A stretch of DNA of 64,000 bases from Blasia pusilla (GCA_050084515.1 CM114271.1:3410001-3474000); one strand, 5' to 3'. Shown: positions 1 to 64,000, counted from the stretch's first letter. Program-made: numbers and translations. The notes: generated by a model from the letters alone, not told the origin.

Positions 1-138
1 TACATTCCAGAAGTTGACAGTTTTGCATAAGCACACACAACAGACCAACAAGCACAAGACTAAAGAAGAGTATGATAGAGGAATTGAGATACATTCAGCA
101 GAAACTCAGACAAAACTTACATGCAGTACAAGCCTTAC

Positions 139-2164
139 CCGATAGTCTTCTGTGAGATTACTTTCTAAACTGTGTAATATGAGTGGTTGTATTCTGTTGA
201 CAAGATCTGATGAGACCCGTGGTACTTCTGCTATGGTCTCCACTAGAAGAACACAGGTGAAGGAAATCGTAGCTTTTGATTTGGCAGCTAGTCCTGACAC
301 AGTCATGGCCTGAAGCATTACAACTACATGTTAAGAGTGAAATGTATGTTCCACCAGTATGTGCAGTAGAGTAGTAGAGACATTGCAATCTATCCCAAGA
401 AGCAATTCGAAATAACAATTTCCAACCAACAAGTTTCACTTTCACAATATAATGAGGAAGATTGAGGGATGACAGCCAGAACTGGTGTGATATGGAAATG
501 AATCATAAAACCCTCTTGCTATAAACAGGTACTTATTTCAGCACACTTCAGTGCTAGGAACAAGACTCTTACCGAGTCGCATATGGCTTCCAACACTGCC
601 ATATCATTGGTGCATTGTTTAACAAGCCATTGTCGAGGTGGGGGTGCACCTGAGTTCTTGATTGACTCCAAAAATTGCCAACGTGTCTTCCTAAGGGTCA
701 ACCCAGAAAGTCAAAGAAAACAATGTAACATCCATGGTGAGAGAAAGCATCTCACATGTTGAATGGTACTGAAAAAACCCACATTCATACACTCTACACC
801 TAGCTAAACGTGTTGAGCATGAATTGAATGATGCGCAAAACAAAAAACTCACGTACTGTAGATGAAGAAGTTGGACTACTCGCACAAAAAGACTGGTCTC
901 ATGGTAGGGGAGAACACACAGAACAACATCCTCTACATTGTACACCTCAATTCTGCACACAACAGAATGGTTACCGATCTGGAAACTTCAAGAAAGGGCA
1001 TCTCAGCACAAGTAACTGAACCTATCTGCTGACCAGACAGACCAATACATCATGCAAATTGCATGCCGAAAAGCGTAATTGACAGCCATTCACAACAGGT
1101 AAAATTAAGTGTCACAATATGATTGCAACAGTAGGAGGAACTGACTTGTGCCGTCTGATCAAGTACTCCAGTGTCTGGTGCGAGGGCGTCAACATAGCAT
1201 ATCCGCACAGTAGGCAGAGAAATGTTGAGATAGACTTGTCCAACTTTTCATTATCAGCTTTAGATAGCAGCTCTCTGTCCTCCTGAAATTTCTCCAAATT
1301 GAACAGTGTCTTTTTGAACGCTTTGAAGCGACCGTCCATACCTATCAGTTCCTCCAAACCTGTAGACGTCACAGCACAGCAATTTCATTTATCTTGGAGC
1401 TACCAGTCATGTGTCTGGAAACTGTTCAACCACCCTTGAGAGGGATTACGATTTATGTAGCCGTCCATCCGGATGATCCAAGACTAAGAAACGGCGAGGG
1501 TTGGCCATGGAGGGTCGGATTGACGAAAGCTTGAAGCCACGTGATACAGTAACCAATACATGGCCGTCGGCAAAGTGGATGTTAAATTCTGGTGGTGGCT
1601 TCTCGAGTTTTGAACTAGATTAACAGAAAGCCAGCCCGGGCAATTTTCAGTCGAACTTAAGTTCAGATATGGTCTTGCCTCGCAATGGCGCAAACTCATG
1701 ATATTTTACGACTCCCAGCTGGTGGTGCCAAGACCAGCTCATACGTCCAAATTTAAAGGTGACACAGCTTTCAACGACCAGGCTCACATGTAGAGAATGA
1801 CTCGATACCCAGCGTACAGAAAGGCTGGGAAATTCCTTCAATATTCACGTCCAAACGAACACCCACGATATAGTCGTCCTGGTCCCACACCGTCCAAGCT
1901 CTGAATCTTATGACGAGAAAACACTCCTAATGAATTACGTAGGACGAGGCTTCGTCGATAGCCGGAGCGACATCCTCAACTGAAAACGCAAATGTCAAGA
2001 ATTTGGCAGGCACCTGTGAGAGCAAGCGCGAGGATAGTTTGGACGTCAATGTCAGCAGCCTGCGAAGGACTGTAGAGAAGCGACGGCCGTGTGGAAGGCC
2101 TGCTCTTGGTGACACCTCCGGCAACTGCCAGGGCCTTCAGTTGCGATGCGAGGCTGGTGGCCAT
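139..2164 (-). CDS. UTP10: U3 snoRNA-associated protein 10 / HEATR1 (BAP28), exons 1-5 (2164-2014, 1359-1146, 952-857, 690-573, 309-139); gene continues beyond window start
   Basis: Spliced translation MATSLASQLKALA...RPSLLYSPSQAADIDVQTILALALTGLEELIGMDGRF...LEYLIRRHKIEVYNVEDVVLCVLPYHETSLFVRVVQLL...WQFLESIKNSGAPPPRQWLVKQC matches the UTP10/HEATR1 N-terminus. All junctions are GT-AG with consistent phases. Confidence 0.95.
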
Positions 2165-2499
2165 CGCGCTCGACTTGCCTTACACAAGGCTGTCGAGACC
2201 TTAAGGAACTAACTACCCACCTCTTGAGTTCAATTTTTCCTCTCCGCTGACTACAGCAATAAACTTGCGAATCCCAATTCTCTTCCGTCCTCCTTCTACT
2301 ACGAATTCCCCGCCTCTTATTACTTTGTCTCCACCACCACCACCACCACCACCAAATTCCAACCCCACAACCTCGCAGTCTCCTCCCTAGCAATTCTTCA
2401 TGTTCCACCTCTGGGAACAACCCATGCCACAAGACTCACCATTTCAGTAACCTCACTTCTCTCTCGCTCTCCCCTAGAAAGGACATTCAATCGTCCGTT

Positions 2500-2570
2500 T
2501 AGGGTTTGGGGTTTAAAGCCCCTGTTGTTCCAACTGTTAAAACCCTAAACCCCACCCTTTTGTGGGCCCA
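2500..2570. promoter_or_regulatory. Two opposed telo-boxes (TAGGGTTT 2500-2507; AAACCCTAA 2540-2548) plus site II element (TGGGCCCA 2563-2570)
   Basis: Exact motifs about 340-400 bp upstream of the UTP10 ATG. Telo-box plus site II is a known combination in plant ribosome-biogenesis and translation gene promoters. Confidence 0.65.
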
Positions 2571-3279
2571 ACACCCCCCCGTCTCCAGGGAGGAGGACCC
2601 ACATGAGCAAACCTTCACCTTCCCTAATCTGGAGGGAGGGAGGAATAGTATTCAGCAGCAGCCCCAACAAGCAATGCTTGAGAAGTGGAAAGAACCCTGC
2701 TGCTTAGAGGTGGTCGAACGAACAAGCCGACATGGAGGCATGGTACAGGGGGGAGGAGACAGGGCAGGAGGCACAGATAGCACTGTCTTCAAGGTTTTCT
2801 TGCTAGAAATCCTCCACCCATCTGGAGGAACTGGAGGGTGGGCCAGTGGAATAACAGAACGCATATGCAGTTGGAAAATAAAGGGTTAGTGCTTCTGTTG
2901 TGTATGAGAGAGCAGTGGGATGACGATGAGTTTCGAGAGCTCGAGCGGAAGTTGCTCGAGGTTGTCCAGCCGACTGCATTTGTTGTTGTAGCTCCTGTTT
3001 GCTAACCATGTCGTGGGTTTCTGTTTCTTTCTGCAGGACTGGGGACAGTTTAGTGCGTGCGAACTTAGACGCTCGTCTGCGGGAGTTGTAAACTGCAAGC
3101 TCTGTGATGGTGTCGCCGGCGGGTTCTTCTCTGGGGGCTCGCTCCTTCGCCCACTCCTTTGAAGGTCAGTGCGGAGTTAATTCTACGTCGATGGCTTCCA
3201 GCTGTGGTTGAGGAATTGAGGTTGATGATGCGTAGGGAAGATCTGAAGGTACCGAATTTGAGTAACACGTACCGTACAC

Positions 3280-4311
3280 ATGACGGGGAAGAAGAAACGG
3301 AGGGGTGGGCGGAAGGTGCAAAGAGAGCAGGAGCCCGCCTCAATTTCTGAAGCCAAATTTTCAGATGAAGCCACTGAGCAGATAGAGGAGGAACTGGCAA
3401 CTGTGTCGATCTCGGACTTTGTTTCAGAAGGTAAAGAGGAGGCGTCGATCACGCCAGTTGAAGTTGTGGACTCGAATCCTCCAGCGTTGCAAACATCTGT
3501 AACTGTTCTGCCGACTGCGATCAGCAGCAAACTTGGAGTCTCCTTGTCCCAAGAGGCATGGCCTTCCTTTGTGTTTAGTGCCGGGCAGAATCCAATAACC
3601 AGCCCCCTCAATGTCGCAGAACCAGAAGCTCTAAGTGCACAGATGGCTGATTCCACAGCCGTGTGTGCTTCAAGGCCTAGAAGGCAGGCTGCTCGGCGAC
3701 GAGGGGGTAAGTGTCCGACTTCAGAACGGTTCGGAAAACTGGGCAAATCAAGGCAACAGATTCTTCAGCCAGGTGCACAAGAAGTGGCATTTGGACAGGG
3801 CAGGGACCCATTGAGTCTGGTGGTCTCCTATGAGGAAAGCGGTCTTCGGAGGATTGTGAGAGTTCCTGAGGGATGCACTAGTGAGACTATAGTTGACAGT
3901 GCTTTGAGGCAGGCAGTGGCAGGAGCAGCATTGGATTCCGCAGGCTGGCAGGAAGCTTTGAACCAACCAAAAGAGGATGGATATTTCACATACAGCACAG
4001 TTCCAGAGGGGCTCACAGTCGCCAAGTTTCGTGAAATGAAGGGCAAGGTTCTGGTCACTCCTCTGACAGCTGAGAGTGGTCTGTGGAAGCTGAAGGAGGA
4101 GGCTGAGAAGAAGAGGACAGCATCCGAAGAAGTAATAAAGAAAGTGCGAGATTACCTTTTGAAACTCGAATCAGAGCACAAGAAGACCACTGCAGAGAAC
4201 GAGCACTCAGAAGAAGAAAATTCCGCGTGTACACATTGCAAGACTATGCGAACTCATCTAAATGACTTGCTCCAAATAGTGACTCCAAAGGGCGACCCTT
4301 TCCTAATCTAA
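3280..4311 (+). CDS. Hypothetical protein, 343 aa, intronless ORF (basic N-terminus, acidic low-complexity region, predicted globular segment, coiled coil, CxxC)
   Basis: Uninterrupted 1032-bp ORF with protein-like composition; KKKRRGGRK NLS-like start; no family recognised. Confidence 0.6.
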   Translation: MTGKKKRRGGRKVQREQEPASISEAKFSDEATEQIEEELATVSISDFVSEGKEEASITPVEVVDSNPPALQTSVTVLPTAISSKLGVSLSQEAWPSFVFSAGQNPITSPLNVAEPEALSAQMADSTAVCASRPRRQAARRRGGKCPTSERFGKLGKSRQQILQPGAQEVAFGQGRDPLSLVVSYEESGLRRIVRVPEGCTSETIVDSALRQAVAGAALDSAGWQEALNQPKEDGYFTYSTVPEGLTVAKFREMKGKVLVTPLTAESGLWKLKEEAEKKRTASEEVIKKVRDYLLKLESEHKKTTAENEHSEEENSACTHCKTMRTHLNDLLQIVTPKGDPFLI

Positions 4312-4949
4312 TCTGAATGAAATATCTTTCCGGTGCAGCATCACTCGTGCGTCTTTCGGCTAGCCTTTGACGGAGTTCGTGCATGGTCGAGCCTCTAGCA
4401 CTTGTTGCCGACTACAAGAGAAGAAGAATTCGGGGAGCTTTTTTTCTTCTTTTTTTTTTCTGGGAGCGAAAGTCCAAAGATCAATTGTTCTTGTCGAAAA
4501 CAAGGTGACCTGGTGCTTGAGAAATCTTAGCAGCACGTAAGCATCTAGGTCTAGATCTTATTGCCTCATGCACCTCTGAAAACAGGATTCCGTGTGAAAT
4601 TGTTGGCAGCACAGAGAGCTACCCCACATACAATCTGGAAATAAAAGTTGGCGAACTGAGTTCAGAGTCACCGAAAACGATTTGCTAAGATCTCGAAAGG
4701 GAGGCAACTACTGAGATCCGGATTCCACGGGCGTAGCGTTTCTGAGGGTTAGTTGACCTCAAGCGATGGGCATATCCATGAAAACCACCAAGTACAAAGG
4801 CGTAGGAAGACAGAGTTGTCGAGATCGCCCACTCAACGTCCCGGTGATTCCTACCGTGTAGCAACAGACACCGTGGACAGTTTGCGCTTCAGATGACACG
4901 TCATTCTCAATAATCAGGATGAAAAGAGTTTGCGTCTGATTCAAGGGCA

Positions 4950-5560
4950 ACAGTACGAAGCAAATCCTAGATCTGTTTGCCACGAGATCAGGCGAAATCG
5001 GGAAGCGGCATCTACTCTGCACTATATAATTGGGAGCAATCGCGGACACGTCTCGTTTGAGTTGACATCTCGCTCTCTACCATAAGGATGAAGAGAGGCT
5101 TCTGTCAGCACATAGAAGCAATACCTCGATCTGTCTAAACACGCGACACTCAAAGGTCAGAATGCAGAAAAGCTTGCACAATACTGGAAACCAAATCTAC
5201 TACAGTTTTTGAGATCTGTGAAAAACCATGTACACTTCTCGTTTGAGTGGCCAAGCCACTCTCGAAAGGCGCGGAAGCACAGAAGCGAGGATGGTTTCAA
5301 GTGCGCACTCCTGTGTAGCAATATCTCGATCTGTCAAAGAAACCTGAAGAAATTAAGACGTAACAGTTAGGATTTTTAAAAGTTGTAGGTGACACTCCTT
5401 CCTTCAATGCTTTGTGCAATTTGGATGTCACTATGCTTTTGTGGATTCCAGAGCTGCGTATTTTGGGAAGGACATGGAATTTCAATGCCTTCTTCTTATG
5501 CAATTTCTGGAACACATCAAGAATACTCTTCTCCAGTGCATTTTAGGGTAACTAGCAAGT
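4950..5560 (+). pseudogene. Possible decayed leucine-rich-repeat gene fragment
   Basis: Scattered LRR-like peptides in broken frames (KQILDLF, QYLDLSKHATLKG, QYLDLSK, LCNLDV, ELRIL) and a roughly 190-bp internal repeat (5047-5140 vs 5233-5340); no intact ORF. Confidence 0.35.
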
Positions 5561-6110
5561 GCACTTGCTAGTTAAATTTATATAATTGTAAATCTATAGA
5601 ATTAAAAGGAACGGGGTTAGACAATTGTCCTTTTAAGGGTTCCCTTTTCACTAGTGGACTTAAGAGCCCTGATTTCCTAGGCTCAAAAATTTTGGATTCA
5701 AATGTGGGACAACCACTATGGAAATCACACATCCCTTCCAAGCTCGCTCCAAGCACAACACGCTTGCCAACGTTATATGAAATCGAATCACGAAATCTAT
5801 ATTATTATTATTGGAAAATGCCACTTTCATTCAACAAAATTATTTGACTCTTTCATCCAGGAAAATTATTTGCCTTCTCATTCAATAAAATTACTCTAAA
5901 TGAATTTTAAATTACACTTATAAATTAATTATGTTTGATAATTCAAACCCCAAACACTAGTTCTCGTAGAAAGCACACACGAGTGATTTGAAACGCGACG
6001 GAAGGAACGAAAGTGCCATGAAAAGGCAAGCGTTTCCGTCCACGCTTTCCGTTCACGGTGTGCGTCCAACCAATTCCTCCTTCCTTCCTCAACGCAGCCC
6101 GAGCCAACCG

Positions 6111-6372
6111 TCGGAAACCGGGAACCGGTGAGCGGGAAGCGTTGCCTGAACACGAGTACGCGTGCCTGGAACCGGGAAGCGTTGCCTGAACACGACTGCG
6201 CGTGCCTGAAACCGGAAACCGGTAACCGTTGCCTGAACACGAGTACGTGCGCCTGAAACCGGAAAGCGGTAAGCGGGAAGGGTTGCCTGAACACGAGTAC
6301 GCGTGCCTGAAACCGGAAAGCGGTAAGCGGGAAGCGTTGCCCGAACACGAGTACGCGTGCCTGAAACCGGGA
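6111..6372. repeat. CpG-rich minisatellite, 5 copies of core GTTGCCTGAACACGAGTACGCGTGCCTGAAACCGG, unit about 41-54 bp
   Basis: Directly visible tandem copies; lies about 110 bp upstream of the uS15 ATG. Confidence 0.95.
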
Positions 6373-6482
6373 GGACGTGCTGATTTCACGGCGAGGGGAA
6401 CGATGCATCGCGTCTGGGGTTTTGAGGGTGGGGGAGTTTCGTTGAGAGGGAATCGGCTGAAAGAGTTGGGCAGTGAGTGGAG

Positions 6483-9400
6483 ATGAGGGCTTCATGCTCG
6501 CTGAAGAATCTACTACGCTCAGGGCTGCGGAGTGGGTCGTCGGAATCATGGGGCCTTCTTGCACGCTCTGGTGCTGCGGATGCTTCGCAGCTCTGGAGCC
6601 GAAGATCGTTTGCAGCAGATGGCGATGTGGACGAGGGCGAAAAGGGAGGCAAGGAAGATGACAAGCAGATCAAAAGTAGGTGCCTTACGCCGGCTCTGGT
6701 TCTACCCTAATGCTGTGGACGGGCTTTTATTTTGGTTTGTGATGAGACGCCCTTTACTGGAATCTAAAGAATTTGATGAATGTACTATCAGCAAACGAGC
6801 TGGGCCGCTGGTGGCAAGCGTTCAGTGAACAGAGTCGTGGTCAAGCAGCAGCAGTTGCTGCTGCAGGGAGCACGCAGAAGACAAGTAAGATCCCGCAACT
6901 GCAATGGCGAAATTGGGAGGCAGGGGAGGGGGCCTTCTTTGTATACTAGCTTGGTGATCCGATAGGTTTAAGTAGTGACTTGGCGATTGCTGTTACTGGC
7001 TGGTTGCTGCTGGTAAAATGGAACTTGTAGTATGGGATATCAGGGTTGATTGGAGAGTGGGGATTCTGGATTCTAGCGCTGGAATTCGCAGCTGATGCGC
7101 AGAAGAAGGTGATCTAGAAATTAGGGCTGATTGTAAATGAACTTTTTCCTGCCGAATTCGGTAGCGATTCTTTTCAACTTTCTCTATCTCAATAGCTATA
7201 TGCGCTTTGCACCGACGATGGCCTCCCTCCACGTTTTTCTTCATGACAGCCACGGAGGATAAAAGCGCAGGGAGCAAATGGTTCATTCCGAAAGGAGACG
7301 ACCTATCCCAGGGGCCGGAGGAACAGGAGTCTGCAAGTATGTGGCTCTGTGCCTTATAGCCTTCTGTAATTCCCATCGCATATGTTGTTAAGTTTAGTTT
7401 TAGGGCTTTTGTGAATTTGAGGATTCCTTTGCAAGGTTTCCAAAAAACTGAGACAAGCAAGAGGCACTTTTATTCATTCATTGATGCCGTGTTTTTATCT
7501 CTAATGGGTATTTTACATATTCCTGTCAGTTTCCTGTCTTGTTATGCACTGATGGCAGGCAAAGAATCGCGCAGTAAATGGTTTCTACCTAAAGATGACC
7601 CTCCAGCAGATCAGGATCGCCAGGAAATTACAAGTACGTGAGCTAGGGTTTATGATATGTGCAATTAAATTACGGACTCTTCCATGCGCATTGTGAGACC
7701 ACTTTAAAAGAAGATTTAAAGCATCCCCTAGCCTCTGATTACTGGCATATTGTGATGATAGGAAATAATGGAAAAAAAAAATTCAGCTAAAAGCAATATC
7801 GTCAACAGTCGATGTGTTCCTTGCAATGGCGGCCTCCTACGTAGATGTTGTTTGTGCGTGGTTGGTCTAGCCAGTTTGGCTAGACCAACCACGTCTAGCC
7901 TTCACTGCATCTAGCCAGTTTGGAAGATGCAGTGACATTGGTAGAAGTGAACACATCATTTGTAGAGGTAATGGACACGAAGGGAATGAATCATAAACTC
8001 TTGATCGACATCTTCTAAGTGTTGGGATCTGTGCTACATTTGTGAAGTGATAAATTTTCTCCTAGTTCAATCCCAGAAGTACATACTGAATCTTCATAGA
8101 GAGAGGGAAAGAGGAGACTTTGTAGATTGCAATGAAGCCTGTCCCCATTTTTATTTTGAAGCTGGGAAGAGCCTGGGATGGGGTGCATCAATAGTCAACC
8201 CTGTCCATTGAAATGCATTTTCTGATTTTCTCTCCACCATTACCTGAGCAGGCAAACAAGTTGGGGCACGTTGGCTTGCCTCTGCGCGAGAAAAATCATC
8301 AACAGAAACTGAATTATCAGATCTTTCGAGTATGCTGCTTTCCTCCTTCTCTTTTTAGTCATGATGATTTCTGGAGAGAGGTTGGAAAATGTCAAATCAT
8401 GTTGAAAAGTCGTAAATGTCGCAACTCCTGAACCTCTTTCTGGGAAGGTCCTCAACAGGATATGAGACAGTAGATATAGCCAGTTGGTAGGTAGCATCTC
8501 CAACTTTTTGGGTCAAGTACAATGGAGTCTGTCTTCGATTTTGGTCTTGTACAGTATATTTTGTTTGGTCTCAAAAAACTAACACGTACTCCTGAATTTT
8601 TTTGCTTTGGAATAGTCATCATCTCATGGGCAATTGTATCGTAATGTGGCTTACCTTTTCCTCGTGTTGACGCAACACTTTTAAGTCAATTCTGATTTTA
8701 TTATTGTGTTCAGGCATACCATGGTTCAACAATTCAAGTGGAGAAACACCAGCTTCAGAGCGTGAGCGACTTGAAGTGTCATGTATGTTGAAAGCAATCT
8801 TTTTGCAAATGTAGACTCCTTGTCTTGGAAAGATTGGAATGAATGAATGGGGCAAGGGAGTTTCTGATACCAAATACTCTAGAGAAGGCTGAGTCTACAA
8901 TTGACTCCTTTGTCAAATTATTGATAATAGTGCCTAAGAGTGCCTGTGTGTTTTGCTGGAGATGTGCATTAAGTTCAGCTATATACATTGCAGGCTGGTT
9001 TAGATCTACCGCTAAACAAGAAAATTATCCGTATTTCCCTACTTCATTCACAAACCCAGAAATTGGCCTGAGCTCAAGAGAGCTGTCTAGTTATTATGAT
9101 CATTTACTGGATTCATTGCCTTGAATTTTTCTCTTTTAAATCCGTTTTCTTATGAATTTCTGAATTGCTGTGGAATTAGGATTTACAGATTCCACACCCA
9201 CTGAGAGCACTCTTCATCTCCTAGTGTATTTTATGGCTTCGGCTACCTCATGATCTACTTGGAGTGTTTTGACCTTGTTATTGGCTTTGACAGTGCAAAG
9301 ATTGGCACTGATGAGCAAATTAGGAGACAACAATCAAGCACCTAATTTCATGTTTCTCCCTCCTAAGGACAACCTGCTGAGAAAGGTATGAGTCGTCAAC

Positions 9401-10359
9401 TTCTGTCCTGTGATACCTAGGAATCTATATTGCTGTTGCTTACTTAGGAGAAAGAGTAAAACATGCAGGCCGGAGAGGGGAGAACACTGTAACACTTTGT
9501 CTCAATACATGCTATGACAGATGGTCCCGTCCGTCATAGCAAGTACCAGTTCCCATTGAAAGTGAAAGGACCGTCTACTACATACTGTTAGACTTCTGTC
9601 ACTTTGTCATTGTCGGCTACTAGCAATTTTCCCATCCCAGATTTCTTGATGAATACCTTGTTTGCCTGATGAGCTTGTACATGCAGTAGATATAAGCTCA
9701 CCACACTGGACTCATGATCTTATTGTATCAACTATGCAGTACTTTCATTGGGATAACTTGTCCTCACTTGAGAAACATAAAATTGAACTCGAGAGAGTGC
9801 GTCGAAACTTCCGGATACATGAGACTGACTGCGGTTCTTCTCAAGTGCAGAGTAGGTGTTTCACCACGCTTGTCTTCTTCAAAGACTGATGAACTGTACT
9901 CTTATGGCATTTTTGTAAATTAAAGTTAATTGGAGTCCAACGATCATTCCCACATTTTGATTCTAAATTCTGACTTTCCAATCCACAGTTGCACTGCTGA
10001 CGAACAAGATCAAGTACATGACAAAGCATATGGAGACCCACAGAAAGGTACTGCCCCTGAAGCGAGTACTATGTTACTGGATTCTCTTGACGCATCTTTC
10101 TTGAATTCCATCAATCGATTACCCAGAAATGAACCTTCTTTAGCGGTGGCACCAGTATTTATCTCGTGGAGAGAACATGAAGACTGACAGATCTTGTTTT
10201 ATGTAGGATTACCACTCACGCAAGGGCCTTGAAGCAATGGTTCACCAGCGGAGGAGACTCCTGAAGTACTTGCGACAGAAAGACTGGGAAGCTTACTGCG
10301 ATGTGATTTCCAGATTGGGTCTTAGGGATAATGTGATGGATGCTCCTTCCAAACGTTGA
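6483..10359 (+). CDS. RPS15: Mitochondrial ribosomal protein uS15 (plant S15/NS1-type with N-terminal extension); 7 exons 6483-6675, 7250-7336, 7559-7633, 9294-9385, 9740-9851, 9989-10047, 10207-10359; 256 aa
   Basis: C-terminus [98 protein letters not shown] is a bacterial-type uS15 domain. The N-terminus is R/S/L-rich with an RRSF-A cleavage-like motif (mitochondrial presequence). All introns are GT-AG and phases sum to 771 nt. Confidence 0.9.
7857..7935. repeat. Two adjacent inverted repeats in uS15 intron 3 (17-bp perfect stem 7857-7893; 11-bp stem 7902-7935)
   Basis: CGTGGTTGGTCTAGCCA-GTT-TGGCTAGACCAACCACG and TCACTGCATCT-AGCCAGTTTGGA-AGATGCAGTGA. Confidence 0.9.
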
Positions 10360-10539
10360 ACTTTCTATGAAGAAATACAGACACCGGCACCCCCACTTGT
10401 CCTCCATGCATTTCTCATTCTTTCTGGGTCAAAGCTGTACGAGGGCACAGCCATGATTGCATCTCAAACTTTCGGGAAGCTCGCCTTCTAATTCTCTCAC
10501 ATACCTACAATCGTTGAACTACTGTAATTCGACAGTGGT

Positions 10540-12040
10540 TGGTTGAACCCATTCTCGAATGATCTCGCAAACCTGGGTCGTGGGAAAGCAGGCAGGGTGA
10601 GGTTCTCTATAAGGAAACCATGGAAAGCCAGAACGGTAGTCAATCCGTTTCGAGGGAATCAAAGGATACTCCTTCAATGGTTAATGTGTTGGTCTCTAGC
10701 CAACCCAAGATTTTCTCATCCACGGTGCGCAGCACGTTTCCGGCAGTTGCACAGTGCAGGTGTCTCTGTAAGGAAGCAATGGAAAGGTTGAACGGCAGTC
10801 AATCCTTTTCGATGGGATCAAAGGATATTCTTTCAAAGGTTTATAAGAGTGTCAAGCCTACCAAAGCTTTCTCATCTACAGCGTGCAGCACGTCACCGGC
10901 ACATGCATAACTCTAGTGGAGTCTTCTTGGCAGTTGGATAGTGCGTTCAAAAGACACTGAAAGAAATCAAACTCGAGGAATGAGCCACGACTGAGGCTGC
11001 AACTCCTCGCGACGAGCGCCAGTTATGTAATCAAATAGTTCATCGGGGTGGATCCAAAGTTCTGGTGAAGCACTGCATCTCCACATTGCTGTAGTCGGCG
11101 CGGGATTTGAGGGTCGCCAGGATATTTGTGCACAGGTGGTCGTGAAGCTGGTTAGACCACCCAGGAAAGTCGCCTCGATGTGGAAATTGTTCGTGAGTAG
11201 TCGCAGACACCGACAGCCTGTAATGCTAGGCGATCGCCTCACTCTCGCGCAGGCTGTGAAGTCGGAGCATATATTAAAAGATTCCACACTAGGCGATCGC
11301 TACGATGGCAGCATGTCAATCCAGCACTGCACCGTCGGAAGTGGAATCATTTATAATAGATGGGTCAAGGCGAGAGATTCTCCCAGAGACGACGAAAAGG
11401 CGTGGGGAAAGACGTATCCAGGTTCTCCTCTGATTACAAGCTCACAATTAGATTTCCAGTCAAACATGGAATATCCTGCCCGATGGAGTGAGGCATGGTG
11501 AGCATTAAATGCTTGCGTTGTAGGATTCAGGAATTGGTGCTCGGTGGAAGGCATTTACTACCATTGGATATATCGGGCTCGGGAAGGCCACTTTCAGTAT
11601 GCTCATGTACGAGGACAACACTTTGGAGTCTTCGGAACATATAAATTTTAATGGAAACTTGGATGGAAAATCCAGGGGATACAAAGGAGGGCCAAAATAC
11701 ATAAAGGGGCCTCCTCCTAACAACCAAAATCACAATATCATCCGACATCTAAATATCTATGACTACTACTAGTACTACTACTACTACTGGGCCTCTTCGA
11801 CCTATCTAGTAACCGGTGCGAATATAAAGATAGACGATATGAGGGCTTTAGATGGCCAGGAAAATTTCCGCATGGAGGATATGAAAGTGATAGTTACAAG
11901 GATACCTGACAATGGAGCAGGGAGACTCCGTGAAAAGAGGATGATATGAATGCTCAGCGCAGATTCAAGATATAGATTGTCTACCCTCCGCATTAGCGCT
12001 GTGACTCGACCGTGCAGCCACTTTCTGATGAGCATGAGGA
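10540..12040 (-). pseudogene. Possible decayed F-box/LRR-like gene remnant
   Basis: Broken minus-strand frames with LRR-like peptides (IRKWLHGRVTALMRRVDNLYLE, SLALTHLL, CLRLLTNNFHI); many stops and frameshifts. Confidence 0.25.
10605..10901. repeat. Diverged tandem duplication, period 159 bp
   Basis: Copies start at 10605 and 10764 (CTCTATAAGGAAACCATGGAAAG vs CTCTGTAAGGAAGCAATGGAAAG). Confidence 0.85.
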
Positions 12041-15000
12041 CCTTGTGGTCTTCTAGAGAATGGCCGAGAGAACCTTGTTAGGTGTTCACTAAACTTCACT
12101 CTGATTCTTATAACAAGTTTCAAAATATTCATTCAAGGTCGTAGTCGTGGAAATACAATCAGTGACTCTCACTCTTTAAACACGTACTACTAAAAAAAGA
12201 AAGGTACTATGATAGGCATTCACGAAAAAAAAAACCGTGGATCCGAAGTAGGTGGACACAAAGGGGGCTCATAAAATAAAATATGTGAATAAGGCACGAG
12301 AAGCTGGAGGGAGGAGGAGGGGCGGGGAATCCTCAAAGCAATAATCCCTCCAACCACACACTAAACAATCAAAAGCAACATGAAAATGAGGCTTTCTTTC
12401 AAATGTAGGTTTGCTCACACTATTAGAGAACATCAAAACAGGACATGCAATCGTAATAAAAGTGAAACACCTCTGCACATAAAATATTAGTTTCCTCGAA
12501 GAGTACATCAAGATTCCTGCCTGTCCAACGAAACTCTCTTCGATGCACTTGAACAAGTCAAATAATACAAAATCTACGTGCATCTCCAACCAAACCGTCA
12601 CAAGAGACAGAATGCGTCGAAGTGCTCAGAAGCATATTCACTTAATAGATCCATCGGTTGTATCCAAACAGTAAACGATAACGCTTGTATGAATGTGGAG
12701 AAGCTCAGTAATCATCGCACCTACGATAAGTGAGTTGTAATTTCTGGAAGCAAGATACGAAACACAAAAAAGATTTGACCCGTGCGTTACTGCTGTCACG
12801 ATTGTTTGGCGACCACTGTTCCTCGCGGCCCTCAGCACCACCGCTGACATGCTCATTAACGGCCAGTATTATTCGAACGACCATGTCTTACGAACATGGT
12901 CGAACATGACTTACGAACTCCGGAACTCCAACTGATCACGTGCACGTGGCGAACTACAGGCCACGGCAATGATAACCTGGTGAAAAGGCTAGTAAATGGG
13001 ATACGTAGCGTCTTGATCGTGACTCGTCAGTTTACTAGGCTTCTGACCTGGATCCAAATCATCGTCAGTGAATTCGTGTCGCGCCGACTCGCGCGAGTAG
13101 TTCTTAGATAAGGTTTGACCAGGATGCTAACTCTGATCAGTCATCAGTGACCGAATTTGGTAGGTAGGTCGTTTGTTCACGGAAACTCGCCCGAGAATGA
13201 TCGTGAGAGCAGATCTGACCAGCGCAAAAGGGAAGACTGCCAGCGCAGTACTTCATCGGTGTAGAAAATTCGTAGAACTAACCGGTAGTTGCCTTTCCGG
13301 AGTATACAGTTTTGAGAAGGAATCTATGCACGCCACATGGCGTGAAGAAAACGTGAGAGAGAGAGAAAGAAAGGAACTACGCGGAGTCCCTATCTTTGGT
13401 GGCGCGAAGACATGATCTCTTCTGCAGTCCTTGGCTTTGGCGCGAAGGCATGGTCTCTTGCGCAGTCACTTGCTTTGCTTTGAACCTTTAAACGCCAGGG
13501 AGCACCAGGAGGTGTGCCGAAAGTCGTCGCAGAATTCGATCATACTGTTCACAAGTCTCTCAGAGAGGACCATCTCACTTATGTTTCAAATTACGGTCCT
13601 CGTACTGCAGTGAAGGAAACCGAGTTACCTTAACTGCACAATGAATCCATGGATACAAAATCTTGCCACATCACTGGCAACCGCTTCCCTTGTCAACGTC
13701 TCGGACGGACTATTCCACCGTTTCTAATGCGGGAATTGAATGAGAAAAATCTTGGACATCGGAACGCACACCAAAAGGCCACGCAATCAATCAAACAACC
13801 CAGGGAATTCCCTAGCCTGCCTCACGAATTCCAATTTCCTTAACTTCACCTGTCCGAATCACGAAACAGGTTTCGTAAATTCCAATTTACCTCTTCCAGA
13901 AACCCCTGCATTATATGAACGCGATCCAATTGACATCTACGTTCGTTTCGCTGACGATGCGGTTGACAACAGCAAGCTCCGAGTCATTTTGGAATTCTTC
14001 GCCGTCGTCGTTCCAGAAAACTTCCCGAATCAGAATAGCACCTTTGAATCGGAATGACGATCCTGCAAATCGAAAAAACCGCTCCAGTTCAGAAATGCTT
14101 TCACGAGTTCTTTGGTGTCTCCCCTTCGCTTCCCGAGAAAAGTCCTCCTGTCTTACTTGCTTGTCTCGTAAGGACACATGGAAAATTTTCTTCCCCTTCC
14201 CCTCCTCCCCAACATAAAAACAATACGGTGAAAATAGACTTAAATTTGTATTTATAGGTCGATCTTTATTTCTTAACAGCTTCCTTTCTTCTTATGTATT
14301 AGTCAAACTAGGTCTCAATAATAAGGAAGGACTAAAAAACCAAGTGTCAACAATTAAAAAGGCAGGTGTTAAGATGTCAACACCCTTACCTCTAACCCCA
14401 TCATAATTATATAGATTATGCAATTCGTTTCTTCCATGTAACTCGTTCATGTTGTTAGTTCCGTTTCTCTTCATATGCATCCTTGTCTATATTCTCCCAG
14501 TTTTTCATTTGTTTATAGTATCCCATTTATTTTTTTATAAATAAAATAAAATACAAACCTGTCCACATAATCTCAAGTCGTTTAGTGGCATGCATCACCT
14601 ATTGGTTTTCATGGTAATTTCAATTAATTTTGAGAAGACCCATGTACATTGCTCGTGTCGCTTTTAGTGCTATTATAATACTCTTTACTTCTGCCCATAT
14701 TTTCCAACTTAAATCACTGGTTTTAAATTTTGCGCCTACAAATATATGCGGACATGTTCTATCAATTCGACTAGTTCCATCCATGCTTTCTTTATGGATA
14801 GAACCATGGGACGCGTCATAACTTTGACACGCCCTAATGCATTTATCCAAGATATATGCCCCACAACCAACAATTCTTTCTTATAGGGGGCAGCAATCTA
14901 GTACAGCTGTTTTCTTAAACTAGCCATTGTGGTACTAATACGATAAATTTGGAATTTGAAATCTGGAAGAAATTTTGGAAAAAAAACTGGGAATTTGGAC

Positions 15001-17945
15001 ATGATCTAAGAAAGGTTTTGAAGATAAAAATTGCTGGTGGGAGTATAGTGAACAACCCAAGAAAATTCATGGCCCCCCTCCGAATGCTCATTACATCGAT
15101 CTTTGTGTGCTCTCAAAGTCCACGAGCATGTGACTATTCATTTGGCGAGTCTTCTTGACCAATTCGCGTAAATGAATATGGGAGTGCGAGGGAAGTTTAT
15201 TTAGGGTTTGTGAGTTAACTACTTGACCGCCCCTTACTTGGAGCTTTGGAACACGATAATGGAAACTTTCATTTTGCTTGTGAAAACGTTCATTTTACCA
15301 CTCCTTTGGAAGGGAGGAGAAAAGCACTACCATGGTTTTCAATGGGAAAGGGATTGTTGGAAAGATCCTCAATTCAGTCTAGGAAATCTTTTTGGCTTGT
15401 GGGCAGTTTCTTGGTAGAAAATAAATGGGGCTGGTTTTTGTGTCATGGAACTATTTTTGGGCTTCCTGCTTGTTGCCTTGTGCAAATCAAAAGGCAACTA
15501 ATTTCTCAATACCAATAGTCTTAATTAAGAAGTGAACCCTTATTTTCGTCTTATAAATCATCCAGTATTTTCATATCCATCTAACGAATTCAAATTCTTC
15601 TGGATAGCTCTAGACTCGAAATAATTACTTTTTCTCAAAATTGGAACTACTTATTTATGTCCCCATGTGGTTCTAACGTAATTATGCACAACACTTAGCC
15701 ATCGAGTTTGAAGAGTTCATCATGGGTTTGGTTAGTCCACACCGACCCTACTTCCTTCTCTTAATTCCCCTTAGAGAATTCAGTTGGGGTAGGATCCAGT
15801 AAGAAGCTTGAATAACCCATCAACGTTTTAATACTAATTTCCATCGTAGTAGTGTTCACGTTCTTCACGATAGCATTGACTTGGCTTCATGCCAACTCAT
15901 TTGATTTGCGTTGGTATTAGGGCGTTGGTATTCAGGTAGATATTTTTTCACGTCTAAAAGTTTTAAGCCGGATATAAAATGTGGATATGAAAATTAAAAT
16001 GAATTTAGTTCCTTGGCGTAGTTTTAGGAAAATGGGCAGAACTATGTAGTTAAGCTAACCAAGATATCCTACTAATAGATATAATCTTAAATCTATGTAT
16101 TCCTCTTATTTTACTCCAAAAAATCATCAAAATATCATGATGGTGCATTTTAAAATGGATCAACTTAACTTTCCCCCTCCCAAGTTAAATTTTTTTATGA
16201 CTTCTCTTCAAATTTATGGTGACATTGTTGACTAATACTCGGAATAGAACTTGGAACATCGATGCCAAGAATTGTAATATTATATGAACAAGAAAGGTGG
16301 GCTTAAGGAAGCAAATTGTGCACCTCGTGCCCTCCATGGGATTAAGTTTGATCAATTATGTTTCATTGAAATTGAAAAAAAAAGTGTGGTTTTCTTGAAA
16401 AGATTTTCCTACGGCCCAAAGTAACGTAATTTTTATAAAAAAAAGCCTCGTTGCCCAAGTATCATGTATCAATCAAACGGGTGTTTGAAAATCAAGAAGG
16501 TGGTCTCCCATAATAGCATAGATTAGCACTTGACATGTTTAGTTCTAGAATTTTGACAAATGGACAAAGCCTAAGAATTCGTCATGTTATTTGCATTATA
16601 ACACATATTTAATTGAAAATATTCATTTTGAAATTTCACGTTAGATTTCTATTACAAAAAAAAGTATGAACTAAAAAAAATTAGGTTCGATTTGTTTCCC
16701 AACAAAAATTTCCAATTACATTTTTTATATGTGGAACTTCTCATTGGAAATATCCAGCCCAAAATAATTTTAGATTCTATTTTATTTTTTGGAAAAAAAA
16801 TTTGGGCATTATCAAAAGGAAACATTTTCATATCAAATTTTTGTGCTTGGAATTTACATGTCATAAATTTCTTCCTGAAAAAAAAATTAATTGTTAGAAT
16901 TTCATATTTATGGGTCTTCTCATGGTCGCTTTCCATCTCTATCCCTCATCTACAATTCACTGCACGAGCATTGGATTACTAATAATTCACCTAAAGACTC
17001 ACAAATTCCACAACTACATATTACTTCCACGAGGATGGATACCTTTTTTAAGGGATCAAAGGACCATAATACCATAGACTATACTTGAAAAATATGGTTC
17101 AAGATGCCACAAAGAATTGAGGAAGTTGGTAACACTCTCAATTTTAAAAAAATACGCATTGAGTATTTTTGTAAGTGGTTTCATTTTTATGGTCCTCTTA
17201 TTGCACAAAAAATCCCTATTGCCATCTTGACATGTGTAATGGAAGAAGGTTGCAACATCATTTTGAAATGTAGACCAAAAAATTAGATTACATTGATCTA
17301 CCAACCTAGTATCCACAAGAAATGCAAATTTTTCTGTGGTTGTGAGGAATTATAATCTTGCATACCATGCACCACAAATTTCTAGATTTACTAAATGCAT
17401 AGTCTAGTCCTAGCTGGAAAAATTGATGCCACCACTTCCTTGCGCGAGTTTGAGTATAATTTTTTGACTTCAGTTTGATCGTGTATGTCAATACCTCAAG
17501 TGTACTCCTAATACTAAAATAATATGGGGAACAAAAATCTATTTTTTTGGGGTATTGTCTTAATCCGTTATATAAGTGTTGGGAGCAAGGAGAGAGACTA
17601 AAGTCAAAACCAAGGATACCATATGATGATCGGATTATCCACACTTACTCTTGAAATAATATAATGCTCTATATTTATGGTCAATTTTCTGACATTCCTC
17701 CATAGTGGCAAGATTAGAGGATAATCTTATAGGCTATCGAACGTGGTTGGTGCAAACTATTCCAATATCAACCTAGTAAAAACTTGGAAGAAAAGTAGAT
17801 ATTAAAATTCTCCATTCTCACAGGTGATTTATATGATTTGACATAAAAGATACATAGAATCCCAAGGATAGTATTGATGATAGACATAGATATGTCATTT
17901 CGTTCTTGCCACAATACTCTTGTAGGTCCACGATATACGTGCTTG

Positions 17946-18329
17946 TGTTGGATTCTCAACATCCACTTCTCTATGCACCATTAATCTGATCGGCCCCCGT
18001 GTATGAGGAGAAGCCTAGATTAATGGTTTCGACTTAGTCGTTGAAGGAGTCATAGTAATATGACGTAGGTGGTTTATGGAGTAGCGTTACTATGATTATC
18101 TAATCCTATATTAAATTTTTATGTTTATAGAAATGAAGAAAAATAGGTTAAAACCCCTAGTTTCTCGAGTAGTGCAATAGTCGAGAGCCGCAGCGGTAGC
18201 GTATTCTCGTATGTCGAGTTATCTCCATGTTCATGTTCCATCGAAACTCTCCTCTGAGCGCACAGACGGACTAGGCCACTTTGTATCTCTAAGTTTTGCA
18301 GTGATTTTGTCACTTTCTGTTTTCTCACA
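17946..18329 (+). repeat. 5' LTR of copia element (384 bp)
   Basis: TG...CA termini, homologous to 22454-22717 and 32394-32844. Confidence 0.93.
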
Positions 18330-18341
18330 TGGTATCGGAGC
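18330..18341 (+). other. Primer-binding site, tRNA-iMet type (TGGTATCGGAGC)
   Basis: One mismatch to canonical TGGTATCAGAGC, immediately after the 5' LTR. Confidence 0.9.
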
Positions 18342-18401
18342 AGTTTGTTTTCCAGTATTTTATATCTGGTGATCTAGTGTGTTTGCACAAAATCTTGAGA
18401 G

Positions 18402-21400
18402 ATGGCTACTTCTTCGTCAGTTTGTGCTCGCCCTCCTCCGCTGGTTGAAGGGCAGTTAGATGGGTCTAACTATACATTGTGGAAGTTCAAACTTAGAACT
18501 GTCCTCGAATCATTTGAGATCTGGGAGACGGCCATAGGGGTCTATTCGAATCCACAAGCTACTTTGATTTCTGCATGTTCATCTTCATATGGTGATATCA
18601 ATCTTGTTGTATTACTGGCATAGAAACGCAAAAATATTGATGCTCTATATGCGATGGTCACGAATGTAACTGATCTGTCATGACTCTTATTCAACATACA
18701 ACCACTGTTGCTGAGGCGTGGAACATTCTGAAGAATCAGTATGAAACGAGGAATGAGACTCAGATTCAGAATCTTGAGAATCAGCGTGCGTCCGAGAAAT
18801 TTTCAAAAGGAGAAAGCATGGAGCAATTTTTGATAAGAATCAAGAATCTTCAAGATCAGATGGCGTGTGTAGGAATTTCAAAGTCTAACAAAGATTTGGC
18901 ATGTCAGTGCATAAGGATTTTGCCTCCAAGATATGACTGTTTGGTCACTGCATTGAATACTCAAGTAAGACCCACGCCGCTTACTTTTGAACAATTTAGT
19001 GCAATGTTGGTAGAAGAGGGAATGCGCTTCAAAGCAAGAGAGGGAAGTGATGCAGCATTTACTCCCAACGTAGAGTGAGGTAGAAATTAGGATTACAGTT
19101 CAAATGTCAAGAAGAAATTTCCAAGGAAAGCCTTCAAATGCTTTTATTGTGGTAAGCTAGGTCATCTTATCAAAGATTGTAGAAAGAGGAGTCAGGATGA
19201 GAAGAACTGATATTTAAGACCTAAGAAGGAGTCTGGAAATTCTGTAGAACTAGGAGAACATGAAGTAGATGCTTGGGTAGTAATCGAAGAGTTTTGCACA
19301 CAGGTAGAATATTTCACTAAGTCAAAGAGTGAAGATGTATGGGTGCTCGATAGTGGAGCATCTAGGCATATGACCAATCATAAGGATTGGTGTAGCTCCT
19401 TACATCCTCTACAGGAGCCCATCGTTGTTACTGTTGGGAATAATGCAAAGTGCATTGTAGAAGGGAAAGGCACAATTTCTTTGGTCTCACAAAAAGGAGA
19501 TGAAAAGAATTTAACTGATGTACTGTACGTACCAGAGTTGAAGCACAATTTGATTTCAGTAGCAATATTATGTGATCGTCACCTAGAAGTTCGTTTTAAG
19601 AAAATTGAAGCAGTCATTGAGGATGCCAATGGGAAAGTAGTGGGTGAAGATATACAATGTGGAAATATCTACGAGTTGTATGCTTTCACGATAAGTGTAG
19701 GTACAGATCTTAGTAGCAGTAAGTTGTGGCATGAAAGATTTGATCATCTAAGCTTTCCCTTACTAAGTTAGATGCAGAAGTTAGGCATGGTTGTTGATTT
19801 ACCAACAATTTTTTGAGTGTTAGATACATGTGAAGCTGGTGTGATGGGCAAGCAACACCGACAACGATTTCCACAAGAGTCCAGCAATAGAGCAAAGGCT
19901 CCTCTAGAGCTGATTCTTGCTGACCTCTGTGGTAAAATAAGAGCAGTGGCATTATGTGGTTCTTTCTACTTCTTTTTAGTTGTCGACGATTATAATAGGA
20001 AGATTTGGGTGTATTTCCTTTGTGATAAGGCAAGTGCTTTTGGAAAATTTAAAGTATGGCACAAGTTGGTTGAGAATGAGACAAGAAAGGAGATATAGAA
20101 GCTTCACACCAATCGTGGAGGAGAATTCTTATCAATAGAATTCAAAAAATATTTGGGGGAGCATGGAATCAAGCGACGGTTAACCACGACACATATACCA
20201 CAACAAAATGGAGTTGTTGAGCCTCAAAACCGTACAGTGGTGGAGATGGCAAGATGTATGATGAAAGCAAAAGGTTTAACAGAAGGATTTTGGGCTGCAG
20301 TTGTTTATACTACCGTTTACATTCTAAATAGAAGTGCTACCAAGTCAGTACAAGGCATGACTCCTCATCAATCATACTCAAGTAAGATACTATGAGTCCA
20401 ACATTTCAGGACTTTTGGTAGTGAGTGCTTTTGTACATATTCCTGAAGCATCTAGGACCAAGCTGGAGTCCAAGAGTAGGAAGTGCATCTTTATGGGATA
20501 TTGTGATGAGTCTAAATCTTATCATCTATGGTGTCCTAGGGTAAAGAAGATGCTTGTGGGTCGTGATGTGGTGTTCCAGGAACAACCTAGTCAAGTAGCG
20601 GATATCAGTGGTCCGTCCACATTATCATCAAACGAAGAGATAACCCACTAGAGCACACCACCAAAGTTAACACCAAATCATCAAGAAGAAGAATTTGGTG
20701 ATGATTACAAAGAGCAGTATGGTCTTCCACTACAATCATCATACCCTAAGTGGATAAAGAAGCTCTTGGATAGTAAGGATCCACCATCAACTGATGAAGT
20801 TGTTACACATCCAAGGAGATCCAAGAGACTAGAGGGGCAAAATAGAGCTTCCGCACATCTCGTCAACATGGCCTTGATGATAGAGGTCTTGAAGGTGGAA
20901 GAGCCATCATGCTTGAATGAGGCCCTTGCTCATTCTCAACGGAGAGAAGCCATGCAGTTGGAGATAGACGCTATTCAAAGAAATGAAATCTGGACTTTGG
21001 TTGAGAAGCCAAAGGACAGGAAGATAATACGCACCAAGTGGGTGTATAAGACCAAGTACAAGTCGGACGGTACATTGGATAAATTCAAAGCAAGATTGGT
21101 TACACAAGGATGCCTAAAAATCAAAGGTTTTGACTACTATGATACTTTTGCTCCTACTATAAGGATGACAACCATTCGAATTATTCTAGCAATTGCAGGA
21201 ACAAGACATTGGCCTCTATACCAATACGATGTGAAGTTTGACTTTCTGAACATGAGTCTCAAGGAGGAGGTGTATGTATCTCAACCACCAAGTTTTGAGA
21301 CACCCGGATCATAAGATAAAGTGTGTTTATTTCATCGAGCATTGTATGGGTTGAAGCAAGCCCCAAGGGTATGGTATCAACGAATAGATACATTCTTCCG

Positions 21401-22424
21401 AGAGAAAGGTCTCATCAAGAGTCCGTCAGAAGCAAATTTGTATGTATTTTGCGAAGATGGGATGTATACGTTGATAGTCTTGTAGGTGGATGATCTGATC
21501 ATCACATGAGACCACAGTAAGAAAATAGAGGAAATGAAGGGAGTGTTGAAATCTGAGTTTGAAATGTCAGATTTAGGTCTTTTGCACTACTTTATAGGGC
21601 TAAGGATTTGGCAATAGTCAGATTCTATTTTTCTCTCTCAACGTAAGTATGCTAGAGAAATCTTGAAGGCATTCGGGATGACCGAGTGTAAGGCAGTGGT
21701 CTCGCCAATGGAGGTAGAGTTGAAACTCTCGATAGAGGATGTTTCACCATTGGTAGATGAAATGTTGTCCAGAAAGCTTGTAGGCTGTTTGATATTTTTG
21801 TGTAACATTAGACTAGACATTAGCTTCCCTGTGGGAGTGTTGAGTAGGCTCTCAACTAAGCCTCGTGAGAACCATTGGAAGGCAAGGATGTGTGTGTTAA
21901 AGTACATCAAAGGCACTATCGAATACGGCATCACCTATGGAGCAGGGACGAAAATGACATCTTTTTGTGACTCGGATTGGGCAGGAGATTCTGATTCTCG
22001 AAGATCAGTTTCGGGTTATTGCTTCTTGGTAGGATCAGATGTGGTGTCATGGGTCAGCAAGAAGCAACCTACAGTGGCTCTTTCTTCTACCGAGGCAGAA
22101 TACAAGGCGGCTTGTTATGCTTCTTGTGAAGCAGTATGGTTGAGATGGATATTGGAGGACATAAGAGAAGCACCAAAAAGTGCTACTGTAATGCGGTGTG
22201 ACAATTAGAGTTGCATTGCCATAGCACATAATCATGTGTTTCATGCTGGTACGAAGCACATAGAGATCCAACATCATTTTGTTCATGAATTGATCGAGAG
22301 AGAGGTTTTGAAATTAGTCCATTGTCCAACAGAGGATAACCGTGCAGACATCTTTACGAAAGCTTTGAGCGGAGATAAGCTTCACCGACGTCTGAAGGGT
22401 CTTGGCATAGGTTCAAGACAGTAG
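18402..22424 (+). pseudogene. Copia gag-pol, disrupted by stops and frameshifts
   Basis: LDGSNYTLWK (gag); CFYCGKLGHLIKDC knuckle at 19139-19180; WVLDSGASRHMT protease; VDDYNRKIWVYFL and PQQNGVVE integrase; KWVYKTK...KARLV RT with YVDD mutated to stop-VDD at 21483; DSDWAG...SSTEAEY RNase H. Confidence 0.95.
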
Positions 22425-22453
22425 TCCACATGAGAGTGGATATTGAAGGGGGG

Positions 22454-22717
22454 TGTTGGATTCTCAACATCCACTTCTCTGAGCACCACCAAACATTTTC
22501 TATTAATAGAAACGAAGAAAAATAGGTTAAAAACCCTAGTTTCCCGAGTAGTGAAATAGTCGGGAGCCGCAGCAATAGTGTATTCTCGTATGTCGAATTA
22601 TCTCCATGTTCAGGTTCCATCGAAGCTCTCCTATGAGCGCACGGACGGACTAGGCCACTTTGTATCTCTAATTTTTGTAAAGATTTCAGTGATTTTGTCA
22701 CTTTTTGTTTCCTCACT
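22454..22717 (+). repeat. 3' LTR of copia element (264 bp, internally deleted), preceded by PPT GAAGGGGGG
   Basis: Homology to the 5' LTR; PPT at 22445-22453; terminal CA mutated to CT. Confidence 0.93.
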
Positions 22718-25700
22718 GCTAGTTGCGAAACAAGGCACAAAATCCTTCCTGTGGTAGTTTATGGATTTCAACAAGTTATATTATTGGATTTTCATATCAT
22801 CGAATATCAACAAATATTGGAAAGTCCTCCTTGAATGTTTTCTTCAACGACTCAAAAACAAATTCCTACATGTGGAAATTTAGTTATACAATGGACTACC
22901 TTGGTCCACATATATTTTGGTGTTGTTCACCAAAGGAGATTTGACTTGGATTTTCTCCTATAATTTTCCCACTATAATGAGAACGTTGTAATATTAATAA
23001 GTAATAATTCATAATTATGGAAGGACGACTACCTTGGATTGGATATCATCCATAAGTAACAGATATAAACACTCAATAAACATAGATAGAAGGCTTAGTA
23101 AATTATCAAAAACTAAACTAGTGTTATATAAAATAATTATATGAATTTTGTATTCAAAAAAGAGTTTATATTTTTCTTTTAAGTAGGAAATCTATAAACA
23201 TGTTTAAATTTGATGCTTTAAGGAAACTATTGGTTTATGAGATGTTTTTTTTATTTTGTCTTTCAAATGACCTCTCTTAGTGCCACGTTATACAATTACG
23301 AAATCTACATTATTATTGCAGGATCCCTCCTGGATTTTCAAACTCCTCTCATCTGAACACCTAACCCCATCAACCAATAGAATCACTTGAAATTGATTTT
23401 ATAGGTTAAATCTTTTATTTACAATAGAAATTACCTATCATTTTTAATGATGGGTAATTACTATTATGACTAGTAGGTACCCAATAATGATATTACTCAA
23501 GAAATATGGAAAGGATGATGTGTCCTTAAGGAAATATATTCTAATAAAAATACTAATGATAGAGTTGACAAATATATATTTATACTCTTAATTGAGGAAA
23601 GGAAGGAAATGGGGGTTGTCCTAATGTGAGGAGAATCCCTTCTAAAAATGAAACTATTTTAAAAGGGGAATATGAGTTGTCATCTATATTCTTAAGGGAG
23701 GATGGCTTCTTGATTTCCAAACACATGTATGATTGACCAATGGCAATGGGGCAACGAGAAAATATTTTAATGATACGGAAAGCAACTAGTTTGATTTTTT
23801 TGGGTAGCATGATTACTTGTCAAGAGCATAACACAGGATGAACACATGTATTATTTGTCATGGAAAGGAATTAATATGAGTCACCAAACAATATGTTGGT
23901 ATATATGTAAATGGAAAATATATTCATTTTATATTTAAAATATTTGTATTATCTGATTTAAAAAATATTAAGAAAAACTAAATTTTCATGATGGAATCAT
24001 GATGTATTTTACTTTTATGAATTTATAATTATTTTAAAATTAAAAAAATATTTTAGATTATCCACCCTACTAATAATATTATTAGGCGCCACTACACTAT
24101 ATAAGTATATTGATTTTTGACTGAAGAGAGTAAATCAATGTCACATCAAAGATATCCCACTTAATTAAGAAAATTGGGAAAAAATGAAAATTTATGCCAC
24201 ACTTAACTAACTATGAATATAATTGAATGAAAAAATAGTTGGGAAAGATAAAAATTGATAAATCATAGTAATATGGTTCTAAATAGTCTAAATAAAAAAA
24301 CCCAAAATAGCTAGTTATAAGTTCATATTATTACACTTGCATAACTATATAATTATCCAACTCCTTTGACTAGATAAGAAAGAACATCTTATCCAAATAA
24401 TGATGAAATACATGAAAATGAGTCTCAATTGGATGTAAAATGCTTCCATTCATTATTACTAGTACTTTATATTCTTCTTTTGTCTGCATAGAAAATAATT
24501 AGAATAGAAAATAGGATATCATAATTCTCTCAACAAATCCAATTTGAACACACTCATGAAGGAATACTTCATAGACTTCCAAGTGATATCCTAGTAGTCC
24601 ACTCAATCCGGCCCAACCATAACTCGTCCCAATACAATTTACTATAATCTTGAAAATAATACATTATCATCTAGAGTGACATGATGCATCATCTCATAAG
24701 ATTATGAGATCATATCAAACTTTAGAGTTTAGATATTACGACTATTTTATCGAATTGTTAATCTAATGATGGACACATACAGGTTGGACAATAATGGAGT
24801 GGATGTGCCAACTTACACTAGTCTTCTCTTGGGATTATATCAAGTGGAAAAAAATGATTAGAAGGTTTTTTCTTAAAGGGATACTGACTCATGCTTGCTT
24901 CCATAACATTTATTAATATCCATCATATATTGGTCATCCCAAGTATTTCTTCCAAGCCTACAATTTTGGATAGACATATTCTTCAATTATGTATCCAACA
25001 TAGAATTTGGTGGATTTTAGTTTTGACGGACTTAGATCTATTTTCTTAACAGGATCATCATGATCTATGATCTACTTCAAAATTTTCCTTCCAAATAAGT
25101 ACTTTTGGATGAATATGTACGTCTAAATATTATCATTTCTCAAATTAGGAAAGACAACAAACTTCGATTCGATAGGACACAAATCCATTTGGATCTCTCA
25201 ATCGTAGAGTACTCATCAAGTCGTCTTTTTCTTTATTAAAATATCCGTATTTAGGGTTATTGTGTGCACCCATCTTGGATTGATAGAGTTTGGAAATATT
25301 TTAGTCATGACAAATACTCATTTAAGGATGTATAGATAAATTGGGGGCAATCATTGGTAACAAGGAGATTTCATGATCCACCATAATTTGGGGATTCTTT
25401 TCTTGTTACACTATGATTAGGATAATAAATTTTCTCTGGAAAATATGGTCATGTATTATTTATACTCCAAAGCATTCTAGGGATTTCCTATAAATCTATA
25501 TTTCTTTTTTTTCTCCAGATTTTACACAATTTTTAGTGGTATTATTTTTAAAGCCATCCTACTTAATCCGGATAATCCCTTTAATATACCATCTAAATTT
25601 AGATTGGTTCTTTTCCAAACCATGATAGATATCTTTGGACATGTCATTTTTTAGTAGTACCCACTAAAATTAGGCCTTTGAAAAGGTATTCATTATGGCC

Positions 25701-28106
25701 CTTCCAAGTTCTCCAATTTCCTTTGGCCATGTAGCCTATCCATGTGTCCTACACACGTGTTTAACAATTACTTTCTCCCCACCCTTCGTAAATGGTTGTA
25801 CACTGTTTATCTCGTAAATATTAATCCTACTTTTTTAAAATAAAATGAGATATTATTCTTCATGCATTATCTCGTAATTTTGTATTTTATGAAATGAACC
25901 ACGATTGTTAAAGTCTTAAAGATGTTGTATCCTATACTCTCAAAGGAGATTAGATTTCTTTGTTGCCAAAGGAAAAGCAAAAATGGGAATTAATTTTGAA
26001 GATTTTTTGGGGAGACAAAATAACTAGAAAAAAGGTAGCCAAACTAGTCGTAAATATATTCTATCATAAAGTTTATTGAATATTTATGAGAGTTAGAATA
26101 TCAAAAGAGGATTTTTAGCAAGAAAATCTCTCTAATGTGAATATATCTCAATAATCTATTAGTTAGAATGGTTAGAATATAGTTAACCACAGATAAAATA
26201 ATTGGAGCTCATTACCTATTTCTCAAGTCGAGTTTTTCAAGAAAATATGAGATAAATGTATCGAATTTATTGCCCATCATCCCTATAATCTCTGTGGCAA
26301 CATAAGGGAAAACATCTATATCCTTGTGCCCTAAACTATAAACTTAGATGTTTTCCCTCTTCTTCACTTCTTGTAATAATGTTATTCTTACCATCATATT
26401 GGCCCAATTAGTCTTAGACAGACGATCAATATTTGCCACCACAAAATCTTTAAGTTAATTTAATTTAATTTATTCAAAAAATGTTCTTTATGAAATATTT
26501 ATTCTATATTCTTCCTTCAATTTCACCTAATCTCCACCCTTTTATTTTCTCATCTTATAAAAAAATATTTAATCCATGAAAAAATCCTTCTTTTGGGAAA
26601 TTTTGTGTTTGGTAGGAAGGAATATGTTCACTTTATGTGGGAATTTAAAAAAACATTGGATCAAATACAATTAGAGGAATAGGAGAGTTGCGCGACAGGA
26701 ATTAATTTTCCGAAGGAATAGAATGATTTTATTTTAAGGGAAGGATGTTTTCCTTTCTAAGAGGAAGAAAGAAAAAAACACACATTGATTTTTTAAAGCT
26801 ATTGAGAAGGCCAATTTCCTTTATGAAATCTAGCGTTGTTTTAATATGACATGCACTTTCACAAAGTGTTCTCTCTATTATATTATTTGCAGTAACCTCT
26901 TGTATTTTGAACTCTAGAATTTTAATAATTATCCAAAGGCTTCTCATGGAATTTCTTCAATTGTTGATCTTGCCTAAAAATAACCAACTACAGATATTTC
27001 AAGATCAAATCTTCATCCAAAAATAGCCAACTTATAAACTTTGTAGATCAAAATTCCATTTTTAGATATTTTTCAATCAAAATAACCTATCATAATTTTA
27101 ACCAATTGTTGGAATTTTACATTTATGAACGTTTTTTTTTAAGGGCGCCGACATTCTCAAGTAAATTACACTATATGAGAAATTAGGATTATACTTAAGA
27201 CTCGATTACTAGTCGTTTATATTAAGAGATTAAATCTTCTTGCTTTCCCAATATTTTTAATGGTATACATTCATTGATAAGGTTCATGTAGATTTCTCTA
27301 CGAAAAAAATTAAATTGCATCTTTCTAAGAAAAAATATTTAAATTTATGGATAATTTTTATAAGGAGATTTATCGACACGAAATAAATCTTTTGTAGGTT
27401 TTTATTACATATACAAAGATATAAACTATAGGGAGAATTGAACCATGCAAATCAATTTTGTTAAACTTTATGAACGATTTACATAAGTATCATAGAAATT
27501 TTTGAAAAAAAATTGTAAGTATTGATTTATATGGATATTTTTAGAAAGAAATCAAAATTTTATCAATTTCATAAGATGAAATGTTTACACAATAGTTCTG
27601 CATGCTTGCATGATGCACAATTAGACAATGTTTTCAGAATCTAACATCTCAATACAAAGAATTTATAAGCCAAATATTCTTGTAGAAAGAAAAGTGTGTT
27701 TTGAGGAGATTATAATTTTTTCATAAAATTATTACATGAAAAAATTAAAATAATAGTAGGAAAAAATCTAGTAATTTTATGTCCATATGAAGAATTGGAT
27801 TAGATATTTTCTGTCAAAAAGAGCTGTGATGTTCAAAAATATTTTTTTATCAATTGAAAAAAATACTCAATTTTTAAAATAATATTTCTTTAAATAAAAT
27901 AATTTGAATAGTAAAGAAAAGAATAATGACGATAAAAATACCATCAAAAGATTAAAAATTCTTTGATAACAACTTTACGTATATTAGTTTTGAGATTTTA
28001 AAACCCAAAAAACTACCATAATTATTTATGAAATCGTATTTTTAAAAATAGCATATTGGACTAACTCATTCCAAATACGAAAGAAAAATGCAAACTTGGT
28101 AATTTT

Positions 28107-28418
28107 TATTGAAGGTTGAGTTATAGTCAAACTCATGAGACACCTGAACTGCTACATTTGGCACTCACACGAAGTAGAGAAGATTAATCTTCGTTAGTCA
28201 ATCAAGCACGATTATCTTAACTAGGGTTAGTTAATCACGGTTAGTCTTACTCGAGAATATGGTTAAGGGTAGGGTTAGGGTTGCTTGTACATACCCTATA
28301 TAATTAAGAAGAAGACCATTCTCTACTCATTCTCTCATTGCAAATTTCGTTCTCCATGGTGGTGTATGTGTGTGAGAGCCGTTTTCCACCAATTATGCTT
28401 GTTTAGCAATTTTCCACA
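28107..28418 (+). mobile_element. Probable solo LTR (312 bp), unrelated family
   Basis: Higher-GC island in AT-rich DNA; TATTG (TG mutated) ... CCACA termini; internal CTATATAA box followed by CT-rich and GT-rich tracts; flanked by ATTTT/ATTTT. Confidence 0.55.
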
Positions 28419-31400
28419 ATTTTAGCATGTGCAAAGAGATGCATGTCTTTCATAGGGTATTGTGATTCTTAACCTTGATTATATATATCCACTTTATTTT
28501 AAAATAAACCTAAAAAGAGGACAAAGAAAGGTAATAACATCTCAAAAGGGGAGTCAAAAAATGCTCAATGGAATGCAAAAAGAAGATGGCAACTAGCCAA
28601 CGCAAACACCGACTCAACGAGAAAACATACTTTTAATTTCCCATTATCAACCAAGATTTTTTTAATCTTTGTGGGAATTACAGAAAAGTATGTGACATAA
28701 TAAAGAATAATTAATCTTTGTTGAACTATAATCATTATGGAATGAATTGGTGTATGTTTATACTATAAAAGACAATAAGAATAATAAAATGGATTTCATA
28801 ATTTTTATGTGAAAATATAGATTATCTGACACACATTTTGAATTTGGATTTTATTGAATTTTTAGATTCAATAAGAAAATTCTATAACTATATGAATTTT
28901 TTTTCCTTATCTTTGATGGTTATGTCATCAAACGCATCTTTATAAGTGAAAGTCTCTGAAATTTTAGGTTTTTTGGAGAATAGAAAATTTATCTCTAAAA
29001 CATCATCCCATTAGTTGATCTTTCTACTTTCAACTTAAAATAGTTGTTCATTATTGTATTGTTGGAATATCTTTTTTTAATCATAATTTGTTGCATGACA
29101 CAAAATTTTAGAACGTTATCAAAATATTTGTTGTATGATTTCAATAAATTTCTATCCAATTTGATAAGGTAATTTAAGATTTATTATTATATTCTACCAT
29201 TTTCAAGGGCAATAGGTTAATTATAAAGTATCCATAGGAAAATAAAAATAAAAATAATAAAATTTATTAGTTATATAAAATTAAGATAAAGTTAAATTAA
29301 GCAAAGGAATTCTTCTAATCATAGATTTCATAGTATTATCTGTGCTAGACATATAAAAAATAGCCCAAACCAAAATGAGAACTATAATATGTTGTGAATT
29401 TCTTTCAAATAAAGTCATCAATAAATATCTATCTACACTATTATTTATGTTATCTTCTTGCATGTCAAAATTTAGAATGAAAATATTTGTTGTATGGATT
29501 CATACCCCAATTACTTATTGTTGGGCTTGCTAAAGTATCCAAAGGGAAATATTTTCGTATGAAATTTCATGTGTAAAAAATATTTTTCCGAAAATATACA
29601 GGTGATAATTTTTTTTCAAATCATGATTTTCTGGCAATAAATAATTTATCGAAAATAGGAAACTTTATTTTTCCCTTCATGGAATTTCATATTTACATAT
29701 CTTTTTGTTATTTCATTTTCATCCCTTTGAAATAATCCATTGTACGAGGAGTTTATTCCTACTTCTAACAATTTAGAAATTGTATTATACAATGAAAAAG
29801 TAATATTTGGGAGATTTATACTATAGTGTAAGGAGGAAGGGATAGTATTTCTCCTTCCAAAGAAATGAAGCTCTTCTTCAAAAGGACATAGGTTCGGAAA
29901 TATTAGCTCTTCTTCTAAAGATCACTTATTACCATTAGAGTGGATGGTATATATGCATGGAGGTTTTTTTTGTGTAATATGGAACCTTATCTATCATCCA
30001 CACATATTTATGGTGATATTGAAGATTTCAAATCGAAACTAGGTAGGCCGCTCTCTCATAAAACTAGAAGTGACACAATTTGTGTACGTGAAAGCCTCAC
30101 AGAGATGTAGCAGTATTGTTATAAAGAAGTCGGTGGGTCATGTGATGGATTTACTATGAAAATTCCAAGAATAATTGAGGTGAGTCGTACGCATCTTCTG
30201 ATTTGTCAGATTATCGTTGATTTACATAAATTTGATTTTACCTTCATGGGATGGATATCCTTATGGATTCATAGTATGGTAAAGAGGAAATGAATGAATG
30301 AATGAACTTCTCATTTTCATCAATATGATCCAAAGTACTATACAATTTTTTGTTAATTTTTTTTCAAATTTATAAGTTCAAAAATTCAATACCAATAAAA
30401 AGAGAAAATGAATTTGAAGCCTAAAACTAAGAGATATTAGAAGATAATTTGGTGCTAGTAAATAAAGATGGACAAATTTTGTGAGCCTAAGAGGATGAAA
30501 ATTTGTATCAATGAAAAATATGAAATAATTTGGGAGAAATTTCTACACAAAATTATGGTTATTCAAACACCATAAAAACTTGATTTCAAGATCAATTCTA
30601 ATATAAATTCTGAAAAGTGGACAAAATAATGATAGAAAGTGCATAGAAATTTTTGCAATAAGAAATCGAGAAAAAATCAAGAAAAACTCACAAGACATGA
30701 ATAGATTTCATAAGATATTAAGTTTACTTTGAGAGTTTTATGAATAACTGTGAATTTTTTTGGGGAGAAATAACCATTTGATAAAATTATGGAAAAAATG
30801 AGAACAAATTATGAGAATTTGTAAGAAGATTATTTTTCAAAATACACCCACCATGAAAAATTATCCAAATAATATTTCAAGATAAATTTCAATGATTATG
30901 TTTTGCAATAAAGAGATGGAGCTGGAATAACTTATCAAAGAAAATCTTATCATCATTTTCCAATAAGTATATAGGAAATAGTAATATCTTTGAAACATAT
31001 AAAGGTGAAGTTCAACAAGCAAGGTGTAACAAAAATATGTCTATATAATATTAGAAAGAAAATAAGACTATATAATTCAAAATTAAAATTTTAGTGAAAG
31101 AAATCGTGTAAGAACACATTGCTAACCTATATTACTATAAATGTATAAAAAATGAAGAGACATTGGGAAAAACCTATTATTTTATGATTCTCCAATTGGC
31201 TGAATGTTTTCCAAGTTTTTCGTCAATCCCTTACTAGTCGTATGAAATTTTTTACCCGAATAAAGTAGATGTCATATTTTTGAGTTAACTCCAAATACTT
31301 TCTAAATTTGTATGCTTAAAAAGGATTGTTACTTTGTGAATAATGGTCTATTTGGTCTTAAAATGGGCTTGGAAAATGTCTTGCGAGTCCATTATGACTT

Positions 31401-32393
31401 TAAGAATTTATGAATAAAAATCACTTGCCAAATAATTAAAGTAATCCCATGTGAAAATACCAATTGAGTCATAAAGGTCTCAAATTTCAATCGTAAGATA
31501 GCCCAAACAACATTAAGGCATAAAATAGCACTTGTAGTTTACTCAGAAAGAATTAGTTCAAGCTAAAAAAAGGACTTGTAAGAAACCCTATGCATCCCTT
31601 CGTCCCTAGGTAGTGCAACATATATTAGTTATCATTAACACATATTTAAGATGTATTTATCCTATGAATCATATAACATATATACACAAATGAAGTTATC
31701 TTAAGATGTGAAGGATGTTCTCTAATCTATGATCATGAACTCAAAGATTTTATATAAGTACAAATCTACGAAGGGTAACACCTTCCAATGTTCCAACGTT
31801 ACATTCACTCTTTGTTTAGCTCAGATACACTACATGTACGCGATGTGCATTCAACAAAGAGATGTGAGTAAAAAACACAATAGATATGTCAAATGTGTCA
31901 TTTTAGTATTAATCTTAGCCCACCTTTAACTTAAGAAATTTCATGCTCATATATTAGAATAGCTCTCATATAAAATATTTTAGATAGGTCCCATTCTTCT
32001 GAAATTATTAAGACAATAAAAAAACAAAAACAAAAGTTGAACTCTTTTGTTAAGGAATTGATTTTTGTAAATATCTATCTTCTTACAAAACTATAGAGGA
32101 GGGAAGGACGAGGAATCGAATGTTTATAAATAAAGTTGTAACAAAAATATTCTACTTTGATAAGTATTACTAGTGTTTATCCTTTTTATATCTCTACGCT
32201 TTGAGGAAATGGAGAGGGGATTTTCCTTGCACTAGATGAAATCATGGGTTTTATGATTACGTGGAGTCGTATGACTCACTCGATGACTTCTAATGACTAT
32301 TTATTCGACGAGACATAAAATTCCAATCATATAAGCTTAATGAATCAACTAAACAATAGGATTTTTTAATATAAAAATTAGAAGGCAAGTCAT

Positions 32394-32844
32394 TGTGAGA
32401 AAAGAGAAAGTGATGAAATCACTGAAATCTATTACAAATCTTGGAGATACAAAGTAACCTAGTCCGTCCGTGCGCTCACAGAAGAGTTTCGATGGAACCT
32501 GAACATGGAGATAACTCGACATACAAGAATGCGTTACCGGTGCGGCTGCCGAGTATTTCACTACTCGGGAAAATATGGTTTTAAACCTATTTTTCTGTAT
32601 TTCTATTAATAGAATTTTTTTCCGGGGTTGCATCATCGGACCTCCTCGATGCATTAGGGTGCCCCGCACCCTGATGCAATGTAAAATTAGATAATCCTAG
32701 TAACGCTACTCCATAAACCACCTACGTCATATTACTATGATTCATGCGACGTTTAAGTCGGAACCATCAATCTAAACTTCTTCTAATACAAGGGGGCCGA
32801 TCAAATTAATGATGCTGAGAGATGTGGATGTTGAGAATCCAACA
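32394..32844 (-). mobile_element. Solo LTR (451 bp) of the same copia family as 17946-22717
   Basis: Reverse complement starts TGTTGGATTCTCAACATCCAC and ends TCTCACA; TSD GTCAT/ATCAT. Confidence 0.93.
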
Positions 32845-34139
32845 ATCATGAGTAGATCTCTTCTTCATAATTTCCATATCACGTTGAAAATATTTAACAA
32901 ATGGTACAACATCATATGAGACATAAATTGGATATGACACATCATTAAGTAACTTGAAATAAAGGAATAAATTATCTGCATGACATGGACAATAAAAAAA
33001 ATTCTTTGGTAAGTAATTTTCATTTTTTTTCTATGGAAATGATTAGGCTAGTAATTTATATCTTTATGTATTATAATGTGGAATTTAGCTTAAGTAGTCA
33101 TTCATGACGAGTGCTACATCATGGATTAATATATGGAACGTTATGAACTATCAATAATTAAATAACAATTAGCAATCCTTGAGAAATGAAAACTCATTTC
33201 AAAGTTATGATTGATTTCTTCTTATAATCCAAATCAAAGAAAATACTTAGCTACTCATATTAACAAGATGATAAGGCTCTTCATAGGAATGAATTTAGGA
33301 CTTACCAAAAGAAGTGAAGCCTTCTAAAAGAAGAAAATGCCACTTATTGGATTTTCAGCAAATGTAATGTGGGTTTCACAAATCTATTCCAATGTATTGT
33401 ATGGGCGGGCAATGTATTCCTTGTTTAGGAAAACTAGTGCAAGATTGCTCAAAGCAACTGAGCAATCAACTGTTATGCGAATGCGAATCGACGACTCATC
33501 TACCTAAGGAGGGTATACTAACACCAAATGAGTGGTATATGCGGCGGTGGCAATTCGATACTATGGCAATTAAATATAGGAATAATAAGGGTGATTTATC
33601 CGTTTTCCAATCATATACATTCATTTATTTATTGACTAAAAATCAAATAAAATCCACATGTTGGCCTTTTACCCCCATGTTTTCCTGACCGTAAAAATAC
33701 TCCCGGGGAGAGGATCCGAGCCGCCCTATGGGATGGACTCCAAAAATTTTCCACGCTGCCCCATGCGGAGTAAAGAATTGTTTTGAAAATTTCCATTATA
33801 TATATGTTCAAATTAAAATATTGTACGGACAGTGACCGGGGGATGCAAGATGTGCACCGCCGTCGCCAAGACGCTGACCCTCAACCCGGTAACCTCAGGG
33901 GTAGGGGTTAACCATGTGTCGGTGGGTCCCTGCGCGAATGGGCGGGGCTGGGTAGCTAACTGGGAAGACGACATGTTGGCTAGCTAGCTAGCTAGACATG
34001 GGATCATCGGTGAGGCGCGGTCCTGATGGCGGGGCCGCGGGTCGTATGTGGAGCGATGTGTGGCGAGGAGCGGGAGGAACAGAGAAAGAAGCGGGGGCGG
34101 GGGCAAGGAAGGGAGGGCCGGAGGAAAGAAATACGAGTG

Positions 34140-34520
34140 GGAGCGCAGAGGGAGAGAAGAGAAGGGGAGGGGAGGGAGGGAAGGAGAGGAGAGGAGAGGA
34201 GAGGATAGATAGGACAGCATTGCGCTTCGGAATTGGTTAAATGGTGACAGGCAGATGAGATGCACAGTGCTGCTGTATGCTGATGGGAGAAGAGCTGGAA
34301 GAAATGCGCACCGCCCTCTGGTGATTGAGGAGACCTTTTGAGAGGTGGCGGAGCGCGGAGAGAGCGCGGAAAGAGCGCGAGGGAGACGCACGCGGATTGG
34401 TGAGGAGAACGAGGAGGAGGAGGAGGAGGAGGAGGGAGAGAGAGAGGCGGAGGGAGGGACGGAGAGAGGAAGGAAAGGGGCAGAGGAGGAGGAGGAGGAG
34501 AAGGAGGAAGAGGAAGAGCT
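34140..34520 (+). repeat. Polypurine (GAG)n/(GAGAG)n low-complexity tract upstream of UGE
   Basis: Directly visible. Confidence 0.85.
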
Positions 34521-34887
34521 GTGGTGGTGTAGTTGAGGTGGTTGCAGTCGTTTGTTGGGAAGCGTTTGGTTGTGAGTTGGGAGGACGGTGTGCGGGAATC
34601 GGTTGGCTGCGGAGCAGGTAAGGAGATGGATATCGGGCGCAGTTACGGAGGGCGAGATCTGAGAGAGTGGAAGATCTGAGTAGAAGGATTTCGATTTGAG
34701 CAAGCGAGTGTGGGGTGTATTGGTTTCTAGCGCGTCGTGTAGAGGCGATGCGTGGGAGGAGGTTTGCAGGATAGCGAAGCCGGACGATCAGCCTGGGCTC
34801 TTAGGCGTGCATACGAAATTAGTAAAGAGAAGGACGACAAGCGAAAGGAGGGAGGGAGGCAGGGAAGGACGGAGGGAGTTCACGAAT

Positions 34888-38738
<3,851 letters not shown>

Positions 38739-41700
38739 TTTTGAGGAGCTGGACATCTCCTTTCAGTGTACTCTAATTTCTTCTTTACCGTGGTTCTTGC
38801 TTGCTGCATGCAGCCAAGCAACAGGGGTAGTCATAAACCTTGGTCCTTCCACATTAGAAGTGAGACAGGCTGCAAAAGAACCACCATATAGCAAAGCTTA
38901 TGGGGCCATTGCCCATTCAGATGTGGTGGTGGGAGGTAGACACTATTTTCTTGTCTGAGTTGCTTCACCTGTGATCACAAACTCAGCAAAATTTTTCCCT
39001 GTTCCATGTAGATGCTGTGAGCACTTTGACACCCATTGTGTTTCTTAGAGCTCATTCAGTCAAATATTGAGCAATATTTAACCTGGGACAAGATGGTAGA
39101 TAGGAAAACGGGTAGGGAAAGAGGTAAGTTAGAGCAGATAGATCTACTGCACATGCGTTCTCTGACATGAGTTCCGCCAGGATTCATTGACTGTAAAGCA
39201 TATTCCCACTTGTTCCTATGGAGCCTAAGGCGGCAAATGCATGGAGCTTCACAGCAGAGTGTACGAAAATAGAAACTTGCTGAGATTGGGGCGCAGGTTA
39301 AATAACATTATCTATCCCATGAACTACTGCTTCCTATTCTTGGGACTCATGAGTTCTATGTGGGGAAACCGGATATAATACACTTGGACCACCTTGTAGC
39401 AGAGCATAGTGATGGTCAAGGGTTTCACAGCCTTCCTAACTTGTCATAACACTCTTTTTGAGAGTTTAATTGTTATCTTGGTCCCATGGCATGTACATCT
39501 GCAATGTGGGTAATATGCAGCCCACTAGTGGGTCTGACTCACCCAGACACATCCTGTAAGCAATTTCTTCTGGACCTCAATATGAGCAATGACTGGATGC
39601 CAATGGCCGCAAGCAGTCTACCTCATTGGATGGTTCTACTTTCAATGCATTATTTCTGCTTTTCAGGGACCAACAGCAGAGTTCATAATTTTTGTACTGG
39701 TTTTTGCTGCAAGGATAGAACAAACTCTTGCCAGTAGCTAAGAAGCGGTAACAGGCAAAATCTGGACGATAAAAAGGAATGTGATTGCAACAATGTGATA
39801 AATTGGGCGTTAGTAGGTTGGATATGAAGTGAACAATCATCTGAGTGATCCGAACAACTGCATATGGACTGGATATGGAGGAAGTGAGGATCGGGACCAC
39901 GGTTGAGCCTGATCATCTATCACCGGTTTTATCCTGACAGCTAATAGTAAGAAATATACCCTCCCTACCGTCTGTATATGGCAGTGGTTAGTCTCTTTGC
40001 CAGATTTATCTGACTGATGCATGTCTTTGGCAAAGAACGAACACTGGGACAACTAGTGTCAGACTCGTGTATTTGTATGAATGTAGGAATGATTCTTTCG
40101 TGCCGTATGTTAGGTCGGGGGATGGAAATGAATTTGATTATGGTGAGTATCTAATTAAGTAAACTCGAGTAGTTTTACTTGAATTGTCAAGGCATCTTCA
40201 CAACAATCCTGATAACATGTAGAGTCTTTCGTCTTCACTACTTTTGGTTTACTCACTCCATGCTCGTATTTCTTCCCACTAAATTTTGACCCTTACATCT
40301 GATGCGATACTCCAAAGAGTGAAACCAGGAGAGTATGTTTGCTCGGTAGGAACCATGGATTTGACAGGCTAGACCTTTCTATCGGAGAGGTGGTTCCTCT
40401 AATACTTCAGTCCTCGTGGATGCTCGTGTCAAGCAGCACGAATTCACGTTGAGTACCCATTGCACCCATTCGCTTAACATTTATTCGATGAGATTGTCTA
40501 ATTAGATGCGAGAGGTGTCATAATTAGATGTGATAGTTGTCAGAAAGGGATAACTAATTAGATAGTGGGAGCCTCGTTGTCTTCTGTGCGTCGCATAAAC
40601 CTACCGAGGCTTTGGAGAATACTTCGGATCTGCTCGAGCTTTTCTCGATCCTTCTTATAGTAGACGGCTCTCGACCCTTCTTTTAAGATGATGATTTCAT
40701 CAGCCATTGAAATGGAATACCTTTTAGTAAACTCTGGCAACTCCTTGCTTTAATGAATCCAACATCCATGGATCCACAAATTGTTATATATTGCCAAATA
40801 TTGGTGAGAGGGCTACTACGCATTGTACTAAAGATCATGAACATACCTTCTCATAAAATTTTGGTCATATGGTTAGATGCCCAAGATTCAGAAATGAGTT
40901 GTACATCTTTTGAGATATTTAGCCTTTTCGGAGTAGGTTTGGTTCCAATTTTATTTAATGTACGTTTAGAGGTATTATGTATGATGGGTGATTCCCACGG
41001 AGGTTAAGTTTTGTACTTGCAGTTAATAAGGAAGGTAGGGTGGTATGGGTGGGTGCTCATCCTTTCATTTCAATATTTAACATCACACCAAGAATCTTTA
41101 TCATAACAACACAGAGAAATCACTCCTAAAGGGCCTCCTGCTTATAGATGAATTATTTTTTGTTGAAGATGAAATTAGATTTGAAGGTATTCTTGTCTCT
41201 TCGCCCCCCATCGGATAATAGCTCTTTGAAACCCCCCTTTCGCCTCTTCAACATGCCTGAAAAGGTGCCCCTGCTTCTTCTGTGTTCGGTATCCGCAAGC
41301 GGAATTCACACACTGATTCTTACGTTAGCATGAGAAGATTCCTATGCTCCATGGGTTTAGATGCAAATTCCGACATAACTGCTTAGCTTGTACCCTCTCG
41401 CGGCGGCCGATTTGATAGCACACAGGCAAGGTGAATCTCCCGCATCAGCATCAAATCACTCTCAGATCTGCCTTTCTCATGGAAGTCCCCCCATCACCTG
41501 AAGTGGCTTGAAAGCATTCCCTTACGTCTGCCATGGGCTTCATGTAAGTCCTATCTTCGGTGCGTAATTGTTCAAGTGCAGATCCATTGAAATCCGAGTC
41601 ATGGGCTTGGAGGGACGCGAATTCATTGTCCTCTTATCCATGAATCAAATCTAGTTTCTTTTCTGCTTGGGAGGAGTGCAAGTGGATCTGCAGCGTATGC

Positions 41701-42268
41701 ACACCAAACCGAGCCCCGAGGTCTACACGTCAGTGTGGGGAGGTTAACTTAACTAGCTGTAGTTTGTCTTTTGGTGAGATATCTATTGCGTTTGGTATGT
41801 GCGCTAGAAGTCGAAATTGAAGAATGACGTGGTGATTCAACTTGCATGGTTTCTGTCGGGTGTTGTTAGTGAGGTTTTGGACTTTTTTCAAATTCAGTTC
41901 GCATTATTTTGATCGGATATTGGTTTTTGGAACGTGTACTGTTGTGATTTCGAAAGTTTTGATCATGTAAGACTTTTTTTTTTTCCTTGGGGATTTTGTG
42001 GTCGTCTTTTATTCGTACTTTCTTTTCTCTCGTGGCAAAGGAACATGTAAAACCACTTCCACTACTTTCATGATTCGAAAATTATGGATCACACATGTTG
42101 CAAATTTTTTGGAGAAAATGTTTTAGAGAGGGCCTTTAGGTTTACAACATATTTTCTGAGAGACGGTCAATTTCTGAAGTGGAGTATGAAATGATTACTT
42201 TTCTTTGCTGTTTAGGTTTGTGCTCGTAGTGGAAGTGGTCGTAACATAGCTATATCTCTTCCACCTCG

Positions 42269-42500
42269 TTGGAGTATACGAGGTGCTCTGATGCCAATGA
42301 GATTCTTAATAAGGCTTTAGCTAACTCCACCATTTCCAAGGATTTGGGACTCAGGAGTTTTGCCAGCCCCGCAGAGTTCTGCTTCCTCGACAATTTACCC
42401 AGCGCCCTAAATTCCTGACGAATGGCTTTAGCGTCAGACAGGGGGTTTCCATTCATGATTCGATTCATAGCTATGAGTATGAACACCTCGTATACTCCAA
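42269..42500. mobile_element. 232-bp segment bounded by 20-bp inverted repeats (MITE-like)
   Basis: TTGGAGTATACGAGGTGCTC (42269-42288) vs GAACACCTCGTATACTCCAA (42481-42500), 19 of 20 complementary; no clear TSD. Confidence 0.5.
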
Positions 42501-44527
42501 GACTCGAAGATAGGCTATAAAAGACCCAAGCCCTCTCTCAAATTTCGAGTGGTATTGGAAGAACTAGGAAAAGTAGCACATCATGAAAAGCTCCACTTTG
42601 AGAATATAAAATGATTGAATGAGGCTCTCTCTCTATCTATAACTCGGAGCAAACCCAAATCACATTTGACTCGCCCAAGATGGTAAATTTGCTCCTCCCA
42701 AGGCCCAAATGGTTCTCTTCATACACTTCACTTTGATGATGAGATGGCGTGTGAAAAATGAAAACCTTGCACACTTTGATGATGAGATGCCATTTGAAAA
42801 CTCGGAATAATATAATGATCACGGAGGCGAAAAGAAAAAAAACGCTTCACTCCATGAGGGGCTCTTAAATGAACCTAAGGAAGGAGTCGGAAGAACTGGA
42901 AACCCCAATAATGAAACATATATTGAAAACCTGACGTATTTGAAAGCGTTATCCCCAAACTCTAATGAAAGAGGGCGAATGTGTGGGCATTGTGTGCCAT
43001 CATTAGACCAAACGCTTATGGATTCCCTCAACTTTGGAGGAGGGGGGAAAATATGTGTCTTCATGCGACCAATGCATTACTTATGGATTCCCTTAACTCT
43101 AGAGCAAAAGGGGAGATATGTGCGTCATCATAAGACCAATCACTTTTGGATTGGCACACGCATGCACAACGTGGATCTCTTGGGTGTGAAGTCCACGAGC
43201 AAAGAAGTGGATTAAAAATTGAATACAAATTCCGTTTCCACATAGAGATTGGTTCCATTTTCTTGGTTCGTTTGTTGGGTGACACAAAGTTAGGATTAAA
43301 TTTGCAACTGATTTTTTTTTATTCAATGGCTTTTGGAATATCAATTTGGTAGCCCATTCCAGTTAGGACTTTAGATTAACTTTTTTAGGCTCAAATAAAA
43401 AAGTTTATCGAATCGTTGAATAGGAAATTCACTTGTCGCACTCGAACACGAATTCTCCATGAGTTTTTACATTGTCCGCCCAAAGACCAAGTTTGAAGTC
43501 CCTCCTCTTCAACACTTGAGACTTGAAACTTATTATGGGGTGAAGATTTGGGTTTGGCTTCCTAGCCCCATGGAAGCTCGCAAAGAGATTTAAACTGCCA
43601 CCTTCACCTTCAAAGGATCATTCTACTCAATTCAATCCAAGAAAAGCCAATAGGCCTATAGGACCCCTTCCACACTTGTCTTCATGACACGCACGTATAG
43701 GCACCTCCTCATCCTAGTTTTCCAACATTCAGTTTTGGTCCTCCAAGACGAAGATTTTTCCTATGGAAGCTTTGATATTTTTTCCAACTTCGACTTCGAA
43801 TTCTTAAGAAGTCATGTTTGAAAAGCAGGTAAGTAAGCGTTCTCCATTTCTATCAATAGGGTAAGGACGTTTCCCCACTTATGTAGAATATCTATATAAC
43901 TATATATAATTAAAAGAGGATGGGGTTTGAAGAAACCCTCCTCATTTGTGGAGATTTGTGTTAAATTTTTTTTTACGATGTTGACACATGTCATTTTAAG
44001 AAAAAAATTCAATTAAGAGGAAACAATTAAATGGAAAAAGAAGAATGATTTTCTTAAAATCTAAATATTAACCTCTAATTAAAATTAAAGGAAATACGCC
44101 ATGGAGCTTACCATCTCTCACCGTGAGGAGAGGGAGGGAAGGGCCATCAAACTCGATTCCCCAAGAGAACTCTCGATCACACATGAGAAGCACATCATGA
44201 ATGAACGGATGAATTAATGAGTGCTATGGTAGACGTATCCATCTCCATCGAAAGGCCCATGGAACCCACTCCCAAAAGACGAAATGTCACCAAAGCTTTC
44301 GTCCATGATTGACTAGAGACCGAAGAATTTATATATCTACCCTCTCTATCGATATATATATATATATCTCTCTCGCTCCTCAAGCCCCTCCCTCCACCAT
44401 TCCAGCGCTCGTTCCTTCCTTGTGCGGATGGCATAATTGTCCTTGAAAGGGACCCCAAACCATCCGCTCATGCATGAGACTCCGGTCTTCAATACCCGCG
44501 AAGTCTTTGTGAGCGCGAGTGATTTTG

Positions 44528-45135
44528 GGACGGACGGACGGAGGGCTAAAAGTGTACTGCCCGGACGAAAAAAGTAAGGACGTGGACGGCCGCCACAATC
44601 CGTCCCGTCTGATGTACTCGCCCTCGAAATCCTGTACGTCCCATGCAACAACGACAGCCTCCACATCAACGACGACGGCCACGTCGAAGTCAGAATCCGT
44701 CCTCTCCCTCCATCATGGATGGAATCCGATGGATGGACGGACGGACGGACGGATGGATGGAGGGAGGAAGACGAGTACGGAACTCACGAAAGTAACGTGG
44801 GTTTTTTTCGCTCTCCGTGGGTGTGTCTGGCTGTGGGCTGTGGATGGGAATCATGCGACGTATTCCGTAGGCGTGAGAGGGGTTTGACGTTACATGGATG
44901 ATGATGATGGATGGAGTGAGTACGTGTTGGCTCCTGCTTCTTCATGCAAAGGTTCATTCATTCATCTCGGTCGTCTGTGGTGATCATCGTGGACGGAAGG
45001 ACGGATGGAGTGATGGATGGATGTTTTGTCTACTCTCTACACTCAGTTGCTCAACAGCTCCCATCACAGTCTGCAATAATGGGCCGCGGTGCGCTGGACG
45101 GACGGAGCCATGGATGGATGGATAATGGACGGACA
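44528..45135 (+). repeat. Dispersed (GGAC)n/(GGAT)n microsatellite patches in a CpG-rich island
   Basis: For example GGATGGACGGACGGACGGACGGATGGATGG at 44731-44760. Confidence 0.8.
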
Positions 45136-48100
45136 CAGGGACAGTACTTTCTATGGTAATCATCAGATGGAGAGAGTCGGAGGAAAGGGAGACCGTAACT
45201 TCAACTCTCAGTGTCACTAAGGGCTACTACTGTAGCGAGCGGGTAGTGACTGCTAACTGAAGCATCTCCGAATTGGTGGAGTGGGACAATTTGGAGGGTT
45301 TCTAAAAAGGTGGGAGTTTTAGGAAAAACACGTGGTGGAAAACTCGGAGACTTTCCACGAATGAGGATGAGGGAACTTTGAAGGCTTCCACATAAGCGGG
45401 AGACTAGTTTAGCCCTTCCTTACTAGAGTCAAATAAAAAAATCAAAAGGACGTTGTGGTTTAGATCTTCGAAGCTTGAAAGTTAAATAAACAAGTGTCAA
45501 GTCCGTGTAATGCATAGGTGACGGAAGGATATCTAAGCATAGGTTAAATCCTTGAACTTGTTAATTTAATTATTTTTTTAAAGTATGACACATGAGGGTT
45601 GAAAGTATAGGTGTCAACACCGGAAGATGGTTTTTTAAATTGGTTTAAAGTTTTTTTTTAATCTACTTTGAATGATCCTATGGGTTTAGAAAAAAAACGA
45701 TCTTATTAGTTGAAAGTGCTAAGTGTCAAGAGGAGACGTGTTTGCAAAATGAAAGGACACTCTCCAATAAAAATATAGATAAAACATCTTTATTATTAAT
45801 TTTATGTAGCATTAACACTAGGTTGTCCACTCGTAAGGCGTACTTGGCTGGATTTGCATGAAATCTCAATCGATTTGAAAAAAATCCATAACTAATCATT
45901 AGGGCCTAGTTTAGACCCGTCTTTTGTGGTATGTGTAGAACAAGCCACCTCATCATAATTTTAATTATTTTCTATTTTAAACACCTAAGTTTAGGCTTCA
46001 TTATTATTTTATTTTATCTTGGTGGGGTATCTTAGGCATTACATCCCATTCCTAGGTTCATATAAAGTGTGAGGGTTTTTATTTACATTATTGTGTAAAT
46101 AAGTTCATATGAAGCATTATGTTATGAAAATGTTCATTTTAATCTTTGCATTCTCCATTCTGATTTCCTCAATTCTAACTAATTTCGACTTTCATACAAC
46201 GGGTAAGATTATGAACCCGTTCATTTTTGTATAAGTAAATACAACAAAATTTTCTTGTATATCTCTACTAATCTACAACATTCATATTTTACTCATCATT
46301 TTTTTTGGGGCCAAGACTTTGGTTTGTTCTTTTAAAAGGCTTCTCTTATTTTAGGAAATGTGAAGTTCCATTCCATAGAGCCTTAGGACCTCAATAGCAT
46401 AGATGTTAAGAATTAGGAATTTCCAAGTCCACTCAGGGCTCATAGTGGGCATGATAAAATTCAAGGTAGTATGTTGATTGTATGCCTCAGTTTCTTTGCC
46501 CTACACATAGTCAACTATTTCTTTATCAATAATAATATGACTCACAGACAAGTTGGATTGGATTTACCTCCTAAACTCAAGAGTCTTTATCATAGCCCTC
46601 CACCCCTTATCAAGGATGTACATTTTGGAGTCCAATTTTTTGAGGCACATCCAAAAATCTCCAAACCTTTTGTTTAGCACGATTTTGTGGGGGTTAACAT
46701 TCACTTCCCATTGGCTTGGACAAGGCTACTAATCCACTTAGTATAGTGCATTGGAGATGCCCTAAGGTCATGGTCCAATGTGCTTAGTCCCCAAAATGGT
46801 CTCCAATTTGTGCTTTGATAAATGAGTGCTCAAATTTTCATTTCTGTTATTTTTTCATCTTGAATGTTGCTTAATCAATGATAGACTAGTAAGAATATTT
46901 GTATACACATGGGATTGGGTGGTAAGAGAAAAATCGAAGATTTGGAAAATAGTGATACAACCGATATGAAAGGCTTGTAAGAAAATTTCTCGAGAGTTGG
47001 GTGATAGAGAAGCGTAAATAGAAGAGAACAAGTTGATAGTGAGATTATAAGCTTTGACATCACAACTTGTACAAATATATAAGACCACTACTTTTCAGAA
47101 ATACGAGTTATTTTGCTACCAACAACTAGACATTATGTTATATAGACTGTAATTGAATGAAGGGTATATCTTTTTTTAAAAAGGTGAGACTTAACTCCTA
47201 TGTAGCACCTTACTTATTTTGTCATTCATCCCAATATATGATTATGATTGGCCTAAAAAATCCGTCGCTTAGAGATTGCCCAAGGTTGTATGGAATCGGA
47301 CATGTCCATCCATGAGATGAATATGCCCCACAGGTCTCATGCTTGGGTTTTTTTACCTAAGTCGTCCGCACGAACTCAAGATGTAGAATCGGATGTGGGC
47401 TTGGATTGAGGGAGGCGGGCATGGATCGAACGGGTATGCGGGTTGTGAGACCTAGCCTAGCTCGCATCAAGCCCCTAGAGCCAGAGGCCTCTACGCGTAA
47501 GACAATGTTACATATGGACAAAATTTTTGTCTGTGGAGTTACGTCTGTCCTATAGACGAACTTGGTTCTTCCTATAAAGGACTATTCATCCAATGTTGTC
47601 AAGTATTTGTAGCAATAATTCTAAGCCATGGTATAAGGTTGTGTTAAATTTTCTTCTTTTTTTAAAAAAATTGTTGGATTTTTTTGGTTGTTGTAGATTT
47701 TCCTACTTCTATTCTCCAAGAGGGATTTTTGAGGCATGCCTCCTCATAATGGAAGTACTAGGATTTGTTGAAAATTTGCAGAAGTTTCCAATTTGAGATC
47801 ATGAGAAGACATGCACAACATGCAATCAATGAATTGACAAATGAAAAGATACAACATAATGTTGTGCTCCACATATAATCCATAAACCGTGATCAAAATT
47901 ACAATTACTGCGTGTCAAACTCAACTTATTTTTTATGTCACCTCAATAATAGCCTTTCATGTGAAGAGCCATATTAGAATATTTCTAGTTTAATCCACAC
48001 ATTTTAAGAAAGCATGATTTTCATAATATTATAAACATCTCATCCTATATAATTTCACTTGAAAATAACTTGAAAGTACATTAAGGTAATATCTCATGAT

Positions 48101-49306
48101 ACGGATAAAGTAAACATGTCTCAAAATGTAATTAATATCTCGGAAAACAATTCCAATGGATGAAAATAAGGTATATACATGTATGGTGTATCAAATTTTT
48201 TTCGCTGAAAAGGGTACTGAATTTTCAAATCATAAATATTATTATTTTAGTAACATTGCATAAGGAGAAATTCTCATGGAAAACATACTCAAGTTTTAAA
48301 TCATATGAATATGACTCATTGTATTGTTACAATTCAAATCCCACATGCCCATGAGAGAAGAACATTGAAAGGAAATTCTAACCAATGTCTTATCCCTAAT
48401 GTCTTACAAGCATAACAAATCAATGGATAGACCTACTTACAACCCTTCCATATGGATTCACGTAACCCTTGCAATAACCAAACAAGGCACCAAATTAGTG
48501 GGTATGGCAAAAATTGTCATCTATACTATTATCGGAGCATGCCCCTTCATTTTGCAAACTCTTCTCCTCTTGATACTCGGCAATTTTATCAAATAGGATC
48601 GCTCGCCTTCTAAGCCAACATGATTACTTGAAATTGATTTAAAATGAATTGAGAGTCAATTATGGGAGATAACTACAACCCTTACAAGTTCTCCCTGTTT
48701 TTTTTTTCTCTTCATCTAGCCTATCCACATATCTTATACACACCTTTGATAATTACTTTTTTCCAACCCCTCGGGGCCTCTGGAGACCCATGTACGGGCT
48801 TACACTAGTTGTCAAAAATAGAAGAGAAGGAAATCCTCTTACTAATTATCTCATATAATTTACTAAAATATATTTTATTAAATCTCGAGTATGTGTTTTT
48901 CATGATTTCCCTCTAAGTAGAGAAGTGGGCAGCCTTAATAGGTTTGCATGGTAACCAAGTAAACATATTTAAAAAATACATGAATATATTAGATATATCT
49001 ATATATATAAAAGATGGTACAAATTTTTTTATTGGTGTTTATTTCAAGTTTTATTCTTAACCTGGTCTCCCAGTTTTTTCGTATAAGAATATTTTTTCCT
49101 TAAATCGTATTAAATTTGAACCGGATATAAACCTTAGAAAATCCCAAAGAGGAAAGAGAGCAGAAGGAGCCGACCCCGCTTTTGACCGAAATAGGCGCTT
49201 TCTTTTCTTACTGAGGTCTCGGTTTTTGGGCACGATAGAAAAAGCTGACAGTTTTAGGATGGAGTTTTCCCGAGCTTTTGGTGCGGGGACAAGAAAACTG
49301 CCACCA

Positions 49307-49647
49307 CAAGTTGGGGAACAAGTGTGGTTGAGTGTTAAGAATCTCACTCTTCCGAAGGAATTTTCCGCAAAATTGTCAGCCAAGTATGTTGGACCGTATG
49401 TGATCAAGGCAAAGCCGTTTGAGGATGTGTACACGTTGGAGCTGCCAAACGAGTTCAAGATTCACCCGACTTTCCATGTGTCATTATTGAAGAAGTATCT
49501 TCATGACAATGTGCGTCCGGAGCGAATGAGGATGTTGAGACCACAACCGGTCATCAGAAATGAGGAACCAGAGTTCGAGGTTGAGACCATTCTGCGTTCC
49601 AGACGTAGAGCCACCAAGTACGAGTACTTGGTCAAGTGGAAAGGCTA
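49307..49647 (+). mobile_element. Ty3/gypsy chromovirus fragment: integrase C-terminus (GPY/F) plus truncated chromodomain
   Basis: QVGEQVWLSVKNL...KLSAKYVGPYVI...IHPTFHVSLLKKY...EFEVETILRSR...EYLVKWKGY, cut by an LTR insertion. Confidence 0.93.
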
Positions 49648-50226
49648 TGTCGTGCGAATCCACATCTTCATACAACATACATCGCTGACATACCATACGC
49701 ACATACATACATAACATAGAGAGTATCCACAAACGCAAGTGTACCACAACTGAAATCCGTGAAAGACCTACTGTCATAAAACACGTTTACAATCACATAC
49801 AATCGAGCCAAACCCACTCCACGATGGGAGAATCTAGGTCGAAGCTTATGGAAACACCATAGCCAAGAGCTCTACTCACTACCAAGGCTAACTCCCAACG
49901 CACAGGCTCAACTCAAAGAATGATCGTTCTTTGAGGGCAAGCCATCTTATATCCTCCAACCTAAGAGCGGGCCCTCTTTGGGAAAGTCACCCTAACCGAG
50001 TAACCCCAACCCTATGGATGGAACCGCATCTCTACCAAGCCACTACGGTCCTACATAAGGAATGGCCTCTATCAAAGACACCATACTCTACGACATAATC
50101 CGTATGGTCATGACAAATTTGTCGTGCGAATCCACATCGTCATACAACATACATCGCTGACATACCATACGCACATACATACATAACATAGACGAGAGTA
50201 TCCACAAACGCAAGTGTACCACAACT
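49648..50226 (-). mobile_element. LTR-A (49648-50115, 468 bp, TGTCGTG...CATGACA) joined via AATT to a truncated second copy (50120-50226)
   Basis: Near-identical repeat of about 105 bp at 49648 and 50120; short terminal inverted repeat; TATAA and GT-rich tract on the minus strand give the orientation. Confidence 0.8.
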
Positions 50227-50797
50227 CGCCCCCCTAACTGGCGCCCCCACACACACACACCACACTCTAGAAACCTCTCGAAGAATAGACCATGATCAAG
50301 TTACTCTCCCAAGAGGGGTGATCCACTCTCATTGGAAGAGCAAGCAATCCCAAAGCCATACACTCAAGAGAGACACGAGAGACTCAAGATGTGGAATAGA
50401 AGGTGATGAACCCTTGAAGGTCCCTCCTCTTTATATACTCACAAGGGATCCACAAGAGTACGAAATAGAGCTTATCTTATCTTGTGCCACATGGCTTCCT
50501 CTCAAGGCTTAGCCAATCACATTTTGACACAAGTAGATTTCCTCTTATCTCTTCCAAAATATCCTCTTTTACCCACATGATATTTTCCAAATTACCCCAA
50601 CTAACCTAGCCACCAACCAAGACTACTTTTGCTTTTCATTAAAGCAACTACTTTACTTTTATAAAGTCATCTTTTATTTATTACCTCCTTTTCCTAAAGT
50701 TGGGCCCGCATAAAAGAGGCACCATAAAGAGGTTTAAACATAAGAATCTCCTTTTTCTAAGCCAATTTACTTAATACTAATGAAACTCTATCTAACA
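50227..50797 (-). mobile_element. Truncated LTR-B (minus strand starts TGTTAGATAG)
   Basis: Ends ...CTATCTAACA at 50797; minus-strand TATATAAAG near 50430; sharp compositional switch to coding-like sequence at 50798. Confidence 0.6.
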
Positions 50798-53782
50798 CTT
50801 AATGACGAAGGAGTTTACACACTGGTTGATTTTACTATACGACAGCGGAGGGAGAAAGTGTCTTTGTCTGAGCGTGCAAAGTTCATCCAAGATGCAATAT
50901 CTGCAGCAACGAAGTACACGGCAAGCAAGATGCAACACTACATCGCCATTCTCAACCCCGAACTTGGCCACGATTTCTACAAGGAGCTGAAGGCGATAAT
51001 CAAGCGCCAGCAGAAGAGGGATGAAGATCCGCAAGGTCGGATTGGGGAGAAAGTGTCTCTCAATCGCGTGCATCAATTTTCCTTGTCTGGAGTTAGCAAA
51101 TTTAGGAGAATCCGACTGATGAAAATCAGTCTCGAGGGCAACACACCATCCTCCGGGTGTCTCTGATCCAGTGATCTCCCACTGGCTCCGTGAATGGTCA
51201 TTCTGGGATGCGTTGTGGCTTCTTGGAAAGTCCATGCTCGTGGGTCTCCAAGCGGAGCTGAAAAGAATAAAGCCAGTTCCGGTGGAAGTAAACCTGGAGA
51301 ATGTTGAAGATTTTGAACTTTGGCTGGATGACATGCGGGACAAGCCCATTAAAAACCCAGGTTTCAGGACGATGTTCAAGGATCACATCCTCCCTCATGC
51401 AGACCTTGACGAAGAAATAGAAGCGAAAAAAGGGATTTCGCAAAGAAGAAGCGAGATCTTCAGGAGCAGGCGGCCGATGCATCTCGACTAAGAGCTGCCC
51501 CCAACGCATGGTGTTCCGGTACCTCGTCTATTGTAAGAATGCAGGTAACTGGCAAAAAATACCGGCAGCTTGCAAATTGTGGGCTTCTCTGCATGATGGA
51601 GAGACATTTTCCATGTACGACATGGAGATGGCTCAAAGCATGTCCGATTGGGAGGTGGAGAATTTCCCGATTTGGCTGGACTTCAACGACCGTGAGGACG
51701 TAACCAAGAAAGATCTACGCCTGCTCTATGATGGAGTGACCGCAGGTAGGGACGACATCCCCAATTTTGTGCATCCTAAAGACTTTTTCGAAGGAGATGT
51801 AGAGGAGCAAGCCCTCAAGACAGCGGAGTTGGTGTCCAAGGTCGTCACCGCCAAGGACAAATCTACAACAGATCTCAAAACCAAGGCGAGGGGATTGAAG
51901 AATTCCAAGGCCGAGTCTTCCCTAAGAGAGGCTGAAAATTCAAGGCGAGAGCCGGAATTGTCCGGGCGAGCGGGGAGAGAGGGTGGGACCAGGTCCTCCG
52001 CAAAAAAAGCTCCACTAGAGTCTGAGGTCATAGAGACCCCAACAAGCCGACCGCAGACTCGGGAGAAGCGGAAGCGAGAGGCGCCAGGGTTGTCCCTGGG
52101 AGCAAACTAGGATGTGGAATACATTCCATCATCCTTGGGAAGACATAGAGAAACAACGACCCGGACAAGCGTCATCATTCAGTGCAGTAATCTTCTGGAT
52201 GAGCTGAAAAGTTTCAATTCCCAAGCGTCGACACCCGCCATCGAGAAATTGACAACGCTGGGACGGAAGCTTCAACGAAACGGGCACACTCCCTGGACGG
52301 TCCATGGGGAGGTCGAAGAGGTGGCGGTGGATCTCCTCGTCGCTGATTTGCCCTCAGGGTTGCGCTTGTGGGACGAGAATCCATCCGACGGGATCCCATA
52401 CTGGAATGCCCCTCTTTCTTATGACCAGATCGCGCTCCTGTTTTCCTTTGTAGACGCTTATCTCAGTGACAGGGGCTATTTCTTAGTTTTGACTGGAAGG
52501 AGCGAGGATGAGCTCTTCAACCTCCAATGCGTTAAGAGGTCGCTAAAGTGGAGGACGGCACAATCGTGGGTCATCAAGAACGAGTACCCACTCCGATCCG
52601 CGACGAGTCAAATTCGGGTAAGGGCTCTAAATTTGTATTCAAATTCTCTTTCTCCGACGGGTTGCATCTCTGCATGCAACCTGTCGGATTGTTTGAAGCT
52701 AGAGACGGCGGTGGTGCAATCCATCTGAAAGCGACGAATGCAAATTTACCGCAAGTCTCCATTGGGTGAATGCAACCCGTCGGAACCCGACGGGTTGCAA
52801 GTGCTCATGCTTTTTCCTTGTGTTTCTGGAATGATGCAACCCGTCGGAACCCGACGGGTTGCAAGTGCTCATGCTTTTTCCTTGTGTTTCTGGAATGATG
52901 CAACCCGTCGGAAAGCGACAGGTTGCTCTTAGCCAACCATGGGCTGCTCTAAGCCAGCAACCTGTCGCCTTCCAACGGGTTGCTCATGGAAAAAAAAATC
53001 ACTAACACTTGTAAAACAACCCGTCGGACTCCGACACGTTGCTCCAATGTTAGGATTATAAAGAAGTTCACTGGGGTTCAGCGAAGTTCTCTGGGAACGT
53101 GTTGCACATTATGTCACCATTCTGAGAGTAGACCAGTGGCCAAGTAACTCTTTCTTGTTGCTGACATTGTTTCCAGCGTGCTTCTTTACAGATGTACTAC
53201 TCCTATGTTTACTGCTTTGTTCAGCCCAAGCACAACTTCCAGGTGTTTAAGATCCTGGATCCTATGGATCCATGCTCCGATGGATACAGCTTAGATAGTT
53301 TATACAATTCCCCCCCGAGAATTTACATGCAAGACGGTACCCCCTTACTTGGAGGAAGAGAAAAGTCGCCAGCCCTGATGCAAACGCTGATCGAGCTCTG
53401 CTCAAGGCCGAGTGACTTGGTGTTCGACTTAGTGGGCCTTTCAGGAGCGAGTATCAGAGGCGCGTGGCAGAGTGGCAGGAATATTCTTTTCCTTGAGGGA
53501 AGGCAACAACTGTTTGACCTTTGCAAAGGCAGATTACGACAGGCTAGTTGGGGCGTACAACTCTCCTCCGAAGCCAAGAGCTCCGGTTCCAGACCCACCA
53601 TTGGTAGGGACACAATCGTCACTTCCCACGATTCTGAAAATCGGGAGGGCAAGGCTGACAGTAATCTTGGAAGAGCTCTGGGACGATGATGAGTGAGTTC
53701 AAAGAACTCAAGGACCCAGCTTGACTACATCGTTTGGAGTAGGGATTTATTTGATGACGAGGCAAAAGATTTCATAGAATAG
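50798..53782 (+). pseudogene. Disrupted gene: long unknown N-terminal region plus beta-class N6-adenine/N4-cytosine DNA methyltransferase-like domain, with one intron (52618-53191)
   Basis: VDLLVADLPSG (motif IV position, 52327-52359); FVDAYLSDRGYFLVL; SWVIKN; then after a phase-0 GT-AG intron YSYVYCFVQ and EKSPALMQTLIELCSRPSDLVFDLVGLSGASIRGAWQSGRNILFLE...FDLCKGRL (motifs X-I-II). Frameshifts near 51160 and 51430-51500; in-frame TAG at 52108; 5' end cut by an LTR. Confidence 0.82.
52653..53042. repeat. Palindrome-bearing tandem repeat in the MTase intron (64-bp period; core TGCAACCCGTCGG-AAC-CCGACGGGTTGCA)
   Basis: Cores at 52771, 52835 and 52899; diverged cores at 52653-52687, 52957 and 53017. 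Confidence 0.95.
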
Positions 53783-54865
53783 ATCAAATGTACAGTTCCG
53801 AGCTTCTTTCAAATGTAATAAAGAAAAATATTTTTTCGAACGATGATGGTGTTTGTAAAAGTTTGTTGAATATCTTTTTTGGTCTTGTCAAATGTGATAG
53901 TATATGTACTCCGAGGACTTCTATTTTGCAACCCGCCGGATTTCCCCGGCTTGCAACTTTTCACTTTTTGATCACCATACCTTTTTAACCACTTCGAGGC
54001 AACCTATCGGATTTCGATAAGTTGGCTGCATGAGTGATCGGACTCTTTTGGACTCTTTACAGCCATTCTGGCAGGCTTCTTCACTTTGGTACCTTCTTCT
54101 AGTATCGTCAAACAAGGCGTAGGCTTCATCTCTTCTCTAAGACATGTTGGATTCCTACTACATGTGGGATTGCCATCATGGTATTTCCAAGGACGGAACA
54201 CATATTGATACTGGATGGGTGTCACATTGCAGAGCGGACAAGATATACTGCCAAAGAAGGCGGTGGAACTCAAATTAGGTTACATGGGACCGTTATGGTG
54301 TACCTAGGGGAGGGCCAAGGCTCTCGAATTCGCCAACATTTTCGATCCCCGTCTACAATCGGCCAGAGGAGCCACTTATATCCTAGGACATTCCTTTTGT
54401 ACAGGAACCTAGGAGAGTTAGGAGTAAATTTGTAGATGACGAGGCTGAAGAAATCATAGACTAGATCAAATGTACATTTCCGAGATTCCTTCGGATGAAA
54501 TAAAGGACGAGATTTTTTCAACCGATAATGGTGTTTGTAAAAGTTTGTTCAATATTTCTTTTGGACTTGTGGATTGTGTTCGTCTAGCTATTCAGAATTA
54601 CAATTTTGCACCCCATCGGATTCCGATGTATTGCAATTTTTCATTTTTTGAACATTTCAACTTTTCAACCATTTCCAAGCAAGCTGTCAGATTTCGACAG
54701 GTTGGCTGCTTGAGTGATCGGACTCTTTCCCTGGGAGACCAAATTCTGAGGCATTGTGACGGGCTTCTTCACTTTTGGCTCATTCCCCTAGTATCGTCAA
54801 ACCAGTCTTAGGCTTCTTTCCTTCTCTAAGACGTGCTGGATTCCTATAACCTGTCGGATTGCCAT
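53753..54865 (+). repeat. Diverged direct duplication of about 425 bp (53753-54176 and 54435-54865) covering the last codons and 3' flank of the MTase-like gene
   Basis: Colinear shared blocks GATGACGAGGC, TAGATCAAATGTACA, ATGGTGTTTGTAAAAGTTTGTT, TGAGTGATCGGACTCTTT, CTAGTATCGTCAAAC, GGATTGCCAT. Confidence 0.92.
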
Positions 54866-55720
54866 TTCGGATTCCCAAACAGTTGAATTTTCGTGGGTGC
54901 AGGGTGGAATGGAATTACTTCTCAAAATCTTTCCTTTGTTATGGTGAGCTTGCTTGCAAGGGGTGCAAGCCATCTGATTTGGACGGGTTGCAAGAGTTGG
55001 AACCTGTAAAATTCCGACGGGTTGGGAGGGGTGCAGCTTCTCGGTTTATCAGATTTAGGATCTGAATGAAGGGACATCAATTTCTCTTTACTCCAGACAG
55101 CTAACAATTTTTTGGTTTAATTATCGTCTCCTATGTTCACATTTCACAAAGTTGGTCTTTATTTGAACCTTTCATTGAGATGAGATTGCTACTTCTGGTC
55201 ACATTATTTGCCCATGGTCCTAAAAAAAAAATAGCCCTCGGCACAACTTACTGTAGACTGAGACAGGCAATGTGAAGAAACTTAGGCTCACATGGAGAGT
55301 GATGGAAAAATGTTTGTAGTGGTCTTATGATGTCTACTTATTTTTCGCCCCCTGAGAAAAGGAGGTTTCTTAAGGCCCGAATGTGGACCACTACCTATTC
55401 TCTTCTAAAGATTTCATGAATTTGAAAGCAAACCAAAATTTCAAATATGTCAAAAAGTTTTGAAGAGAGGAGGCAGATTTGGCCCCTTTTTTTTTAAAGA
55501 GACCCTCCTCTCTTCCTCTCTTCCTCTCCTCTCTTCCTCTCTCCTACCAGAATATCAACCCCCCTCTATAGTGCCTACAGCACCCGAAAACCTACGCGGT
55601 CCTCTACCCCTGTCGTCCATCTCGCACGCCCAACTGGTAAGACCACTCAATGTGTACGGTGGATCACTTACACACTCCTCTATATGCTCCCCCTCATCTG
55701 AAGATTACATAGAAGGAGAT

Positions 55721-57872
55721 TGAGGTGGTCTCTTATGTGGAAACCCTCGAAACCTTGCACCACTCCGGTTACCCTTCAGAGCTACTCTCAGGTCCACTAC
55801 CTCGCCTCTCAAAATCCCGAAAGGACGTCGTGATGGCCCTTGTGCCCCTCTCACATGATCACTCTCAATCTTGTGAGTAATCCCTCAATCACTCAAACTA
55901 AACATGCGGTATTCAATCTACACTCTCTCATTGAGATGTGTGTTGTGCGGCAACAAGCAGCGTGGTGCGGAAAATCAACCGATATATCGTCTCATCGACA
56001 AACCATCCTCAACTCTAGACATCCCAAACAGGTCTATGTATCTTAAACCCATACATCATCAATGCTCCTAGCATCAACACAAAACCCAATATCCCAAACA
56101 ACTTCCCAATATCCGAAAATCCCTCACACTTGTAGGGTAAGAGACCATAATGGATAACCTGACAATAATGTCAATGTTGCTCCTCGCCAACTGCAAAAAT
56201 CTCGACCCCAACTCGGTCGTGAAGACAACTCCTCCAATCAGCAAGCTGTACTCCTCTCGTACTGACGCTGCCCAAACCTCCTCGATGTGCGGTGTATGTC
56301 CAATGGTCCGATGTGGCACTAGCGGCACTGAACGGCACGGCACTCGGTGGCATATCCTCCTCAATCAGAAATTCACACGCTCTGCACCTTAGTGAAGGAG
56401 CGGCTTCACGATCGAGACAGTGCGGTGCAGCCACAAGCGGCAGGGTGCGGCAATCGGCGGCATGTTGCGGCTACGGATGTTACAGCATAGTACTCGATCA
56501 TCGTTGAGCAACTACCAATCCCAACATAGCAACATGAAATGAAAACTCAAACACCATAACCGGAGGTCATCTGCCATCACTGGTTGATGACGAAATTGCG
56601 ATGACGGTGGCGGCCAAACCAAAGTACGTGGTGGCGGCGCAAGTCAGAGAATCAACGGTAGTCATGGAAGACCCTCCACTCCGTAATGGAGGCAATGGCA
56701 ACCAAAGGGTAGACAACGACTGAACGCGGCTCTGAGTAGCGCTAGGCGACGGCAACGGCCGATGGTGGATGGTGGACTGTTGACGGTGATGGTGACGGTT
56801 GACCATTGATGGTGATGGTTGACCATTGACCATTGACGGTGACTATGACGGCGCGGCGGCTGGTTTAAGGTTTGAACAATTTAACCCTAAAAATTGCCTC
56901 GCAATGGGAGTTTTGCAAGATTGACCATAACTTTTTGCTCGCAAGTCCAAATTGCACACCGGTTGTTGTACAGTGTGCAAAGCTTCATGATCTATGATAG
57001 CATCAAAAAAGGAGTCAGATATTCCAGTAAAAATTGACATGGACTGTTGTAAAGCCCAATGTCTCTTTCTCTTACACAAAAGTTGGCAACGCTTCCGCGC
57101 TGATTTCTCCCAACGAAAATGTAAAATATGTGAGAAAAAAAATCAGCAAGCTACATGGTGCTTTCGAGAGCACTGGCATGGGGCAACCTGCCCCCATACT
57201 CAATCCCTATAAAAAATTGGGCAGCGCTTCCGCGCGCCACTCTTCCACACGAAAAATCGGCAAAGGAAACATCATAAGTAAGCGACTCTTGCTTTGGTGA
57301 GCACTCCCATGAACCGCTGAACGGGGAATACAATCCCCAACCTACAAAACCAGCGAGTGACCAGCGAGCTATCCCATGAAGCTCTCTCACTCACTCATTC
57401 TTTCTTTGTAAAATAAGATCCAATCTCTCTCACAACACCATAGTTCTCACATGTGAGCACTCTCACATGTCTCTCTCAATGTCAAACCAAACCCACTCTT
57501 CTAATGAGAGGTTTGGGTTACACACACAAGGCAAGCAAGACCATAGCTCCGCCGCCTCAATCCAAGAGGTTCAACAAAGAGAGAATGAGCTCTCAAGCAC
57601 TCTCTTCTTATCCCTCCCCTCTCCCAAGCTCTCTCCATGGTAACCTATGCTCCCAAGTCGACTCCTTGGCTCTTGACTTGATGGAGGAGGTCAAGGGCCA
57701 CTTACCAAAAAATAGAAAGTTGATCACAGACTCAAAATGGTACTTACCTAAAATAGTAAGTTCCTCAATATGGCTCCAAATGAGCCGAAACGAAGGGAAA
57801 ACCTGCTCTCTCAGGTTTCCCGGGGCCTCATCAGGTCATCCTCAACCTACTGAGTCTATCCTCCACTACTCA
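55721..57872 (-). mobile_element. Probable long solo LTR (about 2.15 kb, TGAG...TACTCA) inserted into the gypsy element downstream of gag
   Basis: Non-coding, LTR-like composition; same TACTCA terminus and GCAGCGCTTCCG motif as 61244-62316. Left boundary uncertain (55721, or 55726 which gives TSD TGAGG/TGAAG). Confidence 0.5.
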
Positions 57873-57879
57873 TGAAGGC

Positions 57880-59310
57880 ACTCTACTAGATCTCACCGAT
57901 CTATCCTAAAAGACATTACACGTGAGAGAAGTGCCGACTTTGGTGCTCCCGCTCCATCTCATGTGGCGGGTGGTGATCCTCTACCACTACGTCAAGCAAC
58001 ACCTCCTCGGTCTCTTCCAAGACGACCATCCCCAAGTCCTCAACCTTACTGTGAACGTGTCTCTCGATGAAGGTCAAAACATCTATCCCTAGGGTGACCA
58101 CATCTGTGGCAATAGTCACATTGATAATGTGGCGGGGCCATCCCCTATGGATCCTCTCCTATGTTGTGGGCAATCTCTCTACCTATGAGGCCCACCACAC
58201 GTCCAACAAGACATCATCGGTCCCTGCTGGGCAACATACGTATGCACGAATCGTTGCCTCACAGGCTCACGGTACCCGCCTTGCTCTCTAGGCACACTAG
58301 CCGGCTCCCGTGGTACAGGTGCTCGATGTGGCACCTGTGGGGTAACCATCGATCGTGAACCCGTCGACTCTGGGGAAAATCTAGTATTCACTATCTGCTC
58401 CTCACTCATGTTGAGCTCAATACGCTCAGACAACTCAAAAACCACCTTCAATGTGGGCTTTGCTGTGTGAATCAACACCACATCTCGGACCCTCCTCCGT
58501 AGGTCTTGGTCCAGAAGCCCGCACAAATATTGGATTGACTATGCCTCAATCACTCCATAAGTAGCAATGATCAACCTCCTCATGCGTGTGAATGCATCTC
58601 TCATACTCTCACCTGATTGCCATTGAAAATCCTGTAGACTCTTTAGCTTGTCGGTGCATACGCCCTGGTAGCTCTTCCCCAACTGTCGGAAGAACTCTAT
58701 TGTGGGACTGAAGCTGGGTGGCCCTCTACCACCGGAGGTCTCGGCCTTATTGCCTGTACTACTGTTGTCCTCTCCATCTAGTCTCCGGGTTGATAGTGAG
58801 GATCTCTCTCCTCTCACGATTTCATAGTATGCCTTGCGACCACTAGTGGATACATACCGTGGAGCCCAATACATCCTCCAGGCATCGATCTCTACTAAAC
58901 AGAGCGATAAAAAATCCATGTAATCATCCATCGAAGGACCCTCCAAGTGTTGGAACCACCCCTTCCATGCCATCAAAGGGTTGAACCGTGTCGGGGTCTG
59001 TATCTCCTTGAAGTCCTACCACGTGTAAAATTCATGGATGAAGTCATCTAAGTCGATGGTGCCCTACACCCGAGAAACAATGTATGCCCCGATGGCTCAT
59101 GTCGTCCATCTCCTGCCAAGTGACATTGCCTTCATCTACGATCTTGTCACCAGACCGGTTGTATGGTGATGACGATCCAACTACAGATCGAAGTTGAGGT
59201 GGCTCCTCACTAAAAATCCCTCGATAACTCATCCCACTCCATGTCACACCACCACTACTGCTCAAACTACCCCGTTCTTTCCAACCCTAGAAGAACGCCA
59301 TGATGATCAT
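57880..59310 (-). pseudogene. Ty3/gypsy gag remnant
   Basis: LKSLQDFQWQSGESMRDAFTRMRRL (retrotransposon gag signature), CGLLDQDLRRRV, and zinc knuckle CWTCGGPHR*RDC; in-frame stops. Confidence 0.75.
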
Positions 59311-59799
59311 CTTGTCTCACTCGCTCAAACACTTAGACTCACCCAGAGTCTCTCGTGATCCTCACTAGCACACCTATGCTAATGGTAACTCCGTGATGAC
59401 ACACCCGGTCTCACACACACTCAACACTGGGGCTCACCCTGAGCCTCCCGACTATCTCACCTAATTTCCAACATACTCTCGGGTCATACACTCGACCCCT
59501 ACTCGGCAACCGCCGTACAAACATGCTAAATATGAAAGAAATCTACACTCTTCACCATAAGTGAACCCATCTAGCATGTGCTACTTCCCAACCCAGCACC
59601 CTCATTGACACGAGACAAGTGCGGGAAAAGGGACTCGAATGGGTAACGTGAATACTCCCGCCAATCAACTGCTCCATCAACACTCACTCCTCCATATGGC
59701 TCGGCAACCCCGCAACACAACCATCTCCTCGCACAACAAATGGATCCTCCCATCAACATACGTGGACTACCCATCGATATCATCATACTGACACTCCAT

Positions 59800-60218
59800 C
59801 AGTAACACCCTGTCGTATATTGTCGGTGTAGCTCACCCACCTTGCCGGCAGTCAGCACAGTCCTCCAAAAATAATGTCCGAAAAATCTCAACTATGAAAA
59901 ACTCAGTGCAAGCCCACTCAGCCACGTAGGATCTCCTAAGTACGTAAGCAGCTCCAACCTTGCCTAGCTCTAACCAGGTAACCTGACCACCAGTAGCCCC
60001 TACCACGTCAGTAACACCTCGTCGTAAACTATTAGTGTAGCTCACCCACCTTGCCGGCGTCAGCTCAGTCCTCCGAAAATAATGTCCAGAAAATCTCAAC
60101 TATGAAAAACTCAGTGCAAGCCCCACTCAGCCACGTAGGATATCCTAACTACATAAGCAGCTCCAACCTTGCCTAGCTCTAACCAGGTAACCTGGCCACC
60201 AAGTAGCTCCTACCACGT
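59800..60218. repeat. Two-copy tandem repeat, period 209 bp, in the long 5' leader of the gypsy element
   Basis: Copies start at 59800 and 60009 and are highly similar. Confidence 0.95.
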
Positions 60219-61228
60219 CTGATTCGTCTGACCGCGTTCATCCAACTTACCACATCACTCTACCCAGGTGCGCGTTCCTCTCTTTACTCACAGTTTGTCC
60301 CTGCTTAAGGCACGCAGTCCCATGTGCGCTTCCCTGCCTTTACATGCCCGCGTTGGGGGTCTCTCTACCTTACCCCGTTCTGAACGTGTCCCTATGGACA
60401 CACTCCACTAGTAGCCTTCGAACCTCCACTGCATGTATCTGTCATTAAGACGGCCCGCATGCCGCCCACGTATGTGACTCCCGTTGTGGCTTCACTAGCC
60501 CCACTCCTTCCCAGCTTGGACACGTTGCCCTATGCGGCAGTGTCCCCAACCTCTCTCGAGTCCCGGCTACCCACTTCCGCAACTCCCCGGCCTCAGCTCG
60601 CTCCAGGACCTCACGACTTTTCCTCAGCTTGAAAACACATGCGCAACCTTCCTTAACCTTCCGCACCACCTTGGAGCCATCTCTGTCCGGACCTCATACT
60701 ACCTTCCCTCTTCGCTCTGGCGCGGCTCCCTTTCACACATGCTTCTCTCCAACCCCGCATCTCTCCATCCGTATTACTCCACGCAGATACTGTCCCGTAC
60801 CGCGCAGTTGGTTACGTGCTTCCTAGCCCCCGAACTGTCTCTCTATCTCCCAGGCACGCGCATACATTCGCTCCTCACGACTGGGTAATTGCCCAATCGC
60901 CACTTCCACGACGCTCCTAGTACATGCACAATCCCAACTGCGTGGTAGTTCTGACTGTGCCTTCACTCTTCACTACCCGAATACATAGGCCCAGAACCGC
61001 GGCCCTTTCTTCCTTCGGCGCGCATCCCTATGGACGTGTCTTGCCCCTTACACCTGATTAGACACGACTTGACTCCTCTCCACGCGTCGTGGCTCCCTTA
61101 TGAGCCCGTCTTAACTTTGCCTTATCATAGTGCACCACGGCTCCTTTCTCCCAATTTGCCTGACTCCGTATGATGTCCTTTGTTCTCGCTCAAGCCTCCC
61201 GCCTTTCGACCACAGCCTTACCCAAACC

Positions 61229-62316
61229 CGGCTCTTGATAGACTGAGAACCGAAAACCTTTATTGCGGTTCAGATGGTCGCGTCCGTGGAGGTAAATATC
61301 GCGCCCGTGGAGTAAATGTCCAGAGTCTGGAATGCTTTCCGTAAAATGTTTATGGAAGGTATTCTAATGCTGGCAGTGCGTTTCCGAGTTCGGATACCAC
61401 GACCTCATCATGGATGTGATGTGAGCGAACCGAGCTAACCAACTTTGCCTAGTCTCCACCACGTCCAACTTGTAGTTTAGTTTTAATTTATAAATAAGTC
61501 ACTTGTTTCAACGTCCCTTCCAATTGATAATCCGACAACTTTTTTTTGCGAAAAAAATAAAGGGAGCAATAAATGCTCTGTATTCTCTCTCTATTGTGAG
61601 GGCCCAAACCCTCATGCTCCCGACCTATGCAGCGCTCTAGGCACACAGCCCTATGAGCCAGTGAGTACTTCTAGTACTTAAGACAATGACATCTCCGTTG
61701 CCCCTTTGAGCAGCCCTTTTTTTTCTACAACTTCAATGTCCAAGATGCTCATATGCTCCAAGAATGGCTCTGCTCCTACCTGAGCTCCGTGTGTGTATGG
61801 CTCTGCACTTAGCTTTGACCTTCTCCCTTTACACCATGGAACAAACCCCACACTACACGCCCACTTTCTTGTAAATCTGCACCACCGATATCTAAAAAAA
61901 TGAGCAGCGCTTCCGTGCACGACCCTTTGAACAAAAAATGGACAACCTACACAACTCTAATTCACATACCCTAACTCACACACACCTACAAGAATGGTGC
62001 TCCAACGGCCCAAAATGAGAAAGATGGCTTCAGAAAGCCATCTCTCTCCTATGTGGAAAGAGCCAAAAGGCTCCTCCCCTAAAGATAGCAACCCTCATGG
62101 TAACTTGCGTGCACATGTTACTAAGGGCGGATGACTTGTTGAACAAGTCACCCGGCTATGAAAGACTCCGAAAGGAAATTTGTCGTAAAACAACGTTCCT
62201 GATACAACGGAACTATTCTCAACTCCATCTGACACCTCAAGACGAAGTTATACTCACGATAGTCCACTGGCTCTCTATGCCGTCGCCGTGATAGATCCCT
62301 ACCTAACGGCTACTCA
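61229..62316 (-). mobile_element. 5' LTR (61244-62316, TGAG...CTCA) and degenerate PBS (minus strand TCTATCAAGAGCC) of the gypsy element whose gag is at 57880-59310
   Basis: Terminal inverted TGAG/CTCA; PBS-like sequence adjacent on the gag side; interrupts a copia ORF at 62317. Confidence 0.6.
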
Positions 62317-63310
62317 TATGTGACAGGTGCAATATGTCTTGGATCTACGGGAGAACTTGATTTCTCATGGTGCGCTTGTCGATAATGGCTGCAAATGGGC
62401 ATCGGAGAATGGAGGTCTAAGAGTTTCAAAAGGAGCCTTGATCTTGATGAAGGGCAAGTAGGTTGGAATCTTGTATTGGCTTGAAGGTGAAACCATTGTA
62501 GGTGAAGTTGCAGTAGCATCCACAACAAACGGAGACGTAATAAATATTATATAATTGTGGCACCTACAATTGGGTCATTTGAGCGAACGTGGACCAAGGG
62601 AGCTGTCAAAACATGAGTTGCTCAAAGGAATGAAGTCTTGTAAGTTGGTGTGAGCATTGACTATTTGCAAGACAATGTAGAGTGAGCTTCAATATTAGTG
62701 TACACTGGACAAAGGGAGCTCTAGATTATATACATGTAGATGTCTGGGGTTATGCATCTGTTGCTTCTCAGTCAGGAACCCTATATTATGTCACCTTTGT
62801 GGATGATTATTCTAGAAGGGTGTGGATTTACTTCTTGCAAAATAAATCAGAGGTATTCTCTATCTTCTCATAATGGAAGACAATGGTAGAGAAGCAAAAC
62901 GGTCGAAAGATCAAGCGCATACGATCTAACAATGGTGGAAAGTATTGGTCTAGGTAATTTGAATAATTTTGTAAGAAGGAAGGCATCATCTGTTATTTCA
63001 CCACTCCTGGCACATATCAACAAAATGGAGTGGAAAGGCTGATGAATCATACACTATTGGAGAGAGCACGTAGTATGTTGAGCGCTGCAGGAATCAAGAA
63101 AATCTTATGGGCAAGAGCTGTAAATACATCTTGTTATCTGATAAATCTATCTCCTACTAGTACTATTGGATGTAAAATACCTATAGAGTTGTGGCATGGT
63201 ACTCTTGCAAATTACTCTTTACTTAGAGTGTTTTGATACCTTGCATATGTTCATGTTCAGGAAGATAAGAGGTATAAGTAAGATCCAAAGACTAGAAAGT
63301 GCAGCTTTCT
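62317..63310 (+). mobile_element. Ty1/copia (Tnt1-like) pol fragment: protease end, GAG-pre-integrase, integrase
   Basis: VQYVLDLRENLIS...LWHLQLGHLSERG...LDYIHVDVWG...YYVTFVDDYSRRVWIYFL...QQNGV...TLLERARSML...DPKTRKCSF; stops and frameshifts. Confidence 0.93.
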
Positions 63311-64000
63311 TGTCGTGCGCCTACTCTCCTTGAACGTTAATCTTGTTTGTTGCGGAAGCGTGCGTTCAGTAGGTCACGCTCTCAACGCTGATCTGCATCC
63401 AAACACACACTTTGGTTAGTCGGGTCTTGGATCAATCAGCGGGGTTACTTTGCGAGTTCTCGTCTCGGACTCTCATCAAGCTGAACCTTCCTAGTTTCGC
63501 GGTTTACAACACGGGAAAATCTCGAAAGACTTGGGACAGACTTTCTGGTCGGTTCAAGACGCCTAGCGGTTCCAACTGTCCGATGGACATCCAAAGAGTT
63601 CCTCACCAAGACTCGCACGAAGTGAATCTCGGGTTGGGATCCAAGTGTGGCGTACAAAGTCCACTCCCTTGGATCAGGTTTGGGTTTCGGGTTTCCGCGC
63701 CAAACTCCCGTTCCATCCCGTGCCTCTGAAACGCCGTTTGGCGCCCAAAGTGGGGTTTCGTTTCCCGAGACATCTCGGAGAAGGTCCTCCCTTACTAGTA
63801 CTTCTGGGGATCTCCGAGGTCCCCCTACATTTAGGGAAAGACACCCGGGCCTCTCCAATTGGCCCTCAACCCGATTGCTCTCTCAATCGTTTTCGGCCAA
63901 TATCTCAGCCTGTACTTATGCGTTTGCTGAGATCTTTGATGCGTTGGAAGCGTCTCAAGATCAGCTTTCCAATGCGCCCTTACTTGTCTCAAATGCATCT
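63311..64000. mobile_element. LTR-like insertion beginning TGTCGTGCG, running off the window end
   Basis: Abruptly interrupts the copia integrase at KCSF; same 9-nt terminus as LTR-A at 49648; CpG-rich. Confidence 0.65.

Follow-up and report, generated by a model that had tools for sequence, protein, structure and literature searches.

A decayed copy of a high-copy gene family with a methyltransferase-like domain in Blasia pusilla

A methyltransferase-like gene copy spans positions 50844–53689 (+) of the window, that is, of the whole 64,000-nucleotide stretch of Blasia pusilla DNA that was analysed (GCA_050084515.1 CM114271.1:3410001-3474000). On balance we favour the view that it is a dead copy of a gene from an amplified repeat family, with a methyltransferase-derived domain that would have lost the classical chemistry and would serve the element as a pseudo-enzyme module. 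The family is new, amplified, derived from methyltransferases and probably borne by a transposon. An initial annotation, made from the DNA sequence, had described the locus as a decayed, intron-bearing amino-methyltransferase gene carried by a mobile element; its sequence observation was confirmed, and its interpretation is supported in part. No published description of this family was found in the literature. Prokaryote-type amino-methyltransferase domains are rare in eukaryotes, and the known cases (rotifer N4CMT, Marchantia DN4MT1 and Dam-carrying retrotransposons) changed views of DNA marks or of repeat adaptation. The family is a test case for the use of a methyltransferase fold to a repeat after the classical chemistry is lost, and as a possible clue to the entry of beta-class methyltransferases into liverworts.

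Relatives and gene structure

A phmmer search over 1.84 billion representative proteins returned only three relatives at E ≤ 0.001, all of them hypothetical proteins of liverworts, two from Riccia sorocarpa and one from R. fluitans. Further they are referred to as P0004, P0005 and P0006; their matches to exon 1 have E-values of 9.7e-17, 7.8e-10 and 2.3e-4, respectively. Comparison with these proteins and with methyltransferase libraries gave the following structure of the window copy.

50844–51142 (+): first coding segment, 5'-truncated, in the frame of ORF 50744–51166
51144–51263 (+): second coding segment, in another frame (first frameshift), from tblastn with P0004 and ORF 51123–51491
51457–52107 (+): third coding segment, in the third frame (second frameshift), from tblastn with P0004
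52108–52110 (+): in-frame TAG stop codon
52111–52617 (+): end of exon 1, motif IV–V (catalytic-side) half of the methyltransferase-like domain, from phmmer and hhalign
52330–52359 (+): motif IV equivalent in exon 1, D-L-L-V-A-D-L-P-S-G
52618–53191 (+): putative phase-0 spliceosomal intron, GTAAG...TTTACAG, from sequence
53192–53689 (+): exon 2, AdoMet-binding half (motifs X, I–III) and a tail of ~45 residues, from Pfam, PDB, hhalign, PHROGs, PADLOC, tblastn and ESM
53414–53452 (+): motif I equivalent in exon 2, D-L-V-F-D-L-V-G-L-S-G-A-S
53687–53689 (+): TGA stop codon of exon 2

The start codon and ~28 N-terminal codons are absent from the first segment. Residues 40–133 of its ORF match residues 29–124 of P0005 (BLASTP, E 2e-9), and the segment matches residues 30–95 of P0004 as well (BLASTP, E 0.001). 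Homology begins only at ~50861, opposite residue 29 of P0005, so the 5' end is truncated. Position 50844 is the junction to a different high-copy repeat, where the 5' end of the gene is cut; in three RNA runs, 116–232 reads of the left-hand repeat continue into unlike sequence past this position. The second segment aligns with P0004 residues 106–145 (tblastn, frame 3, E 4.6e-4). The third, aligned with P0004 residues 188–325 (tblastn, frame 1, E 6.3e-6), covers an N-terminal region without assigned function and a low-complexity linker. Upstream coding sequence is thus split over three frames (ORFs 50744–51166, 51123–51491 and 51421–52110), and the frameshifts are real, since the upstream pieces are colinear with the Riccia relatives. 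Two letters at 51498 are omitted in 175 of the 282 DNA reads, hence most copies differ in frame from the window copy at this point. What had been described as ~480 upstream codons of unknown sequence proved to be ~420 codons that share homology with the N-terminal part of the Riccia relatives. The decay noted earlier was upheld, with the TAG at 52108–52110, at least two frameshifts and the 5' truncation; this copy, truncated, frameshifted and stopped internally, is dead and does nothing. Two antisense ORFs (50792–51382 and 53323–53724) matched no Pfam family and were taken as chance frames. An Rfam search of the window returned no family.

The two parts of the domain come from ORF 52111–52728, in which the exon-1 part ends at 52617, and from ORF 53165–53689, in which the exon-2 part begins at 53192. 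The initial proposal that the ORFs join via a phase-0 GT..AG intron held in its coordinates, with exon 1 running from 52111 and the boundary at 52617/53192. The phase follows from GTAAG starting at 52618, right after a complete codon, and TTTACAG ending at 53191. From these sequence features we infer an intron at 52618–53191. The gene models of P0004 and P0006 end 3–4 residues beyond the exon-1 boundary, the first extra residue being V (GTN), and that of P0005 continues for ~20 residues. No RNA read joining 52617 to 53192, the junction that the proposal predicts, was present among the 15 joints listed of 68. The intron contains clustered palindromes with 13-bp stems (52654–53027) and a 64-bp tandem duplication (52770–52926); 9 of the 11 matches of GCAACCCGTCGG in the window fall within it, versus 0.09 expected. 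Its predicted fold has an energy of −180.5 kcal/mol (z −11.5).

The methyltransferase-like domain

By sequence comparison, exon 2 clearly corresponds to the motif X/I–III half of a methyltransferase. Five phage enzymes with matches to Pfam PF01555 at E 1e-26 to 1e-42 served as hhalign targets; residues 51–120 of exon 2 aligned to their columns 253–322 with a probability of 96.2% (E 2.4e-9, 70 columns, 33% identity). All seven PADLOC matches are type II/III methyltransferases (best E 2.4e-5) and all five PHROGs matches are methyltransferases (best E 1.7e-4), and in both libraries the matches sit at the C-terminal ends of the profiles. The four PDB matches at E ≤ 10 are all beta-class methyltransferases. 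Against 50,697 phage records, tblastn reached E 2e-3 at best; of the 20 rows listed, 18 carry a methylase or methyltransferase annotation. ESM features gave 0.95, with 30/30 listed matches in clusters with PF01555. In the Pfam comparison suggested in the initial annotation, exon 2 matches N6_N4_Mtase with E 0.011, at 16.2 bits, below the gathering cut-off of 26.7 bits, and exon 1 has no match. Exon 2 had no relative among representative proteins of greater length, and pattern scans found none in metagenome contigs or viral contigs (IMG/VR).

In the window copy, which is one decayed copy, the motif I equivalent D-L-V-G-L-S-G-A-S retains D, the second G and S/T of D-x-F-x-G-x-G-(T/S)-(T/S), and the hhalign alignment shows F replaced by V and the first Gly of GxG by Leu. 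As the exon-2 sequence comes from this copy, the motif I defect may be private to it. The AdoMet-binding half keeps the family-invariant V, D, second G, R and E of motifs I–III and K of motif X. At two positions the family-majority base differs from that of the window copy and leads towards the methyltransferase consensus. At 53411 (A>G, 725 of 748 reads) a codon for S becomes one for G, which gives P-G-D as in M.RsrI; at 53198 (T>C, 154 of 156 reads) a Y codon becomes an H codon.

Exon 1 is similar to the motif IV–V half at the level of profiles only. No match to it was found with HMMER in Pfam, NCBIfam, PHROGs or PADLOC, and neither exon 1 nor P0004, P0005 or P0006 matched any Pfam family. 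The 11 matches of exon 1 to PDB sequences (E 0.15–1) include no methyltransferase, and the exon-1 family profile had no PDB match at E ≤ 10. With the joined exons, hmmsearch and single-sequence hhalign matched only the exon-2 half, and a single-sequence global alignment, itself unreliable, did not place motif IV on DPPY. The counterparts proposed initially for SWVIKN and YSYVYCFVQ were not confirmed by these alignments. The exon-1 family profile was aligned to the same five phage enzymes, which had been picked via exon 2 and hence independently of exon 1. The hhalign score was 27.2, compared with 13.4 ± 2.3 (maximum 21.4) for 200 column shuffles of the profile, none of which reached 27.2, and with 15.8 for a reversed control; the hhalign probability was only 13–16%. 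Profile residues 70–131 align to columns 26–88 of the enzymes, with VDLLVADLPSG on IDLIATDPPYF, so that DLPSG falls on DPPYF, and SDRGYFLVL on KPNGSLYLF. Thus the register proposed initially for VDLLVADLPSG and LSDRGYFLVL was recovered, but the DPPY chemistry motif is not conserved. An ESM lead from exon 1 points to MT-A70/N6_N4 clusters (0.86–0.89). The beta-class motif order was likewise borne out, both halves being colinear with PF01555 enzymes (hhalign, PHROGs, PADLOC): the order is permuted, with motifs IV–V first, then X, I and II–III at the C-terminus, as in PF01555.

The motif IV equivalent is D-L-P-S-G in the window and D-L-P-T-H, D-L-P-K-G and D-I-P-T-G in the Riccia proteins. All four members therefore have D-[LI]-P-[STK]-[GH] versus the catalytic (D/N/S)PP(Y/F/W), lacking both the second proline and the aromatic residue. 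Eleven positions are invariant in the four sequences, counted at 27–29% pairwise identity: D74, D79, P81, P96, W98, N99, D120, G122, W147, I155 and N157. In these sequences motif IV is non-canonical yet conserved, rather than randomly decayed. The Riccia proteins are encoded on chromosome-scale contigs, are annotated as ordinary genes and form one-member clusters; the two R. sorocarpa paralogues are ~25–30% identical. The exon-1 family profile detected no further member among representative proteins, the exon-1 sequence had no further relative among those of near length, and a scan of metagenome contigs with the family pattern found none. The family is invisible to Pfam, and in two species its Riccia members are annotated only as "hypothetical protein".

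Structure predictions

AlphaFold2 gave a pLDDT of 38.7 for P0004 (4-row alignment) and of 40.5 for exon 2 alone. Both models are poor, and neither shows the fold. Foldseek found no match to the exon-2 model at E ≤ 0.001. Foldseek matches to LOV and DENN domains (E > 0.1) were discarded as meaningless for a model at pLDDT 40.5. In a complex prediction the two domain halves scored 0.60, and the best of three controls scored 0.12; runs share at least 63% of contacts and the partner pLDDT is at least 61. In the calibration, 51 of 78 solved complexes reached the co-folding mark, as did 2 of 108 mismatched pairs; at 0.60 or under lie 5 of those 78 complexes and all 4 mismatches that passed (of 180). 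SAM was included in the co-folding of the halves, unlike in the calibration. The prediction lends weak support to pairing of the halves, and the pass may reflect likeness to solved methyltransferases.

Copy number and expression

Same-species DNA reads have summed depths of 396, 265, 252, 351 and 399 in successive bins over 50575–53750. The depth over 51214–53750 is 252–399, versus ~0.6 for a neighbouring single-copy gene, used as the control (spliced gene 34600–40350; nine bins, 0–1.23, mean ~0.6). Given this difference, the family has several hundred copies. High depth extends over all ~2.9 kb of the gene, beginning at the truncation point and reaching the stop. The intron bin (351) is as deep as the exon bins, hence the copies carry the intron. 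Single-copy status, which together with conserved synteny the initial annotation held to be incompatible with mobile cargo, is contradicted by these depths. Exon-1 RNA depth was 0–1.15 in three RNA runs, of each of which 6–12% was read and for which the tissue is unstated.

Comparison with known systems

PF01555 beta-class type II enzymes (M.RsrI, 1eg2; the H. pylori DpnA-like enzyme, 5hek; adenine methylases of phage PY54 and a Morganella phage) share the motif order, exon 2 aligning with the phage PF01555 enzymes over 70 columns and the exon-1 profile over motifs IV–V. In contrast to them, the window gene stays at 16.2 of the 26.7 bits, has D-L-P-S-G instead of DPPY in motif IV and G-L-S-G instead of x-G-S-G in motif I, and is eukaryotic, split by an intron, fused to an N-terminal region of ~330 aa and present in hundreds of copies.

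METTL14 has an MT-A70-type fold with a degenerate motif IV; it is catalytically dead, is kept under constraint as a nucleic-acid-binding scaffold and serves METTL3 as a pseudo-enzyme module. By analogy, the present domain may be compared with it in both its fold type (beta-class/MT-A70) and the degeneration of motif IV. However, there is no sequence kinship beyond the fold class and no known active partner, and the context is a repeat family.

Three published eukaryotic systems are compared here. MpDN4MT1a/b are 4mC methyltransferases of Marchantia polymorpha, encoded by two tandem host genes, sperm-specific, active and with a canonical TSPPY (10.1101/2021.02.12.428880). Like them, the present family would represent a beta-class prokaryote-type amino-methyltransferase fold in a liverwort lineage, but its motif IV is degenerate, and it is repeated at high copy number. 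The PF01555 domain of N4CMT of bdelloid rotifers was acquired horizontally, and the gene is intronised and joined to a eukaryotic module (PMC8885841); in these respects it resembles the window gene. Four features of N4CMT are not seen in the window gene: it passes PF01555, actively writes 4mC, exists as a single-copy gene with alleles, and contains a chromodomain. DAM-TEs are DIRS and LTR retrotransposons with Dam-like adenine methyltransferase domains, for which heterologous expression gave no detectable 6mA; they keep the Asn-Pro-Pro triplet within intronless retrotransposon polyproteins, and DAM-LTRs are reported there as absent from Streptophyta (bioRxiv 10.64898/2026.05.21.726589). The likeness lies in a prokaryote-type amino-methyltransferase domain multiplied within a eukaryotic repeat. 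The window gene belongs to a different methyltransferase family (no match to the Pfam Dam family at E ≤ 10), has an intron, has no adjacent reverse transcriptase and has no NPP at motif IV.

Interpretation

An intact gene would encode ~650 residues. Of these, ~330 aa at the N-terminus would be mostly helical, and a low-complexity linker would connect them to a C-terminal domain derived from beta-class (permuted, N6_N4_Mtase-type) DNA amino-methyltransferases. One phase-0 GT..AG intron would part the catalytic-side half from the AdoMet-binding half. Judged by its motifs, the domain would no longer be a classical N6-adenine/N4-cytosine methyltransferase, since motif IV reads D-[LI]-P-x-[G/H] in all known members and the glycine loop of motif I is damaged in this copy. 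Its most likely use to the element would be that of a pseudo-enzyme module which binds DNA, AdoMet or both, comparable to the role of METTL14 for METTL3.

Since the copies keep the intron and number in the hundreds, a mobile element acting at the DNA level probably carries or has amplified the family. The depths (252–399 versus ~0.6) fit the mobile or amplified element claimed initially. The designation as transposon cargo is based on copy number, given that the search of the window for a transposase, a reverse transcriptase, terminal repeats and target-site duplications found none. Around 50844–55100 there are no matching terminal repeats of TIR or LTR type, and no 3' end of an element was found. 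Pfam transposition domains are absent from the gene and from the tested ORFs at 53.7–64 kb, self-comparison revealed no second gene copy within the window, and no intact copy was seen. The copies may instead have multiplied as a passenger or by segmental or satellite amplification. Nearby, a Ty3/gypsy SH3-chromo fragment (49061–49714) is a separate low-copy relic.

An alternative of lower probability is that an ordinary liverwort host gene was the source. In this species, an unrelated DNA transposon would have picked up and multiplied a fragment of it, intron included (transduplication of Pack-MULE, Helitron or CACTA type), or the fragment would have spread by segmental or satellite amplification, and the protein would have no role for the element. 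Retention of the intron in genomic copies, the annotation of the Riccia relatives as ordinary genes in one-member clusters on chromosome-scale contigs, and the lack of an adjoining transposition gene in the window would agree with such an origin. However, the whole ~2.9-kb gene, and not a mere fragment, is at high depth, and R. sorocarpa already has two paralogues as distant as ~25–30% identity. Moreover, all three Riccia models end 3–20 residues past the intron boundary, which suggests that they are weak, possibly repeat-derived gene models.

Less probable again is an active non-canonical DNA (or RNA) amino-methyltransferase on a transposon, intact copies of which would write 6mA or 4mC. The many family-invariant residues of the AdoMet-binding half (motifs I–III and X) could be explained in this way, as could the family majority being nearer the consensus than the window copy at two sites and the invariance of the motif IV D, one of its prolines and the downstream P-x-W-N, which implies constraint; liverworts also use a beta-class 4mC enzyme, MpDN4MT1 (10.1101/2021.02.12.428880). 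Against this stand the missing second proline and aromatic residue of motif IV in 4/4 members, the Leu for the first Gly of motif I here, the sub-threshold Pfam score and the near-zero exon-1 RNA depth in the partly read runs. A working 6mA/4mC writer is thus unlikely, given D-[LI]-P-[STK]-[GH] in all four members and the altered motif I. The transposon-borne non-5mC marking system suggested initially is not supported as an active one, with motif IV degenerate throughout and exon-1 RNA at 0–1.15.

A bolder idea, to which we assign a low probability, is that the family is a second, so far unnoticed liverwort lineage of prokaryote-derived beta-class amino-methyltransferase genes, multiplied by a DNA transposon, tied to the DN4MT1 4mC system and acting in the germline. 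The genes of such a lineage would have an intron, a fused novel N-terminal module and hundreds of copies; they would be either the carrier by which the bacterial gene reached liverworts or a captured derivative. In the germline, the product of intact copies would then be either a methyltransferase of non-canonical type or a protein that regulates, or acts as a decoy for, 4mC deposition on DNA of the element itself.

Two further explanations are very improbable. Giant viruses and other viral DNA often carry PF01555 methyltransferases, and such genes are reportedly common in large DNA viruses of algae; with phage and bacterial enzymes as the closest exon-2 sequence matches, the locus could be a remnant of an endogenised virus and not a transposon gene, but the spliceosomal-type intron, the hundreds of copies, relatives only in liverwort nuclear genomes, the lack of an IMG/VR relative by pattern scan and the lack of a viral hallmark gene among the ORFs tested all argue against it. 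A chance or compositional resemblance between unrelated repeat pieces, to which the Pfam score below the cut-off, the missing HMMER-level match of exon 1, the poor models and the empty Foldseek search could be attributed, is disfavoured by the sequence comparisons, since independent libraries return only methyltransferases for exon 2 (hhalign 96%) and exon 1, correctly placed in colinear register, outscores all 200 shuffles against enzymes chosen without it.

Gene structure and relatives in Riccia

The ORF scan of the studied gene copy (50844-53689, +) revealed five stop-to-stop ORFs spread over three frames.

50744-51166, +, stop-to-stop ORF
51123-51491, +, stop-to-stop ORF
51421-52110, +, stop-to-stop ORF
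52111-52728, +, stop-to-stop ORF
53165-53689, +, stop-to-stop ORF

The third and the fourth lie in one frame and are separated solely by the TAG at 52108-52110. Since a complete codon immediately precedes the donor GTAAG (from 52618), and the ORF resumes at 53192 after the acceptor TTTACAG ending at 53191, the sequence allows a 574-nt phase-0 GT..AG intron; the intron proposed in the initial annotation to join the two ORFs is thus borne out at the sequence level, with the same coordinates. The studied copy has an extra in-frame AG at 53175-53176. Position 53176 is A in 181 of 184 genomic family reads, hence TTTACAG is the acceptor of the family.

The read-through of 51421-52617, with the TAG set to X, was used as a HMMER query against 1.84 billion representative proteins. 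Three proteins were found at E≤0.001, P0004 (9.7e-17), P0005 (7.8e-10) and P0006 (2.3e-4). All are hypothetical proteins of liverworts, two from Riccia sorocarpa and one from Riccia fluitans, and each is the sole member of its 90% cluster. Word-indexed protein searches added no further family members, and scans of metagenome and viral contigs yielded no relatives. In all four sequences, both the N-terminal part and the exon-1 domain lack a Pfam match. The matches to the window are as follows.

50861-51142, +, P0005 residues 29-124
51144-51263, +, P0004 residues 106-145
51457-51852, +, P0004 residues 188-325
52240-52620, +, P0004 residues 357-485

The Riccia proteins are colinear with the window through all three frames, and therefore the upstream sequence belongs to the same gene. 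What had been taken for roughly 480 codons of unknown sequence is its N-terminal part, about 420 codons in the studied copy, homologous to the N-terminal parts of the Riccia proteins. The P0004 and P0006 models end 3–4 residues beyond the exon-1 boundary, the first extra residue being V (GTN codon), as expected of gene models reading into a conserved intron; the P0005 model extends about 20 residues beyond it.

The copy is decayed, as had been suggested: it carries at least two frameshifts and one in-frame stop, and about 28 N-terminal codons are absent. At 50844 reads of a different, more abundant repeat continue into unlike sequence, which identifies this position as the junction truncating the gene. 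The studied copy is a dead member of a new, highly amplified gene family, restricted to liverworts as far as the databases show.

The methyltransferase-like domain

Judged by its sequence, exon 2 (53192-53689) is the AdoMet-binding half of a methyltransferase domain. Its match to Pfam N6_N4_Mtase (E 0.011, 16.2 bits) lies below the cut-off of 26.7, but every library searched returned methyltransferases exclusively: a DNA methyltransferase subfamily in NCBIfam, four of four matches in PDB (DpnA-like enzyme, M.RsrI), five of five in PHROGs (best 1.7e-4) and seven of seven in PADLOC (best 2.4e-5). The best tblastn E-value against 50,697 phage genomes was 2e-3, with a methylase annotation in 18 of the 20 rows listed, and ESM features (0.95) pointed to PF01555 clusters for all 30 matches listed. 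Five complete phage enzymes were picked from these matches for comparison; each has PF01555 at E from 1e-26 to 1e-42 and the DPPY motif. Hhalign aligned exon 2 with them over 70 columns spanning motifs X, I and II–III (96.2% probability, E 2.4e-9); this E-value is flattering, being a single comparison with exon 2's own best matches, and the tblastn and library values are the fair ones.

The relationship of exon 1 (ending at 52617), seen at the profile level, is weaker than that of exon 2 but real. It had no HMMER-level match in Pfam, NCBIfam, PDB, PHROGs or PADLOC, and its ESM lead to MT-A70/N6_N4 clusters was below 0.9. The exon-1 domain profile of four sequences could be aligned with the N-terminal halves of the five phage enzymes, which had been selected independently of exon 1, placing V-D-L-L-V-A-D-L-P-S-G on I-D-L-I-A-T-D-P-P-Y-F and S-D-R-G-Y-F-L-V-L on K-P-N-G-S-L-Y-L-F. 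Its score was 27.2, compared to 13.4 ± 2.3 (maximum 21.4) for 200 column shuffles, none of which reached it, and 15.8 for the reversed alignment. As both halves are matched in order, the joined exons are colinear with the beta-class arrangement, in agreement with the motif order noticed initially.

Co-folding of the exon peptides as separate chains lends weak support (score 0.60, best control 0.12; contact agreement at least 63%, partner pLDDT at least 61). In calibration, 51 of 78 solved complexes attained the mark, as did 2 of 108 mismatched pairs. Of those that passed, only 5 of the 78, together with all 4 passing mismatches of 180, scored 0.60 or less. SAM was present here and absent in the calibration, and the pass may stem from likeness to solved methyltransferases, itself the point in question. 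Structure models had pLDDT of 38.7 and 40.5, and Foldseek on such a low-confidence model gave no usable match.

Motifs and catalysis

Motif IV reads D-L-P-S-G in the window; its Riccia counterparts are D-L-P-T-H, D-L-P-K-G and D-I-P-T-G. All four sequences keep the D and one P but lack the second proline and the aromatic residue. P-x-W-N, D-x-G, W and I-x-N are also invariant despite 27–29% identity. This motif IV is a conserved alternative rather than random decay. In motif I, Leu replaces the first Gly of G-x-G in the studied copy, a single decayed one. The family majority is closer to the methyltransferase consensus than the studied copy at two sites: S to G, which yields P-G-D (725 of 748 reads), and Y to H (154 of 156 reads), the latter at codon 3 of exon 2. 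Four further differences listed for exon 2 are synonymous.

The protein is probably not a working methyltransferase of the classical type. Given the altered motif IV in all four sequences and the Leu in motif I, we read the domain as a putative binding module of methyltransferase origin; that it is an active non-canonical enzyme is a minority possibility. The C-terminus of the family is a divergent, intron-split and probably non-catalytic derivative of beta-class DNA amino-methyltransferases. The methyltransferase interpretation is supported in part: the observation itself is confirmed, and the suggested non-5mC marking system finds no support.

The domain shares the fold class of PF01555 enzymes but falls outside that family by its Pfam score and non-canonical motif IV. 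As described, MpDN4MT1 (TSPPY motif, sperm-specific, active; 10.1101/2021.02.12.428880) and rotifer N4CMT (passes PF01555, active; PMC8885841) are canonical low-copy host genes, which sets them apart from the studied family. Dam-carrying DIRS/LTR retrotransposons are described as keeping Asn-Pro-Pro in intronless polyproteins, and DAM-LTRs are reported there as absent from Streptophyta (10.64898/2026.05.21.726589). No published description of the family was found in the literature searched, supplements being outside its scope. The most interesting question around the family is a possible kinship with the liverwort 4mC enzyme.

Copy number, expression and mobility

Reads from three RNA runs and a WGS run with the same species label were mapped on 34600-53750 at ≥90% likeness. 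The neighbouring expressed, single-copy host gene (34600-39711, +), with an NAD-dependent epimerase/dehydratase N-terminal domain encoded in its first exon, served as the control: it showed eight GT..AG junctions with 29–69 reads each, RNA depth of 20–80 and DNA depth of 0–1.23 per bin (mean about 0.6). Several fixed differences from the window were seen in it (e.g. 35023 A>G in all reads), so the source of the RNA was a different individual or strain.

DNA depth in five bins of the studied gene was 396, 265, 252, 351 and 399. The family has several hundred copies, roughly 400–650 by the depth ratio, in which the control carries a large Poisson error. Since 14,009 of 20,808 reads on the 19-kb stretch have 90–95% likeness and nearly all depth falls in repeats at 49.3–53.75 kb, the studied copy appears to differ from its relatives by 5–10%. 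Depth in the intron bin matches that in the exon bins; thus the family multiplies with its intron, which favors a DNA-level element, or copying without splicing, over processed retrocopies. In many copies 52863-53017 is replaced by 24–25 other letters, so the intron varies among copies.

RNA depth was 0–1.15 over 51214-53130 and 3.3–5.4 over 53131-53750, in the gene's sense and with variants of other copies; the junction 52617/53192 was not among the 15 RNA joints listed, with 53 more outside the listing. This shows low expression, not silence, in the sampled RNA (6–12% of each run read).

The proposal that the gene is cargo of a mobile element is favored by the several hundred copies and the retained intron, and these are its only grounds; in the window there is no transposase, RT or terminal repeat attributable to the gene. 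The window holds no second copy of the gene.

Repeats and other features of the window

The description of the surroundings as a transposon nest is fair, with pieces of both Ty1/copia and Ty3/gypsy present.

19211-21314, +, Ty1/copia pol fragments (Pol_BBD, gag_pre-integrase, RVT_2; domain matches)
49061-49714, +, Ty3/gypsy integrase SH3 and chromodomain relic (domain matches)
49751-50844, high-copy repeat distinct from the studied gene, transcript antisense to the control gene (DNA depth 700–1040, RNA depth 50–112)
53738-55100, two diverged tandem units of ~682 bp, 77–82% identity, immediately following the stop codon of the gene
33984-34800 and 5929-6669, −, long low-complexity Ser/Pro-rich or internally repetitive ORFs (ORF scan)
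52654-53027, near-perfect palindrome cluster in the putative intron (13-bp stem TGCAACCCGTCGG, 3-nt loop)

The first part of the gypsy relic (read bin 48658-49296) has single-copy depth at ≥90% likeness and thus looks old and diverged; the bin with its last ~400 bases is dominated by the adjoining high-copy repeat. Within the latter, sharp boundaries fall at 50078, 50243, 50299 and 50335, and its end is at 50844. A direct repeat of 104–107 bp (96% identity) occupies 49648-49751 and 50120-50226. Neither the tandem units nor the ORF 5929-6669 matched any Pfam family; both low-complexity ORFs are probably simple-repeat artefacts, by the host gene promoter and inside another repeat.

The palindrome cluster includes a 64-bp unit repeated 2.5 times (52770-52926). 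The palindrome 12-mer occurs 11 times in the window, nine of them within 52654-53027 (0.09 expected), and the RNA fold of 52640-53040 has −180.5 kcal/mol (z −11.5). The cluster is possibly an inserted foldback or MITE, or else a source of hairpin RNA. Among the genomic reads of this region, strand-switch joints occur and a 153-nt replacement is frequent.
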